Below, one piece after another: positions 1 to 64,000 of a DNA stretch of 64,000 nt (its first letter is position 1; each line of letters begins with the position of its first letter). Both the position numbers and the translations under genes were made by a program. Location: assembly GCA_002011035.2 (NCBI GenBank), contig MTLY02000003.1, positions 512,001 to 576,000 on the forward strand, written 5' to 3'. This DNA comes from Candidatus Hecatella orcuttiae. GTDB taxonomy: Archaea > Thermoproteota > Bathyarchaeia > Hecatellales > Hecatellaceae. A model generated the notes under the pieces. The model was given only the letters and a program-made list of their open reading frames with translations. It was not told the origin of the DNA and did no database searches.

Positions 1-202
1 CAGGCCCTATGGGCCTGACCAGCAAGGCTCCCAGCTGTGAAAGGTCGCAGCCTCCGGCTTCTAAGAAGGGTTTAAACCCAACCCTCGCCACCACCTCGGA
101 GAGGTTGAAGGCCAAGGTTTCCACATTCCTAGCTTGGAAGGCTTCCAGTATTTTACGGGAGCACCATGATTCCCTGTTCTTGGTCGCGACGCCTATGCGC
201 AT
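1..202 (-). CDS. RimK/ATP-grasp family alpha-L-glutamate ligase (MptN/CofF-like), 5' part only; runs off the window edge
   Basis: Not in the ORF track. Manual translation from ATG at 202: MRIGVATKNRESWCSRKILEAFQARNVETLAFNLSEVVARVGFKPFLEAGGCDLSQLGALLVRPIGP, a typical RimK-family N-terminus. Lies downstream of cofC. Confidence 0.7.
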   Translation of the reverse strand, partial: MRIGVATKNRESWCSRKILEAFQARNVETLAFNLSEVVARVGFKPFLEAGGCDLSQLGALLVRPIGP

Positions 203-229
203 GAGGTTTACCTCTCCCAGATTTTTAGT

Positions 230-892
230 TTAACCCAGACTTAAGGATATACCGCTCTTACCTCGCTGGGCTAAGAAGCGGTGGGTCTGCGTGCTGCCGG
301 CTGTTTGGAGAAAGAAGCCCAAATCCTGAGGCTCATCCAAGTCCAACATGATGCGCCATGAAAGGTAGACCCCCACCTTGATTCCTTTCCCCAAAGCCTC
401 TCGGAGATGAGCGCGGAAGCTGTCATGCTCGTAGAAGGTTGGTATGATGCCGGGGGGATTCAGTAAAAGGGCGTTGGTGCCGTCCAGCCGAAGGGACGGT
501 GAAAGAACAACCGACGGCTGTCTTATCCCCATGTTCACGATTCTTTCCAAGTCCTCAGAAGATAGGAGGGGAATGTCCGAAGGCAAGATCAGCATGGCTG
601 AGGTTCCCCCCTCCGAGCAGAACTTCCGCGCCTTGGAAACAGCTCGGTTGACACCGCCCTCCGCCCTCTCTTTCAGAACAGCGGCGCCCAGTCTCCGGGA
701 AAATTTCAAGATTTTTTCGTCAGGGCTGACTACGAGAACCTTCTGGATGGTTGGGGTCCCTTCCGCAGCCTCCACCACGTCAGCCAGCATGTGCAGGCTC
801 AACTGTCTTCGCTCCTCCGAGCTAAGCGTAGGGCTAAGCCTGCTTTTGATGTTGGCCATTTTCTTAACAGGGATTACGGCGACGACCTTCAG
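230..892 (-). CDS. cofC: 2-phospho-L-lactate (PEP) guanylyltransferase CofC, F420 biosynthesis
   Basis: (L)KVVAVIPVKKMANIKSRLS N-terminus plus PSDIPLL, DGTNALL and DLDEPQDL motifs. The conserved N-terminus lies upstream of the first ATG (859); a CTG at 892 overlaps the upstream TGA. Confidence 0.9.
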   Translation of the reverse strand: MKVVAVIPVKKMANIKSRLSPTLSSEERRQLSLHMLADVVEAAEGTPTIQKVLVVSPDEKILKFSRRLGAAVLKERAEGGVNRAVSKARKFCSEGGTSAMLILPSDIPLLSSEDLERIVNMGIRQPSVVLSPSLRLDGTNALLLNPPGIIPTFYEHDSFRAHLREALGKGIKVGVYLSWRIMLDLDEPQDLGFFLQTAGSTQTHRFLAQRGKSGISLSLG

Positions 893-2415
893 TTGCTCCC
901 GCCTCTGTCTTCTTCCGCTTTTCCAAAGGCCCGGCTGTATACTCTCTGGAAGACTTCCGCCAAATACGACTTAACCGTTTCCCCCTTCTCTCGGGCCAGA
1001 AGCTTCAGAATCCTCTGGCTGCCTGAACCATACTGCACAGCTTTCTTGGGCATCTTAACGATGAAGGACGGCGCTCCCATCTTCTCAGCCACCCTTCGGA
1101 GAACCTGCTTCCTCAGCCTGTCCTCTCCACTGGAAACCTTCAATCGGGGGTGAATCCTCCCAGCTTCCCCGACCACCCGCAGGTCCGCCGCGGGAAAATG
1201 GATTCTTACACCTCCCGCCGCGGTTGCCATGTTATCCCGCTCTAGGCTTCCGGCCAAGCCTTGAACATCCTGCCACAAAGCCTTCTCCAACCCTTCAAAT
1301 CCCTTCTCCTGAAGAATTTTCAGGTACCGGTGGTATCCTCCGAAGAGTTCGTCGCAGCCTTGACCTGAAAAGACGTTTTTCAATTCCTCCTCCTCTGCAG
1401 CTTGAGATGAGAAATAGAGGGGAAGAGTCACTGCCACATCCATCGGCCCGCAGCGTTCGATGGAGTAGACCAGTCTCTCCAGCTGGGCTTCAACATCCTT
1501 CCGGTCGAAGGGTGTAATCTTGAGCTTCAGACCCAGTCTCCCCGCGGCCTCCTCTGCGCTTTCCACGTCTCTGCTTCCCTCCAAGCCTGAGACGAGGAGG
1601 GTGACCTCCAACCCCAGCCTCCTCAGGGCTAGGGCGATGAGGGAGCTGTCCAAGCCTCCGGAGTAAAACACCCCCACCTTCCTTAAGCCTTCAGCCCTCA
1701 GCCTGCAGGCTTCGAGAAGCCGACGGTGAACCCTCTCCGCTGCTTCCTCCATCTCCGTCACCTCCGCTCTCTTTTCCGGAAGCTTGCAGGCTTCGAATAC
1801 TCTTAACCCCGAGGAGGAGGCTTCGCCTACAAAGCCGGAGGGAAGGGCCTTGGTTTCCCCTATTCCAACTTTCCAAAGGGCTTTTCCCTCAGAGGCGAAG
1901 CCTACCAGATGCCGGTTGACTCCGAAGTAAAGGGGCTCCGCCCCCACGGGGTCTCTGCCGAAGGCTATCCTCCCCTCCGAGGCCACGGCTAGGATGTAGC
2001 TACCGTAAAGTCGCCTCATCACCCTCCCCAAAGCTTCTCCCAAGCTGCCATCCCATCCCCTCTGAAAGGCTTCCGAAACCTCGCTCCATGAATGCCCCTT
2101 TGGGGAAGGTGGAGGGGGGAACCCTTCGACGGCGAAGAGGCTGCCAGCCCCAGCCAGAAGAAGCCTCCTACCCGGCTTGGAGAAGCGAGGCTCTAAGCCG
2201 TCTACACCGTCGGTTTCCATGAGGTTTCCGCCTATCGCCCAAGAGGTTTCATGGGCTTCGACGCCGTCCAGCCGTTTCGAAAGGTGGATCACTCTCCCCC
2301 CAAAGGACAGCCAAACTCGGCTGGGTCCTCGGTGGGCCAAGGTTTTCAGCATCTCCACTATTAGGCTGTAAACATTTTCACCCTTCAAGCTTAAGAGACC
2401 TACCAAAGACCCCAA
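889..2415 (-). CDS. Asparagine synthetase B-like protein (Ntn domain + ATP pyrophosphatase), lacking the N-terminal catalytic Cys
   Basis: HRGP, RDPVG..PLY, FASEGKAL, SGGLDSS, SGQGCDELFGGY and K.VLR motifs. N-terminus is MGSLVG instead of MCGI. Confidence 0.85.
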   Translation of the reverse strand: MGSLVGLLSLKGENVYSLIVEMLKTLAHRGPSRVWLSFGGRVIHLSKRLDGVEAHETSWAIGGNLMETDGVDGLEPRFSKPGRRLLLAGAGSLFAVEGFPPPPSPKGHSWSEVSEAFQRGWDGSLGEALGRVMRRLYGSYILAVASEGRIAFGRDPVGAEPLYFGVNRHLVGFASEGKALWKVGIGETKALPSGFVGEASSSGLRVFEACKLPEKRAEVTEMEEAAERVHRRLLEACRLRAEGLRKVGVFYSGGLDSSLIALALRRLGLEVTLLVSGLEGSRDVESAEEAAGRLGLKLKITPFDRKDVEAQLERLVYSIERCGPMDVAVTLPLYFSSQAAEEEELKNVFSGQGCDELFGGYHRYLKILQEKGFEGLEKALWQDVQGLAGSLERDNMATAAGGVRIHFPAADLRVVGEAGRIHPRLKVSSGEDRLRKQVLRRVAEKMGAPSFIVKMPKKAVQYGSGSQRILKLLAREKGETVKSYLAEVFQRVYSRAFGKAEEDRGGSN

Positions 2416-2502
2416 GGGACGGCCTCCCAGCGTCTTTCTGGAGTTGAAGCTTTAAATCTCTACCTAAAATATTGGTATAAAGCCCGCAGGCGGTGTCCCC
2501 GA

Positions 2503-3432
2503 TTGCCCTTGGAGAAGACACGGTACATCTGGATGAACGGGAAGCTGGTCCCCTGGGATGAAGCCAAAATCCACATCCTCACCCACGCCCTCCACTACGG
2601 CAGCGGCGTTTTCGAAGGGGTGAGATGCTACCTTACACCTCAAGGCCCGGCGGTCTTCCGGCTGGAGGAGCATCTGCAGCGGCTTTTCAACTCAGCGGAA
2701 ACCTACCACATGAAGATACCCTACACCCTCCAGGAGCTGGCCGGGGCGGTGAAGGAGCTGATAAAAGCCAACGGCCTCCGGGAATGCTACATCAGGCCCA
2801 TAGCCTACCGAGGATACGGGGAAATGGGCCTAAGCCCCCTGACCAGCCCCGTGGAAGTAGCCATAGCCGCCTGGCCATGGGGAGTCTACCTTGGCGAGGA
2901 AGGCTTGAAAAACGGAGTTAGAGCCACCGTTTCCTCCTACAGGAGAATCGCCTCCGACGCCCTCCCCTTGAAAGCTAAGGCCACAGGCCAATATCTGAAC
3001 TCTATCCTAGCGAAGGTGGAGGCCCTGAACCGAGGCTACCATGAAGCCATCATGCTGGACTCCCGGGGCTTCGTCGCCGAAGGCCCAGGTGAGAACATTT
3101 TCATCGTCAAGCACGGCCGCCTGCAGACTCCTCCCGAGGAGGCAGGCATCCTCCTCGGCATAACCCGGGACAGCGTGATGAGGATAGCGGAAAACCTCCA
3201 CTACACAGTGGAGGAGAAGGACATCACCCAGCAGATGCTGCGGGAGGCGGATGAGGCCTTCTTCACAGGAACCGCCGCGGAGGTTACTCCCATCAGGGAG
3301 GTGGACAGGCAGCCCATAGGAACAGGGAAACCCGGCCCCATCACCGTGAGGCTTCAGAGGGAATTCAAGGAAATCGTCCAAGGGAAAAACCCTGAGTACC
3401 GCTGTTGGCTGAGCTTCGTAGAAGAAACCTAA
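2503..3432 (+). CDS. ilvE: Branched-chain amino acid aminotransferase
   Basis: HALHYGSGVFEG, YIRP, KAKATGQY (PLP Lys), EGPGENIF, GITRDS, FFTGTAAEVTP. Confidence 0.95.
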   Translation: MPLEKTRYIWMNGKLVPWDEAKIHILTHALHYGSGVFEGVRCYLTPQGPAVFRLEEHLQRLFNSAETYHMKIPYTLQELAGAVKELIKANGLRECYIRPIAYRGYGEMGLSPLTSPVEVAIAAWPWGVYLGEEGLKNGVRATVSSYRRIASDALPLKAKATGQYLNSILAKVEALNRGYHEAIMLDSRGFVAEGPGENIFIVKHGRLQTPPEEAGILLGITRDSVMRIAENLHYTVEEKDITQQMLREADEAFFTGTAAEVTPIREVDRQPIGTGKPGPITVRLQREFKEIVQGKNPEYRCWLSFVEET

Positions 3433-3462
3433 ACCCATAAAGCTTGCGTAGAGCCGAAAAGG

Positions 3463-5298
3463 CTAATAGACCGGTCTCACACTCAGCCTTTTCGGCACTG
3501 GTAAGGGCCGCCAAGGGTAGCCCTTTACCTTCTCCTTAATTTCAGCCGCCAGCTCTTCTAGGCTCATTTTCTTCAGCGGCTTTTCTCCCCTGGCTCTGAC
3601 GCTGAAGATCCTGCTTGCAGCCTCTTCTTCCCCCACCACCAGCGTGTAGGGAACCCACGCCGTTTCAGCTTTCCTCACCTTCCTAGGCAAGGTTTCATCT
3701 CCATCGTCCAAATCCGCTCTGATGTTTTCTCTCTCCAGCCACTCCACAACCTCCATGGAGAGGTCGAGGTACGTTCTAGACACTGGTATGACCCTCACCT
3801 GGGTTGGAGACAACCACAAGGGCAGCTGCGGAGGCTTCCCCGCGGTCTGAGCCTTGACGGCGGAGTCGAAGACGGCGTAAAGGTATCTTTCCACACTGCC
3901 GAGAAGTGCGGAGTGAATGATGACGGGGTAAACCTTCGCCCCCTCCTCGTTTACGTAGGTTATTCCGAATCTCTGAGCGTTCCCCACGTCAATCTGGAAG
4001 GTGGCGATCTCCCGGGGCCTTCCCAGCTCGTCTATTATATTGTATTCCACGTTCAGAACCCAGTAGTATTTTCCGGGGACAAAACAGAGGAGTACGGGTT
4101 TTCCTTCCACGGACAGCAGTTCTCTGAAAAAATCTCTGTTTCCCTCAAAAAACTCCTCCGTTACATTATATAATGATACGTAATCCAGCCCCAGCTTCTC
4201 CACCTCTTCGTAGATTCTACGGTGAATCTTCAAGGCGTATTCTTGAGCCTCTCTCATATCCCGGCAGAAGACATGGAGGTCCGGCATGTGGAGTTTCCTA
4301 AGCCTAAAACAGAGGAGCAGTTCCCCCTCCTGCTCCAGCCTGTAGCTGTCCGCCAGCTCATAGGCGCCCATGGGCAGGTCCTTGTAGCTGATGGTCCAGT
4401 TGCGGATCATGGCAAACTGCTGATGGCAGGCAGCATACCTCAACAAGAGGTCTCTTCCCCCGGACTTCAGCTGGTAGAGCCTCCCACCGAAGAGCTGAGC
4501 GTGCTCCCTCACCGGGGGCACCGAAAGGTCGAACATGTTGGTGCCCCTTACCTTATAGACGGGGATGCCTAGGGAGCATGAAACCCGGTCCGCGTAGTCG
4601 GAGACCATCTCGAAGAGAAAAGTAGCCTCAGGGCCGAAGCGCATGTGGCCTAGGTCAGAGAAGGACTCCCAGTCCAGCCCAAATTTTTTGCAGTAGCTCA
4701 GATAGCGGGGTTCACCTCCTCCGGCAAGCTCCTTTTTCAACGCCTCCTTCTCCACCAAGGCCTTGAAGTTTTCCTCTCCGGGCTTGAAGCCGTAGTCTTC
4801 TGGGGCGTAGAGTTCCATGCTGGGTGTCAGCACTTTGTAAATGTACTCAGCCTCAGGCCTTTCCTCCTCAGCTTCTTCGGGCGAGATGGTCCTTGAAAGC
4901 TCGGAGAGGGGATGGCCTTTGCATTTCAATTCAAAGCTTTTGTACCATCCGAAGGGAGCTCGTTTTACCGGGTAGCCGGCTTCCTGCAGCTTGGACTCCA
5001 GCCTTCTCAGAAGCTCAGCAGCGGCCTTCGGTGAAGCTAGGTCTTGGGCCAGATGGGCATAAGGGTAAACCACAACTAGGTTTACCTTCAGCCTTCGAGC
5101 CTGTTCTCGGATGGATTCAGCTGTCTTATCTACAACTTGCTCAGGATTTTTTTCGTCTCCCTTCTCCACCGAGCAGAAAGCTATCAGCGCCTCCCCCACG
5201 GAGAGAGCCTCTCGGCCTTCCGCCTTTTCAGGCTCTTTAAGAGCCTTGCCTCTCACTTCATACTGGAAACGGTCCGCGTGGATGAGCAGAACTCTCAC
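3463..5298 (-). CDS. thrS: Threonyl-tRNA synthetase, archaeal type
   Basis: Archaeal editing domain (MRVLLIH, YPYAHL, RAPFGWYK, GHPLSELSR), YAACHQQF, SYRLEQ.GE, GSVER, LPLWLSPTQVR and anticodon-binding domain. Confidence 0.96.
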   Translation of the reverse strand: MRVLLIHADRFQYEVRGKALKEPEKAEGREALSVGEALIAFCSVEKGDEKNPEQVVDKTAESIREQARRLKVNLVVVYPYAHLAQDLASPKAAAELLRRLESKLQEAGYPVKRAPFGWYKSFELKCKGHPLSELSRTISPEEAEEERPEAEYIYKVLTPSMELYAPEDYGFKPGEENFKALVEKEALKKELAGGGEPRYLSYCKKFGLDWESFSDLGHMRFGPEATFLFEMVSDYADRVSCSLGIPVYKVRGTNMFDLSVPPVREHAQLFGGRLYQLKSGGRDLLLRYAACHQQFAMIRNWTISYKDLPMGAYELADSYRLEQEGELLLCFRLRKLHMPDLHVFCRDMREAQEYALKIHRRIYEEVEKLGLDYVSLYNVTEEFFEGNRDFFRELLSVEGKPVLLCFVPGKYYWVLNVEYNIIDELGRPREIATFQIDVGNAQRFGITYVNEEGAKVYPVIIHSALLGSVERYLYAVFDSAVKAQTAGKPPQLPLWLSPTQVRVIPVSRTYLDLSMEVVEWLERENIRADLDDGDETLPRKVRKAETAWVPYTLVVGEEEAASRIFSVRARGEKPLKKMSLEELAAEIKEKVKGYPWRPLPVPKRLSVRPVY

Positions 5299-5420
5299 AG
5301 CTTTGACGCTCCTCAGGCAGACGCCTTCAAGGTTTTCTCGGAGTTTAAAACAACACTCCAGTCTCTGATTCTCAGAGAACGGCCCCTATATAGGATTTGT
5401 GGTAGGATAGCCCTCCAGCC

Positions 5421-5627
5421 CTATGCTTTATACCTCCATCTTTCTATTCTTTTATTCTCCCTTCTCCTTTTCTTCAGCTCCTTGTAGTGGTCCCTGCAAA
5501 GGTACGCCCTCCTAGTCTCCCGGGTGCTCAAACCTGCAGCTTGAACCTCTGCCTGAGAAACAGACCTGACAGCCTGATTTCCACACCCCGGCACACTGCA
5601 CTTAACACCTGAAGCTGTCTTTCCCAC
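5421..5627 (-). CDS. Small basic Zn-binding protein (C-x4-C ... C-x2-H)
   Basis: MGKTASGVKCSVPGC...AYLCRDHYKELKK. GTG start at 5627 preferred over the track start at 5681. Sits between srp54 and thrS. Confidence 0.7.
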   Translation of the reverse strand: MGKTASGVKCSVPGCGNQAVRSVSQAEVQAAGLSTRETRRAYLCRDHYKELKKRRRENKRIERWRYKA

Positions 5628-5736
5628 TTCCTTCATCTCCGAAGATTCTATGTCATCACGGCAGGGGTTTATATTTTTCACGGGAAACGCCAGATAAGCG
5701 CCTTCCCGAAGAATCGAAGGGAGTCCTCCCAGTTCT

Positions 5737-7083
5737 TTAAGATTGGAGGTTCCTAAACATTCTTTTTTGAAACATCTTGAGAGGCCCGTATCTCCTTCTC
5801 AAGGTCTTGGCCATTTTCCTCATCAGCTCAAACTGCTGAACCAGCTCCTTAACCTCTTTTTCACTCCTCCCAGACCCCCGAGCCACCCGCCTAATCCTAG
5901 AGGCGCTGAGGATTCTCGGATTCTCTCTCTCCTCGGGGGTCATGGACTGGATTGCAGCCTTCCATGCTTTCATCTTCTCTTCGCTGAGTTCAGCCATGGA
6001 GTCTGTTATCTCCAAGCCTAAACCCGGCAGCATTTTGAGGAGTTTCCCCAAAGGCCCCAGCTTCCTAAGGCTTTCAATCTGCCCGTAGATCTCCGTCAGG
6101 GTGAACTTCCCCGATAGAAAAGCCTTGGCCTTTTCATCCGGAATGGCTATCTGGGCTTCCTTAACCTTCTCGAGGAGGCCTCGGATGTCTCCCATCCCCA
6201 GAAGGCGGCCCACAAACCTAGCTGGCTCAAAGAGTTCGATGTCCTCCGTTTTCTCCCCTGTGCCCAAGAAGACTATGGGGGCGCCGGTAGCCGCTACGGC
6301 TGAAAGGGCGCCTCCTCCTCGCGCGGAACCGTCCAGTTTGACCACCATGATGGAGCCTACCTTTGTGGCCTCATGAAAGGCTTGAGCCTGAACCCTCGCC
6401 TGTTGGCCTATGGTTCCGTCGATGACCAACATGATCTGGTCAGGTTTTACGGCTTCAGCTATGCTCTTCATCTCCTCGATGAGGCTTTTCTCATCCTTAT
6501 GTCTCCCAGCCGTATCCACGAGAATAGCCTCGTAGCCTTCCCGGCGGAAATTTTCCACTCCCCGGAGGGCGATGCTGACAGGGTCTCTTCCATCCTCCTC
6601 TCCGTAGACGGGAATACCGGCGGCAGCGGCCAGCTGCTTAAGCTGAGCTAAAGCCCCCGGCCTGTAGGTGTCAGCGCAGACGAGGGCGGACTTTATTCCT
6701 CTCTTCTTCAGGAAACGGGCGATTTTGACGGCGCTGGTAGTCTTGCCGGAGCCTTGGATTCCCACCAGCATGAGCACGTTGGTTTTTCCCGCTTCTACTG
6801 GAATGCGAGAAGGTTTCTCCCCCAGAAACCGGGTTAGCTCATCGTAGAGCACCTTGACCACATGTTCCTTTCTGGAAATTCCTGGAGGGAGCTCCTCTTG
6901 GAGGGCGCGGTCTTCAATCCGGCGGGATATTTCGAAAACCAGTTCCACGTTCACATCGGACTGGAGGAGGGCTCTCTGAAGGTCTCGAACCAGCTCCTTA
7001 ACCGCCTTCTCATCCACTATGGAAAGTCTGAGAAGCTTCTTCACAGAATCTTGCAGAGTAGCGCTCAGCCGCTCTAAGACCAT
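5737..7083 (-). CDS. srp54: Signal recognition particle protein SRP54
   Basis: [28 protein letters not shown] GTPase motifs; M domain [11 protein letters not shown]. Confidence 0.97.
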
Positions 7084-7165
7084 AGCTCAGCTCAACCAGC
7101 ACCGTAGAGAAGGATGCGTCTAAGATGAAATTGAGCATTCTTCTGTATTATTCTTTCCCTCCTAC

Positions 7166-8095
7166 CTAGGGAAGCTTAGACAGAGCGTAGGCGACCAGCA
7201 GAGGAAAGACGATAGTGAAATCCGCGGTTACCGTGACTAGGCTGCCCTCAGGTTTAGCCTTCCTCCATGATATGGCCTCCTCCAAGGTGGCTCCTGAAAG
7301 GCTTCCCGTTTCAGGCCTGTCCATGGTGATCTGCAAAGCCGCATCAACTCCCCCCTTTAACATGCTGGCTCCTAGGACGTAGTGCTTGGGCATGCCTCCT
7401 CCTAAGATCACGGCTCCAATTTTCTTGGAGTTGAAGACAAGCTCCGCCATCCGGTCCATGTCCTTCGCCAAATCCACCGTCAAGCCCTTAGACCGCCCGT
7501 AGGTCCAAAGATGTAAACCCAGCATGGAGTCGTAAATACCCGGGGAAAAAACCGGGACCCCGGTTTGGGAGGCAGCGGCGAGGAGTGAATCCCCGTCAAC
7601 CAACAGCCGGCCTAAGCCCTCCAAGATTTCGTAGACCCCTAACTTTCTCTCAGTCTTTTCCTGCAACAGACGGTCTAGAAGCCGGTAGGATTCCTTCTCC
7701 AAGGCTTGAAAGGCTTGCTGCTCCACGTACACGTCACCGATCCTTCCTATTCCCTCCTCCCCCAGCTTCACATCGTCGGCTGCAAGATTTCCTTTGACAT
7801 GTCTGAACCCTAAGGCCTCCACGAGGTCGTGGGTGATGTTGGCGCCGTTGCTAACCACGGCGTCCACCGCCCTCCTCTTGATGAGCTCGGCCACCACGCT
7901 TCTCAAGCCGCCGGGAACCACAGGCCCGGCGAGGCTTAGGAAAACCGTATAATCAGGGTCCTTCAGCAGGTCTGCCAGCACCTCAGCCGCCTTAGCAACT
8001 CTCCCAGCCCCCAAAACTCCGCTGGAGCGCATGGCCTCCACCAGCTGGGAGACTTGAATGTTGGCAACTATCTTCATCTGCTGAACAAAGTCCAT
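7166..8095 (-). CDS. dys: Deoxyhypusine synthase
   Basis: GANITHD, RIGDVY, GGGMPKH, GSLSGA..EEAISWRK; directly downstream of eIF5A. Confidence 0.93.
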   Translation of the reverse strand: MDFVQQMKIVANIQVSQLVEAMRSSGVLGAGRVAKAAEVLADLLKDPDYTVFLSLAGPVVPGGLRSVVAELIKRRAVDAVVSNGANITHDLVEALGFRHVKGNLAADDVKLGEEGIGRIGDVYVEQQAFQALEKESYRLLDRLLQEKTERKLGVYEILEGLGRLLVDGDSLLAAASQTGVPVFSPGIYDSMLGLHLWTYGRSKGLTVDLAKDMDRMAELVFNSKKIGAVILGGGMPKHYVLGASMLKGGVDAALQITMDRPETGSLSGATLEEAISWRKAKPEGSLVTVTADFTIVFPLLVAYALSKLP

Positions 8096-8137
8096 GGAGC
8101 GGCTGTCCTCCCAGCTTGGGTTTTCCCTCGGGGAAGC

Positions 8138-8533
8138 CTAACTTTTCACTCTGGTGATTTTAATCCTGTTCATGATCTTCCAATATTCAACTTCTGCTCC
8201 CACAGTCAGGCTGCTTCGAAGCTCCTCTTCCGCTGGTAGAGCGGTTTCGAAAACCTCGTAGGTTTCAAGGTCCATGAGCTGAAAACTTTCAGAGCCAACG
8301 GAGATAACCTGGCCGCTTCTCTTGTCGATGAGGGGCACCTCCGCCCTAGCGTCCACCGGGCTTACGATGCTTCTTTTAACGTTGTCGAAGAGTCCCACGG
8401 CCACGATTCTTGCTTTGGCTGAACCGTGTTTGCCGGGTTTTGATTTTTCGAAGCTTATAACTCTGCAGGGTTCATTGTCTATGATCATATACTGCCCAGG
8501 CTTGATAGAGCCTACATCCACAGGCTTGCTCAT
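8138..8533 (-). CDS. eif5a: Translation factor aIF-5A
   Basis: SKPGKHGSAK hypusination motif. Confidence 0.97.
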   Translation of the reverse strand: MSKPVDVGSIKPGQYMIIDNEPCRVISFEKSKPGKHGSAKARIVAVGLFDNVKRSIVSPVDARAEVPLIDKRSGQVISVGSESFQLMDLETYEVFETALPAEEELRSSLTVGAEVEYWKIMNRIKITRVKS

Positions 8534-8591
8534 CGCTCATCTACCCTAGTTCATTTAAGGTTAATAGGCGGGGAGTAATTAAGCTTAAGCT

Positions 8592-9413
8592 TTAATCCAC
8601 AGAAGAAATTCTCAGCCTCCGCTTCAACCTTTCATAGAAATTCTGACTTGTCCTAAGGAAGACTATGCTCTCCTCAGCCTTCCTAACTTTAACTTCCCCA
8701 ACCCGGCCTATTTTCTTCCTTATCTGGCCGTCGATGAGGACAATGAGCTCAGCCGGAGACTCCGGCTTCACCGTAACCTCCACATCAGAAGGCACTACGT
8801 GGGGTATGAAGTTCCTTGATAAGGGGCATATGGGGGCGACGACAAAGGCATCAAGCCTAGGGTCTACCACGTTAGCTCCAGCGCTCAATGCGTAAGCGGA
8901 TGACCCCCGAGATGTCGCCACCAAGATGGCGTCCACCCTATCGTGGGCGATGAGCACTCCGTCGATGAAGACAGCTACATCCACCATCTGCTGAGAAGCC
9001 TCTGTTCCGATGTGAACCTCGTTGAGGGCGTTGGGAAGCTCGAGGTTCGTCGTCAACATAAAGCAGCTGTCTTGGATAAATCGTCCCTCCAGAATCTCTT
9101 GCAAGATGGATATGGCCTTCGAAGGACTCGCTTCCCCGAAGAACCCCACTCTCCCCATATTCACCGTAAAGAGCGGCATCCTGCAACATAACCCGTGAAC
9201 CGCCCTCAGAACAGTTCCATCCCCGCCTATGACCACCGCCATGTCGCCTTCCATCCGGCGGAGAGGGATGCCTTCGACTCCCAGCAGGGAGGCCAGCTCC
9301 GCCTCGAAGACAGGTTTTAATCCCTTTTCCCGGAGGAAATCCGCTATTCGAACAGCAAGCTCTAGGGACTCTTTTAGGTCAGGTCTCGCTATGATGGCGA
9401 TGTTTTTAAACAT
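8592..9413 (-). CDS. nadK: NAD kinase
   Basis: GGDGT, NMGRVGF, ALNE and ATSRGSSAYALSAG motifs; ATG at 9413 preferred as start. Confidence 0.92.
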   Translation of the reverse strand: MFKNIAIIARPDLKESLELAVRIADFLREKGLKPVFEAELASLLGVEGIPLRRMEGDMAVVIGGDGTVLRAVHGLCCRMPLFTVNMGRVGFFGEASPSKAISILQEILEGRFIQDSCFMLTTNLELPNALNEVHIGTEASQQMVDVAVFIDGVLIAHDRVDAILVATSRGSSAYALSAGANVVDPRLDAFVVAPICPLSRNFIPHVVPSDVEVTVKPESPAELIVLIDGQIRKKIGRVGEVKVRKAEESIVFLRTSQNFYERLKRRLRISSVD

Positions 9414-9524
9414 CCACCCCACCCAGCCGATTCTCCTCAACTCCTAAAAGGGAGACTTGCCTAAAAATAATCATCTTCAAGCTTTAACTGTTTAGGAGAA
9501 CCGGGAATAAAGGAAGGGAAAAGC

Positions 9525-10070
9525 TTGAACAGGAAAGCCTCTTTCCAGAGAAAGAGCGGTCCCTTAGTTTTAGACGCTTCCGCCTTTATCATGGGTCTAT
9601 ATTCGGCCTCCTCCAACAAGGGGGCAGTTACAACTCCCGAAGTCATGAGCGAGCTGAAAAATTGGCTCCGATCGTCTTCTTCAATCCTAAGCCTTGAAAG
9701 ACTGAGGGTTTCTTCCCCTGCGAAAAAATTCCTCGACGAGGTCCGCCAAGCCTCCAAGGAGACAGGGGATTTCCTTAAACTTTCTAAGACCGATTCCAGT
9801 ATCCTTGCTCTTGCTCTCCAGTTGAAATCTCAAGGGCTCAAGCCTCTTCTCGTAAGCGAAGATTATGCTGTTCAAAACGTAGCCCACCATCTGGGTTTGG
9901 AATACGCGCCTCTTGCAGAGGGGATAAAATCTCAAATCCAGTGGCTAACCTATTGCCCCGCCTGCAAAAAAAGGTTTAAAGCCGACTTCCTAGGGAAAAC
10001 CTGTCCCATCTGCGGAGCTGAGGTCAAGCGAAAGGCTGCGAAAAAATTCCCCATCAAAAGGAAAAACTAA
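9525..10070 (+). CDS. nob1: Nob1-like endoribonuclease (PIN domain + Zn ribbon)
   Basis: VLDASAFI, LSKTD, EDYAVQNVA, CPAC...CPICG. Confidence 0.88.
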   Translation: MNRKASFQRKSGPLVLDASAFIMGLYSASSNKGAVTTPEVMSELKNWLRSSSSILSLERLRVSSPAKKFLDEVRQASKETGDFLKLSKTDSSILALALQLKSQGLKPLLVSEDYAVQNVAHHLGLEYAPLAEGIKSQIQWLTYCPACKKRFKADFLGKTCPICGAEVKRKAAKKFPIKRKN

Positions 10071-10212
10071 GAAGCAGGAGGAACCTATTCTTCCCGGCCT
10101 CACGACGCCTAATTCCATAGACTTCTCTGCTTCGGCATTTATTCAATCACCTTTTCTTCCAAGTTCAGTTAATCTGCTTCTATTCATCCAGTTGGATGAT
10201 ATGGCCGTTAAC

Positions 10213-10812
10213 CTACCCCGGCGGAGTGTTATAGGCGGTGAGAAACCTTAAGCGGCTCATGTTTTCCCGCAGTTGTCTCTCGCAAACTGGGCAGAAGATA
10301 GGTTTCTTTCTGTCTGTCATTTGGATGCTGTTGGAGAAAAACATCACGCACGTGGGATCGCTACAGTGGGTTAAACCTAAGGTATGCCCCAGCTCGTGGG
10401 TAGCTTCTTTTTTAACCCTAGAAAGGAATAGAGATCCGTCCTCCGCCTTCCCATAAAATTCAGGTCTAAGTCTATGGGTTGAAATGATGGCCAGCCTGCC
10501 CGGGCATTGGGCTTCTCCAAAGATAAAGTTAAGGCCGGGAACGTAGAGGTCGACGGGCACCACGGCCAATATTCGGTGAGCATTCAGATTTTCTGCCACT
10601 TTCCCAACTTGGGCTAGCAGCCGGGAAGAATGGTACTGGCCTCTCGCCCTATTGTAGCTTTTCTCCAAAAGGCTGGGGTCGCCGTGGCTGATTGAACATC
10701 GAGAACCAAAGAAAACTTGACATAGGTGTTCTTCAACCTCCTCTAAAATGCGGGAGATAGTCGCTTCAAAGAGGAGGATGTGAATATGCAGATTAACAGC
10801 CAAGATGCCCAC
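10213..10812 (-). CDS. amzA: Archaemetzincin Zn metalloprotease
   Basis: KEATHELGHTLGLTHC...CVMFFSNS...FCPVC; LNFIFGEA. Confidence 0.92.
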   Translation of the reverse strand: MGILAVNLHIHILLFEATISRILEEVEEHLCQVFFGSRCSISHGDPSLLEKSYNRARGQYHSSRLLAQVGKVAENLNAHRILAVVPVDLYVPGLNFIFGEAQCPGRLAIISTHRLRPEFYGKAEDGSLFLSRVKKEATHELGHTLGLTHCSDPTCVMFFSNSIQMTDRKKPIFCPVCERQLRENMSRLRFLTAYNTPPG

Positions 10813-10937
10813 ACCGACGTAGCTTATAAAGGGTTTAAACTTCTTCCACTGGAAACCTTAAAACCTATTAAAGGCTGAATGTTAGATAAAGTCTCCGAAA
10901 GGAATAGGGCTGGGAGGCCTAACATCGCTTTCGCTGG

Positions 10938-11605
10938 GTGAAGTTCAGCCGCATGTCGACGCTCTGGGTTATCGGCCTTATATTAGCCTTGGTTATCGCC
11001 CTGTTTCTGGTTAATTTTTACAGGGATCCGGAAAGGATGCCTCCTGCGGACGAGGGAGTAATCGTAGCCCCTGCGGACGGGAGGATTGTCTATGTGAGAG
11101 AGATTGAACGAGGGGAAATTCTGTGGACTCAGAAAGGTGGAAGGAGGATTCCCCTGAAAGAGATATTGTGGGATGAAGACCTTCAGATGTCTTCAGGATA
11201 CATTTTAGGCATATACATGTCTCCTTTCAATGTTCATGTAAACAGAGCGCCCATCGCTGGAAGGGTTGTTAAAGTCTCCAAAAGAGAGGGAAAGCTTCTC
11301 CGCATAGGCCGAGAAGAGTTTGAGTTTCGAAATAGGAGAAACATTCTAGTTCTAGAGCATGAAACAGGCTTCAGGGTGGTAGTCGTTCAAATTGCAGCCT
11401 TCATCGTGGGGAGAATAGACTGCTATGTGGGTGAGGGCGAAACCGTTAACCTCGGCCAGAGAATAGGCAAGTTAAATTTGGCTCCCATGTAGACCTTGTC
11501 GTTCCCCAAGTCTTAAACCTGAAGCTCGCTGTCAAACCAGGGGATAAAGTAAAGGCTGGAGAGGCGATCATTGCGAGGCTCAGTTTAAAGCCGTCTAAAG
11601 GATAA
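10938..11605 (+). pseudogene. psd: Archaetidylserine/phosphatidylserine decarboxylase proenzyme, split by a -1 frameshift near 11470
   Basis: FYRDPER, APADG and YMSPFNVHVNRAPIAG in frame 0, which stops at 11492. The -1 frame from 11471 reads VKFGSHVDLVVP...VKPGDKVKAGEAIIA (pyruvoyl FGS site) to TAA at 11603-11605. Confidence 0.85.
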
Positions 11606-12251
11606 AATCTAGGATCCGCTCCAAGTCATCTGAGCGAATTACCACATCCGCTGCTTCTCCCAGCTCTCTGTCTTTGGGGTTAAAAGCTATCTTCAACCCC
11701 GCCCCCTCAAACATGCTTAGGTCATATTTTGTGTCTCCTACCACCACGAATTTTGACAGCGGCATTCCAAGCTCTAAGGCCAGCTCTCTGACTATCTTAT
11801 TTTTTCCGCCCAGCTCAACTCTGTTAAACTGGTTTCCTGTGATGCGGCCCTCGGCGTCTACTTCAAGAGTGTTGGCGTAGATGCGGTCTATCTTCAGGTC
11901 TCTGCCTACTCTGTAGGCCAGGATGTCCAGCCCGTAGGACACGAGGGCCAAGGTTAATCCCGCCTGACGGAGTTGAGTCGTGGTTTTTTTGGCGTTTTTG
12001 GTCAGGGTGTAGGTTTTGAGGGTTTCATCTATCTCCCTGATGTAGGGTAGTTTCCCGTCTTTCTCCCACAGTTTTATCTCCCTCTTTACCAGCTCTTCGA
12101 AACTCAGCCTGCCTTGAGCGTATTCTTCAATAAATTTTTGCGTCTTTTCCCAGTCTACGTGGAAGTGGCGGTGGAGGATCTCCCAGCATTGCTCCTTTAT
12201 CAGGGTTCCATCCATATCGAAAACGACGGCCTTGTATGCTTTGAAACTCAT
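11595..12251 (-). CDS. HAD-IB phosphatase, phosphoserine phosphatase (SerB)-like
   Basis: FDMDGTL, LVSYG, ANTL, K, VGDTKYDLSM, AFNP. Confidence 0.85.
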   Translation of the reverse strand: MSFKAYKAVVFDMDGTLIKEQCWEILHRHFHVDWEKTQKFIEEYAQGRLSFEELVKREIKLWEKDGKLPYIREIDETLKTYTLTKNAKKTTTQLRQAGLTLALVSYGLDILAYRVGRDLKIDRIYANTLEVDAEGRITGNQFNRVELGGKNKIVRELALELGMPLSKFVVVGDTKYDLSMFEGAGLKIAFNPKDRELGEAADVVIRSDDLERILDFIL

Positions 12252-12408
12252 ATTGAAGATATTTTTACCTTTGAGGAGAAAATAAACTTTATATGACTAT
12301 CGGTTTCGTTTTATTTTTTTTGGTTAAGTCAATATCTTTAAATATTTGTAATATTTAAGAATATTATGTAGTTTAAAAATATATAAATAAATTTAAAGGT
12401 GAATTAAA

Positions 12409-13836
12409 ATATTTTTTAAAACAGGTCATGAAGTCTTTGACACCATATCCGCCCTCGGCAAAGGCTCCATGATCTTCGTCCTCGATGAGGGACACTACGA
12501 GTCGCTTTTTTTCCTCACCCACCTTCTCTCCAGGTTCGCGGAGACAAAACCCGTCTATCTCCTCACCCACCAGCCGGTTTTCAGCGATTTTAAAGCAATC
12601 AACATAGGCGGCGTGAAGGCGCTTTCAGAACTCAGCATTCGTATAGCGGAGATAAGAAACGAGGTCGGTGAGGGGGTGATAATTCATCACTATCTACCCT
12701 ACATCCTCATCAACTACGAGGAAACCGTGATTCTAAAGCTCTTGGAGCATCTCGCCTCCCAAGTTCAGGGAAGGCCTCTCCTAGAATTCTTAACCCTTCC
12801 CAAGGGGACTTTTCCCACCTTCGAAAAGAAGGCGCAGACACTGCTTCATGGCACAATTATCCTGAGCTATGGGCAAGTCGACGGAAGCTATACACATAAA
12901 TTTTCAATTTTGAAGGCTTGTAAACCTGAGTTCTACGCCAAGGAGTTCCCCTACGTAGTGAGAGGCAACCGTCTGCTCATCAAGTTTGAAGATGAATTCA
13001 CCGACAAGCTCCCCGCATCCTTGGAGGAAAAAACTCGAGCGAAAAGGGTCTATCTGGAAAACAACATCAAAAACCTCAAAATAATCATGCGTAAAGATGC
13101 TATAGAAAAACTGAACCCTGTGGATTATTTTCTCTTAACCCAAACTCACAACATGCGGCTTACTGACGTGAAGCTGCTCTTTTACGACAGGTTCGACGAA
13201 ATTCTGGATAAGCTATCCAGATGGGCTGTTCTAGGCGCCGTTGGCTTTGAAAGAGTTGCGGAACATAAAGAAGATGTTGAAACCATAGGCGGCATAAAAA
13301 AAATCTCTAAACTGGCCTTAAAGCTTCCCTGCTCACTTTCTTCAAGACTGTTAGGCAGGAAGCCGCGTAAAGTTCCTCTTGAAGCTCTTTTGGGGCTTAG
13401 AAAGAGTATCGAAATAGTCCTTAACAACTATTTCCCAAACAGCAGGGAGCCCGCGGAGGTCTTTCAAGCTACTGAGCGGCTGATCCACGAACTTGCAGCC
13501 AGGGTTACCACCATTGAAAGGCTTGAAAAATACGGGGAAACACCTTGGGTTAAACTTGAGTTTAACTACCTACCCAAAGTAACCGCTTTAACTCTACACA
13601 TAGGATTCGGGCTTAAAAGCAAAACCATGAAGAAAACTGATTCCAGCTTTGAAGTTATAGTTGGCGACTGCTTCGAATGCGAAGGAGCTGTTGGCGAAAA
13701 ACCTTTATGCAACATGATTACCGGGACCCTGATAGGAGCCCTCTGCCAAGTCGCCAAAGAGCCGGTATTCGTTGATGAAATAAAATGCAAGGCTTTAGGA
13801 GACCGGGAATGCGTTTTCTTGGTTAGGAAAGCTTGA
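12409..13836 (+). CDS. Fusion of a degenerate KaiC/RAD55-like ATPase domain and a C-terminal V4R domain
   Basis: The in-frame region upstream of ATG 12469 reads FKTGHEVFDTISALGKGSMIFVLDEG, matching the KaiC N-terminus with the P-loop lost. LTLPKG...HGTIIL...FSILK resembles the KaiC C-terminal strands. C-terminal CFEC...PLC...GAL...EIKCKALGDRECVF is a V4R signature. Start inferred at ATA 12409, after AGGTGA. Confidence 0.7.
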   Translation: MFFKTGHEVFDTISALGKGSMIFVLDEGHYESLFFLTHLLSRFAETKPVYLLTHQPVFSDFKAINIGGVKALSELSIRIAEIRNEVGEGVIIHHYLPYILINYEETVILKLLEHLASQVQGRPLLEFLTLPKGTFPTFEKKAQTLLHGTIILSYGQVDGSYTHKFSILKACKPEFYAKEFPYVVRGNRLLIKFEDEFTDKLPASLEEKTRAKRVYLENNIKNLKIIMRKDAIEKLNPVDYFLLTQTHNMRLTDVKLLFYDRFDEILDKLSRWAVLGAVGFERVAEHKEDVETIGGIKKISKLALKLPCSLSSRLLGRKPRKVPLEALLGLRKSIEIVLNNYFPNSREPAEVFQATERLIHELAARVTTIERLEKYGETPWVKLEFNYLPKVTALTLHIGFGLKSKTMKKTDSSFEVIVGDCFECEGAVGEKPLCNMITGTLIGALCQVAKEPVFVDEIKCKALGDRECVFLVRKA

Positions 13837-13852
13837 TTTCCCTAGCCTGAGG

Positions 13853-15091
13853 TTAATTTATCACAAACTTACCATAGGACCAAAGATAATCGGGGATATC
13901 GGAGCGAAAATTCTCAAACTTGTCAAAAGACTGGAAAACTAAGCGTAGGCTTCGTAGATCTTTCTTTTCTTCCACTTGCTTCCTCAGAAGAAACATCCTC
14001 AGAACTCTCGCACAATAGACGAGAGCTTCCACGTCGATATCTTGATTCAGGTTTTCAGCCTCCCGCATCTGTTCAACAGCACTCAGAAAAACCAGGTTAC
14101 CTAAGTGAATGGCGTCGTCCAAAACTCCCCGTTCCTCCAAGGTCTTTATAACTTTGGCTGCTTTTCCCTGAAGCTCGGAGAGGGAAACCTTACCCGTTTC
14201 CAGCCCAAGCATCATGGCTGAATTGACGATGGAGTCCCTTAAGTCGTCTTTCAGATCGGTTACATCATCCCAGATGATCAACGCCCGGAACAGTAGGTCT
14301 ATGCCCCGGTTGATGCACTCCAGAGACTTCAGCGTAGCGCCGTCCAATCCGCCGGTTGATGCCTCATAAAAACATAGGTCCACATCCACCCAAAGGGTCC
14401 CGGAAGCTTTGGCGGTTATCTTCTTTAAATAGTCTTTAAAGTTTAACCCCGAGAGACTGTAGAGGTTGCTCTTCTGGTAGAAAGACCTGATCTGCGCGTC
14501 TATGAACTCTTTAACATCTGCAACAAAAATCTTAAAGGTCTTCAAGTCTTCAAGCGGAGATGGCAGCCTATGATAGGCCCACCTCGTTATGGCGTAAGCC
14601 GAGTTTTCAGCTCGAGCCAGCCAAAGTTTTCTTCCCTCAATGCTCTCTAAGAAGAAGATAGGCCTGGTTAAGGCTTCTTCATATTTCTGCTGAGATGCTT
14701 CAGCTTGTTCAAAATCATGGAACTGATCGTTGATGTTGTCCAACAGTTTTATCCCGGTCATCATGGCTGTTTTCGAAAAAATTGAGGAATCCACAACATC
14801 GTTCCCTGCGACTCTGTGAAGGATAGGATACGAACTTATAGCCGCCAGAAAACTGGCATAGGCGAGATACTTATCTTTCAGAAGCTTTCTATCCTTCAAA
14901 TCGTCGAAACTCAACACTAAAGGGCCGTCTAATTCCGCAGTCAATTTTGCTTCCAGTTCTTTTTTCACTCGACTGATGCTTTTGTAAACCTTAAAGAAAC
15001 CGATAGAAGGAAATTTTCGCGCCATGGAGGTGAGAATAATCAAGCCGCCGAGATGGTAGAGAGGATTTAACCCCTCTTTGAAAATTTTCAC
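13853..15091 (-). CDS. Divergent class I isoprenoid synthase (polyprenyl/terpene synthase fold)
   Basis: FARM-like LLDNIND, FIDAQ (GQxxD position), DYLKKITAKAS (Y..I..KT position) and SARM-like IWDDVTDLKDD, in the expected order; predominantly helical. Confidence 0.7.
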   Translation of the reverse strand: MKIFKEGLNPLYHLGGLIILTSMARKFPSIGFFKVYKSISRVKKELEAKLTAELDGPLVLSFDDLKDRKLLKDKYLAYASFLAAISSYPILHRVAGNDVVDSSIFSKTAMMTGIKLLDNINDQFHDFEQAEASQQKYEEALTRPIFFLESIEGRKLWLARAENSAYAITRWAYHRLPSPLEDLKTFKIFVADVKEFIDAQIRSFYQKSNLYSLSGLNFKDYLKKITAKASGTLWVDVDLCFYEASTGGLDGATLKSLECINRGIDLLFRALIIWDDVTDLKDDLRDSIVNSAMMLGLETGKVSLSELQGKAAKVIKTLEERGVLDDAIHLGNLVFLSAVEQMREAENLNQDIDVEALVYCARVLRMFLLRKQVEEKKDLRSLRLVFQSFDKFENFRSDIPDYLWSYGKFVIN

Positions 15092-15340
15092 TAATAAATC
15101 ACCCCATAGCAGGGGTATTCCAACTTTATTGCTGTAAATAACTTAAATTTGGGTCTTTTATTTAACTTTTGTTATTATTTTTAAATAATAAGCCGTTTTT
15201 AAATTTCTTTATTAAAAAAATATTCAAATATGGCTTTTATTTGAAAATAAATCAAATATAACTTAAATTATATTAAAAATAAAAACAGATGCCGTTATAC
15301 AAAAAACAGTCGAATGTAGGAAAAAATCCGCTGCCATTAG

Positions 15341-15856
15341 TCAGTCTTTCAAAATCCGGAACACTTGCACATCAATTTTCATTTGAATGGGTTCAAGTTT
15401 AACGTTCAAAACACTTTCTACGTAACTTTTCATCAAACTGGAAGGTAGAGCTGGAGAAACAATCTGAATGTAGTCCCTGTCCGTAGCCGAAAATTGTCCC
15501 CAGCCAAAGTTGGACATAATCTCCAAAGCGGAATCCCAGTCTTTGGTAGTGTCGGTTTGAAACTGAAACAAAGCGAAAGACTTGATGACTTCCCCCATTT
15601 CCCTACCTAGGTCCCTGTGGTCTTCCTGCTCCACCCGCTCTATCAACAGGTCTAGGGCTTTTTTTGGGAGGAAAACAATTCTAACAGGTCCTATGTCAAA
15701 AAGACCCTTTTGCCATCGGTCTAAAGTGTATTGTCTCCCGAATTTAACGCACATCTCAACGAATTCTTTTAAAGACCGAACTCGCCCCTCTCGCATCAGT
15801 CTTTCGATGTACTCTACGTCTTCCTCTTCTAATTCAACTGATGTGACCCTGCTCAT
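15341..15856 (-). CDS. Ribbon-helix-helix N-terminus + V4R/XylR-N-like ligand-binding domain; putative regulator
   Basis: VTSVELEEEDVEYIERLMREGRVRSLKEFV is an RHH pattern; RIVFLP...LGREMG...FGWGQF is typical of the V4R-like fold. Confidence 0.55.
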   Translation of the reverse strand: MSRVTSVELEEEDVEYIERLMREGRVRSLKEFVEMCVKFGRQYTLDRWQKGLFDIGPVRIVFLPKKALDLLIERVEQEDHRDLGREMGEVIKSFALFQFQTDTTKDWDSALEIMSNFGWGQFSATDRDYIQIVSPALPSSLMKSYVESVLNVKLEPIQMKIDVQVFRILKD

Positions 15857-16048
15857 GAATAAATGCTCCTATTCAAAGTTAATATATAATAATATTTTTA
15901 TTTAATTAATGTATTGTTGCGCATCTTTTATATAAATTTATAATTAAAAAATTATGTTAAACTTAAGGAGCCTATCTCCCTTTTCCCGGAAACACTCCCT
16001 TCCCCCAAAAAATAACGGGACTGCCCGATGCTCGCTGTCTCCTCCACA

Positions 16049-16810
16049 TTAAGGAGTGATAAACAGTTTCTCCTTCGGGAAGACAGTGATCCCTCGCTGG
16101 TCTATTTTATACGGGTGCGGCTGGATGTCGTGGGAAACTCCCCGCATTTTTTCCACATGAATGCTTTTAGCCGTCACATCCTCTCTCCGAATGTTCTGCA
16201 TGACAATAACTCCGTCGGATAAATATTCCTCAAAGATAAACTCCCGCTCTAGCAAGTTGGCTTTCACCTCAGAAATGATGAGGGCGGTGACGCCTAATTC
16301 CGTGAAAGTTTTAAAAATAAGCATGGTAGCCAGCCGCCTCTTAACCAATTCTGGCTCTTGGAAGGTTAACGCGGAAAGGGAGTCAAGGACTACTCTTTTG
16401 GCGCCGACGTCTCTGCAACTGTTTCGAATAACCTCCAACAAGCTTGAAATTTTGAAGGCAGGCATGCTCAGAAATTTCACCGCAGCTTCAATTTCTCTTT
16501 GAGGCATGTAATTAATAATAGAGTAATCCACTATCTTCAACATTCCATCCTTCTCATGCTTTTCAAAGTTTAGATCAAGCTTTGAAAGTTCCCTCTTCAG
16601 GGATGAAACATCCTCTTCCAACGTAATGTAAAGGCCTTTCTCGTTGAACATGGATATCCCGTTGCAGAGATACTGAGCGCTGAGAATAGTCTTCCCAGTT
16701 CCAGGGCCGCCGATGACAAGAATGTTCCGGCCCTGAGGGAGACCCCCTCCCAAAATCTCATCTAACCCTTCAATCCCTGTGGGAATAATGTCCTTCGGAT
16801 GTGAAGTCAT
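16049..16810 (-). CDS. KaiC/RAD55-family single-domain ATPase (intact)
   Basis: TGIEGLDEILGGGLP, GGPGTGKT, YITLEE, RVVLDSLS, EEYLSDGVI, EKMRG. Confidence 0.92.
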   Translation of the reverse strand: MTSHPKDIIPTGIEGLDEILGGGLPQGRNILVIGGPGTGKTILSAQYLCNGISMFNEKGLYITLEEDVSSLKRELSKLDLNFEKHEKDGMLKIVDYSIINYMPQREIEAAVKFLSMPAFKISSLLEVIRNSCRDVGAKRVVLDSLSALTFQEPELVKRRLATMLIFKTFTELGVTALIISEVKANLLEREFIFEEYLSDGVIVMQNIRREDVTAKSIHVEKMRGVSHDIQPHPYKIDQRGITVFPKEKLFITP

Positions 16811-16912
16811 GAAAACCCCTTCTTCTCCTCCCAGCCTAATTATTCTTCCCCAAACGAGGTTAATATCTCTTTTCGCTCCAAGCTGGAAACCCGAATAATT
16901 AACGCCAAATGT

Positions 16913-17827
16913 TTAAGGCTGGTTTTTCTTCTCGTCTTCCAACATGTCCATCAAGCCTTCCCATAGGCTGTACCTAGCTCGGAACCCTAGATCCTTCTCC
17001 GCTCGCCTGACATCATAGACAAAATTTTGAGCGTCAAAGCTTCTAGGCGGCTTTACAACCGGCTTCAAGTTCGAGTTTAGAGCCTTCAAGCATAGGTTGC
17101 AAACTTTTCTGATGGAAAGAGCCCTACCTGTGCCTATGTTGTATATTTTATTAAGCTTCTGAGCTTCTAAGGCCAGTATGTTTGCGCGGGCAACATCCTT
17201 CACGTAGATGAAGTCGCATTTTTGACTGCCTCCATATATTTCTGGGGGCTCCCCCTTTTTGATTCTCTGAAGAAATTTCCCTATGGCACCCCCCTCTTTA
17301 TGCCTCCCATATATGTAGCCGTAGCGGAGGATTATGTAGGGAAGCTTTTTGCCGCTATTCCTAACCCACTGCTCAGCTTGAAGCTTAGTCCATCCGTAAT
17401 CACTATCAACGCTCGGCCCCAGTTTTTCTCTTTCGCTGATGGGAACCCGCGCGTTTTGTCTATAAACATTCCCTGTTGAACCATAGACCAAACGCTCAGC
17501 TTTCTTTGCTATACACGCGTCTACAACATTTATGGTTCCCTCCACATTCATCCTTAGAGCGTATCTTCTGTTTGCGCCAGCTGCATCAAACGTGGATATG
17601 GCAGCCAAGTGAAGTACCTTGTCCCCCGGACGGATAAGCTTAAAAAGCCTTGGGTCTAGTATGTCGAATTTCTTCAAGGTAAAGTTCGGGTGGGAATCGA
17701 ATTTTTCAAGTCTGTCGCCAGATAGGTCTATTCCCAAAACCCTATAGCCTTCTGCCAAAAGGGCCTCTACCGTATGGATGCCAACGAAACCGTTCGCTCC
17801 AGTTACAACTATTCTACTTTTTTCCAA
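16913..17827 (-). CDS. NAD-dependent nucleotide-sugar epimerase/dehydratase
   Basis: TGANGFVG, HLAA, YGWTK (YxxxK), DFIYVKDVA. Confidence 0.92.
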   Translation of the reverse strand: MEKSRIVVTGANGFVGIHTVEALLAEGYRVLGIDLSGDRLEKFDSHPNFTLKKFDILDPRLFKLIRPGDKVLHLAAISTFDAAGANRRYALRMNVEGTINVVDACIAKKAERLVYGSTGNVYRQNARVPISEREKLGPSVDSDYGWTKLQAEQWVRNSGKKLPYIILRYGYIYGRHKEGGAIGKFLQRIKKGEPPEIYGGSQKCDFIYVKDVARANILALEAQKLNKIYNIGTGRALSIRKVCNLCLKALNSNLKPVVKPPRSFDAQNFVYDVRRAEKDLGFRARYSLWEGLMDMLEDEKKNQP

Positions 17828-18851
17828 GAGCCGATAACCTGTGCACTTGCTCTATAATATGTGGAACAGGGTCCTCCAAAGCGTTCAGCCGTTCTCCTAC
17901 CTCTACCCTTTCACCCATGATCCGGCAGACCAATTTGTACGCTTCTTTAACGTTCGGCAAATAATACAGCGGAAAACCTTTTTTACTCAGATATTTACCA
18001 ATGAGGTCGAAAAAATGGAGGCTGATGGCAGGGGTACCCTGCAAAGCTGCTTCCTTAGCTATCGTTCCTCCGCTGCATATGACTGCCCCAACAAGGCGGA
18101 CGAGCAGAGGTACGTTTAAAACATTCTTCGGAACCATGATGTTTCCCGCCCCTTTTAACTCAGCTTTTTTTCCAGTGTAACGTGGAAGGAAAATCACCTG
18201 ATAATCTTCAGCCAACATGCTTAGGAGTTCTTTGATTTTCTCGCGGTAGACTCGAACGTACGACGCATCGCTTTCAATGTCCCTTAAAACCACTGAGTAG
18301 CGTAGTTCCTTCTCCGACATGTCAATCCCTAAAGGTACATCCTCGGCAATCCGCCTCTTAATGTAGGAGACTTCCTCCGTGCCATTATATTGAATTATCT
18401 TAGAAGGCGCTATGCCAAATTTTTCCCATAATTTTTTTTCGATGGAATTGGGTGTTACCAAAGAATCGAGAAGCGGAACTGTAAGCCTCAAAACCGACAA
18501 GTTTATTATAGTATCATTTGCATGCACCATGGGAATTCCGAAACCGAAAGCCACCCGCGTCGCCTCCACGGATCCATGAGCATACAAAACATCCGGCCTG
18601 CCATGGCTTTCAATAAATCCAGCCAACGTTTTTTCCCGCTCTACCCCAAACATGAATTTTTCCCTCACGGAATAACCGTATCTCCCGAACGGAGTATGCG
18701 AGATTTTAAGCATATCTAAAACTTGGCACGTTGCCAAGCCTCTCCGAGATGTCACGTATACTTCTTCAAATTTACAGTCTAACAGCAACGCTTTTAGCAG
18801 CCATGCATCCTTAGGATGAACAACATCCACCCATAATTTCATGGACGCCAC
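17814..18851 (-). CDS. DUF354-family GT-B fold protein
   Basis: KLWVDVVHPKD, SVEATRVAFGFGIP, GGTIAKEAALQGTPAIS, LEDP. Confidence 0.8.
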   Translation of the reverse strand: MASMKLWVDVVHPKDAWLLKALLLDCKFEEVYVTSRRGLATCQVLDMLKISHTPFGRYGYSVREKFMFGVEREKTLAGFIESHGRPDVLYAHGSVEATRVAFGFGIPMVHANDTIINLSVLRLTVPLLDSLVTPNSIEKKLWEKFGIAPSKIIQYNGTEEVSYIKRRIAEDVPLGIDMSEKELRYSVVLRDIESDASYVRVYREKIKELLSMLAEDYQVIFLPRYTGKKAELKGAGNIMVPKNVLNVPLLVRLVGAVICSGGTIAKEAALQGTPAISLHFFDLIGKYLSKKGFPLYYLPNVKEAYKLVCRIMGERVEVGERLNALEDPVPHIIEQVHRLSALGKK

Positions 18852-18884
18852 TTCAAATCCGGTTGTGCCTTGATGAAAAGAACG

Positions 18885-19784
18885 CTAAAATAGGCTTCTG
18901 CGAAGGGCCTCCTCAATGTTAACTGAGGGTCTATAGTTGAAATATTTCTCAGCTTTAGTAATTGAAGGATAAGAGTTGACGGGTATTTCATTAGGCCTCG
19001 GAGGAGCCAACTTTATCTTCGACTTACTGCCTGAAATCTGGATCAGTTTTTCCACAACCCATTTTAACTTGACAGGCTGCCCGCTTCCTATGTGAAACAG
19101 TTCGCCGAACGTTGAGGAGGGATTCATCAAGACGCTGCGTATGGCTTCGCAGAGGTTTCCTACGTAGTTGAAATCCATCACCTGCTCACCGTAACAGTAG
19201 AGGGTGATGGGCTCCTCTTTCTTCACTTTGGCTGCTAAAAGGTTCAGAATGGTGCCTCTCAACCCTTCTCCTATCAAATCCCAGCACCGAAAGATTGTTG
19301 CCTTCAACCCTTTTTTAGCCATGTAATGGAATATCATGTATTCAGACAAAACCTTAGAGTACGCATAGCCGCTTTGGGGATTGTACTGCCAGTTATCTTC
19401 GCTGATGGGTAAAAATTTAGATGAACTGCCGAGAACAGCAGCGCTGGACATGAAAATCACCCTTGCATTATAATTAACACAACAATCAATCACGTTCAAG
19501 GTTCCAAACGAGTTGGTGTGAAAGTATGGATACGGCTTCTCATTACTTTCTTTGGAATTGCAAAGAGCTGCCAGATGAACCACCACGTCCGGCTGAAAGG
19601 ATTCAAATACTGATTTAACATCTTCTAGAACTGTAACGTCGCATACAAAGTTAGTAGAATTCGTTCTTTTAACGTCTATGCCTGCGACATCCACTTGGGA
19701 AGTCTTCAAATAGTTGAATAAGTGGCGGCCCACAAACCCCGCGCTGCCCGTTATCAAAACTTTCGTTTTCTCCTTCATATTCAT
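18885..19784 (-). CDS. NAD-dependent nucleotide-sugar epimerase/dehydratase
   Basis: TGSAGFVG, VVHLAA, SSAAV, YAYSK. Confidence 0.9.
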   Translation of the reverse strand: MNMKEKTKVLITGSAGFVGRHLFNYLKTSQVDVAGIDVKRTNSTNFVCDVTVLEDVKSVFESFQPDVVVHLAALCNSKESNEKPYPYFHTNSFGTLNVIDCCVNYNARVIFMSSAAVLGSSSKFLPISEDNWQYNPQSGYAYSKVLSEYMIFHYMAKKGLKATIFRCWDLIGEGLRGTILNLLAAKVKKEEPITLYCYGEQVMDFNYVGNLCEAIRSVLMNPSSTFGELFHIGSGQPVKLKWVVEKLIQISGSKSKIKLAPPRPNEIPVNSYPSITKAEKYFNYRPSVNIEEALRRSLF

Positions 19785-20007
19785 TGCTCCATTATTTCGC
19801 AGAGTCGGACGGCCACTGAGATCTTCGTCTAAAGGGTAGCAAGCCTCTATTTATATAATATCCTTATGTTTTCATAAGCTTTAGGCGGGAAAAATTTTTA
19901 AGCCTATCTGAATTCCCACGCTTACAACTCTATGACCCTTCTCCGTAGGGCCTTAATCGTCTGCTTAATGTGAAAGAAGTCTCTTTGCTAATTGAAGAAA
20001 CACTTAA

Positions 20008-20930
20008 CTATTTGTTGATAATCTCTTGGTAGAATTTAAGATACATGCCAGTAGCTCTATCCCAAGTTAGGTTCCTTTCGATGTATCCTCTTCCCTCTAA
20101 GGCTTTTTTCTCGCATTTTCATAATTTTTAAAAATCCAACAAGCTTTTTCAGCAAACGCCTCTGCTTTGTAGGGAACATAGTAAGCATACTTACCTACAG
20201 ATTCCCTTATGGCTGGTATATCTGTGGCTATCACCGGTGTCCCGCATGCCAATGCTTCAGCTGAAGCCAGAGAGAACCCCTCAGCATAGGGCGGGCTTGG
20301 AACTAAAATAACATGGCATTTGTTGTAGAAATAGCATAATTGATTATCATCTAAGACCTTATCGTTCAACAAGATAACGCATTCCGGTAATAATTCAGCA
20401 TTTTTGGGATAAGACTAATTTTGTAGGATGCTTTTCTTCCCACATAGCCGATAGTCGGTTTTTTCGGTTTCTTTATTCCAAGCGGTTTAAATTTACTGCA
20501 ATCAACCCCGTTAGGGACAACTCTAGCCTTGTCAGTCATCTTCGGCATCACAACTCCCAGGGCCTCTATAATAGCCTTTGTCGGGGTTGTTATTCCTATA
20601 GCTTTTTTTTACAGCTAATTTTTGAAGATATCCTCTGAAGTGATACATTCGCATAGGAGCGATGTCATGGAGGGTTAGGATGTAATTCTTTCTAGCGATG
20701 ATCGGCGGCATTGCTGCCCTAAAATTAGCCGCGTGAATGACATCATAGTCTTTAAGTTTCATTGATGCTCTTACCATCCAAAGAAAAGTTCCAGTCTATG
20801 GTTTTCCGTTATGGACGACTTCAACGTTAACATGTTTTCTCAGCCTTTCCACTATCTCTATACTAAATCTGTTAACGCCTCCTATCGGTTTTTCAGGCGT
20901 ATAATGGAGAGTTAACCACAGGACTTTCAT
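20008..20930 (-). pseudogene. GT4 glycosyltransferase broken into five frame segments
   Basis: Segments in order: MKVLWLTLHYTPEKPIGGVNRF (ATG 20930); DVIHAAN...LTLHD; VVPNGVD...IGYVGR; EGFSLASAEALACGTPVIATD; LTWDRATGMYLKFY ending at TAG 20008. Implies at least four frameshifts. Confidence 0.85.
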
Positions 20931-21172
20931 GGCTTTCGTCTAACTACTTTAAACTTTCTTTTAATGGTATATAGGTTATAAACCCTCCAAATATATAATT
21001 GCTTCAATCTCATTGCTGAGGGATGCCACCTTATTGACGATTCCCATCAGCTTCCTTAACTTATCTTTACGTTTTCCACTATAAATATCGTGGTTTTGTC
21101 CTTATTTTCAATTGAAACTCTTCCTTTCGCAGAAGCTTGTATAATGAAAAAGGAGTATACCTTTTTCTATGC

Positions 21173-21514
21173 CTATGGTATTGTTTCTCCCCCGGCATCA
21201 TAAAGCGGATTAGAAACAGTTTTGCGTCCCGCTAGTCTCGGCAAAAGAAAATAGTAAGGTATGGCTATTAAATTAGGGACGACTATTGTTATTATGGTTA
21301 TATATCTTCTAGAAATTCTTGTAAGCTCTCTCAACAAGGTATGAGGTTTATCACTATGTTCAAAAGTATGGAATAGGTAAACTTGTTCAAAACATTTTTC
21401 TTGAAATGGTAAATAATGCATGTCTGCCCCCACATCTGGATTGACGATAGGATCTATATCAACGCCAATATCCTTCCGCTTATTCCTGCCGCAGCCTACA
21501 TCGAGAGTTACCAT
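21173..21514 (-). pseudogene. Class I SAM methyltransferase (type 11), short and probably truncated
   Basis: LDVGCG, GVDI, ADMHYLPF, HTFEH; similarity appears to end after VVPN. Confidence 0.6.
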
Positions 21515-21746
21515 GCCTTTAATCTCCTGTTTACCAACTCAAATTAAGATGAGGAAACATTCAATGTGGTTTTACAAAGCTAAAAATTAATTCGTTGTTT
21601 ATTAATGAGATCTCCTAAAAAGGTTGGGCATATTGAAGGCAAAGAGATGACTAAATTATATATTAAATTAATAGTATATTAATCGAGTAATGAAAAACTT
21701 AAGAGCCAAACCGTCTTGAATTGACGAATCTACAAGGTAATAAAAT

Positions 21747-22865
21747 TTGAGGGTTCTTCTACTGGGTCGATATACGGCTTGGGACAATAGGGCTTTTGGT
21801 GGCGACATTCACGCCCAGAAATTGGCGGATAATTTAGGGGCCTTAGGATGTAAGGTCGATTTCTGTAATGCCTCAAACTTCTCTGGCAGAGAAAGCATCA
21901 ACTTCTTAAAGGTTGAATATTGCCGATTTAGGAATACACCATATTATCCATTGTTAAAACTTGATAACGTGGTTGAATACGATGTGGTTCACGGCTTCTC
22001 CACCACCGGCTACATTTTTAGAATTATTAATAAATTTCGTTCTTCCTCGTCTTTGAGCCGTCCTTTGATGGTTCAATCTCAGCTTGTTTCAAGATTGGCT
22101 GCTTTAGGAGTCAAACATCCAGCTGAACTCTTACTCAGGCTCAAGCCCTTTAGGTTTTTAGCTTGGCGGATGGAGAGAGATGCATGCAGGCATGCCGACG
22201 TGGTTGTAGTGACCTCTCAGGCCGTGAAGGAATGTATCGTCAAAGAATTCGATTTGCCTAACAGTAAGGTTCAGGTAATTCCAAGAGGGGTAGACGTGGA
22301 GCACTTTAAGCCTACACGGCTTCCTGAAGATAAGGTTATTCTGACGGTGTGCAGACTTGAAATAGAAAAAGGAATCCAACATCTCATCGAATCGGTTAAG
22401 TATCTTCATAAATCCCATAAAGATATCAGTCTTCATATCGTAGGAAGCGGAAAGGATGAGCGTCGGTTGAAAGAAATGGCTAAAGGTTGTTCCTATGTGC
22501 GGTTTTTAGGTAAAGTTCCTCATCAAGACATGCCTAAAATTTACGCAAGTTGCAGAGTTTTCGTATTGCCCTCTCTCTTTGAACCATTCGGTGCAGTGTT
22601 GCTGGAGGCTATGGCCTCTGCTAGGCCGGTGATAGCTGTCAATACAGGTGGACCTAGAGATATCGTGACCCCGGACTGCGGTGTACTGGTCAATTTTGGT
22701 GATGTAGATCAATTAGCGGCCGCTGTTGACAATCTTCTCCACGACAGGAAGAAGGCGGAGAGAATGGGGCTTATGGGAAGAGATAGAGTTCAAAAAGAAT
22801 ACACTTGGGAAAAAGAGGCGGAAAAATATTTGAGACTGTATCGAGGAGAAACAGCCAAGCTCTAA
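21747..22865 (+). CDS. Glycosyltransferase family 4
   Basis: VIPRGVD, RLEIEKG, PSLFEPFGAVLLEAMASARPVI. Confidence 0.92.
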   Translation: MRVLLLGRYTAWDNRAFGGDIHAQKLADNLGALGCKVDFCNASNFSGRESINFLKVEYCRFRNTPYYPLLKLDNVVEYDVVHGFSTTGYIFRIINKFRSSSSLSRPLMVQSQLVSRLAALGVKHPAELLLRLKPFRFLAWRMERDACRHADVVVVTSQAVKECIVKEFDLPNSKVQVIPRGVDVEHFKPTRLPEDKVILTVCRLEIEKGIQHLIESVKYLHKSHKDISLHIVGSGKDERRLKEMAKGCSYVRFLGKVPHQDMPKIYASCRVFVLPSLFEPFGAVLLEAMASARPVIAVNTGGPRDIVTPDCGVLVNFGDVDQLAAAVDNLLHDRKKAERMGLMGRDRVQKEYTWEKEAEKYLRLYRGETAKL

Positions 22866-22869
22866 ACTG

Positions 22870-23727
22870 TTGGAGGCGATGCAATTGAAGTTTGACATAG
22901 TGATGTGGGCGAAAAATGGTGCATGGTCCTTGCCTCGGGTATTCAGCCGCATTAATGAAGTTATACCTCTCAGCTCTGTTAACCAGCGGATATACGTTGA
23001 TGATCACAGCATAGATGATAGCGTGGAAATAGCCAAGTCATTCGGTTGGAGTGTCTACAAAAACGAAGGTGCCGGTCTCAGTGACGGCGCCAACACAGCC
23101 CTAAAACATGTTGAAACTCCTTACTTCATATCGTTTGAACGAGACATAGTTCTAGCTGAAGATTGGTGGGAGAAAATACCGCCTCAAGTTCTAGGTAAGC
23201 ATAAAGTCCTTGCTGCACAAGGGATACGTCTCCCAGATCATCCTATTCTGAGAAAGCTCCAAGAATATCGGACGGAGAGGATGATTAAAACTGGACGTTC
23301 CACCCAATCTCTAGATAACACCATGTTCAACACCACCCTTCTCCGTGGTCTAGGCGGTTTCCCTAAGATAAAAAAGGCAGCAGCCGGCGTCGATAGCATT
23401 CTGGTTCAGAAAGCTTTAAGAGCGGGCTATGAATGGAAAACCGACTTCAGCGTCATGTCTCTACATTTGAGAAAGGGGGTATGCCAAGAGCTTCGGCATT
23501 ATTACAGATATGGCGTTTACTCTAACATAGTAAAAAAATATGATAAGTCAATTAATATGCTGCGTTTTCTCAAAATGTTATTTTTCTCGCCCATTAGGGG
23601 ATTTGATATTGCTGTAAAGAAACGGTGCATCTGGCTTTGGCCCCTGTATCTCACAATCAGACTCTACGCCTTTTTGGGTTATCTCCACGGATATTTTTCT
23701 CTTTCACATGAAGAGAACGATGTTTGA
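22870..23727 (+). CDS. Glycosyltransferase family 2
   Basis: YVDDHSIDDSVEIA, GLSDGAN, variant DxD (FERD). Confidence 0.85.
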   Translation: MEAMQLKFDIVMWAKNGAWSLPRVFSRINEVIPLSSVNQRIYVDDHSIDDSVEIAKSFGWSVYKNEGAGLSDGANTALKHVETPYFISFERDIVLAEDWWEKIPPQVLGKHKVLAAQGIRLPDHPILRKLQEYRTERMIKTGRSTQSLDNTMFNTTLLRGLGGFPKIKKAAAGVDSILVQKALRAGYEWKTDFSVMSLHLRKGVCQELRHYYRYGVYSNIVKKYDKSINMLRFLKMLFFSPIRGFDIAVKKRCIWLWPLYLTIRLYAFLGYLHGYFSLSHEENDV

Positions 23728-23755
23728 CCGATGTCATGTTCATAAAGCAATTTTA

Positions 23756-24475
23756 CTAAGCCGTCCGTCGACAGACTAGTACAGAATTTGATATGTCTTC
23801 ACATATTTTTCTTTTCAAGATTTTACTATAAAATGTTCTGGCAAAAGGAAAATCCACGCGTAGGACCTTAATGGAGAAGAAACTTTCAATCACGCTAAAG
23901 CCATTCTCCTCCATCAAACTGAGGATTTCTTTGGGCGAAAATGACCTTAGATGCTTTTTATCCGCGATGAAGGCTACCCTGATCCTTCTCAAGACAAAGA
24001 ATTTACGTCTAATTTTACTCCAAAATTCACTTTTATAGGGTACCGGGACGGTCAAGACCAGTAACCCATCCGGCTTCAATACCCTTTTCATCTCGCTCAG
24101 AATCGCCGAAGGGTTTATCACGTGCTCCAAAACCTGCGAGCAAAGAATCAGGTTGACGCTAGAATTTTTTAAAGGGAGGGTCTCACCTACCCCATGGATG
24201 TAATCTGTTTTATCGTTTTTTCCCGCTTTTCTCAGAAGCGGGAGAGAAATGTCGAGACCGATGAGGAAGTTAAAAAGGTCTCTAAATAATTTCAAATAAC
24301 AACCTTCAGCGCATCCCACATCCAGTAAGATATCTCCCTCAGCGAACTTATGGACAACCTCTAACACTTTTTCTCTTCTTCTGAGATGTCCCTCTGCCTC
24401 GTAGAGTTTATTTTGCCCTTCCATACTTTGATATTCTTTGTAATATTTTCTCGGAATAATGCCCTTAGTAACCAT
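23756..24475 (-). CDS. Class I SAM-dependent methyltransferase
   Basis: LLDVGCAEG, GLDIS, SQVLEHV, RVLKPDGLLVLTVP. Confidence 0.92.
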   Translation of the reverse strand: MVTKGIIPRKYYKEYQSMEGQNKLYEAEGHLRRREKVLEVVHKFAEGDILLDVGCAEGCYLKLFRDLFNFLIGLDISLPLLRKAGKNDKTDYIHGVGETLPLKNSSVNLILCSQVLEHVINPSAILSEMKRVLKPDGLLVLTVPVPYKSEFWSKIRRKFFVLRRIRVAFIADKKHLRSFSPKEILSLMEENGFSVIESFFSIKVLRVDFPFARTFYSKILKRKICEDISNSVLVCRRTA

Positions 24476-24678
24476 ATTCTATGCGCCTAATTTCATATTC
24501 AGGTAGCTGTCCACGTCAATACAACTGCTTGTCGATGATAAAAAGTCTCCTCTCAGTTTTTAGAAAATAATCTCTGTAGCCATTATAGCTTAGGATTTTA
24601 ATAATCCATAGCATTATATAGGTTGAATTAAGGCTGAGGGCTTAAAGGGGAAGCTATAAGGGGTAGAGGTCCCGCGCT

Positions 24679-25818
24679 TTGAAGATTTGTATTTTCTCCC
24701 CTCAATCTCGTTTAGCCTCGCAGATGAAGGAATTCGCCATAAGATTTGTTAGCATGAATCATGAGGTACACGCAATTATAGCTTCCTCTTCCTATGGGCG
24801 AAAACATAGAAGGCGTGAAATTGATGGAAGCGGCATTGTCTATCATGTTATGCCGGTTATACCCGTCTCTAAGTTGTTATATCCTTCCTATGTAATTTTA
24901 GCTACGATAAGAGGATTACTCGTGAGAAATAGTGTTACTATCTCTCATGAGGTCTACACAGGTTTGATAGGGGTAATCCTTCGTTTCTTAACCGGCAGAA
25001 AGTCTGTCCTCTATGTGGTTGACGCTCAGACAGACCTGAAAATAGAGCGGGGTATGTGGCGTAATTCGCTGCTCCTAAAGCTTGGTAGGTGGCTGGAGCG
25101 TTTCGTAGTCAGTCACTCAGACGTATCCATAGCCATTGATCAGTCTTTGATCCCCTACCTAAAACAACTAGGCGCAAAAAGGGTTGAAGTTGTTACCTAC
25201 GGGATTAAACTGGACCTGTTCAATAAATGTGATGGCAAAGAAATCGTGAAGAAACACTGTCTCCCCGAGGGGAAGGTTGTAGGTTATGTCGGCGGAATGG
25301 AGCCCCATCATGGAGTACAATATCTGGTCGAAGCTATTCCTTATGTTATAAAAGAAATACCTGACGTCAAATTCCTTATAGTAGGTAACGGTCTTCTGAG
25401 GCCTTGGCTAGAAGAAAAGGCGGGAAAACATGGTGTCTTTCCAGGGCATGTACCATACCATGAGGTACCAAAATATCTTGCCGCCTCAGATATTCTCGTG
25501 GTCCCCGCAGCACCTCGCTCCAAATACGTGTCTGTGTTGACCACCAAGATTTTTGACTACCTTGGCTCTGGCAAGGCTATCATTGCAACAGATGTGGGCG
25601 GAATTAAACAGACCTTAGGCGATGTTACTTTAGTTGTGCCACCAAGAGACCCTAAAGCATTGGCAAATGCCATTCTACATCTGATAAAAGACAGAGAATC
25701 ACGCCGGAAGATGGGTTTGGAGGCGAAGAAAATCATCAACATCAGATTCAACTATGATAAACTTGCAAAAAGATTCGTCAAAATCTTGGAAGATGCAGGC
25801 AGGGATTGTGAGTCATGA
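24679..25818 (+). CDS. Glycosyltransferase family 4
   Basis: VGYVGGM, LIVGNG, KIFDYLGSGKAIIATDVGG. Confidence 0.9.
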   Translation: MKICIFSPQSRLASQMKEFAIRFVSMNHEVHAIIASSSYGRKHRRREIDGSGIVYHVMPVIPVSKLLYPSYVILATIRGLLVRNSVTISHEVYTGLIGVILRFLTGRKSVLYVVDAQTDLKIERGMWRNSLLLKLGRWLERFVVSHSDVSIAIDQSLIPYLKQLGAKRVEVVTYGIKLDLFNKCDGKEIVKKHCLPEGKVVGYVGGMEPHHGVQYLVEAIPYVIKEIPDVKFLIVGNGLLRPWLEEKAGKHGVFPGHVPYHEVPKYLAASDILVVPAAPRSKYVSVLTTKIFDYLGSGKAIIATDVGGIKQTLGDVTLVVPPRDPKALANAILHLIKDRESRRKMGLEAKKIINIRFNYDKLAKRFVKILEDAGRDCES

Positions 25819-25834
25819 ACCTTCTTCACTTAAT

Positions 25835-26203
25835 TTAGTCGCTTTCCGCCCATTTTTTCATTAGCTTAATGGCTTCAGCATTTTTTCCATCCGCCAACAA
25901 AATGATGGCCTTTGCCAGGTCGCGGTAGTAGGGATTCGCTTTAGCCATAATTGTGTGGTTTATGGGGACTGCGCCTCGTTTAACATCTGTCCACCCGATG
26001 ATGGTGGCAAGAGGGATGTAAATTACAAAAAAAACTATCATAAAAACAATCAAATGTGAAAAGAGTTTTTGGAGGGTTGGAATATATTCTATTAGAAGGC
26101 GGTACTGTATCACAATAAAGTTTAGAAAGGTGATGGCGAAGATCAGGTAAACGCTGTGCCCCCTCCTAAAATAAGTCCAATATCTTAGTAGCCTTCTTCT
26201 CAA
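25835..26203 (-). CDS. Small two-TM membrane protein of unknown function
   Basis: Basic N-terminus RYWTYFRRGH, two hydrophobic segments and an ANPY motif; GGAG-type RBS upstream. Confidence 0.7.
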   Translation of the reverse strand: MRRRLLRYWTYFRRGHSVYLIFAITFLNFIVIQYRLLIEYIPTLQKLFSHLIVFMIVFFVIYIPLATIIGWTDVKRGAVPINHTIMAKANPYYRDLAKAIILLADGKNAEAIKLMKKWAESD

Positions 26204-26618
26204 TCCTTAACTCCTCCCTGTTTTTGTCAGTAAAGTTATTGTTGTTCTTGAGCACTTTTAATCAGCCTTAAAGAGAGGATATAAACTTTTTGAAAAGTAG
26301 GTTCAGCCTTCTTCTTGAATTTTCTGTCCTATTTGAACTTATTAGTTTAAAAATCTAGGCTTCAGCTGACTTATTTTGCGGACCTTTTCGGATCTTTCTC
26401 TAACATTTTTCCATATTTCTCCAAAGTCAAGTCTCTGCTTTTCTATTCGAAATTTCTTTAAGTACTTATGCATGTGTTATAAGTGAACTTATAACTGCGA
26501 AACAAATAAACCATTAATTTGGGATGTGCCGTGTTTTTATGGGAGAGGGAAAATATCTTTAAAAGTTGCTGTTTAGGCGTGATGGTGTTCAAGTCATAGA
26601 AGAGGCAGATTTACGCGT

Positions 26619-27347
26619 ATGGCTGAACTCATAAAGACGGGTGTGGAGGGTTTAGACGATGTCCTCGGGGGAGGTCTACCAGATAAGAGCCTAGTCCTCG
26701 TCCTCGGCGAGACTGGCTCTCATTATGATACCTTCGTTCGTCAGATTTTCTACAACCACGTTCTTGAGGGAGGGAAGGTCGCCTATTACATTGTTGAAAC
26801 TTCCAGCTCCGATGTCTTAGAGGATATGTCCGTCTACAATTGGGACCTTACCGAGTTTATGGAGAAAGGATCGTGGGTCTTTGTCAACGCACTCTCTCCA
26901 GACTTACAGGAGCTTTCAGAGCTATCTCCCAGTAAAACCCCTGAAGTTAAGCTTCTCCTGAGTCAGACCTTAACAACACTGAAAAGGGATTTTTTAGCTA
27001 GGGTTAAGGAAGGAAGGTGGACAGCGTTGCATATCTCCCATCTCATCTTACGCTACGACTTCAGAGATGTGATGGATACGGTGCTGTACATGCGGATGGT
27101 GGTCCGTCACCATTCAGGCTTACATTTTATACTGCTGCCTAGGGGGGTTCATGAGGAGCAGAAGATTCAGGCTCTCAAACATTTAGCGGATGGAGTATTC
27201 GAATTCGGTATGCAGGAAAGAGGCAGAGAATATGAAGGAGTGTTTACCATCACTAAGTTGAGGAAAGTTCTCCATAAAACGAAAACTCACTCCTTTATGA
27301 TTTCAAACAGGGGACTCTACATTGAGAGAGCGGAGCGGATAGTCTAG
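26619..27347 (+). CDS. KaiC/RAD55 (ArlH-like) protein with degenerate Walker A
   Basis: KTGVEGLDDVLGGGLP, then GETGSHYD replacing GxxGxGKT; HLADGVFEF; TKLR. Confidence 0.85.
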   Translation: MAELIKTGVEGLDDVLGGGLPDKSLVLVLGETGSHYDTFVRQIFYNHVLEGGKVAYYIVETSSSDVLEDMSVYNWDLTEFMEKGSWVFVNALSPDLQELSELSPSKTPEVKLLLSQTLTTLKRDFLARVKEGRWTALHISHLILRYDFRDVMDTVLYMRMVVRHHSGLHFILLPRGVHEEQKIQALKHLADGVFEFGMQERGREYEGVFTITKLRKVLHKTKTHSFMISNRGLYIERAERIV

Positions 27348-27688
27348 TCCTATTTGACATTGCAAAGATATCTCTTTAATGCGAAGGCGAATTTTTTGAA
27401 GCCCTTTTTTATACATCACAGGAGAAAAAAGCTGACTTACTCGGCGTCGAAAGGACATTTTGATGGAGAAAAGGTTAAGTACTGTGGAAGAGACTTGAGA
27501 ACTCAAAGAAAGGGAATAATCCTTTCCATTCAAATTGAAAACAGCTTTAATCCTTTAGGCGCCCAAGACAAAGAGGCGTCTGTTAAGGTTCCGGCGATGG
27601 GTGGAAACATAGATCCTGGGAGCTGTCTTCAGATGGATGTTCAAGCATGGGTTGGCAACTCTGGTTTTCAAGAGGGGGTTGCTTGGTT

Positions 27689-29248
27689 GTGAAACTGATA
27701 GGGCGGGGTAAACCGAAGTCTGAAACCGGAAAGACGGGAGCTAAACCGGAGATTCTCACACCAAAACTTCCAGAGAAAATTATAGACATTCATCCTGTGC
27801 TACCCCCGTATGCTCATGTGGCAATTACCCGTGATGAGATGGGACGGCATCGGTATGTTGTCATAGAGCCAGTCCTCAACGAGTCTGAGTCCCGGATCAT
27901 GGAGAGATTGAGAGAAATACTTGTTGAGGAATTGGAAGTTGCCACAGAAGAGCTGGGCAGTCACGAGAGAAGGGAAGCCTTCCTCAAAGAAAAAATTCAA
28001 AGTATTATTAAAAGGTACAAGATTAAACTCAGCCCGGAAGCCGTGGATAAACTCACCTACTATTTAATTCGAGATTTCGTTTATCTCAGCAAGATCGAGC
28101 CTCTCATGCGGGATCACATGATAGAAGACATTTCTTGCGATGGACCCAAGATTCCCATCTACGTATGGCATAGAGAATACGAGTCCATGCCAACCAACGT
28201 GGTCTTTGAGTCGGCTGAAGAGCTTGACAGGTTTGTTGTGAGATTATCCTACTTGGCCGGACGTCATATTTCCGTCGCTCAACCTATTGTTGACGGTTCG
28301 CTGCCGGATGGTAGCAGGCTTAATGCAACCTTCGGCTCGGAGGTTACAAAAAAAGGAAGCAGTTTCACCATCCGCAAGTTCAGAGCAGACCCGTTGACCA
28401 TCACGGATCTCATCGCCTTCAACACCATCTCCGCGGAAATCGGAGCCTATTTCTGGTTTCTAGTCGAGAACAAGGCCTCTATTTTAGTCTCTGGAGGTGT
28501 GGCTTCCGGTAAGACGACGTTCCTCAACTGCCTTGCCATGTTCATCCGACCGGAGCTTAAGATAGTCACCATTGAAGACACAGCGGAGCTTAACATTCCC
28601 CAAGAAAACCTAATTCAGGCTCTTACCCGTTCAGGTTTCGGTCCTGCGGGGGAGACGGCTGAGATCAGCCTCTTCGACCTGTTGAAGAATGCGATGAGGC
28701 AAAGACCCGACTACATCATAGTAGGGGAGATCCGTGGAGAGGAAGCTTACACGCTTTTCCAAGCCGTGACCACCGGCCATGGGGGTTTAAGTAGCATACA
28801 TGGAGATTCCGTTCAATCCGTCATTTACCGTTTAGAATCTGAGCCTATGAAGATTCCGAGGAATTTCATCGCCAGCTTGAATGCTGTAACAATTTTAGGC
28901 AAGGTTCAAGTTGGTGAACGGTCTGTCAGACGTATGTTAAACTGCACTGAGTTGGTGGGCATAGACCCTTCAACCAAGCATCTTCTAACCAACCTAATCT
29001 ACGAGTGGAAACCAGACGATGACTCCTTTGCCTTCGAAGGAAGAAGCAACTTTATCAGTAAAGTCATGGCCGCCAAAAACATGACGGAAGCTGATATTAG
29101 GGAGGATCTGAAAATGAGAACCCAAATCCTCAAATGGATGGTGGCCAGCAACATCAGACGCTATATAGATGTAGCTCAAGTTATCAGGCAGTTCTACGTC
29201 GACCCTCAACGTCTTTATGCAAAAGCCAGATACGGTCTTGAGGCATGA
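27689..29248 (+). CDS. Type IV pilus/type II secretion assembly ATPase (ArlI/TadA-like)
   Basis: IEDISCDG, GGVASGKTT, TIEDTAEL, RQRPDYIIVGEIRG, TGHGG..SIH; GTG 27689 preferred as start. Confidence 0.93.
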   Translation: MKLIGRGKPKSETGKTGAKPEILTPKLPEKIIDIHPVLPPYAHVAITRDEMGRHRYVVIEPVLNESESRIMERLREILVEELEVATEELGSHERREAFLKEKIQSIIKRYKIKLSPEAVDKLTYYLIRDFVYLSKIEPLMRDHMIEDISCDGPKIPIYVWHREYESMPTNVVFESAEELDRFVVRLSYLAGRHISVAQPIVDGSLPDGSRLNATFGSEVTKKGSSFTIRKFRADPLTITDLIAFNTISAEIGAYFWFLVENKASILVSGGVASGKTTFLNCLAMFIRPELKIVTIEDTAELNIPQENLIQALTRSGFGPAGETAEISLFDLLKNAMRQRPDYIIVGEIRGEEAYTLFQAVTTGHGGLSSIHGDSVQSVIYRLESEPMKIPRNFIASLNAVTILGKVQVGERSVRRMLNCTELVGIDPSTKHLLTNLIYEWKPDDDSFAFEGRSNFISKVMAAKNMTEADIREDLKMRTQILKWMVASNIRRYIDVAQVIRQFYVDPQRLYAKARYGLEA

Positions 29249-30213
29249 GTCCTTCTAGGAAAGAAGGCAAGTCTGAAAAGGTTAAGCAAGTCAAAGGCAA
29301 AGGTGGAATGTCCGCGGGAGTTTTGGAGAAACCTTGGTATGCTTCTTACGGTTTTTTGGCATCAAAGATCGATCCTCTGCTCCCCCACCTTAAAGGGTTG
29401 AGGAGTAAGTTCATCAAAGCCGGTCTTCCGGTGGATTTCAGGGCCTATGTGAGTTTTCTCATTTTCGCAACCATCATGTCTTTTGCGGTAACCTTGGGGA
29501 TTACTTTGAGCATAAATATTTTCTTCCTTAAAACCCAAATAATCTATTTTCTCGGTGTTTCGTTTCCTTTTCTATCGCTCCCTCTCATAATAGCCGGCTT
29601 CTCGGCGGCGACAACGTTTCTTTCGATCTATCTCTACCCCAGCTTTGTGGTGGGTGTTGAGAAGAGAAAGATTGAGAATTCTCTCCTCTACGCTGTAAGC
29701 TACATGTCCATCTTAGCCACAGCCGGCTTGTCGCCTGAAAGGATCTTTAGAGCTCTCGCAGCCAAACCTGAAATTCGGGGAATCTGCACCCAAGCCAGGT
29801 TGATCATCAGAGACGTAGACATTTTTGGGGTTGATTTTCTTTCAGCTTTGCACAGTGCCATTGAGCGCGCCCCCTCCAAGCTGTACGCGGATGTTCTTGA
29901 AGGGTTTGTAGCCCTCATTTATTCAGGAGGAGATCTGTCTGAGTATCTGAGGACTAGGACGGATGAGCTGACAAAGCGCCAAGCTGACATCATCCGCATG
30001 TTCGTTGGGAGGCTTGGGATGCTGGCCGAGTCCGCTGTAGCTATCATAGCTGTCTTTCCTCTGATATTCATCGTCAGCTTCAGCACAGCTTCCCTTCTCC
30101 CAGGGGGGTTTCTAACTCAGCCGATCTTTGTATACAGTGTGGTTTACTTGATGCTGCCCTTTATCTCTATTCTGTTCTTAGCGATTCTGAGAACGGGAGC
30201 TCCTCAGGTGTAA
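29245..30213 (+). CDS. Type II secretion F/TadC-family platform protein
   Basis: KAGLP, IENSLLYAVSYM...AGLSP, GVDFLSAL...PS, SGGDL; several TM segments; ATGA overlap with the ATPase. Confidence 0.88.
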   Translation: MSPSRKEGKSEKVKQVKGKGGMSAGVLEKPWYASYGFLASKIDPLLPHLKGLRSKFIKAGLPVDFRAYVSFLIFATIMSFAVTLGITLSINIFFLKTQIIYFLGVSFPFLSLPLIIAGFSAATTFLSIYLYPSFVVGVEKRKIENSLLYAVSYMSILATAGLSPERIFRALAAKPEIRGICTQARLIIRDVDIFGVDFLSALHSAIERAPSKLYADVLEGFVALIYSGGDLSEYLRTRTDELTKRQADIIRMFVGRLGMLAESAVAIIAVFPLIFIVSFSTASLLPGGFLTQPIFVYSVVYLMLPFISILFLAILRTGAPQV

Positions 30214-30219
30214 TCTGTC

Positions 30220-31128
30220 GTGATCGAGAAAAGGGATATAAAAATCGGCTGGGCAGTCTCCTGCGGCGTAGGGTTCGCCATAATCTTTCTTGCTTTGCTG
30301 GGCCCCTATTTCTTCGGGCTTCCGGAATTTTTAGGTCTCTTCAAACTGCTGGGAATACCGTATTTTCTTCCGTCATATCTCGGTGTTCTGTGGGTAGATA
30401 AACTCATGGTTATCTCCGTAGTCATAATGATTCTCCCTCCAGGGGTTCTCCACCATCTCCATTGGCGGTGGAAGAAGGCGGTGGACAGAAATGTGCCTAA
30501 CTTTCTCAGGGATATAGCGAACGCTCAATATACAGGGATGACCTTCATTCGAGCTCTGGAATATACGGCGAAAAGAGACTACGGCCCCCTTTCTGAGCAT
30601 CTCAGGTGGGCTTTGGCTAAGATATCTTGGGGCGTACCCTATGAGGAGGCTCTGCAAGCTATGGCTGAGCGTTTGGACACGCCTCTGGTGCGGAGGGCTG
30701 TGATGCTCATCATCGAATCCGGGCGTACCGGGGGAGATATCTTAGAGATCATGGAGTCGATAGCGAAGCACATTCGAAACGTTGAAGACTTGGAGAGGGA
30801 GCGGTTGACCAGCATGAGGCCTAACATCTACATAATCTACCTCGGCTTCGCAGTCATGCTGCTGACCGTGGTGTTAGTTTACACCACTTTCATCCTCCGG
30901 CTGCTCACTGGGGAGCTGGCGGGAAGCATCGGGGCCATACGGGCTCAGGAGTCCCCTCTCACCCCGTTGGAATACCTTAGGATATACTTCCATACAGCAG
31001 TGGTAGTGGCTTTTTTCGGAGGCCTCATGGCCGGGCAGATGGGGGAGGGCGGCTTAACCAACGGGTTGAAGCACTCTGTCATCATGTTGATCGCAACTCT
31101 CCTCACTTTCACTTTCTTCATGGCTTAA
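30220..31128 (+). CDS. Type II secretion F/TadC-family platform protein (second paralogue)
   Basis: VPNFLRDIA...GMT, DYGPLS, ISWGVP.EEAL, GGDI.EI; several TM segments. Confidence 0.88.
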   Translation: MIEKRDIKIGWAVSCGVGFAIIFLALLGPYFFGLPEFLGLFKLLGIPYFLPSYLGVLWVDKLMVISVVIMILPPGVLHHLHWRWKKAVDRNVPNFLRDIANAQYTGMTFIRALEYTAKRDYGPLSEHLRWALAKISWGVPYEEALQAMAERLDTPLVRRAVMLIIESGRTGGDILEIMESIAKHIRNVEDLERERLTSMRPNIYIIYLGFAVMLLTVVLVYTTFILRLLTGELAGSIGAIRAQESPLTPLEYLRIYFHTAVVVAFFGGLMAGQMGEGGLTNGLKHSVIMLIATLLTFTFFMA

Positions 31129-31276
31129 GGCAAGCTTGAAGAATAGTGGGAAGAATTAAACACTCAATAAGCTTTTTCACGTGATCATCCAATAACCGAG
31201 TTCTGAATTTTTAATTCTCTACATAAAAGAGAAACATTAAGGAAGAGAGCTTGTTTTTCAGTATTTGTCTATAAAT

Positions 31277-32959
31277 TTAAACGACATCTACATCGCCGAA
31301 ATCTAGGATTCTGACAAAGAGGGCGCCGTTGGAATCGTATCCTTCTAAATGAACTATCAATCTATAGGTGCCACTAGGGGGATATGACCCCTGATCCCCT
31401 GTTCTGCTTGGAATGGTTGTTGGAGCGCTAAATTTGAGGTAAAGAGAATCTCCGGGAGCTATTATTCTGGAATCTTGATCACTGTTTATGGGTGTAGTGA
31501 GGGTTGGGTCGCTGGTTTCAGCCCAGTCTGTTATAATGCCTGCATATGTTGTATTGTCCTGCGTGCTGCGTAATATAATTCGCGAGAGATGATTCACCAC
31601 AATGGACGCATTGCTAGGATTCGAAATTCTGACTAAAATGGGTTCTCCAGACTCAACATCTATGGACGTTGGAAAGAGCGGATCCGGGATAGGGGTTTGA
31701 AGATGACTATCCCTTGATGAGGAATCGAAATAAATGGTGAGGTCTCTTCCGCTCTGGTAGATGATGGACAGTCTGAGCCTCTCCTGAGTACTCATATTCA
31801 CCTCAGGCTCTGTTGTGGTGTACGTCCAAAGCGTTATAGCCTCTGAACGTGGAAACCCAACCGTAAAATCGTCTATGGTAGTAACGACAGTTGATCCGTT
31901 TTGAGAAACCACTTCGTAGATTATTCTAACCGTCGTAGCCGGCCCGGAACCCGGACGCTTATAGTAAATCGACAGGTTCCAATCGCCGGCCGGAATTGTC
32001 CTCGTGTTGGTGTCGTTGACCGTATAGAATTTTATATCAGGATTAACAACAGACACAGCTGTACCTGTAGGTAGCAAGGGATCCATTATTCGGCCGTCCA
32101 GAACACTCTGATCATGAAAATACAGCCGGCCTTCGGTGTCCACTGCCGCTGAGCCGGCTGTTTCGACGTTTAAGGCTGCTTCGCTCTGTTCGGCAAAAGC
32201 CACTATTCCAACTTCGGTTGTAGCTGTTACGAAGTTTCCCTGAGGAGCCCCTACGAAAGATGCGTTGAATGTTATGGTTGTGCTTTCTCCTGGAGCTTGA
32301 AACTTATACCTGAAGACCGCGGTGCTGTCCTTAGGCAGAAGGCTGATGCTTGCCGGCGTAGGTCCCTCCAAAAGCGTGGCCCCGTCTGTGAACGATAAAG
32401 TTGGTTGCAGGTTGTATACGAAATTGGCAGATGTGTCATTGTTGGTGTAGATTAAAACCACATTTATCTGCTCGTCGGTAGGAACAAAACCAGGGGCCAC
32501 AATACCGAGATGCATCTTCACTTCAGGAACTAAATTGTAGCTTGCAATATTCCCTCTTTCCGTTACAACACGTATCGCGTAGTCCTTCCCAAAGGTCAAA
32601 GTGACCTTGGTGGTGTTGCTGAGGGATTCTCCTGGCTCTAGGTAGAGCGGTGGATTTGTGAAATTGTAGCTATAGTGCATATTATCCGTTTGGTTGATTA
32701 TCCACAACCTTATGGGGTGGACGGTTACCGTCCCTCGGTTAGTCATGTTGATGACGAGTTTTCCTTCCTCATTCAGGTAAGCGCTGGTTATTACAAGTTT
32801 TTCATGAAGTCTGTTTATGTCAAATTCACTTGCAGCCTGCACAGCCGAATGGTATTCGTTAATCTTGTAGGTGAAATAGTATATGGTGCTGACGGAAGCC
32901 ATTAAAAGTACGAGAAAGAAAATTATACCTAAGACGGTTGCCTGACCTTTTCGTCTCAT
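31277..32959 (-). CDS. Large (about 560 aa) class III signal-peptide protein, minor pilin/adhesin
   Basis: MRRKG|QATVLGIIFFLVLL from ATG 32959; NRGTVTV and VVTERGN pilin-like motifs; beta/Thr-rich with many N-x-S/T sequons. Confidence 0.75.
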   Translation of the reverse strand: MRRKGQATVLGIIFFLVLLMASVSTIYYFTYKINEYHSAVQAASEFDINRLHEKLVITSAYLNEEGKLVINMTNRGTVTVHPIRLWIINQTDNMHYSYNFTNPPLYLEPGESLSNTTKVTLTFGKDYAIRVVTERGNIASYNLVPEVKMHLGIVAPGFVPTDEQINVVLIYTNNDTSANFVYNLQPTLSFTDGATLLEGPTPASISLLPKDSTAVFRYKFQAPGESTTITFNASFVGAPQGNFVTATTEVGIVAFAEQSEAALNVETAGSAAVDTEGRLYFHDQSVLDGRIMDPLLPTGTAVSVVNPDIKFYTVNDTNTRTIPAGDWNLSIYYKRPGSGPATTVRIIYEVVSQNGSTVVTTIDDFTVGFPRSEAITLWTYTTTEPEVNMSTQERLRLSIIYQSGRDLTIYFDSSSRDSHLQTPIPDPLFPTSIDVESGEPILVRISNPSNASIVVNHLSRIILRSTQDNTTYAGIITDWAETSDPTLTTPINSDQDSRIIAPGDSLYLKFSAPTTIPSRTGDQGSYPPSGTYRLIVHLEGYDSNGALFVRILDFGDVDVV

Positions 32960-32960
32960 T

Positions 32961-33413
32961 TTACACTTTCCATGTACTTCGGTGAACATTCCCCAGCTCA
33001 CTGAACACCTCAACTACGTAAACCCCCCCTTCGGTCCACCCCTCAGGGAAAGGGCTGTCTACGGCGATACTCACCCATTGGTCTATCCCGATGGTTACCT
33101 CCTCAAATGGAGATATATCCGTCCCATTGAAAGAGATAGCTATTATCGTAACAGGGACCCCCCCAACGTTGCCCACTGAAACAATAGCATTCGTGGAGGA
33201 GTTAAACCAAACATCATCCACCACGAATCTTTCCCGGATTTTCACCTTACTTACGTCGGTGAAAGTTCCAATGGAAACTTGGCTTTCAACGAGCATCGAC
33301 AGCCCAGCCTGAACAATGATGATTCCCACTGTTGCCACCACACCTATCATGAGGATTACAGTGACAACAGTGCCAGCCGCTTTCCTCTCACGGACCCAAC
33401 CCTTCCAAGGCAT
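32961..33413 (-). CDS. Archaeal type IV pilin (minor)
   Basis: RERKA|AGTVVTVILMIGVVATVG class III signal; NVGGVPV and FSELGN motifs. Confidence 0.8.
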   Translation of the reverse strand: MPWKGWVRERKAAGTVVTVILMIGVVATVGIIIVQAGLSMLVESQVSIGTFTDVSKVKIRERFVVDDVWFNSSTNAIVSVGNVGGVPVTIIAISFNGTDISPFEEVTIGIDQWVSIAVDSPFPEGWTEGGVYVVEVFSELGNVHRSTWKV

Positions 33414-33440
33414 GGAGCCATCTATCCTTGTTCGAGGCTT

Positions 33441-33917
33441 TCAAAGCTTTCGACGTTTTTCCACACTTGCTAGGCTTTCCTTGATGGCTTGGAGGGCTTC
33501 CAGATGTTTCTCATGAAGCTTTCTGCGTCTCGATATCTCTTCCCTCAATATAGGCATGACAACGTTGAAGAGGCGTATGGTTGCCTCCGGGTGGTATTCC
33601 CTCAAATCTTGGAAAGAGATCTCCCCCTCTTCTTCTCCTTCCTTTTTACCTTTTCTCTTAATCACCACTATACCTGAATGGTCTAGTACGGCTGATTCGA
33701 TTTCTTTTCCCTTAATCTTTGGCAGTTCACCATAAGCTGAGGGCGGAATCTCGACCTTGTCCAGTTCGGCATTAGACATGACAACCCGTAGCAAGTCAAT
33801 GATGTCCGATTTTAATTTATAGATCATCTGCTTGGTCGTGTGGACTTGTTCAATGTCCTCCACCACCGTCTTCATGTGGCCTAGAAGCGCCTCAAATTCA
33901 GCTTCATACGTAGCCAT
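33441..33917 (-). CDS. Hypothetical helical/coiled-coil protein in the MoxR-vWA-pilin operon
   Basis: 158-aa ORF with AGGT RBS, short gaps to both neighbours, charged helical ends. Confidence 0.65.
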   Translation of the reverse strand: MATYEAEFEALLGHMKTVVEDIEQVHTTKQMIYKLKSDIIDLLRVVMSNAELDKVEIPPSAYGELPKIKGKEIESAVLDHSGIVVIKRKGKKEGEEEGEISFQDLREYHPEATIRLFNVVMPILREEISRRRKLHEKHLEALQAIKESLASVEKRRKL

Positions 33918-33960
33918 AGAGTCTACCTTCTAAACCTGTGTGAATTATCTTCCTCCTAAG

Positions 33961-35700
33961 TTACTTATTAAAATATTCGTTAAGAGCGCCTTCAACCAAC
34001 GATTCTCCAAGGCTGACTTCATGCACGGTGGCAAAAGAGGCGATGGCACGGCCGCTTTCGTGCAGATATTCAACCTTGTCCCCTACGAGGAAAAGGTAGA
34101 TCTTCCCGTATCTGGCTAGGATTTCTAGTAGTCCTTGAGCGGTCTCGCCGTCCCACACTCCTCCATCGGTGAAGATGTAGGTGCTCTGGTAGCCTCTCTC
34201 CTCAGCGGATCTGATGGCCGTCACCAAAGCTGGAGTGATGTTGGTGTAACCCTGAGGCTCAAGGCTGATGACCAAGTCTTCTATGGTATCGTAGTCCTTG
34301 GAGTGCATCTTCACGAGATCGAAGTTCACACCCGTGCTGAAAGGTATGAATGTAATGCTATCGGAGCCAAATCGGCAGGCTTCAACCAGGCAGAAGACAG
34401 CCTCCCTTATGCTGTCTATCTTGTTGTCTATCGCCGTCGACCCGGAAACGTCCATGAGAATGCAAATGTCGGCGAATTCTCTCCGCTGCCACCACTCCCA
34501 GCGTTTCATGGCGAAGATTCCGGGAATGAACATGCCGTAAACCCTGTAGGTGTCTGGTATGGACAGTGCTTTGATGTGGTCGCCGATCCTCCAAGCTCCC
34601 ATGGGCGGCGGTGTATAGTGCTTTCTAAACCCTCGAAGCTCATGGGCTACTTCGATGAACACGTTACTGAGGTAGAGCTTTGTCGTCATCCTGAGAAGAT
34701 GGGATTTTTCCCTTCCAGTGAGTTTGATGTATCTTCCCTTCATCGAGTCGAGAACCTCTTGGAAATGTCTTGTATATTTTATCCTATCCTCCACCGTCGC
34801 CTTTACGCCTTCCTTCTCCAGTTCATGAATGTATTCAGAGACCAGCCTCTCTATCAACTCCGCAGTGTCTAAAACCATTCTACTGGGTTGGAGGATTGAT
34901 TTTCGCAGATAGCCGATTTGGCTCTTGATGTAGTCGTCGAATTTCTTTCTTTCTTCCTCAAACTCCAGCGACGAACTCAAGCAGAGGTGTACGTCTTCCC
35001 AGAAGGATCTAAGCTTAGTGGGCGTTGCGCCCATGGACAGCAGCGACCGTAGCAGTTTTTCCATCTCATCCGAGGATATTGCGAAGGAGGGGGTGGATTC
35101 TGAAATGGAGCCGTAGACCAAAAATTCTCGGGGAGCTTCCTTCGGCTGGGAAAGCATCTCCTTCGGTAGCAAGTCCAGCAGAAGCCTGAGGCGGGTTGCG
35201 GGATCAAGGGGTCTTTCAAACACTACCTCTCTAACCTCTGCTGCTATGCCGCCGATTTTATAGCTACCCCCCATGAGAGACTTGGAGGCCTTGAAAAAAA
35301 GCTCTGCCAAAGGGTTTTTGGAAGCCTTTAAGCCTTCAAGCCTGTATCTGAAAAACTTCGAATAGAGAGCGGGTTCCTCCGCCAACAAAGTTTTATCAGC
35401 CAAAGCATTGGAAAAGAGGCCTACTAGGGTTCTCTGATTTTGCACGCCGGAGTCCCAAGCTAGGTAGATCCAGCTCATGAGTCTTTCCAAAGTTCCAGGA
35501 TAGGATGCTCTCAGTTCAACCTCTGAAAGCAACCAGCCTTGGAGGATGTCTTCCGGATGTTGAAGGTCTTTTTTGAGGACGGTGATAGTGTCCCAGGGGG
35601 TAGGGTCTGGAATTTCCTCAGCTATATTCAAGCGTAAGCGAACGTTTTTCTTAAGAGTTATGCGTTTAAAAAAACCCTCCAGTTCATGGTCGGGCTTTAT
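33961..35700 (-). CDS. vWA domain protein (MoxR partner)
   Basis: C-terminal MIDAS: ILMDVSGS, GYTNI, IFTDGG. The frame is open upstream of TTG 35631 to an ATA at 35700 that overlaps the MoxR TAA. Confidence 0.85.
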   Translation of the reverse strand: MKPDHELEGFFKRITLKKNVRLRLNIAEEIPDPTPWDTITVLKKDLQHPEDILQGWLLSEVELRASYPGTLERLMSWIYLAWDSGVQNQRTLVGLFSNALADKTLLAEEPALYSKFFRYRLEGLKASKNPLAELFFKASKSLMGGSYKIGGIAAEVREVVFERPLDPATRLRLLLDLLPKEMLSQPKEAPREFLVYGSISESTPSFAISSDEMEKLLRSLLSMGATPTKLRSFWEDVHLCLSSSLEFEEERKKFDDYIKSQIGYLRKSILQPSRMVLDTAELIERLVSEYIHELEKEGVKATVEDRIKYTRHFQEVLDSMKGRYIKLTGREKSHLLRMTTKLYLSNVFIEVAHELRGFRKHYTPPPMGAWRIGDHIKALSIPDTYRVYGMFIPGIFAMKRWEWWQRREFADICILMDVSGSTAIDNKIDSIREAVFCLVEACRFGSDSITFIPFSTGVNFDLVKMHSKDYDTIEDLVISLEPQGYTNITPALVTAIRSAEERGYQSTYIFTDGGVWDGETAQGLLEILARYGKIYLFLVGDKVEYLHESGRAIASFATVHEVSLGESLVEGALNEYFNK

Positions 35701-36944
35701 GGCAGTCTAACCTCCCAGCCTTTTTCCCCGGATTCAACCCACTCGTAGAGGTCGGCGACGGCGAGGCATTTCGTTTTCAATTCAGCCAGCTTTTCTTTTG
35801 CAGCTTCATCCCCCTTCATCGCCGGCTCCAAGAGGCTTAAGGCTTCATTCCAGAGGTTTTCCTTAAGAGCTACAGCCTCTTTCACCCTGTGAAGCACCCA
35901 TTCAGCTTCGTTGGCGTACTTGGTGAAGACGCTTTGCTTCAGCTCAAGGCGGTGGGGCAGCGTATACTGCATAGCCCAGAGGACGTCGTCGAAGGAAATG
36001 GTGTCCCTGCCCTCGATCCAAGCATGAGCCTTAGAAAGCCTGATGGACGAATCTATCCACCGATGGGCTATGGGCCGGTCCATTTCGGAGCATATTTCCC
36101 CCATGTAGGGGCAGCCTCCGCAGGACATCCTGTATCGGGCGGAGGTTATGGACCTGTCGGTTTTTATACACTTTCTCAGCAGGGCGGCTACCAGTGTGGT
36201 TTTGAGGAAAACTTCGTTGGGTACGCCTACCTTTTCCACGTCCCGCCATATTTCCGTCATCTGCTCCGTCGTCAAAACGGGTTCAGCTAAGGTTCTGAGG
36301 TCATCTACATGTCGCTTATGGTACTTGGTGAGTAGAAGTTTGTGGGTTTCTTTAACTCCGAGAAGCTTTACATTGAGGAAGAAATCTATTCTGTCCATCA
36401 AGGCTCTGACCAGGCCTACGGTGCCGATGTCGTGAGGATTCATGTCCAAAAAGCAGATGTAGTCGGGGCTGCGGGCGTGAACGTCAGCGAAGATGACACT
36501 TTTCTCGGAGAGCAGTTCGAGGAGGGAGTTTTGACACTGGGTGTTGAGGCGTTGGATTTCGTTGATGAACTTGAAGGGGGCGGTGACGAGGCTTCGGGGT
36601 GTCACAGCCCCGATTTTGGACTGGATGAACTTCTGGATGTCCAAGGCCCAGAGGATGTCGAAGGTTGTCAGTTCTTGGTGGCATCGGACGATGCCTAGGT
36701 CTCCGCCGTAGAACATCTTGGCTGCGATTTCGATGAAGGTTGTCTTTCCGGTGCCGTAGCCTCCGGACAGCAGGGTTTTGGCGTCCCTGCAGATGAGGCA
36801 GCAGGCGAGGAAGTTTCTAGAGTCTTCATCCGTCATGAAGAGGGAGAAGATGCTTTCAATCCCCTTCAGATACCTGTCTCGGTGGATGAAGGCGGGTTTA
36901 GGTGAGGGTTTAACCTCTTCGACGGCTGCCAGTTTGGTTTCCAG
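35697..36944 (-). CDS. MoxR-family AAA+ ATPase with Cys-rich insert
   Basis: SGGYGTGKTT, FINEIQR, QNSLLELLSE, MNP, ALMDRID, LPHRL; insert C...CGGCPYMGEIC. The frame is open upstream of ATG 36836 to CTG 36944. Confidence 0.85.
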   Translation of the reverse strand: METKLAAVEEVKPSPKPAFIHRDRYLKGIESIFSLFMTDEDSRNFLACCLICRDAKTLLSGGYGTGKTTFIEIAAKMFYGGDLGIVRCHQELTTFDILWALDIQKFIQSKIGAVTPRSLVTAPFKFINEIQRLNTQCQNSLLELLSEKSVIFADVHARSPDYICFLDMNPHDIGTVGLVRALMDRIDFFLNVKLLGVKETHKLLLTKYHKRHVDDLRTLAEPVLTTEQMTEIWRDVEKVGVPNEVFLKTTLVAALLRKCIKTDRSITSARYRMSCGGCPYMGEICSEMDRPIAHRWIDSSIRLSKAHAWIEGRDTISFDDVLWAMQYTLPHRLELKQSVFTKYANEAEWVLHRVKEAVALKENLWNEALSLLEPAMKGDEAAKEKLAELKTKCLAVADLYEWVESGEKGWEVRLP

Positions 36945-37296
36945 TTTTTACAAACCTCTTTTTAAATTTACGGTGGCTAATTTTCTTTTTATTTGGCGGA
37001 ATTCTTAAGGATATCGGTTTATGCTCTTGCTGTTGTTTGTCTTCAGCGGGCTGGTATTTTTGTGGGGTATAGTAAAGCATATTAATATGTTCATGTACAT
37101 AATTATAATAAATCCCAACGGACGGCCTGTAAAATGACCTTTCATGTGTATAACGGGTTTTCTGTTTTCCAATCTATTTTCACAAGTATGTCTATAAATT
37201 CTGCTCGAAGCTGGAAAGACAGGCTGAGCCGAGGCAATAAAGAGGCGAAAATAATATATTAACCAACGAGGGATATTAAAAGGAGAGGAATATCGC

Positions 37297-37935
37297 ATGA
37301 GAGGACATTTTTCAAACAAAACGCTGAAGAAATGGCTTAAACAGAAAAAAGCGGTATCCCCCATCATCGCTACCCTGCTGATGATCGTCATATCCGTGGT
37401 GGCTGGTGTCATGATCTACGGTTGGATCTCCGGTTTCATATCTACGGGTGTTCCCTCCGTACCCACAGCATACATAGTCACAATCTCCTCGGTTACTGTT
37501 TCTGATGTTGATACTTCTTCAGCTACTACGCATAATTCGACGGTTCTTAAAGTAAAGATCAGCAATCCTGGGGCGAAGGATGTTTCTGTCACTGCTGCTA
37601 ACTTCATCGTAACCAATTCTTCCGGCTATGTCTACGACTACAATGGCACGGGCGGCAGCTTGCATGTGCTGGTGTACCAGGTGAGTAGCTCTTCTATAAC
37701 TGCCACAGCTCAGAACCTAACTACTCAAGTAGGTCTTACCGGTGCAGCGAACACTGTTACATTGACCGGTGGAACCACGACGACCCTATATATCGAGCTT
37801 CTAGGACATGAGTCTGGGGCGGATACTGGGGCCTTGGACAAAGGAGACACCTACATCCTCAACACCCAAGACGCAACAACCTACGACGGCATATCGGTTA
37901 CCTCAGCCGAATACACCTTCAAAGCCAACAAATAA
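37297..37935 (+). CDS. Archaeal type IV pilin (major pilin candidate A)
   Basis: KQKKA|VSPIIATLLMIVISVVAG class III signal; S/T-rich body with sequons NST, NSS, NGT, NLT. Confidence 0.88.
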   Translation: MRGHFSNKTLKKWLKQKKAVSPIIATLLMIVISVVAGVMIYGWISGFISTGVPSVPTAYIVTISSVTVSDVDTSSATTHNSTVLKVKISNPGAKDVSVTAANFIVTNSSGYVYDYNGTGGSLHVLVYQVSSSSITATAQNLTTQVGLTGAANTVTLTGGTTTTLYIELLGHESGADTGALDKGDTYILNTQDATTYDGISVTSAEYTFKANK

Positions 37936-38581
37936 ATTGAAAACATCAATAACTCTACGGCTGGAGATCAGGTAAGATTGAAATGGCCTAAGTGTCTCAG
38001 AAATAGAAAGGCTGTATCTCCGATTATCGGCGTCTTACTGATGATTGTCATCGCAGTCGTTGCCGGTGTCATGATCTATAGCTGGGTCACTGGTTTCATA
38101 TCTACAGGCATCCCCTCCCCGCCCAAAGCATACACCATTAGTATCGACATGGTTACTGTTTCTGATGTTGATACTTCTTCAGCTACTACGCATAATTCGA
38201 CGGTTCTTAAAGTAAAGATCAGCAATCCTGGGGCGAAGGATGTTTCTGTCACTGCTGCTAACTTCATCGTAACCAATTCTTCCGGCTATGTCTACGACTA
38301 CAATGGCACGGGCGGCAGCTTGCATGTGCTGGTGTACCAGGTGAGTAGCTCTTCTATAACTGCCACAGCTCAGAACCTAACTACTCAAGTAGGTCTTACC
38401 GGTGCAGCGAACACTGTTACATTGACCGGTGGAACCACGACGACCCTATATATCGAGCTTCTAGGACATGAGTCTGGGGCGGATACTGGGGCCTTGGACA
38501 AAGGAGACACCTACATCCTCAACACCCAAGACGCAACAACCTACGACGGCATATCGGTTACCTCAGCCGAATACACCTTCA
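37491..38581 (+). repeat. 431-bp direct repeat (37491-37921 = 38151-38581, offset 660)
   Basis: Line-by-line comparison shows identity from ggttactgtttctgatg to atacaccttca. Confidence 0.95.
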
Positions 38582-38595
38582 GGGCTAACAAATAA
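37978..38595 (+). CDS. Archaeal type IV pilin (major pilin candidate B)
   Basis: RNRKA|VSPIIGVLLMIVIAVVAG; globular domain identical to pilin A apart from one residue near the C-terminus. Confidence 0.88.
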   Translation: MKWPKCLRNRKAVSPIIGVLLMIVIAVVAGVMIYSWVTGFISTGIPSPPKAYTISIDMVTVSDVDTSSATTHNSTVLKVKISNPGAKDVSVTAANFIVTNSSGYVYDYNGTGGSLHVLVYQVSSSSITATAQNLTTQVGLTGAANTVTLTGGTTTTLYIELLGHESGADTGALDKGDTYILNTQDATTYDGISVTSAEYTFRANK

Positions 38596-38631
38596 GCAAC
38601 TTAAATTTTTTACATCTCTTCGGTTATTTTG

Positions 38632-38796
38632 TTAATTTTTTCTTTACAGTAGCTTTCAGTTTGGTTTCGGCTTCACTGTTTTCGGTCTCTGACTGTCAGC
38701 TGGAAGGTTTTTGGGATTAAGGCTTGGGAGTGCTATGAGGACGCTGGAAATCCAGCCGAGGTCCTAGACCTTGGCAGATAGGGTGAGAATCGGATG
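38632..38796 (-). pseudogene. Decayed duplicate of the 3' end of the 39492-40463 gene
   Basis: 38732-38775 matches 39613-39656 at 42 of 44 nt. Translates HPILTLSAKV*DLGWISSVLIALP...TKLK versus QPIITMFAKVYDLGRISSVLIALP...TKLK. Confidence 0.85.
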
Positions 38797-38812
38797 GTTT
38801 CAGCAAAGGTTA

Positions 38813-38847
38813 TATCCCACTCTAATTATCCCACTTATAGGTGGGAT
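38813..38847. promoter_or_regulatory. Putative toxin-antitoxin operator
   Basis: TATCCCACT occurs twice (38813, 38827), with inverted repeat ATCCCAC-ttatag-GTGGGAT immediately before the antitoxin start. Confidence 0.6.
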
Positions 38848-38848
38848 T

Positions 38849-39067
38849 TTGGAAGTGGAACTTAAAGACAAAGGAAGAGTCACCATCCCGTCGGAGATAA
38901 GGAAAGCCTTGGCCTTGGAGGAGGGAGATCGTCTTTTCATCGAGCTTGGTGAAGGCGTGATCAAGCTAAGGCCCAAGAAAATCGTCACCGCCGAAGAGAT
39001 AAAGGGTATAGCCAAAATCAAGAAGGTGAAGCTTGAGGAGGTTGAACTTTCTCTAGCGGGTGAATGA
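38849..39067 (+). CDS. AbrB/MazE/SpoVT-family antitoxin
   Basis: KGRVTIPSEIRKALALEEGD; TTG 38849 preferred as start; overlaps the toxin start. Confidence 0.9.
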   Translation: MEVELKDKGRVTIPSEIRKALALEEGDRLFIELGEGVIKLRPKKIVTAEEIKGIAKIKKVKLEEVELSLAGE

Positions 39068-39474
39068 CGGTGAGGTTCATCGACTCCAACATCTTCATCT
39101 ACCATCTAGCAGGTGATGAACGGTATGGCGAAACCGCCAGTAGGATTGTCTATAGAATAAGTAAAGGGGAAAAGGCAGCGGCATCCACCCTAATTTTTTC
39201 ACAGGTCTTGGCATATCTCCGATGGAAGAACAGAGCTTCCATCATCCCCAAATTCATAGACTTTCTGAGGTCCTTACCGACGATTCAAAAGGTTGAAACC
39301 AATTTCGACGACCTTATCTTAGCTCGGAAGCTACAGGAAAAAGCCGGGGTGGACTGGAAAGCATGGGACGACCTAATCGTAGCCGCCCAAATGTTAAGAA
39401 TGGGGGTGACGGAGATATATTCCAACGACAAGGACTTCGACGCCATCCCCAACGTAAAAAGAATATTCTTCTAG
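39064..39474 (+). CDS. vapC: VapC PIN-domain toxin
   Basis: FIDSNIFIY, WDDLIVAA, IYSNDKDFD. Confidence 0.9.
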   Translation: MTVRFIDSNIFIYHLAGDERYGETASRIVYRISKGEKAAASTLIFSQVLAYLRWKNRASIIPKFIDFLRSLPTIQKVETNFDDLILARKLQEKAGVDWKAWDDLIVAAQMLRMGVTEIYSNDKDFDAIPNVKRIFF

Positions 39475-39491
39475 AAAGCTAAGCATCCAGT

Positions 39492-40463
39492 TTAGGCTTT
39501 TTGCAGTATTGTCTTCAGCTTTGTCACAGCTTCTTCGCTGTCTCCCGCCTCTATGACCGTGATCTTGTACATGGCTGCCAGCTGGGAGGCAGTATGACTC
39601 AGTCGGGGTAGCGCTATGAGGACGCTGGAAATCCGGCCGAGGTCGTAGACCTTGGCGAACATGGTGATGATGGGTTGCTCGCCCACGGTTTCTTTCTCTT
39701 GAACGATTTCGACAACGAGTTTTTCGTTTTCTCCCCTGACAGCTAGGATGTCGAATCTGTGGTCTACCCCCGAACTGCCTTTAACGATCCCCGGACTCTC
39801 CACCTTGTAGTTGGAGGATTCGAGGAAAGAGCGGACAGAGGAAATAACCCCCACAACTTTCCTCACCTCCGCTGTTCCTCCCAAAGTGTAGGAGTAGCAT
39901 TCTTTCAGCTCCGCATCCCTTATCGTAAACTGGCGTCCGCAGCTCCTACACTGATGAGGGGAGTAGGGTTCATCGAATTTTCTTTTACACGCGTGGCAAA
40001 CAAACCATATGCCCACCTTTCTTGAATCCTTGCCCGCGGGGTCTAAGGGCGTTTTACATTTAGGGCATACGAGTTTCCCCTCCGTCCGATAACGGTCCTC
40101 GGTGTCGATGTGGCCGCATTTGAAGTGTTCCAGCAAAATCTTCTTCTCTATGTCGTAGGACTTGCAGCGGGGGCAAAGGGCTAGGGTTCCCACGTTGGGC
40201 GAATGGCAGTGGGGACAAGTGGGGTGCTTGCCAAAAAGCTTCCTGGCCAAAAGCCCTTCTGCGGTTAGCTTCTCTAGAAGGCTTGAAACTTCCTCGGAGT
40301 CCCCTAGGACTTCCTCCACTTCTGGATACCTACACCCTTTAACAGGGTCGAAGACAGGCCTCAGTTCAGGGTATTTTCCGGAAAGCAGCTCCACCAAAAG
40401 CTTTCTAGGGTCCTCTGGAAGTTTAGCCTTTTCTTCAGGGGTGATCTTGCTACCGGCTGACAA
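39492..40463 (-). CDS. TackOD1-like multi-Zn-ribbon protein with a C-terminal restriction-endonuclease-like fold
   Basis: CPHC, CPRC, HFKC, CPKC, CHAC and CRSC knuckles after a winged-helix-like segment; C-terminal G.SGVDHRFDI...VVEI. Confidence 0.7.
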   Translation of the reverse strand: MSAGSKITPEEKAKLPEDPRKLLVELLSGKYPELRPVFDPVKGCRYPEVEEVLGDSEEVSSLLEKLTAEGLLARKLFGKHPTCPHCHSPNVGTLALCPRCKSYDIEKKILLEHFKCGHIDTEDRYRTEGKLVCPKCKTPLDPAGKDSRKVGIWFVCHACKRKFDEPYSPHQCRSCGRQFTIRDAELKECYSYTLGGTAEVRKVVGVISSVRSFLESSNYKVESPGIVKGSSGVDHRFDILAVRGENEKLVVEIVQEKETVGEQPIITMFAKVYDLGRISSVLIALPRLSHTASQLAAMYKITVIEAGDSEEAVTKLKTILQKA

Positions 40464-40663
40464 CCTTAGGGCGCCTTTACGTTAATTATCTAGTCAATAC
40501 GGCTTATATTTGGTTATCCCGCAGGAGGGCTGGGATGCACTGTCTAACCTCTCATTTCAGCTATTTAAATCTCAAGTTCTTATCCCCAAACAGCTGGAGA
40601 ATCCGGTGGAAACCAGAAAACCTTAATCCTTCCGTGTTGAAGAATCGGTGAAGGCTGAGCCTG

Positions 40664-41443
40664 ATGGCCTCCGAGCAGCTGGACTACGCAGCCGTCATCT
40701 TGGTTTTAACTTTCTTAGCCTACTCCGCTTGGAGCGACTGGCGGACTAGGGAGGTGACCAACCGCGTTTGGATGATCCTCGCCCCTTCTGGGGTTGCTCT
40801 CACCCTTCTCCGAATTCTGCCTACGCACAATTGGACGCTCTACTTAGGATGGGGCCTCATCATGGGGGTTATGACCCTCATTTCCTTCACACTCTTCTAC
40901 CTAGGCCTCTGGGGCGGCGCTGACTCCAAAGCCTTCCTCAGCCTAGGCCTCATCCTCCCATGGCCGCCTCGTGCTCCAGACCCTTGGCTGGGAATTCGGC
41001 TGCCGGTTTTCCCTCTCACCGTTTTAAACAACACCATCCTCCTTTCCACTTCCGCTGTCTTCTACATCTTGGCGAGGAATATAGCTTGGAAGGCGTTTCA
41101 CCACCAAAGCCTCTTCCAAGGCTTCGCCCATGAGTCTCGGTGGAAAAAGCTTCTAGCCCTCCTAGTCAGTTACAAGGTTAAAAAAGAGAAGCTTCAAGGA
41201 AAGCGTTTCCTCTCCCTTGCCGAAGAATCCGAAGCCGAGGAAAGCGGAGGGACTCCGCCTCCGAAGCGAAGCTTCAAATTCCAAATAAAAGAAGCCCCTC
41301 CCATTGAAAGATGGGAAGAGCTGCCGGAAGAAGTCTGGGTTACGCCTCAACCGCCCCTGATGGTGTTTATATTCCTCGGCACAGCCGCCGCCCTCTGGCT
41401 GGGAGACCTCCTTCTCTGGCTTATAGCTCAATTCTTCCCCTAA
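40664..41443 (+). CDS. Prepilin/prearchaellin peptidase (A24, PibD/ArlK-like)
   Basis: SDWRTREV.N..W and GGADSK aspartyl motifs; VWVTP..P.MVFI C-terminal motif; multiple TM segments. Confidence 0.92.
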   Translation: MASEQLDYAAVILVLTFLAYSAWSDWRTREVTNRVWMILAPSGVALTLLRILPTHNWTLYLGWGLIMGVMTLISFTLFYLGLWGGADSKAFLSLGLILPWPPRAPDPWLGIRLPVFPLTVLNNTILLSTSAVFYILARNIAWKAFHHQSLFQGFAHESRWKKLLALLVSYKVKKEKLQGKRFLSLAEESEAEESGGTPPPKRSFKFQIKEAPPIERWEELPEEVWVTPQPPLMVFIFLGTAAALWLGDLLLWLIAQFFP

Positions 41444-41476
41444 TCCATCCACTCTTGACCAAGAGCTCCCAGCCCA

Positions 41477-41524
41477 AGGAAAAAAGGGTGGGAAATCTGC
41501 CGCCGTTTCACACCTTTCTTTTTT
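41477..41524 (+). terminator. Imperfect hairpin ending in a T-tract after the peptidase gene
   Basis: AGGAAAAAAGGGTGGGAAA ... TTTCACACCTTTCTTTTTT. Confidence 0.45.
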
Positions 41525-41609
41525 GCGCCGCGCTTCTCTGCGAAGTTTGCTTAGGCCTCAAGGGTGGATAAAAAATTTATTTGAAGGAAACCCTATCCTC
41601 TAATTAGGT

Positions 41610-41811
41610 GGGACCGTAGTCTAGCCAGGCAGGACGACTGCGCTGCAAGCTTCCCCAAAAGGCTTCAACGCAGTCAAGGGCTCCAGCTCAGTTCAAAAGT
41701 TCACCGACCGCCCCGAGGGCTGAATGAGGAGGAGCTGGAGCGGGGAGAAACCCGTAGACGGCTGAAGCAAGCCGGTGGAAGTCGTCGGTTCAAATCCGGC
41801 CGGTCCCACCA
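41610..41811 (+). tRNA. trnW: tRNA-Trp(CCA) with three introns: 41639-41677 (position 28/29), 41687-41749 (37/38), 41758-41780 (45/46)
   Basis: The spliced product GGGACCGTAGTCTAGCCAGGCAGGACGACGGGCTCCAGACCCGTAGGTCGTCGGTTCAAATCCGGCCGGTCCCACCA folds into a complete cloverleaf. Each intron is bounded by a BHB-like motif. CCA is encoded; there is an upstream AT-rich box and a downstream T-run. Confidence 0.92.
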
Positions 41812-41827
41812 TTTTTTTCTAGGCTGG

Positions 41828-42253
41828 CTAGTAGTAGTAGAGGTTTGCGAAGGCGTCGTAGGCGTAGTCTTCCCCGCAACCGTTTCCGTAGCCCACGTTG
41901 ACGTAGACAGGCTGGCCTTTTTTGATGTAGAAGTAGTCTCCCGGGGGAAGGAAGATGGTTTGGGTTAGGTCGTTGGGGCCGGTGCAGTAGGTGTAAACGT
42001 CTCTTTGCATGTAGAAGAGGAAATCCTTCTTCATGTTGACGAAGTAAGGCTCAAACCTGCCTATCTTCTTCCTAGTTATGGAGATGTAGAGTTCGAAGTC
42101 CCCTTGCGCTTCCTTGACGCATAGGAGGCCCATGAAGGCTCCGATAATGTGAATATCTCGGTTAGGCCTCCAAGTTTCCAGTATGTAGGTTTTAGCCGTC
42201 CGCTTCTTGGCCACGTCGATGGTGTGAAAACATTTCGTCCGTATGTTCACCAA
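41828..42253 (-). CDS. Hypothetical protein, aromatic- and beta-rich
   Basis: 141-aa ORF with GAGGG RBS and genome-like codon usage; no family recognised. Confidence 0.6.
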   Translation of the reverse strand: MVNIRTKCFHTIDVAKKRTAKTYILETWRPNRDIHIIGAFMGLLCVKEAQGDFELYISITRKKIGRFEPYFVNMKKDFLFYMQRDVYTYCTGPNDLTQTIFLPPGDYFYIKKGQPVYVNVGYGNGCGEDYAYDAFANLYYY

Positions 42254-42425
42254 CCAACCCCTCTACAGCTTTAACCGTATTTGTAACATTTCAATAGATT
42301 TTTCAAGACTATTTAATTCCTTCCTCATCACGGCGTTGAAGAATGCGCCAACAAGCCTAGAAAGCCATCTGCAGCTTCAGCTCTCCCATCTGAAAATCGT
42401 CTGAACTCCTACAAAAATGCAACAC

Positions 42426-43439
42426 TCATTCCACCGTCCATCTTCTGCTGAGCATGTTTTCAACTTCTTCGCTGTCTCCAAGGTGATCAGGCTCTGACGC
42501 CCAGTGGAAAAGGAAGACCCCGGTTAAATTGTAGCCTCTGAGAACATCCAAACCGGCTTCATATCCTTCCGCCCTGATAGTTGCGTTAGGCCAAGCTCCT
42601 TGCCATACATCCATACCTAGGGTTGCGACGAATCTGCATTCGACGCCGTATTTTTCTGCCAAGTAATCTATTATCTCTGCGCGCTCTTTCACGTCCTCCC
42701 TGTAATCTTCAAGACTTCTAATGTCCCATGGGCTGTCTTCGTACTTCTTCCAAGGAAAAACAGTCATGCTGATGCAGTCGTATCCTTCAAATGCGCCGTG
42801 GCTGTCTAAAACCTCCCACATTCCAACATATGGATGTTCAGCGATAGCGACCCTGCCGCTGTAGACCTCCCGAATCTTCGGCAATATTTCTCTGTACCAT
42901 TCTCCGGCTTCATCCCCACTTAGGATAAGGCTCATCTCAATCCCCGGAGCGAACATCTCCACGTTGTTTTCTTCAGCAAACACCGCTCATCTTAAAACAA
43001 CATCCGTCCAGTTTTTCTCATCCAGCTTCCATTCTTTTGTGATCCAGTAGTCTCTTGACTCAACATAAGGTACGAGGAAGACTCCGAGCTCAAAATCGTG
43101 GGCTGTTGCAATGGCTTCTCTCAAATATGTTGCGGCTTCGTTGTAGTCTCCTATTACACCTCCGTCCTCGGTGCCATTGTAGAACGCTCTGATGTAAAGA
43201 TAGTTGGCTCCAACGTTTTTTGCCTTTAGAACCAGTCTGAGGTTGCTTTCCGGACTGTATATTTCCTCGTAAATGCCCGGATGATAATAATAGGAAACAG
43301 TTCTCCAAGTTAAACCTTGAATCTCAAATTCTCTCCTACTCTCTGGAAAACTGTACTCTCCTTTTTGTTGAACATACCCACTAGCTAGAAGGATCCCGGC
43401 TACCAACCCGATGACCAGCACGATCAGTATCTTTCTCAA
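42426..43439 (-). pseudogene. Membrane-anchored GH113-like TIM-barrel glycoside hydrolase interrupted by one in-frame TGA (42987-42989)
   Basis: The two track ORFs are in the same frame: ...DVVLR*AVFAEENNVEMFAPGIEM...W.REI...IREVYSG. N-terminal hydrophobic anchor. Confidence 0.65.
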
Positions 43440-43595
43440 CTTCCCACGACATAATACTGGTGATGCTCATTTTAAATAAACGCTCGGTAAATTCGTGCGC
43501 CGAGTTGCATTTTGTTGAAGTCGTTTAATGGGTAATTTAATAAGCTCTTTTCACCTAACTTATTGCCGCACAGGGAATAGGTAGGTGAACCAACG

Positions 43596-43997
43596 TTGGT
43601 GAGAAAAAACAGTTTCAAGTCAAAGCTTGAACATTCCATTTCTCTTGAAAGCGACTTGGCTGAGTATTACCTTCAAAAATCCCTGAAGGCTGAAAACCCG
43701 GTACTGAAGCTGGTGTTCCGGCAGCTGGCGTTGGACACCATGGAGCACAGCGACATTCTGGAAACCGTCAGAGACATGCTCTCCGGCAGGATTCCCAAAA
43801 GCAAGGAGCGTATGAGAACAAAGGAGCTGGAAGAACATTCGAAGATCGAGAAAGAGTTGATGCTCTTCTACAAGGAGGCGGAAAGAAAAGCCGGAGAAAA
43901 GGAAGTCAAACTGCTGTTTCAGAAACTAGTGTCAGATGAAGACCGACACCATAATATGCTGGAGACCCTGATTAAAACCCTTCGGCATCGAAAATAG
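43596..43997 (+). CDS. Ferritin-like/rubrerythrin diiron protein
   Basis: E...Y, DTMEH, E...FY and DEDRH repeated four-helix motifs. Confidence 0.82.
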   Translation: MVRKNSFKSKLEHSISLESDLAEYYLQKSLKAENPVLKLVFRQLALDTMEHSDILETVRDMLSGRIPKSKERMRTKELEEHSKIEKELMLFYKEAERKAGEKEVKLLFQKLVSDEDRHHNMLETLIKTLRHRK

Positions 43998-44075
43998 CCT
44001 GAGCTAATGTTGACTGAGGGTGCGTTTTGAACGAAATCCATATAATGGATGTTTTTTATTATAATTAGGAGTCTT

Positions 44076-44291
44076 ATGGAAGATAAATGCCCAGGTTCCG
44101 CCTTCGTCAAGATCGAAACAACCCAATGCCCCAAATGCGGTGAAGAAGTGGAACTGTTCAGCGACGAATACAAGACTAAGTGTCCTAACTGCGGGGAGAC
44201 CGTCTTCCGAGACCTAGCTTCCTGCATCGACTGGTGCCCCTACTCCCAAAAATGCTTAGAGGACCGGCAGAAATACCAAAGTAAAAGCTAA
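44076..44291 (+). CDS. Small Cys-rich Zn-ribbon/Fe-S protein
   Basis: CPG, CPKCGEEVELFSDE, CPNCG, CIDWC...C; ATG 44076 after GGAG. Confidence 0.75.
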   Translation: MEDKCPGSAFVKIETTQCPKCGEEVELFSDEYKTKCPNCGETVFRDLASCIDWCPYSQKCLEDRQKYQSKS

Positions 44292-44368
44292 AACTACTTC
44301 CAGCTTCGTAGCAGCCATTTTGCCAGCGAGCCGGTTTTTTAAGAAAAACGAACTCAGCTAACCTTCTA

Positions 44369-44719
44369 TCAGACTTGGATCCTGCGTGTGGAGAGGTTGT
44401 TCTGCACGTTGACCGACGGAATCTCCGCGCCGCTTCTGCTCAGCTTCCCGTATCTCCCCACGTTAAGCCTCAGAGAGCTTTTGAAGACGGAGATGTAACC
44501 GTTTTCTATCCGGAGGACATCGCCGCTCTTCACCTGGTCGATGACCTCGTCCCAAAGGGTTAGAATGATGCAGCCTGACTCATCGCCCACCAGAACGTCG
44601 GCTACCCGGTGCTGGGAGCCGTCGGCTCTGAAGGTGACCACCCTCTCCTCCAACTTCTCCACGACCTTTAAGTCTATGTTCACCCTCTGGGATCCCACGC
44701 GGAGTTCATGAACTTTCAA
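44369..44719 (-). CDS. ssb: Single-stranded DNA-binding protein, single OB fold (crenarchaeal type)
   Basis: VGDESGCIILTLWD, IENGY, LRLNVGRYG. Confidence 0.88.
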   Translation of the reverse strand: MKVHELRVGSQRVNIDLKVVEKLEERVVTFRADGSQHRVADVLVGDESGCIILTLWDEVIDQVKSGDVLRIENGYISVFKSSLRLNVGRYGKLSRSGAEIPSVNVQNNLSTRRIQV

Positions 44720-44819
44720 TTTTTTCAGCCTTGATGAAATCCGTTGCCGAATATTTTATTTTAGCGGTGAAAACATATAAAGCTTGACGGCGGTCATACC
44801 GGCTTCCGGTGGAGTTGTG

Positions 44820-45338
44820 ATGGGAGAAAAACCTCAAGTTTTAGTCATCGGCTACGCCGATGACCACTGCCCTGACAGCGCCCGCAAGCTGGCCTATGAG
44901 GTAGGCTGCGAAATCGCTCGGAGGGGCGGTATTCTGATAACAGGCGGCTTAAAAGGCGTCATGGAAGCTGCCAGCCGTGGGGCGAAGGAAAACGGGGGTT
45001 TGGTGGTGGGCATCATTCCCCAAGAAGACAAGGCCTACGCCAACCCCTACTGCGATGTAGTGGTGTGCACAGGTATGGGTTGGGCTCGGGATTTCATCAC
45101 CGCCTACACTGCCGACGCCGTCATCATTGTGGGAGGCGGGGCTGGAACCCTCATCGAAGCCATAGCCGCCTACTTTAAGCTCAAGCCCATTGTTGCCCTC
45201 CGGGGCAGCGGAGGCACTGCGGACAAATATGCGGGAGGATACCTCGACGACAGGAAGGCAGTGAAGGTTTGGGGAGAAAACACTCCGGGAAAGGCAGTGG
45301 ACCGAGCTTTCCAGCTTCTGAAAGGGGAACACCGTTAA
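44820..45338 (+). CDS. LOG/TIGR00725-family Rossmann-fold protein
   Basis: ITGGLKGVMEAASRGA, TGMGWAR, GGGAGTLIE. Confidence 0.88.
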   Translation: MGEKPQVLVIGYADDHCPDSARKLAYEVGCEIARRGGILITGGLKGVMEAASRGAKENGGLVVGIIPQEDKAYANPYCDVVVCTGMGWARDFITAYTADAVIIVGGGAGTLIEAIAAYFKLKPIVALRGSGGTADKYAGGYLDDRKAVKVWGENTPGKAVDRAFQLLKGEHR

Positions 45339-45409
45339 ACATGGTTCTGTCGGTTAAAGAATTTTCAGGTAAAAACTTGCTACCCAGCTTGTAAGGCTGT
45401 TCTATCAAG

Positions 45410-46294
45410 ATGAGGTTCACTTTCCATTACGGCTTGCTCGTCCTAGTGGCTGTTGTGCTAGCTTTTCCTCTTCAAAGTTTAGCTTGGACGCTTAAACCTC
45501 TGATCCCCGGCTTCCTCTTCGTTCTCATGCTCTTTGCCAGCGCCGGTTTTGACCCTGAAGAGCTGCGGAGGGTGGCTGAATTCAAGCGGCAGGTGGGAGC
45601 ATGCTTGCTGGTCAACTACGGTCTTCTCACAGGATTTCTGGTGGCCGCTGCCTTCCTTTTCTTCGGAGAAATCAGAAACGGAAACCTGGTCATAGCGGCC
45701 ATGCCTCCCGCCATAGCCGTGGTTGCCTTGGTCTCCCTCACCGATAAGGAAAACCTGCCTATGGCCTTGGTCTCAGAGATTTTGACTTACGTGGCTGCCC
45801 TCGGTTTGGCTCCCTTGATTCTGCTGTCTTTCGCCACGAAGGTTTTCAACCCTCTTTTCCTCCTTCAGATTCTCTTCTTCTTCATCCTCTTACCCTTGTT
45901 CGCTTCCCAGCTTTTGAGAAAGGTCGAGTTTCTGGTGAAGGAGAAGGAGCTTCTGTCCACCTCCGCCTTTTCCCTCATAACCTTCACGGTGGTAGGCATA
46001 AACGTGAGTTTTCTTCTGGAAGGGAAGCCTTCCATGTTGGCTCTCCTAACCTTGATTCACGCTGTGAAAACCTTCGGCTTAGGCTTCCTCCTTCTAAAGC
46101 TCACCGGAAACAGAACCTACGCCTTCTTTGCAAGCTTCAAGAACATGGGCGCTGCGGCAGCCGTCAGCCTGCTTCTCTTCAGCGACCTCGCCAGCCTCCC
46201 CGTGGCCGTAGGCATCATCCTAGAAAGCTTCCTCATAGCCTACTCCCTATCCTACTGGAAGCCGGGAAAACCTAGCGGCGGGGTAAGAGGCTAA
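45410..46294 (+). CDS. Bile acid:Na+ symporter/Acr3-like transporter
   Basis: About 9-10 TM segments, AMPPAIA and FKNMG motifs. Confidence 0.7.
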   Translation: MRFTFHYGLLVLVAVVLAFPLQSLAWTLKPLIPGFLFVLMLFASAGFDPEELRRVAEFKRQVGACLLVNYGLLTGFLVAAAFLFFGEIRNGNLVIAAMPPAIAVVALVSLTDKENLPMALVSEILTYVAALGLAPLILLSFATKVFNPLFLLQILFFFILLPLFASQLLRKVEFLVKEKELLSTSAFSLITFTVVGINVSFLLEGKPSMLALLTLIHAVKTFGLGFLLLKLTGNRTYAFFASFKNMGAAAAVSLLLFSDLASLPVAVGIILESFLIAYSLSYWKPGKPSGGVRG

Positions 46295-47784
46295 GGGACT
46301 AGGGCTTCCATCACACGGCTGAGAAGCTGGTTTAAAAACTGAGGATAAACTCCCGTCGCCACCGTCAAGACGGTTAACACCATCAGGGGAACTATGAAAA
46401 GGTTTGACGCCTCCTTCACCCGGCTTAGGCGGCTGGGAAGCTGTCTGAAGAGAACCCTCCGCACCGTCCACAGGGAATAGCTCAGTGTCAGGGCTGTGGC
46501 CATCACCGCGGCCACGGCTAAGACAACCCTCACAGCTCCCCCCTCAACAACTCCGTGGAGGAAGAAGCCGAGAAAGATCATCCACTCGCTCTGAAAGCCG
46601 TTGAGGGGCGGAACGCCGGAGAGGCTTAGGAAGCCTACCACCATGGCCACGGCTGTGTAGGGCATTTTGGAGGCTAAACCCCCCAGCTGCCTGATGCTTC
46701 TCGTCCCAGCCTGCCGCGTGAGGACTCCGGAGATCATGAAGAGAGCCGCCTTACTGGTCGCATGGCTGAAGTAGAGGAAGATGGCGCCCACCAGCCCTAG
46801 GGCTGAGGAGGACGCAAGGCCGAAAAGCAGGTAGCCCATCTGGCTGATGCTGGAGTAGGCCAGAAGCCTTTTGATGTCGTCTTGAGCCAAGGCCATGAGC
46901 GCTCCGTAGACCATGGTCACCAAGGCCATGGCCGCCAGCCCCGGGCTGAACTCTAGGATGGTCTGGGGGAAGGCGGTGAAGACAATTCGGAGAATGGCGT
47001 AGCCGCCTATGCCGCTTGTGGTCGCGGAGAGGAGGGCGGTGATGGGCGTCGGCGCCTCGACGTAGGTGTCCGGAAGCCACGCGTGGAAGGGGAAGATGGC
47101 AAGCTTCACCATCAGCCCCACCAAGAGAGCTGCGACGATAAGCCTCGCCGCCGTGGAGCCCACAGGCTGCCCCTGGGCGGAGGCTTCCTCGATAGCGAAC
47201 AGGCTGAAGCTTCCGTAGGCGGCCCCGGTGGCCAATATGCCTAGGAGGAACAGGAGGGCTCCCATGTGGGTGTAGATGAAATACCGGAAGGCTACGCGTT
47301 CTCTGTCTCCGGTTCCCCAGCCGTGGACTAGAGCCCAGGAAGGCAGAAGCATCAGCTCGAAGAAGAGGTAGAATTCGATGAGGTCTGAAGCTAGGACGCT
47401 GCCGAGCATTCCCGCGGTGTAGAGCAGATACAGCCCATAGTAGAGGGGCATGTTCTGTTCCCCGTCCATGTAGCGGATGGAGTAGGGGGCTACGATGCTG
47501 GCCAGCAGGGCTATGGTTAAAGCCATGGTAACCCCCAATCCGTCGGCGTGGAAGCCGAAGGTCAACCCCAGCGAAGGGGCCCAAGGGACTTGAAACACGT
47601 AAGCCTCCACCGTGCCGGTGAAGATGCGGGTAGCCAAGGTTAGAAGGAGGGCGGAAATGTAGGCTGTCACGGCGAAAGCCGCCCACCCGGCTTGTTTACC
47701 CATGCGCTTGGGCAGCAGGGCTAGAAGAGGTGAGACCAGCAGAGGCAGAAACACCGACTGGATGAGAAGCTGTTCAGGGCCCAT
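46291..47784 (-). CDS. NuoM/MrpD-like antiporter subunit
   Basis: FFELMLLP, KLAIFPFHAWLPD..VEAP, DIKRLLAYSSISQMG, GFQSE. Confidence 0.9.
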   Translation of the reverse strand: MGPEQLLIQSVFLPLLVSPLLALLPKRMGKQAGWAAFAVTAYISALLLTLATRIFTGTVEAYVFQVPWAPSLGLTFGFHADGLGVTMALTIALLASIVAPYSIRYMDGEQNMPLYYGLYLLYTAGMLGSVLASDLIEFYLFFELMLLPSWALVHGWGTGDRERVAFRYFIYTHMGALLFLLGILATGAAYGSFSLFAIEEASAQGQPVGSTAARLIVAALLVGLMVKLAIFPFHAWLPDTYVEAPTPITALLSATTSGIGGYAILRIVFTAFPQTILEFSPGLAAMALVTMVYGALMALAQDDIKRLLAYSSISQMGYLLFGLASSSALGLVGAIFLYFSHATSKAALFMISGVLTRQAGTRSIRQLGGLASKMPYTAVAMVVGFLSLSGVPPLNGFQSEWMIFLGFFLHGVVEGGAVRVVLAVAAVMATALTLSYSLWTVRRVLFRQLPSRLSRVKEASNLFIVPLMVLTVLTVATGVYPQFLNQLLSRVMEALVP

Positions 47785-47790
47785 GGCTGT

Positions 47791-49860
47791 TCACCCTCCT
47801 AAGCCAAGCCAGACTAGGAGAACTATCAGAAGCGTCAGGCCTCCCATCAAGCCTACCGCGTAGTCGTTGAAGACTCCTGTGTGGGTTTTTCTGAGGCGGC
47901 TGTAGAGGGTGGTAACCCCTGAGGCCACGAGGCTGCTGAACCTGAGTAAACCGTGGAACTCCAGAACCCTGTGGGCTCGGTCGCTGAGCTTGAGGGCGGG
48001 GTCTACAAAAACCCGGTAGTAGGCTTGGTTTATGTACCATCTTCTGAGAAGGAAGACCTGAAGAGCCTTAAGTTCAGGCCGCCTTTCCACCCAAGCTTTC
48101 ACGTTCCACCTCCCCGCTACGTAGGCGTAGTAGGCAGGGATACCGCCCAAAGCCAGCATGAGGGTGGAGGTCAAGAGAACCAGCCACTCCCCCAGCGGAG
48201 AATGAGCCTCCATGGCTTCACCTCCCTCTAAGTGGGCGAGGGTTGAGAGAGAGGGGGAGAACATGGAAAGGAAACCCTCCAGCAGTAGGGGTGCAAGGGC
48301 TCCGATGGCCACGGTTATCAGGGCCAAGGCTAGGTATGGAATCCACATGAGGGGCGGAGCTTCATGGACATGGTGGCCCAGCTTTTCAGCCTTCTGAAGA
48401 TGGGCGCTCTTGCCTCCGAGGAAAACCAAGCCTACGACCCTTAGGCTGTAGAAGAAGGTTAACCCCACCGTCAGGGCTGCCAGAGTGTAGAGGAAGGGAG
48501 CTTGGGCGCTGGCTTGGAAGGCCTCCACCACAGACTTGAGGATTCCCTCCTTGCTCCAGAAGCCGCTGAGGGGAGGAACCCCGGCGAGGGCTAGGGCTCC
48601 GATGAACATGCTCAGGAAGGAGAAGGGCATAAGCCTCCTAAGCCCACCCATGTCGTCCATGAACCGGGACTCGCAGGCATGGGAGACGGAGCCGGAGGAA
48701 AGGAAGAGGGTGGCCTTAAACAGGGCGTGGCTGACTAGGTGGAAAAGAGCCGCAGCGAAGGCGGCTACCAAGGCGTCCCCTGTCAGGAATCCTGCTATGC
48801 CCAAGGCCAGCATCATGTAGCCTATCTGGCTGACGGTGGAGTAGGCCCATACCTTCTTGATCTCCCGGGAAACCACCGCTTGGGTTGCGGCTACAAAGGC
48901 GGTCAGAGCCCCTGCCCAAGCTACCGCTTGGAAGAAGACGATGAGGCTGGGCAGACCGGAGTGCATGGCTGAAAAGAATATGGGGAAAACCCTCGCCACC
49001 AAGTAAACTCCAGCCTTAACCATGGTGGCCGCGTGGATGAGGGCGCTGACCGAAGCCGGCCCGGCCATGGCGTCGGGAAGCCACTCCATGAGGGGAAGCT
49101 GCGCCGACTTACCCAAGGGCCCGCCGAGGAGAAAAAGGGCCGCAGGGATCAGCAGCCCCATTTCAGCCAGGCTTCGAGCCCACGCTAGGTTTCCTTGAAG
49201 CTCGAGGAAGCTGAAGGTTCCAGCCTGAGAGTAGATGAGGAAGATGGCGACTAGGAGGAAGATGTCTCCCACCTTGGTGGTGAGGAAGGCCTTCATGCCG
49301 CAGTGGGAGGGCGGATACTCCTCCGCTCCTTCACCGACCCACCTGGTTTTCCTGTCCTCAGGGCTGTCCCTGTGCCAGAACCCTATGAGGGCGTAGCTGC
49401 ACAGGCCTACGCCCTCCCAGCCGATGAAGAGGAGGAGAAGGTTATCGGCTAGGACGAGGAGGACCATGTTGCCGATGAAGAGGTTCATGAAAAACCAGTA
49501 CCTTGTAAGCGCCGGGTCCCCCCGCATGTAGCCGAGGCTGTAGACCATGATGAGGAGGCCTATCCAAGCTGCCACGTTGGCCATGAGGACGCTTAAGGGG
49601 TCCACCAGCATCCCTGCTTTAACCTGAACTCCCGCCACCCTGATCCACTCCACTGAAAGAGGGTAAAAGCCGGCGGAAGCCTCACCCTTCAACACTTGAG
49701 GATACCCGAGGAACATCAGAAAGGCCATGAAGGCTCCTAGGCCGGAGAAACCCACGGCGGCGTAGTCCCTGACCCGGGGGTGAATCCTAGCCAAGGCCGG
49801 GGTGAGAAGGGCTCCTAGGATGGGGAAGACCCAGCTAAGCCAAGGCGTATACTCCAACAT
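47791..49860 (-). CDS. NuoL/MrpA-like antiporter subunit
   Basis: WEGVGLCSYALIGFW, KSAQLPL..WLPDAMAGP, SALIHAATMVKAG, HALFKA, GFWSKE; long C-terminal lateral helix. Confidence 0.92.
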   Translation of the reverse strand: MLEYTPWLSWVFPILGALLTPALARIHPRVRDYAAVGFSGLGAFMAFLMFLGYPQVLKGEASAGFYPLSVEWIRVAGVQVKAGMLVDPLSVLMANVAAWIGLLIMVYSLGYMRGDPALTRYWFFMNLFIGNMVLLVLADNLLLLFIGWEGVGLCSYALIGFWHRDSPEDRKTRWVGEGAEEYPPSHCGMKAFLTTKVGDIFLLVAIFLIYSQAGTFSFLELQGNLAWARSLAEMGLLIPAALFLLGGPLGKSAQLPLMEWLPDAMAGPASVSALIHAATMVKAGVYLVARVFPIFFSAMHSGLPSLIVFFQAVAWAGALTAFVAATQAVVSREIKKVWAYSTVSQIGYMMLALGIAGFLTGDALVAAFAAALFHLVSHALFKATLFLSSGSVSHACESRFMDDMGGLRRLMPFSFLSMFIGALALAGVPPLSGFWSKEGILKSVVEAFQASAQAPFLYTLAALTVGLTFFYSLRVVGLVFLGGKSAHLQKAEKLGHHVHEAPPLMWIPYLALALITVAIGALAPLLLEGFLSMFSPSLSTLAHLEGGEAMEAHSPLGEWLVLLTSTLMLALGGIPAYYAYVAGRWNVKAWVERRPELKALQVFLLRRWYINQAYYRVFVDPALKLSDRAHRVLEFHGLLRFSSLVASGVTTLYSRLRKTHTGVFNDYAVGLMGGLTLLIVLLVWLGLGG

Positions 49861-49866
49861 TCAGCT

Positions 49867-51405
49867 CTAACCTCCCAACACCTGCTCAACGTAGTTGCCC
49901 GGATGTAAAGCCGCCTGCACAGCCGGCTCCACGAAGTTCAAGCCAAGCTGGGGGAACACTCCGAAAACAACAGCCGCCACCATCAGAGCGAGCATGGGAA
50001 CCAGCATCAGAGGGCCGGCTTCCCGAAGGTTTTCATGCTCCCGCCTAAGCTGGCCTAGGAAGACGCTGCGGAAGGCGTTCACTATGTAGGCTACGGCGAT
50101 AACGCTCATAACGGCTCCTAGGAGCACGTAGAAGATGAAAAGCGGCTGCCCTGTTTCAATGGCCGCCTTGAAGATGATCCACTTGCTGACAAAGCCGTTG
50201 AGGGGGGGAACCCCGGCTATTCCAAAGCCTCCGACGGCGAAGGCGCCCATGGTGAGGGGCATCTTCCTCCCCAGCCCGCCGAGCTTGGACATGTCCCTAA
50301 CTCCAGTTTGGTGGACGATGACCCCTGCGGCCAAGAAGAGAAGAGACTTCAAAACCGCGTGGTTGAGGAGATGGTACAGGCCCCCGGTGAGGCCTAGAAG
50401 GCTTCCGATCCCCACGCCGAAAAGGATGTAGCCGATGTTCATCACGCTGGAGAAGGCGAGCAGGCGTTTGATGTCGGTTTGGGCTAAAGCCATAAACCCT
50501 GAGAAAACCATGGTTACCACGCCTAGGGTGGAGAGGAAAATCAACAGCGCTTCTCCCGGCTGAACATGGTAGGCGGTGAACAGAACCCTGACCATGGCGT
50601 AGAGGCCGACCTTGATGTAGACTCCCGAAAGAATGGCGCTGATGGGGCTGGGAGCCGCGGGGTGAGCGTCGGGAAGCCAGGTGTGCATGGGGACAACGGC
50701 TGCCTTAACTCCGAAGCCCCAGATGAGAAGCGCCACGGCCAAGGGAGCCACTAAGGCGTTTCCCTCCAAGGTTCCAGGGAGAAACCTTTCCCCCGCGAGC
50801 CTCTGAGCTATGTCCGCCATGTTGAGGGTTCCTAGGGCGCCGTAGAGGAGGGCGATGCCGAGGAGAACCATGGAGGTAGCCGTAGCCCCCATGATGCAGT
50901 ATTTTATGCCGGCTTCAAGGCCTTCGTGGTCGAGGTTGAAGGCTACGAGGGCGTAGGTGGCGACGCTGGACAGCTCCAAGAAGACGAAGAGGTTGAAAAG
51001 GTCCCCGGTTAGGGTTATTCCCATCATGCCGCTTAGGATCAGCATGAGAAGCGCGTAGTAGTAGGTCTGCCCTCCCTCATGTTTCATGTATTCGATGGAG
51101 TAGAGAGCCGCCAGCATGGTGATCCCGGCTACCACCGCGGCTACAAACCCGTTGAGGGAATCCACAGCTAAAACGATGCCGAAGGGCGGCCTCCACCCAG
51201 CCATCTGGTGGGTGACAACTTGCCCGTCCATCACCGCGAAAAGGAGGGAGACCGTTAAGCTGAAGGTCACAGCCGTGGTTGCGAAGGCTGACCAAGCCTG
51301 AAGCCTAACTGGGACGAAGGAGCCCACGGCGACGAGGATAAATCCCGCAGCCAACGGGAGGATGATGGAGAACACTGGAAGCCATTCTAGGGGGATCACC
51401 GTCAA
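49867..51405 (-). CDS. mnhD: MnhD/MbhH antiporter subunit
   Basis: GWRPPFGI, TGDLFNLFVFLE, WLPDAHPAAP, GFVSKW. Confidence 0.92.
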   Translation of the reverse strand: MTVIPLEWLPVFSIILPLAAGFILVAVGSFVPVRLQAWSAFATTAVTFSLTVSLLFAVMDGQVVTHQMAGWRPPFGIVLAVDSLNGFVAAVVAGITMLAALYSIEYMKHEGGQTYYYALLMLILSGMMGITLTGDLFNLFVFLELSSVATYALVAFNLDHEGLEAGIKYCIMGATATSMVLLGIALLYGALGTLNMADIAQRLAGERFLPGTLEGNALVAPLAVALLIWGFGVKAAVVPMHTWLPDAHPAAPSPISAILSGVYIKVGLYAMVRVLFTAYHVQPGEALLIFLSTLGVVTMVFSGFMALAQTDIKRLLAFSSVMNIGYILFGVGIGSLLGLTGGLYHLLNHAVLKSLLFLAAGVIVHQTGVRDMSKLGGLGRKMPLTMGAFAVGGFGIAGVPPLNGFVSKWIIFKAAIETGQPLFIFYVLLGAVMSVIAVAYIVNAFRSVFLGQLRREHENLREAGPLMLVPMLALMVAAVVFGVFPQLGLNFVEPAVQAALHPGNYVEQVLGG

Positions 51406-51761
51406 CCGTGAAGCCTCCTAATTTTTCTCATGTCTAAGGTTCCGAAACGCTGGTAGATTTTCACAGCCAAGGCCAATGCGAAGGCGGCGATGCTCATGTT
51501 GATGACGATGGCGGTTAAGACCAGAGCTTGAGGCAGAGGGTCTACCGCCGCGGCTGTGAAGGCTGAGAAGTGTTCGATGCGTTCTTCGGTGAGGACGGGA
51601 GATATACCCCCAGCCCTGTAGCCTAGGCTGATGAAGAAGAGGTTCACTCCGTCGGCTAGGACGCCCATTCCCAAGATTATTTTGATGAGGTTTCTTTTTC
51701 GGAGGATGCAGTACAAGCCAAGCAGAATGATTACCATGGACACAGCGTAGGGAAAGTTCAC
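51402..51761 (-). CDS. mnhC: MnhC/MbhG subunit
   Basis: NLIKII, DPLPQALVLTAIVI. Confidence 0.93.
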   Translation of the reverse strand: MNFPYAVSMVIILLGLYCILRKRNLIKIILGMGVLADGVNLFFISLGYRAGGISPVLTEERIEHFSAFTAAAVDPLPQALVLTAIVINMSIAAFALALAVKIYQRFGTLDMRKIRRLHG

Positions 51762-51765
51762 CTCA

Positions 51766-52200
51766 TCACTTCCTCGCGAAGCAGTAGAACACTATCAGAA
51801 ACGCGGCGGCTACGTGGATGGCTTCCCCGATGTCGTAGAGCAGGAGGTTCCCTGAGCTGAAAAACTCGCTGGGAACCCCGAACAGGTAGACAGCCTCGTT
51901 TCTGAAGGGCCAGGAGAAAAACCAGAAGCCGAAGGTCAGCCCCAAAAGGCCCACCAGCAGAATCATCGCCGCGCCCAAGCCTCTGAGGCTGTCTCCAAAC
52001 CGGAAACCAAGCTTGCCCTCCATGAAGTCTAAGCCGAAGGCTAGGAGGAGAAGGAGGAAGGTGCTGCCCAGCATGACGCCGCCTTGGAAGCCTCCTCCCG
52101 GCGTGAGATGCCCGTGGAGGGCTACGGAGACCCCTACCAGCAGCATGGCCGGGGCGATAAGCCTGACCACGGTTTTAACGATGATGCTCATTCCTCTCAC
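51766..52200 (-). CDS. mnhB: MnhB/MbhF subunit
   Basis: HGHLTPGGGFQGG. Confidence 0.92.
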   Translation of the reverse strand: MRGMSIIVKTVVRLIAPAMLLVGVSVALHGHLTPGGGFQGGVMLGSTFLLLLLAFGLDFMEGKLGFRFGDSLRGLGAAMILLVGLLGLTFGFWFFSWPFRNEAVYLFGVPSEFFSSGNLLLYDIGEAIHVAAAFLIVFYCFARK

Positions 52201-52465
52201 TTTTTACCATCCTCCTAAAGAGGGTGACAACCCCCAGCACAGCCGCGAAGAGCACAGCTGTCTCCCCTAGAGTGTCGTAGCCTCGGTACTCCCAGATGAT
52301 AGCCTGCACGCTGTTCCAGGCTTTGACCTCCTCAAGACTCCGCTCCACATAATACTGACCCACCGGAAAGGGATGCGCGCCGAAGGGGGGAAGATAGAAG
52401 GCTGCGATCAGGATCAGAGTGAAGCTCACCGCTGCCAGAAAAGAAAACTCCACAAGCCTCCTCAA
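52175..52465 (-). CDS. MbhE-like subunit
   Basis: NSVQAIIWEYRGYDTLGE..VLF. Confidence 0.88.
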   Translation of the reverse strand: MRRLVEFSFLAAVSFTLILIAAFYLPPFGAHPFPVGQYYVERSLEEVKAWNSVQAIIWEYRGYDTLGETAVLFAAVLGVVTLFRRMVKSERNEHHR

Positions 52466-52467
52466 AC

Positions 52468-52722
52468 CTACTCCTCCTCCATTCTCGAAGTCCTCATCAG
52501 CACAGCCACGAAAAGAGCGGTGAGAATGCCGGCTCCGATGGTAACCTGGGTTAGGGCGATGTCCGGGGCTTTCAGCATGAAGAACAGGAAAGCCAGCAGA
52601 ATGCTTTGAACAGCCGCCACGACAACCGCGTAAAGCAAGTCTTTGAGCTCGATGAAAACCAGTATGAGGAAAACCATGACGATGAGGAGAAAGTTGAAGA
52701 CTACGCCCGGCGGCTCAAACAT
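52468..52722 (-). CDS. MbhD/DUF4040 subunit
   Basis: KDLLYAV, APDIALTQVTIGAG. Confidence 0.88.
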   Translation of the reverse strand: MFEPPGVVFNFLLIVMVFLILVFIELKDLLYAVVVAAVQSILLAFLFFMLKAPDIALTQVTIGAGILTALFVAVLMRTSRMEEE

Positions 52723-53059
52723 CTTTCTCCCCCTCCTTCAGCATGTCGCACACCGACCTAGGCCAGAGGGGCACCCTGCTTTTATGGGCGGCTCTCAGAA
52801 TCGCATGGGACCCAACCGGGGAAGTGAAAAAAATAACCGCGGCGATGATGAGGACTTTCAGGCTGGAGATGGGGTTTGAGGCTCCGAGGAAGAGGGCGAG
52901 GCCGAAGACGGTTACCACGGCTCCCCCGATCACGCTCACCGTGGCCGCGTGCATCCGAGTGTAGGCGTCGGGAAGCCTGAGAAGCCCCAGGGCTCCTACG
53001 AAGGAGGCGAAGATCCCCAAGGAGATTATTCCGCATCCCAGGGCTTGAAGCCAGGTCAG
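52715..53059 (-). CDS. mnhG: MnhG/MbhC subunit
   Basis: GLLRLPDAYTRMHA, TSPVGSHAI. The first TM helix begins at CTG 53059, overlapping the mnhF TGA. Confidence 0.9.
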   Translation of the reverse strand: MTWLQALGCGIISLGIFASFVGALGLLRLPDAYTRMHAATVSVIGGAVVTVFGLALFLGASNPISSLKVLIIAAVIFFTSPVGSHAILRAAHKSRVPLWPRSVCDMLKEGEKDV

Positions 53060-53331
53060 TCTCCCAGCCCCCTTTTTTCAAGGTACTTGGAAATCGCCAG
53101 CGTCCCGATGAAGGAAAGGAAGACGAGGAGAAGAGCCACGTCGAGCATGATGGCTTCCTCGTGGTAGACGCCCAGCAAAACCATGAGGGCCACAATCATG
53201 CTTACAGCCGTGTCCCCGGCTAAGACCCGGTCGGGGGCGGTGGGGCCTCGGAGAACCCTGTAGAAGACGAGGCAGAGGCTTACCACCAGGCCGAACAGAG
53301 CTGCCAGCAGGAAGGTTTGAAAGGCGTCCAT
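53056..53331 (-). CDS. mnhF: MnhF/MbhB subunit
   Basis: RVLRGPTAPDRVLAGD, LDVAL, FIGTLAISKYL; ATG 53331 overlaps the mnhE stop. Confidence 0.92.
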   Translation of the reverse strand: MDAFQTFLLAALFGLVVSLCLVFYRVLRGPTAPDRVLAGDTAVSMIVALMVLLGVYHEEAIMLDVALLLVFLSFIGTLAISKYLEKRGLGD

Positions 53332-53867
53332 CAACTGAAAAACCTCTTGGTGTATTCCTCGAATTTTGAGCTGATTTCCCTCCGGCAGACTTGGGGGTCG
53401 AGGCTTAGGACGTCGATCCAGTGGACGTAGTAGCATTTCTCCGCCTCGTCCACCTCCACCGTCACTGTTCCCGGAGTATTGGTGATGGAGTTTGCCACGC
53501 AGACTATCCCGCAGTCAGACTGGGTGGTGTAGGGAACCTTAACTATTCCCGGCCGAATGGGTAGGCTGGGGCTGAGTATCCGCTTGATGACGCTGAAGTG
53601 CGCCTTCACCTCCGCGTAAAACCAGTAGTAGACAAAGTAGACAACGGCCCAAAACCACTTGGCAGGGTCAACCTTATCGCGGACGCCGCCGGAAACCATC
53701 AGGCGGGAGGTGAAAAAAGCCACCAGCAAGCTGGAGAGGGCGCCTACCAGCAGCTCATCCGCAGCGAACACGCCCACCAAGGCGCACCACAATCCGAAGA
53801 GGACGATGAAGACGAGGAAAAGACGGGTTAAGCCTTGGAGTCTCCCAGCCCCATAGGTTCCCTTCAA
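53331..53867 (-). CDS. mnhE: MnhE/MbhA subunit
   Basis: PGIVKVP, ANSITNTPGT, YVHWI. Confidence 0.92.
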   Translation of the reverse strand: MKGTYGAGRLQGLTRLFLVFIVLFGLWCALVGVFAADELLVGALSSLLVAFFTSRLMVSGGVRDKVDPAKWFWAVVYFVYYWFYAEVKAHFSVIKRILSPSLPIRPGIVKVPYTTQSDCGIVCVANSITNTPGTVTVEVDEAEKCYYVHWIDVLSLDPQVCRREISSKFEEYTKRFFS

Positions 53868-54055
53868 CAGTCACCCCAGCCACGCGGCGAATTTGGACTT
53901 TAATAGCTAGTTCAAGGTAAATTAAAATTTGCCCTTATAACTCTGATGGACTAAAGAGTTCGACCGGTTTGTTGTCATAAAAATTTATATTATTATCTGT
54001 CATTCGCTGATGGGAACTTCCCTAAAAGAATAAACCCGGAAAAATCACGCTGAAG

Positions 54056-54071
54056 TTTTTTATAAAAAAAA
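54056..54071 (-). terminator. T-tract terminator after the fwd operon
   Basis: TTTTTTATAAAAAAAA immediately after the fwdC-mch stop; reads as a T-run on either strand. Confidence 0.55.
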
Positions 54072-54073
54072 GT

Positions 54074-55879
54074 TTAGGGTGTTTTTAGGAGAGCGAGGGA
54101 GCGTTTGAGGATGGGGGCGCTGATCTTGCCGGCCGTGAAGGTGTTTCCTGTCTTCACGTTGTGGAGGGTGATCTTGGCGGGCGCGAAGAGGCCGGGGTCT
54201 ATCTTGTAGAAGTCGCCTCCCGCCTCCTTGAAAGTCTCATAGAAGGGTTTCCCGTAGTCCCTGGAAGCGATGGAGGGAGCCTCGTCGATGATGTTGATGA
54301 TTTCGTCGTCGGTTTTGCAGGCTACCTCATAGTAGACGTCGCCGCCGTAGAGGATCATGTCGTTGGTGATGCCCATGGCCACCTCGCTCTTGGGGTGCAC
54401 GGGGGCTATGGGAGCTGAGCCTTTCCCCTTTAGGATTTTGTTGGGGTTGAAGCCCAGTTCGGTGAGTTTGTGGATGCCTGTCTCCACCACCCTCCCGGCT
54501 ATCTGAACTGAGCCCACGAGGCTGGAGGTGGAGGCTATGAGCACGTACAAGCCCTCCAAGGGGACGTTGCAAGTTTCAGCCATCAGCTTCAACGCTGACT
54601 CCGTGGGAAGGCTGTCGGCTTCCAGCAGGATCACAGCAACCTTGGCTTCATCCTTGTAACAGAGCTTCTGGTAGAGCTTTTTAGGCTGGAGGGAAAGCGC
54701 CCTCGCCGGGCCGGAGCCCATGGCGAAATAGTCCTCCGTCTTGATGGCCCATCCTGCAAACTGAGCCCCCAGCGTGGCTACGGCCGGGTGGCCTGTGGTC
54801 GTCTCGTAGAGAGTCGGCAGCTCCAAGTCTTCACCGTATTTCTCCCTGCCGATGGATATCTCAGCCAAGTTGCCTAGGCAAATGAGGGTCACGATCTTCC
54901 CCGCTTCTTCGCTGCCTTTGGCTTTAAGGCCTACGTCCACCACCACGGCTCCTGAACTGTGCTTGGTAACTTGGACTCCCAGCCTCTCCGCTTCGTTGAT
55001 GAGCTTCTCCACCAAGGGAACGGTCAGCTGGTTGACGCTGACTCCTTCGGGGAAGACTTCCCCTTCAGGGTTGAGGCGGCGGTTTCGACATCGTGAAACG
55101 AAGAGCTTCCCGCTGCCTCCTTCGAGGCTGTCCCCGGTGTAGACGTAGAAGGACGCGGGAATCTTCTCAGCTCCCACCTTGGCTTTGTCCTTTATCTCCG
55201 TGTAGGTGAAGCTGGGAAGAATCTCAGCGACCTCTCCCTGAACGATGATGCGCCCTCCTTTCATGGCAGCGCCGACGCGGGGGCCGCAGTTTCCCTTGAC
55301 GAGGATAACTCCGTCCTGCATCCTGTGGCCTAAAAACTGGCCTGCATTCCCATCCACGGAGATGACTCCGCCTCTCATCCAGAGACCCGCATGGGTGCCG
55401 GTGTTGCCGTGGACGATGATGGAGCCGTTGAGCATGCCTTCTTGAACCCCTCGGTAGGGGGCTGCCAAGTAGTCGCCGGTGTTACCGAAGACTTCAATCT
55501 GGCCGCCGGCCATCATGGAGCCAGTCCAAGAGGCAGCGTTGCCCTTCACCGTTATGGAGCCGCCGGCCATCTCCTCCCCCAGATAGAAGCCGACGTTTCC
55601 CTCCACCACAAGCTTGCCGCCGTCCATTCCCTTCCCCACATACCTGAACTTGGAAAGGTCCCCTTTCAGGGTGACATCGCATTGGCTGGAGTCGGCGGCA
55701 GGCTCACCTTGGACTTTCACATCGAAGAACTCTCCCAGCTTAGCCGACCGTCCGCCTTCTAGGAGAGGAAGCTCCTCAATTTCTCCGCTGGATTTTCCGG
55801 CGAAGGCTTTCGGCGACAAGGCCTCCGCGAACACGGGAACTTTTGGGGCTTTTTTCAGTTGAAGTTTGATCTCCACCAA
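54074..55879 (-). CDS. Fusion of formylmethanofuran dehydrogenase subunit C (N-terminal) and methenyl-H4MPT cyclohydrolase Mch (C-terminal)
   Basis: About aa 1-270: GxxMxxG beta-helix repeats, YRG...GM, EILPSF (FwdC). From about aa 280: VSVNQL, VDVG, QFAGW, MGSGPARAL, LEAD.LP, TSSLVGSVQIAGRVVETGIHK, MGITNDMILYGG, DFYKIDPGLFAPA (Mch). No stop codon between the halves. Confidence 0.93.
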   Translation of the reverse strand: MVEIKLQLKKAPKVPVFAEALSPKAFAGKSSGEIEELPLLEGGRSAKLGEFFDVKVQGEPAADSSQCDVTLKGDLSKFRYVGKGMDGGKLVVEGNVGFYLGEEMAGGSITVKGNAASWTGSMMAGGQIEVFGNTGDYLAAPYRGVQEGMLNGSIIVHGNTGTHAGLWMRGGVISVDGNAGQFLGHRMQDGVILVKGNCGPRVGAAMKGGRIIVQGEVAEILPSFTYTEIKDKAKVGAEKIPASFYVYTGDSLEGGSGKLFVSRCRNRRLNPEGEVFPEGVSVNQLTVPLVEKLINEAERLGVQVTKHSSGAVVVDVGLKAKGSEEAGKIVTLICLGNLAEISIGREKYGEDLELPTLYETTTGHPAVATLGAQFAGWAIKTEDYFAMGSGPARALSLQPKKLYQKLCYKDEAKVAVILLEADSLPTESALKLMAETCNVPLEGLYVLIASTSSLVGSVQIAGRVVETGIHKLTELGFNPNKILKGKGSAPIAPVHPKSEVAMGITNDMILYGGDVYYEVACKTDDEIINIIDEAPSIASRDYGKPFYETFKEAGGDFYKIDPGLFAPAKITLHNVKTGNTFTAGKISAPILKRSLALLKTP

Positions 55880-55885
55880 AACTTT

Positions 55886-57568
55886 TCACCCCGCCTTCAA
55901 AACCTGCGGTCGAGCTAGGGCGTCCTCAGGGATGATGAAGTTGTCGAACTCCACGGTGTAGTATTCCCTGAATTTGGCTTTCAAATTCGCCGCGGCCAGC
56001 CGGAGGACATCTTCCTCGATGTCAGGCTTAACCCAGAAAGTCTTCCCCCGAGGCGCAGTCTTGATCTCGCCTTTCTCCACCACCACTTGGCCCTCTTTCA
56101 CAACCCAGACCGCGTTTCCGAAGGCCTTCCTCACTTTCTTGTAGTCTTTGGACGGGTCCACCTCCCGGGGGTTAAGAGGATAGACGGCGACGTCGGCGTC
56201 AGCTCCCACACCTAGATGGCCTTTGTTTTTAAGGCCCAGCGACCGGGCTGTTCCCGCCCGGGTTACGACGGCTATCTCCGAGAAGCTGTACTCCCTGTCC
56301 AAGGAGCTGAGGTTAGACCTCTTCCTAGCCATCCGGGGGATTTTGGAGAGAACCCTCTCCCTAGCCTTCCGGCTCATCAGCCAAGCTATTACCTTCGGAT
56401 AGGCTGTGAAGGGCCCTGCGTTGGGGTGGTCGGTGGTCAGGAATACCCTCCAAGGGTCTCGGACGGCCAAGGCCAGCTCCAAGCCCACGGTCCACTGGAT
56501 GGCGTTGACGTAGTTGGACCTCTTGTAGAAGTAGGGGACAACCCCTGCGCTAGTCTCCACCTCCACATCGGAGTTAGTCCACTTGTTGCCGGTGAGCTGG
56601 TAGAGCTGGAACTGGAAGGGTCCATCCGCAGTCATGGTGGTGGCGTTTCCGAAGACAAGCTGACCTAGGTCGATGCTGACATGGCCGTGTCTGTTGACGT
56701 AGTTGGCTATCTCCACGCCTTCGGAGCTCATGGAAAGCCAGTCTCGGCCTCCGTAGCCTTCAAACTGCACGTGGGTGAGGTGGATGACAGGCTTCTCCCC
56801 GGCTAGGTCCCTCACGCAATCCATGGTCTCGATGGTGGTCTCGTAGTTGCCGGGGCGGCCTAGGTTGTTGGGATGAAGGTGAATAGGGTGAGGAAGGTTC
56901 AGCATCTTACTGATCTTACAGAGGCTTCGAACTATCTCCCTAGGTGTAATGCCGAAATTTGGAACTTCCTCATCCAACCCCAGTACGTTTCCACCCCAGT
57001 TCCAAGCCTCCAGCCCTCCGGGGTTGACGATTTTTATGGCATAGCCCTTGACAGCTTCCAGCATCCAAGCCACGTAGCCGGCTGCCTCCTCGATTCTCCC
57101 CGCCTTCAAATACTCCAGCAAGATGACGTCGTTGCCGAAGAGGGGGAAGCAAGCCTTATCCAAGATGGGTATATCGTCCAGCTCATCGTGGGTATGCCTT
57201 GCCTTCAACATGGGGGTAGCCGGCTCGAACACCGTGGTGTAGCCCATCTTGGCATAACGGTAGCCGGTGGTGAAGACCGAGGGCACGGTGCTCCCCACCC
57301 CAGACCGGGTGGTAGGCGTCTTAGCCTCCGGGTCCCTGAAGTGGTCCTCAGGCCTCATCAGCCGCCCCGCGTTCACCTTAGACCCAGCGATGTGGGAGTG
57401 AAGGTCCACTCCCCCAGGCATGACCATAAGGTTGGAGGCGTCGATAACCCGGGCTCCGCTGCTCACCGACTCCACCACTTTGCCGTCCCTGATGGCTATG
57501 TCCATCTTCTGGCCGTCGATCCCGTTGAGGGGGTCGAAGACGATGCCGTTTTTGATCAGAAGCTCCAC
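55886..57568 (-). CDS. fwdA: Formylmethanofuran dehydrogenase subunit A
   Basis: DLHSHIAGSKVNAGR..RPED, KIVNPGG, HLHPNNLG, TTDHPNAGPF. Confidence 0.96.
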   Translation of the reverse strand: MELLIKNGIVFDPLNGIDGQKMDIAIRDGKVVESVSSGARVIDASNLMVMPGGVDLHSHIAGSKVNAGRLMRPEDHFRDPEAKTPTTRSGVGSTVPSVFTTGYRYAKMGYTTVFEPATPMLKARHTHDELDDIPILDKACFPLFGNDVILLEYLKAGRIEEAAGYVAWMLEAVKGYAIKIVNPGGLEAWNWGGNVLGLDEEVPNFGITPREIVRSLCKISKMLNLPHPIHLHPNNLGRPGNYETTIETMDCVRDLAGEKPVIHLTHVQFEGYGGRDWLSMSSEGVEIANYVNRHGHVSIDLGQLVFGNATTMTADGPFQFQLYQLTGNKWTNSDVEVETSAGVVPYFYKRSNYVNAIQWTVGLELALAVRDPWRVFLTTDHPNAGPFTAYPKVIAWLMSRKARERVLSKIPRMARKRSNLSSLDREYSFSEIAVVTRAGTARSLGLKNKGHLGVGADADVAVYPLNPREVDPSKDYKKVRKAFGNAVWVVKEGQVVVEKGEIKTAPRGKTFWVKPDIEEDVLRLAAANLKAKFREYYTVEFDNFIIPEDALARPQVLKAG

Positions 57569-58870
57569 TCAAGCCACCTCCTTGAGGCTTCTAACCTTGT
57601 GAAGTATATTTTCCAACACCTCCACATCTGGAAGGCAGTTGGGCGGAGGCTCCACGAATTTTCTGGTCTTCAAAGCCACTCCATCCATCCGGTAGACTGT
57701 TCCTCCATATTCGATGCCGTTGAAGGCCGCGGGAATCCGCACATCCGCCAAAAGGCTTGTGGCCGTGAGGGTTGGGTCCACCACGGCGACGGGTATGTTG
57801 GCTAGGTTTTTCACAGCTGCCCAAGGCATGTGGGAAGCAGGGTCGGAGGCCACCACCAGCGCCGCGTCTACTTCCCCCCGAACCAGCAGGTCGGCGGCGG
57901 AGGTTTCTCCCGGGTTAAACCGGGGATAGCCGTGGCTGAAATCCACGGCGAAAGGATAGCCCGTCTGCCATAAGGCAACCTTGTTGGCTCCTGTGACGTT
58001 GTAGTGGCCTCGCATGGGCAGCATGAGGAATTTGGTTTTGAGGTTGAGGTCCCTCACCAAGGAGATGGCGGCGGCGATGTTTTCGTTTTTTGCACTGGAC
58101 TGGGTTAGGCCGAGGCCGAAGAAAAGCATCCCAAACTCGCAGCTCACCATCATTTCAGCCAGCTCCTCGATTTTTTCCACCGGAACCCCGGCCACGGCTT
58201 CCGTTTCAAACTCCATGTCCCTCACAGCCATCCTCAGGGCTGAGAGCAACTCGTAGTCCTTTCCGGGGTCAATCTGAAGGAACAGGTCCGCGGTCTTGGA
58301 GGTAACGGTCTTCCGTACGTCCACCACCACGATTTTCCGGTCTTTTCTCTGGCTTCTGAAAAGACCCTTGGTGAAGGCGGTATAACGGGTTGTATGCCTG
58401 ATGTGGGCTTGGGAGGGATTGCAGCCCCAGTAGATGATGAGGTCCGCCCTATGCCTAGCCTTTCCCAAGGTGCCTGTGGGCTCCCCCACGTCCTGTATGG
58501 CCTCCAAGCCGACTCCATGGCAGACGGTAGCAGTGTTGTCGAGGACCCCTCCCACCTCCTCTGTCAATTCTATGCCGACCTTGATGGCCTCGCAGCTGGT
58601 GTTACTCCACCCGTAGAGAAGCGGATACTTGGCCTCAGCCAGGATTCTAGCAGCCTTGTCCAAAGCTTCCTCAAGGCCGACTTTCCGAAAGCCTCCGTCC
58701 GCCCTCATGAGGGGATCCGGGTTTCGTTCTTCTTGAGAATGTAGAAATTTCTCGGTGGCTAGGGCGCAGGCGTATTTTACGCCTGTGATTTTGTTGTCCT
58801 CCACGGAAACTTCCAGGTCGTCGCAGACGCAGCCGCAAAAACTGCATAAGACATTCTTAACCACTACCAT
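57569..58870 (-). CDS. fwdB: Formylmethanofuran dehydrogenase subunit B (Mo/W-pterin, Cys ligand)
   Basis: CSFCGCVCDDL, ATVCHG, WGCNP..AH.RH, PMRGHYNV, GTVYRMD. Confidence 0.96.
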   Translation of the reverse strand: MVVVKNVLCSFCGCVCDDLEVSVEDNKITGVKYACALATEKFLHSQEERNPDPLMRADGGFRKVGLEEALDKAARILAEAKYPLLYGWSNTSCEAIKVGIELTEEVGGVLDNTATVCHGVGLEAIQDVGEPTGTLGKARHRADLIIYWGCNPSQAHIRHTTRYTAFTKGLFRSQRKDRKIVVVDVRKTVTSKTADLFLQIDPGKDYELLSALRMAVRDMEFETEAVAGVPVEKIEELAEMMVSCEFGMLFFGLGLTQSSAKNENIAAAISLVRDLNLKTKFLMLPMRGHYNVTGANKVALWQTGYPFAVDFSHGYPRFNPGETSAADLLVRGEVDAALVVASDPASHMPWAAVKNLANIPVAVVDPTLTATSLLADVRIPAAFNGIEYGGTVYRMDGVALKTRKFVEPPPNCLPDVEVLENILHKVRSLKEVA

Positions 58871-59259
58871 TTTTCATTTCCCCCTCTAGCTTCAGCCATG
58901 AGTTCCTCCAGGTCAGGAACCTTCTCCCCCGGAGCAGGTTCAACTTCAACCTCCAGACCCTTATAGCTGGGAGTGCCTGTCCCTCCGGTTTCCGGCCCGA
59001 CGAGGCGGTTGGCCCAAGGGCCCACGGGAATGAAAACCAAACCCGGGCGGGGTTCCCTAGATTTAGCCGCCTTAACGGTTATGCTCCCGTAGGGTGACGT
59101 AACCTTCACGGTCTGCCCCGGCTCGATCTTGAGGGCGGCCATGTCGCTTTCATCCATCTCGCACACGGCCACGCTGTCCTTGTACTTGGCGGAGAGTTTT
59201 CCATGTTCCTTCCCCTGAGCTTGAGCTATGGAGGTCCCGGTTATCAAAACTGCTTTCAA
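58864..59259 (-). CDS. fwdD: Formylmethanofuran dehydrogenase subunit D
   Basis: LITGTSIAQ, FIPVGPWAN, TGGTGTPSYKG; TTG 59259 preferred as start. Confidence 0.93.
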   Translation of the reverse strand: MKAVLITGTSIAQAQGKEHGKLSAKYKDSVAVCEMDESDMAALKIEPGQTVKVTSPYGSITVKAAKSREPRPGLVFIPVGPWANRLVGPETGGTGTPSYKGLEVEVEPAPGEKVPDLEELMAEARGGNEKW

Positions 59260-59321
59260 CTCTCTTCCACCTTTTCTGTTATTCTTCTTGCAGGAATTTA
59301 AGTTTCCGTTTAAACCCCCCA

Positions 59322-60164
59322 TCAAAGCTTTTGAGGCTTCTCCATGAGCTTCCGCTTGGCCATGAGGCTTCCGTCCTTGTGGTGCGGCTTCCTCAGGAGA
59401 ACATCAGGGGCCTTCTCGATCTCCCTCGCCTCGTCAGCCATCTTGGAGGCCGCCCTAACCATTTCGTGGGCCGCTGCCACCAAGGGAATGTAGCGTTCTC
59501 TTTCCTGAACCACAAAGCAGCCTTCCACATCTAACTCCGCCACCTTCCTCAGCATCTCGTAGGCGGCTAGGGCTTTCACTTTGGCGTAGGGGTTCTGAAA
59601 CTCCGCTGCCTCCACGGCCTTTTCCTTGTTCACCACTATCTTGGGGAGCTCCGGCTTCTCTCCCTTCTTCACAGCCTCCACCACCCTATCCAGCTCAGTG
59701 TACAGGAGGTGGAAGCTGCCGGTTATGGCCAGAACCTTGATGATGTCAGCGTTGAACACCGCCATCTCCACGGGATCGAGGAACTCCCTCCTAGCCCCAA
59801 TCATGGCGTCCCCCTCCACGATGATGTAGCCGAAGCCTTTCTCCCCCAGTTCTTTGGCTATCTTCTTGGATGGACCGTCGGAGACCACGATGGTAGGCAC
59901 CCCGGCTCCAGCCATCTTCTCCCGAACCTTGGCGGGACCCGGCAGGGCAGCGTTGGGGCTGGCCACCACCACGAAGGCAGGTTTGAAGCTTAAGATGCTG
60001 TCAGCCACTTCCCCCGCTTGCTCCGGCCCCAGTTTGGCTCCGGAGCTTACCACTCTCACGTCTATGTCTTCCCTGTCAGCTCTTTCGTCCAGAAGCATTT
60101 CGAGAAGAGGGGCGGATGCGATGTTTCCTAATTTGACGAATCCGATCTTCACAACCACAACCAT
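59322..60164 (-). CDS. mtd: F420-dependent methylene-H4MPT dehydrogenase
   Basis: KLGNI, LLDERADREDI, SGAKL, SPNAALPGP, DAMIGARREFLDP.EMA.FN, NPYAK.KA. Confidence 0.97.
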   Translation of the reverse strand: MVVVVKIGFVKLGNIASAPLLEMLLDERADREDIDVRVVSSGAKLGPEQAGEVADSILSFKPAFVVVASPNAALPGPAKVREKMAGAGVPTIVVSDGPSKKIAKELGEKGFGYIIVEGDAMIGARREFLDPVEMAVFNADIIKVLAITGSFHLLYTELDRVVEAVKKGEKPELPKIVVNKEKAVEAAEFQNPYAKVKALAAYEMLRKVAELDVEGCFVVQERERYIPLVAAAHEMVRAASKMADEAREIEKAPDVLLRKPHHKDGSLMAKRKLMEKPQKL

Positions 60165-60354
60165 CACCTTTAGGGAAAAAATAAGGCGAAAAGCCTCTTT
60201 AAACTTTCCATTACCTTCCGGTTATCCGATTTAAGTAAAATTTCATCATAAAAATACCAATCTCCCGTAAATAAGCGAGCACAAGGGCTCTGTGGAAAAT
60301 CTTTTAAACTTTCCGCGGCTAAAAAAGAGAATAAACAAAAAGAGAGGAGGAGCG

Positions 60355-61260
60355 ATGTCCAAACAAGTGGAAATTGAAGACACCTTCGCCGAAGCTTTCC
60401 CCATGTGGGTGAGCAGGTTTCTGATAACGGCGGAAAACGAGAAATGGGCCTTAACCTCCGCTAGGGCAGCCACAGGCTTCGCCGTCTCCATAATCATGTC
60501 CCCTGCTGAAGCTGGGGTTGAAAAGACGGTGAGCGGGGATGAGACCCCTGACGGAAGACCTGGGGCTATCGTTCATATCTACCACAGCAGCGGCCACGGC
60601 CTCAAAGACCAGTTGCTGAGGAGGATCGGCCAATGCGTCTTAACTTGTCCCACCACCGCTGCCTTTGACGCCTTAGGCAGCCAAGCGGTGAAGAGGCTGA
60701 AGATAGGAGCCAGCATCCGATACTTTGGAGACGGCTTCCAGAAAAAGGACACCGTGAAGGACCGAACGGTCTGGCGGATCCCCGTCATGGAGGGAGAATT
60801 CCTCATCGAAAGCCGGTTTGGAGTGAAACTGGGTGTAGCCGGAGGCAACTTCCTTGTGCTGGCGGAAAACGCCAAAGCCGGACTTGAGGCAGCTGAAAGG
60901 GCGGTGGAAGCCGTGGTGGGTAAAGTGGACGGAGTGGTCATGAGCTTCCCAGGCGGCGTCTGCCGGTCGGGCTCTAAGGTCGGCTCCATGAAGTATAAGC
61001 TTCCAGCCTCCACCAACCACCTCTACTGCCCTGTCCTCCGGGATGTGGTCTCCGACACGCTGATCCCTGAAGGCGTCAAATGCGTCTACGAGCTCATCTT
61101 CAACGGCATCAACTTGGCTTCAGTCAAGGAAGCTATGAAGAAAGGTATCGAAGCCTCCGCAGCCGTTCCAGGGGTGGTGAAGATTTCAGCCGCTAACTTC
61201 GGCGGCAAACTTGGCCCCTACAAGATATACCTGAAAAAACTGGGATTATCCCTTCCGTGA
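60355..61260 (+). CDS. ftr: Formylmethanofuran:H4MPT formyltransferase
   Basis: IEDTFAEAF, TPDGRPG, RIGQCVLTCPTT, FPGGVCRSGSK, ANFGGKLG; ATG 60355 after GAGGAGG. Confidence 0.97.
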   Translation: MSKQVEIEDTFAEAFPMWVSRFLITAENEKWALTSARAATGFAVSIIMSPAEAGVEKTVSGDETPDGRPGAIVHIYHSSGHGLKDQLLRRIGQCVLTCPTTAAFDALGSQAVKRLKIGASIRYFGDGFQKKDTVKDRTVWRIPVMEGEFLIESRFGVKLGVAGGNFLVLAENAKAGLEAAERAVEAVVGKVDGVVMSFPGGVCRSGSKVGSMKYKLPASTNHLYCPVLRDVVSDTLIPEGVKCVYELIFNGINLASVKEAMKKGIEASAAVPGVVKISAANFGGKLGPYKIYLKKLGLSLP

Positions 61261-61372
61261 GGCTGAGGATGTAGGGTGACAAAATAATTAACCCTACACC
61301 TAAAACAAAGCGTGTATATCAAACGGGCTGGAGGATGTTGCTGCAGTCTAGACTTCTGTTGGCATCTATCCT

Positions 61373-62107
61373 TCAGCGGCTTCTGAATTTCTGAAGCCTT
61401 TCCAGCAGCTCTTTGTCGCCTTCGTAGTCTCCAGCGCAAGTTGCGATGATGCCGTCCACAACCCCCTCAAGCTTCGCTGCGAATTCTTCAGCGCGGTCCA
61501 TGGTGGCGGTGACAGGCCACCCGATCATTTTAACCATCTCCGCATTTTTGGGAGTCCCCACCAAGAAGTAGGAGTAGATAGGCTTGTTCAAGCGTTTGCA
61601 CTCTTCAGCTATGACCTTCAACTGGTCGAAGGATTTATCGTCAAGCCTCATGAAGAAGACAAAGTCCCAGTCTCCCCTCACACGGGCGAGGGTACTCTCC
61701 ATGCTGGCGGCCAGCCGTGCACTGAGCAAACAGCCCAGCTTCAGGTTTTTGAGACGCACCGTCTTCTTGAGGAAATCCCGAGCCTCCTCCGAGTTTTTCA
61801 ACATCTTGATGGGTTCACCGTATTTTGGAATATCGCCCATGGTAAGCACCAAGCCGTCCAGGGGCACAGCGTCCGCCGCCAGGGCTAAACCGCCCACCTC
61901 AACAGGGCCCTTATAGTGCAGGATGAAGATGGGTATGACTATCTTTTCCGGGTATCTGGTCTTGAGCAGGCAGCTTATGGCGGTGCCGCTGGGCGCAGGC
62001 ATTCCTGCAGCGCTGTCGGTGACGTTCCAACCGTCAACTAGGTTCTTGGTTTCTTCGGCAAGTTTCAAAAACTTACGGGTTGGAACAAACTCGTGCAGTA
62101 TTTTCAA
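61373..62107 (-). CDS. Short methylenetetrahydrofolate reductase (MetF)-like TIM-barrel flavoprotein
   Basis: E..P N-terminus, WNVTDSAAG, VIP and LVLTMGD.PKYG match the FAD-binding half of MetF; the C-terminal half is divergent. Confidence 0.65.
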   Translation of the reverse strand: MKILHEFVPTRKFLKLAEETKNLVDGWNVTDSAAGMPAPSGTAISCLLKTRYPEKIVIPIFILHYKGPVEVGGLALAADAVPLDGLVLTMGDIPKYGEPIKMLKNSEEARDFLKKTVRLKNLKLGCLLSARLAASMESTLARVRGDWDFVFFMRLDDKSFDQLKVIAEECKRLNKPIYSYFLVGTPKNAEMVKMIGWPVTATMDRAEEFAAKLEGVVDGIIATCAGDYEGDKELLERLQKFRSR

Positions 62108-62179
62108 GGATAATACCTCAATTTAAACAAAACCATTCAGTATTAAAATTTTTCCCAAACAGCGACGGAATGCGAAATG

Positions 62180-62202
62180 TAACATATATGTCATATGTGT
62201 TA
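62180..62202. promoter_or_regulatory. Imperfect palindrome, putative operator upstream of the MetF-like gene
   Basis: TAACATATATG-T-CATATGTGTTA; 10 of 11 arm positions are complementary. Confidence 0.45.
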
Positions 62203-62293
62203 TACTTTTTCAGCCGAGCTACTTCGGCCTACATAAAGGCCCGTTGGCTTAAAATTTCTCCGCCAGCCGGCCCCTTATCCAAGTCCGCCAGAA

Positions 62294-63079
62294 TTATGGG
62301 TTGAGCTTTTTCAAGCTTTCTTCAAGGTTTTTTATGGCCTCGACAGCAGGGCACGAGGGTGAATAGTCGAGAGGAGCCTTTCCCACCCTGTCCGCCTCAG
62401 CCAATTTCAAGTCATAGGGGATCATTTCCAGCAAAGGAATGCCGCATGCGGAGAGGGTTTGGCGGATGAAATCCTCCTCCTCTTTGCTCCTTAACTTGTT
62501 CCCCACGCCATAGAGTTTGGGTATCCCCAAGTCTTGGGCCAAGTGTTCTATCCGTTTGGCTGTTTCCACCGCTTGGCCTCCCGGCTCCACCACCACCAAG
62601 AGCGCTTCCACCCCGCGGACGGTGCCTCTGCCCAAGTGCTCCAAGCCGGCTTCCATGTCCATGACCACCGCTTCTCCCCTTTCGAGAAGCAGGTTTCTAA
62701 GAAGAGCGCGGAGGAGAGCGTTAGCCGGGCACATGCAGCCTGTGCCTCCCAGCTTAACCGTTCCCATGACCAGAAGCTGAACTCCGTCAGGGGCTGGGAC
62801 GCCGAACTTTTCCGCTAGGTCGCTGACTTTGGGGTTAAGCTTGTAGACGCCTGTGCTCGCGTCGAAGGCCGTCCTCTCCCGGATGAGTTCCGAGTTTTCG
62901 GACAGAGGCACGATCTTAGCGGCTGCCTCCGCTGGGAGCCCTAGAGTGTAGGCCAGGTTCATAGCCGGGTCGGCGTCCACGGCTAACACCCTATAGCCCT
63001 CCCTCGCCAGCAGTCGGCTTAGGGTTCCGGCCACTGTGGTCTTGCCGACTCCTCCCTTACCGGCCACGGCTACCTTCAT
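62294..63079 (-). CDS. cooC: CooC/AcsF Ni-insertion ATPase
   Basis: GKGGVGKTT, DADP, GCMCP, DMEAGLEHLGRG. Confidence 0.93.
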   Translation of the reverse strand: MKVAVAGKGGVGKTTVAGTLSRLLAREGYRVLAVDADPAMNLAYTLGLPAEAAAKIVPLSENSELIRERTAFDASTGVYKLNPKVSDLAEKFGVPAPDGVQLLVMGTVKLGGTGCMCPANALLRALLRNLLLERGEAVVMDMEAGLEHLGRGTVRGVEALLVVVEPGGQAVETAKRIEHLAQDLGIPKLYGVGNKLRSKEEEDFIRQTLSACGIPLLEMIPYDLKLAEADRVGKAPLDYSPSCPAVEAIKNLEESLKKLNP

Positions 63080-63081
63080 GG

Positions 63082-63864
63082 TTAGCTCCTTTCCAGCATG
63101 GGTTTCTGAAGTTTCAGCAGCCTCCCGGCTACCTCTTCAACAAACCGGTAGGTGGTGGAGGCTTCAGGCAGCTTGAATATGGGTGCCCCTTCCAAGTCCA
63201 ACCGTTGGATCTGAGGGTCTGGGGGTATCATTCCCAAACTGGGTAGACCTATAGTTTTGGCTTCCTCCTCCAACTGGCCGCTGAACTCGGGGGGTATCCT
63301 GTTTCCGAGGATAAAGAGGCTGCGGAAGCGGAGGTCCAGCTCTCCCACCAGCTCTTTGATTCTTTCCACCGTCGTCAGGCCTCTCTTGGTCGCGTCGGTG
63401 AGGATGAGGAGGACGTCTAGGTCTCGGGTGGTTCTGCGGCTGAAATGCTCTAGTCCCGCCTCGCAGTCCACCACCATGAAGGCGTATCTGCCTTCCAGGG
63501 AATCCAAAAGTCTTCGGAGGATGGTGTTGACGTAGCAGTAGCAGCCCGGCCCCTCGGGTCTGCCCATGGTAAGCAGGTCGAAGCCCTCCGCCTCGACGAT
63601 GGAGGACAGAATCATGTAGTTGAGGTATTCATCCTTAGTCTGCTCTGGAGGAAGCCGGTCTTTCTCCCTCAGAAGGTCTTCCCTGATGTCGCCCACCGTC
63701 TTCGACGGGCGGACTCCTAGAAACTCTCCCAAGTTGGAATTCGGGTCAGCGTCCACGGCTAAGACCAGTTTCCCTGTTTTCTCCCACAGAATCCTCGTCA
63801 GTAGGGCTGCTATGGTGGTTTTGCCTGTTCCTCCTTTGCCTGAAACCGCCACGGAGAAGGTCAA
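63082..63864 (-). CDS. cooC: CooC/AcsF Ni-insertion ATPase (second paralogue)
   Basis: GKGGTGKTT, DADPNSNL, MGRPEGPGCYC, DCEAGLEHFSR. Confidence 0.93.
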   Translation of the reverse strand: MTFSVAVSGKGGTGKTTIAALLTRILWEKTGKLVLAVDADPNSNLGEFLGVRPSKTVGDIREDLLREKDRLPPEQTKDEYLNYMILSSIVEAEGFDLLTMGRPEGPGCYCYVNTILRRLLDSLEGRYAFMVVDCEAGLEHFSRRTTRDLDVLLILTDATKRGLTTVERIKELVGELDLRFRSLFILGNRIPPEFSGQLEEEAKTIGLPSLGMIPPDPQIQRLDLEGAPIFKLPEASTTYRFVEEVAGRLLKLQKPMLERS

Positions 63865-64000
63865 CCTGCCTTATCCCCTGCTTTCACCCTCAGGGAGCGT
63901 ATCAGCTCCTCGCCCTTGGCCTTAACCTTCCCCCACGCGGATTCCAGCTCCTCCAAGCTCGCCTGACAGGTTTCCCACCGGCTGTAGGAGTCGATGAAAC
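63861..64000 (-). CDS. 3' end of an unidentified gene entering from the window edge
   Basis: Open frame FIDSYSRWETCQASLEELESAWGKVKAKGEELIRSLRVKAGDKAG*, with its TGA overlapping the cooC TTG start. Confidence 0.55.
   Translation of the reverse strand, partial: FIDSYSRWETCQASLEELESAWGKVKAKGEELIRSLRVKAGDKAG

Follow-up and report, generated by a model that had tools for sequence, protein, structure and literature searches.

One open reading frame in the window, a 64,000-nucleotide stretch of contig MTLY02000003.1 of Candidatus Hecatella orcuttiae, raises the question of whether two enzymes acting at different steps of the archaeal C1 pathway can be made as a single polypeptide, and of what such a joining would do. 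In the H4MPT C1 branch, formylmethanofuran dehydrogenase (Fwd) is responsible for step 1, the CO2-fixing step, and methenyl-H4MPT cyclohydrolase (Mch) for step 3. To our knowledge, archaeal Fwd, Ftr and Mch have been treated as separate soluble enzymes, and within this branch a physical coupling is known only from the bacterial Fhc, in which Ftr sits on the FwdC-like subunit. The features of the locus are the following:

54074..55879, minus strand: fwdC::mch fusion gene, 601 codons plus stop, with a TTG start at 55879 and the stop codon at 54074-54076
55088..55879, minus strand: FwdC domain, residues 1-264, the beta-helix scaffold subunit of formylmethanofuran dehydrogenase
55043..55087, minus strand: junction, residues 265-279 (RNRRLNPEGEVFPEG), comprising the remodelled FwdC C-terminal tail and the join of 2-4 residues
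54077..55042, minus strand: Mch domain, residues 280-601, a whole methenyl-H4MPT cyclohydrolase minus the initiator Met only
55886..57568, minus strand: fwdA (amidohydrolase subunit), TIGR03121 with 813.6 bits, 6 nt upstream of the fusion gene
57569..58870, minus strand: fwdB (pterin subunit), TIGR03129 with 565 bits against a cut-off of 327.8
58864..59325, minus strand: fwdD, PF01568, with NF042908 at 115 bits, under its cut-off of 175
59322..60167, minus strand: mtd (F420-dependent methylene-H4MPT dehydrogenase), first gene of the operon, PF01993 with E 5e-123 and NF002162 with 409.5 bits
60292..61260, plus strand: ftr (formylmethanofuran:H4MPT formyltransferase), divergent, PF01913 and PF02741, with NF002554 at 412 bits

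The first-pass annotation had described one frame of 601 residues holding a full FwdC and a full Mch, the latter starting near 55042 after a junction with neither stop nor ATG, and the analysis agrees with it on each point; the frame lies on the minus strand, which that annotation had left unstated. Residues 4-261 span positions 1-260 of the 260 of NCBIfam TIGR03122 (FwdC) with 252.2 bits, above the curated cut-off of 130.65, while residues 281-595 span positions 1-312 of the 313 of TIGR03120 (Mch) with 379.7 bits, the cut-off being 228.8. Pfam places GXGXG at residues 93-231 and MCH (PF02289) at residues 281-594 with E 3.9e-117. Both domains of the fusion are complete. Residue 280 (VSVN...) begins at base 55042 and is aligned to residue 2 of the free M. 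kandleri Mch (1qlm_A), and no stop, ATG, GTG or TTG is found at the FwdC/Mch boundary in the window. A single MCH match occurs in the whole genome, and its other GXGXG protein reaches 53 bits against the 130.65 of the FwdC cut-off; the fusion is the sole Mch and the sole bona fide FwdC of the genome, with one copy per function.

The fusion gene stands last in an operon of the order mtd-fwdD-fwdB-fwdA-fwdC::mch, within which fwdD, fwdB, fwdA and fwdC follow one another on a single strand, spaced 0-6 nt apart. The neighbours claimed at first sight, mtd and ftr, were both recovered, mtd within the same operon and ftr divergent on the plus strand. No polyferredoxin gene is present in the fusion operon, and fwdE was not found in the genome. 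By using the same genome, which is 97% complete, CdhC and MtrA were detected and McrA was not found; the organism runs the archaeal Wood-Ljungdahl pathway without Mcr. A promoter and terminator scan of the locus, which models no archaeal promoters, gave counts no higher than those of shuffles, and Rfam returned no match over positions 53000-62000 of the window.

Structural comparison places both halves among known enzymes. The FwdC part matches 5t5i_C over residues 3-262 (E 4.6e-57), with a Foldseek TM-score of 0.93 and an rmsd of 1.6, and its model shows the beta-helix followed by a C-terminal hairpin (strands 224-235 and 238-250) and a last strand at 258-264. Residues 1-264 thus correspond to FwdC of the FwdABCDFG complex of Methanothermobacter wolfeii (5T5I, 5T5M, 5T61), and the Hecatella operon also has FwdA, FwdB and FwdD; however, the M. 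wolfeii FwdC is a free subunit of 270 aa, whereas that of Hecatella runs on into Mch. FwdC is described as a beta-helix that reinforces the FwdA/FwdBD interface (PMC11656701). As for the second half, residues 280-597 can be aligned over their whole length with residues 2-316 of 1qlm_A (E 1.2e-93), with a Foldseek TM-score of 0.91. Residue E466 falls at the site of the E-to-Q exchange between 4gvq and 4gvr and does not vary in any of the 15 fusions; we take its counterpart to be the active-site Glu186 of the A. fulgidus Mch, with a presumed catalytic role. The Mch part is apparently catalytically competent. Known Mch enzymes (1QLM, 4GVQ, 4GVR, 4FIO) are separate proteins, roughly 316-330 aa long, while in the fusion the N-terminus of Mch is taken by FwdC.

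Only 2-4 residues separate the FwdC tail from residue 2 of Mch, because the FwdC tail is retained almost whole. Seven positions are invariant in all 15 fusions, namely R263, just before the junction, and N266, L269, N270, P271, E274 and F276 within it. The mean majority fraction at the junction is 0.76, in comparison with 0.62-0.79 in sub-regions of both domains, and between genera its synonymous sites vary, whereas the encoded amino acids are retained. Constraint acts on the junction. Two AlphaFold2 models of the single chain gave pTM values of 0.62 and 0.54, with pLDDT below 50 at residues 268-275 and 269-279, respectively, and in neither of them was a fixed domain arrangement or a FwdC-Mch interface predicted.

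The same architecture recurs well beyond this genome. Full-length fusions account for 15 of the 120 proteins listed, have 599-608 aa and share 58-93% identity with the query; these 15 are clusters at 90% identity, drawn from NCBI, JGI, ENA and Logan. Among the best 150 of 1.84 billion representatives, the fusion forms one 50%-identity cluster plus one fragment. No fusion larger than 1052 aa was found, which is weak evidence. The first-pass annotation had left the fusion to depend on sequence support over the junction and on its not being a singleton chimera. The sequence support consists of contigs rather than raw reads: in three runs, which come from three studies, they span the junction without a single difference, X1 covering the whole stretch, X5 positions 54285-55280 and X7 positions 54862-55180; X1 and X5 are possible sources of the window DNA, and X7 is not so flagged. 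The recurrence in 15 clusters and the conservation of the fusion therefore exclude a singleton chimera.

Across the class, the fusion was found in 7 of 401 genomes (5 uninterrupted full-span matches and 2 cut by contig ends), all in one family, f1, which belongs to the Bathyarchaeia; homologues are labelled Hecatellales. Twelve genomes of this family have a match, 7 of them fused (genera g1, g3, g6 and g7) and 5 split (g2, g4 and g5); since unfused sister genera exist in the same family, the fusion is not essential to the pathway. All 19 fused rows of the Mch-domain tree group together in a single clade (UFboot 100, SH-aLRT 99, and 100% of 200 bootstrap trees), as do all 21 fused rows of the FwdC-domain tree (SH-aLRT 100). 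The fusion arose once.

The setting in which it arose is common. In a further 52 of the 401 genomes (47 full-span, 5 partial), mch follows fwdC in the same frame, the two being separated by 1-3 stops; in all 24 of these loci that were read, FwdC ends at a stop codon and Mch has a start after a spacer of 0-15 codons. The gene fwdA lies immediately upstream of fwdC in each of 29 loci of relatives and in each of 14 loci where fwdC and mch are adjacent but out of frame, and fwdC and mch are adjacent and co-directional in most Bathyarchaeia genomes sampled. The loss of a stop codon within this pair is the simplest origin for the fusion, one that the first-pass annotation had not raised. Programmed read-through in the split genomes was also considered and was rejected, as in 14 of 20 sampled "Mch-only" genomes fwdC lies directly upstream of mch in another frame; same-frame pairs are therefore, by a rough estimate, not enriched. 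The split mch genes have their own start codons, several with GGAG-like sites, which likewise speaks against read-through.

Taken with these data, the reading that we consider probable is that of a vertically inherited fusion, born from the loss of a single stop codon, by which Mch is tethered covalently and 1:1 to the Fwd complex. A Hecatellales-like family within the Bathyarchaeia would have lost the fwdC stop codon on one occasion, in an operon with the conserved order fwdA-fwdC-mch, and the product would be one chain consisting of FwdC, 2-4 residues and then Mch from residue 2. The FwdC part would clamp FwdA to FwdBD, so that Mch would ride on the Fwd complex. Because the fusion is the only FwdC and the only Mch, every Fwd complex would carry one covalently tethered Mch at a fixed 1:1 stoichiometry, and step 3 of the H4MPT C1 branch would be placed at the enzyme of step 1. 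This scheme supposes that the FwdC part still resides in the Fwd complex and that the fusion is translated as one chain which stays uncleaved, both of which we infer from the sequence. Its benefit may be proximity or co-assembly. With step 2 lying between steps 1 and 3, proximity alone would give no channelling unless Ftr is near too.

Other points also count against the tether. Mch is a homotrimer, while Fwd has one FwdC per protomer; the pTM of both models is low, with no fixed arrangement of FwdC and Mch predicted; and sister genera in the family do without the fusion.

A near-neutral origin is possible, although we hold it to be somewhat unlikely. According to this reading, a small deletion removed the stop codon between two translationally coupled genes, and the tethered product, which would perform about as well as two separate proteins, has since been kept by descent, with no kinetic or assembly advantage. 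Such an origin would be trivial, because the adjacency of the two genes is widespread and the spacers measure 0-15 codons, and it would suit both the confinement of the fusion, among the best 150 representatives, to a single 50%-identity cluster and a fragment and the unfused state of sister genera, as well as the lack of a predicted fixed interface. The conservation of the junction can be read in the same direction, since its N..L...E.F portion recurs in split FwdC tails and may reflect constraints of FwdC itself. However, the fused tail has been remodelled to LNPxGE(V/I)FP, with the invariant N270 and P271 missing from split forms, and the fusion has been held across four genera, down to 57% identity, without reverting.

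Another reading, which follows the first-pass annotation and which we regard as unlikely, gives the fusion the role of an anchor for a Fwd-Ftr-Mch metabolon: the Mch trimer would gather three Fwd protomers, Ftr would dock, and formyl-MFR and formyl-H4MPT would be passed on without equilibration with the bulk. In the PDB, Mch is deposited with three chains per entry or a multiple of three, such as 6, which fits the homotrimer; ftr borders the operon in divergent orientation, and the order fwdA-fwdC-mch is conserved across the class. A junction that is conserved and yet left unplaced by AlphaFold2 in the isolated chain is also what a partner-binding segment would show. Although close at hand, ftr lies outside the operon and is unfused, and the existence of split sister genera counts against the metabolon as well.

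A comparison that bears on this point is with FhcABCD of Methylorubrum extorquens (6S6Y), which carries methylofuran as a swinging arm and whose chain 6s6y_C gives a TM-score of 0.86 with the fusion model. As described in PMC6926001, it likewise places an enzyme of the H4MPT pathway at the C-terminal part of its FwdC-like subunit: in the bacterial FhcC, two helices (a helix-loop-helix) replace the beta-hairpin of FwdC and dock FhcD, the Ftr homologue. In the fusion, Mch lies on this same C-terminal side of FwdC, in support of the metabolon. Nevertheless, the helix-loop-helix through which FhcC contacts FhcD is absent, a FwdC-type hairpin of strands being found at residues 224-250, with no helices there, in the two models. 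The two systems differ further in that Ftr (FhcD) is bound non-covalently in Fhc, whereas Mch is joined covalently to a FwdC that retains its hairpin. Furthermore, FhcB is a dead dehydrogenase, while the Hecatella FwdB is a full equivalog (565 bits) whose sequence begins with a Cys-rich motif, and the loss of the pterin and Fe-S motifs of FwdB that marks Fhc is not seen.

A further proposal, in our opinion quite unlikely, is that Mch belongs to the Bathyarchaeial Fwd complex as a genuine structural subunit, also where fwdC and mch are merely adjacent. In the fused clade, the invariant junction would then serve as a hinge that seats Mch on FwdC/FwdA, and a trimeric (FwdABCD-Mch)3, put together through the trimerisation of Mch, would recruit Ftr. 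If this were true, the first three steps of the methyl branch of the archaeal Wood-Ljungdahl pathway would take place on one machine, as a counterpart to Fhc built with a different enzyme.

It is very unlikely that the polypeptide does not persist, whether by cleavage at the junction or by an internal start of Mch, either of which would yield a free trimeric Mch like that of other archaea. An invariant but predicted-disordered junction would suit a processing site, and in the genus of the window a Shine-Dalgarno-like GAAGGAG overlaps codons 278-279; this motif is, however, missing from the other 5 fused loci. None of the 6 fused loci that were read has a start codon at the boundary, the lone GTG there (locus L008) being the Val codon of the SVN motif, which the other loci do not share. 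Finally, an assembly or sequencing artefact, be it a chimeric join or an overlooked stop or frameshift, has nothing in its favour other than that the source genome is a MAG with an estimated contamination of 4.25%, and it is refuted by the identical architecture in 15 clusters from four data sources, its presence in 7 genomes of 4 genera, the identical bridging of the junction by contigs of three runs from three studies and the congruence of the FwdC-domain and Mch-domain trees: the fusion is real.

To return to the covalent tether, its occurrence in nature in four genera is a "Rosetta-stone" hint, which suggests an association of Mch with Fwd in Bathyarchaeia. For structural biologists, the fusion is also a convenient natural construct with which to examine whether downstream enzymes kept close by draw the endergonic fixation of CO2 forward. 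There is a practical side as well: in databases, the fusion proteins are named "Mch", "hypothetical" or "FwdC, partial", and therefore a metabolic reconstruction that expects FwdC as a separate protein of some 270 aa could record an incomplete Fwd for this lineage. In line with the first-pass annotation, which knew of no characterised example, no description of a FwdC-Mch fusion was found in the open literature searched; the supplements of PMC11237513 and of the Hecatellales paper (PMC9635834) may list it.

Other fusions in and around this pathway provide a frame for the present one. The "FmdC" of the Mo enzyme (9sw6_K, 400 aa) consists of FwdC plus about 130 extra C-terminal residues, presumably FwdD-like, and therefore the C-terminus of FwdC tolerates an appended domain. 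An archaeal fusion survey reports FwdB-FwdD and FmdE fusions, within the gene cluster of the pathway itself (PMC11237513). While the FwdB-FwdD, FmdE and FmdC fusions join subunits of one enzyme, in the FwdC-Mch chain FwdC is paired with another enzyme from the pathway. Mch has only one other multi-domain architecture among the 150 best representatives, its combination with ATP-grasp_3, as in the proteins P0141 (636 aa) and P0175 (697 aa), where Mch is likewise C-terminal and the N-terminal partner is an ATP-grasp ligase.

The gene fwdC::mch encodes one protein in which the beta-helix subunit of formylmethanofuran dehydrogenase (FwdC, residues 1-264) is connected, through a short junction (residues 265-279), with methenyl-H4MPT cyclohydrolase (Mch, residues 280-601). 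By ORF listing and translation, it is placed as follows:

54074..55879, minus strand: fwdC::mch, a frame of 601 codons from 55879 to 54077, with a TTG start and the stop at 54074-54076

The first-pass annotation had described a single ORF with a complete FwdC and a complete Mch, and this was borne out by both NCBIfam equivalog models, which scored over their cut-offs across the whole length: TIGR03122 (FwdC) with 252.2 bits against 130.65, profile 1-260 of 260, and TIGR03120 (Mch) with 379.7 bits against 228.8, profile 1-312 of 313. Pfam located GXGXG (residues 93-231) and MCH (residues 281-594, E 3.9e-117). The Mch part, anticipated near 55042, does start at residue 280, base 55042, whose counterpart in the alignment is residue 2 of free M. 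kandleri Mch, so that the initiator Met is the sole Mch residue absent. An AlphaFold2 model computed from an alignment of 15 fusions had a mean pLDDT of 83.3 and TM-scores of 0.91 to 1qlm and 0.93 to 5t5i_C; in this structure comparison no solved chain spanned both halves. The fusion is the last gene of the operon mtd, fwdD, fwdB, fwdA, fwdC::mch, and ftr lies divergently upstream, in keeping with the adjacency of ftr and mtd noted earlier.

The fusion is not an artefact. Contigs of three public sequencing runs bridge the junction with 0 differences; two of them (X1 and X5) are possible sources of the window DNA, and the third (X7) carries no such flag. The stretch, or part of it, is held by nine public runs from eight studies. 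Moreover, the architecture search returned 15 clusters (90% identity) sharing the full-length FwdC-Mch arrangement (599-608 aa, 58-93% identical to the query), drawn from NCBI, JGI, ENA and Logan, and therefore the fusion is no singleton chimera. Since the genome has one MCH match, and its sole other GXGXG protein, at 53 bits, falls short of the FwdC cut-off (130.65), the fusion provides both the FwdC and the Mch functions. As a side observation, X1 and X5 also contain much deeper contigs of another organism (word depth 1150 and 251), whose matches are confined to 54195-54215 and 54332-54376, short conserved Mch stretches, with 90-95% identity; a more abundant Mch-bearing organism is present in these samples.

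The distribution is narrow. Uninterrupted full-span matches were found in 5 of 401 Bathyarchaeia genomes, with two more broken by contig ends; all seven belong to the window's own family (f1), and none was found outside it in a 201-genome phylum sample. Within the family, 12 of 14 genomes had a match, seven fused (genera g1, g3, g6 and g7) and five with separate genes. Among the latter, g4 and g5 have fwdC and mch on separate contigs, while in g2 (two genomes; loci L042/L038 of G005 and L043/L035 of G017) the genes are convergent neighbours on opposite strands, the ancestral pair having been inverted, not fused. An exhaustive phmmer search over 1.84 billion cluster representatives gave, among the best 150, one full-span fusion (P0007) and one fragment (P0172). 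The representative library also holds another Mch fusion, with an N-terminal ATP-grasp_3 followed by a complete Mch (P0141, 636 aa; P0175, 697 aa).

The fwdC-mch gene pair itself is old and common. In a further 52 of the 401 genomes both genes are collinear and share a frame, separated by 1-3 stops, and in all 24 same-frame loci read the FwdC stop is followed by a spacer of 0-15 codons and then the Mch start. Among 20 sampled genomes with an Mch-only best match, fwdC lies immediately upstream of mch, co-directional and in a different frame, in 14; of the remaining six, one was not judgeable (contig end at the site). In all adjacent loci examined fwdA lies upstream of fwdC. Beyond the class, the two genes were immediate neighbours in 2 of 27 phylum-sample genomes with matches. 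The fused rows form one clade in both the Mch-domain tree (19/19; UFboot 100, SH-aLRT 99) and the FwdC-domain tree (21/21; SH-aLRT 100), which, together with the conserved gene pair, shows a single origin: a conserved fwdA-fwdC-mch operon lost its fwdC stop.

Separate FwdC proteins end in N-P-H-L-x-x-Y-E-K-F-L and a stop, and the fused clade reads N-x-x-L-N-P-x-G-E-(V/I)-F-P-(D/E)-(P/G)-x, directly followed by the Mch motif SVN; thus the FwdC tail is nearly whole, with 2-4 residues between its natural end and Mch residue 2. This tail has been remodelled, with the gain of invariant N270 and P271. R263, N266, L269, N270, P271, E274 and F276 are invariant in 15/15 fusions (alignment mean column identity 70%), and the mean majority fraction of the junction (0.76) is as high as that of either domain. 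Synonymous sites there vary freely between genera, and thus the constraint acts on the protein. In both AlphaFold2 models the segment has a pLDDT <50, with pTM of 0.62 and 0.54, when ~0.53 would be expected, as a rough estimate, for two independent domains of such sizes. We infer a conserved segment whose conformation may depend on a partner missing from the model. A Shine-Dalgarno-like GAAGGAG (55043-55049, minus strand) lies over codons 278-279 at the domain boundary; present in the window's own genus only and missing from five other fused loci read, it may be left over from the former ribosome-binding site of mch, or be due to chance.

Because the genome has no FwdC besides the fusion, every Fwd complex would bear one Mch at the C-terminal end of FwdC. 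Such a tether would secure a 1:1 FwdC-Mch stoichiometry and proximity; channelling would require Ftr, the enzyme of step 2 between Fwd and Mch, close by as well. Mch is normally a trimer, around which three Fwd units might assemble. The FwdC beta-helix reinforces the contact between FwdA and FwdBD and lends stability to the internal cavity (PMC11656701). In the bacterial formyltransferase/hydrolase complex (Fhc), the Ftr homologue FhcD is docked on FhcC through a helix-loop-helix in place of the FwdC hairpin, and archaeal MFR is reported to pass from one enzyme to the other, Fwd and Ftr, by diffusion (PMC6926001). In contrast with Fhc, the fusion model retains the hairpin, and for this reason an Fhc-like Ftr dock is not supported by the predicted structure, though one formed by other means may exist.

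No characterised FwdC-Mch protein had been known to the first-pass annotation, and likewise no description was found in the literature searched; an archaeal fusion survey names FwdB-D and FmdE fusions in the article itself and leaves further events to a supplement outside the search (PMC11237513), and the main text of the paper naming Hecatellales does not mention the fusion (PMC9635834). In public records, the protein is named Mch, hypothetical, or partial FwdC, and its homologues carry the labels Candidatus Bathyarchaeia, Hecatellales or Hecatellaceae. FwdC-Mch combines two well-known enzymes in a new domain architecture; its origin is simple and its distribution narrow. It is chiefly of value as a lead, and as a construct supplied by nature, for probing whether Mch and Fwd associate in Bathyarchaeia.

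A gene for CdhC (CODH/ACS, acetyl-CoA synthase) lies at G000:C3:582080-582547, ~6 kb past the window end, and therefore the C1 methyl-branch operon is close to the carbonyl branch. MtrA is present in the genome (estimated 97% complete), McrA and FmdE gave no match in it, and all Mer-like matches were under cut-off. Hecatellales have been described with a possibly bidirectional Wood-Ljungdahl pathway, with Mtr but no Mcr, and with an Mrp antiporter in synteny with Fwd (PMC9635834), the same synteny as found here:

46291-53867, minus strand: multi-subunit Mrp/Mnh-type antiporter cluster, directly downstream of the fwd operon
53331-53867, minus strand: MnhE, within this cluster
46291-51405, minus strand: NuoL/M/MrpD-like subunits, within this cluster
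61373-62107, minus strand: 244-aa ORF between ftr and the P-loop ATPase genes, with no Pfam or NCBIfam match
62294-63864, minus strand: two CbiA/MinD/CooC-like P-loop ATPase genes at the window's end
26619-31128 and 40664-41443, plus strand: archaellum or type-IV-pilus-like cluster, all members under equivalog cut-offs

The last of these comprises a KaiC/ArlH-like ATPase, a FlaI-like ATPase, two FlaJ-like membrane proteins and a FlaK-like prepilin peptidase.
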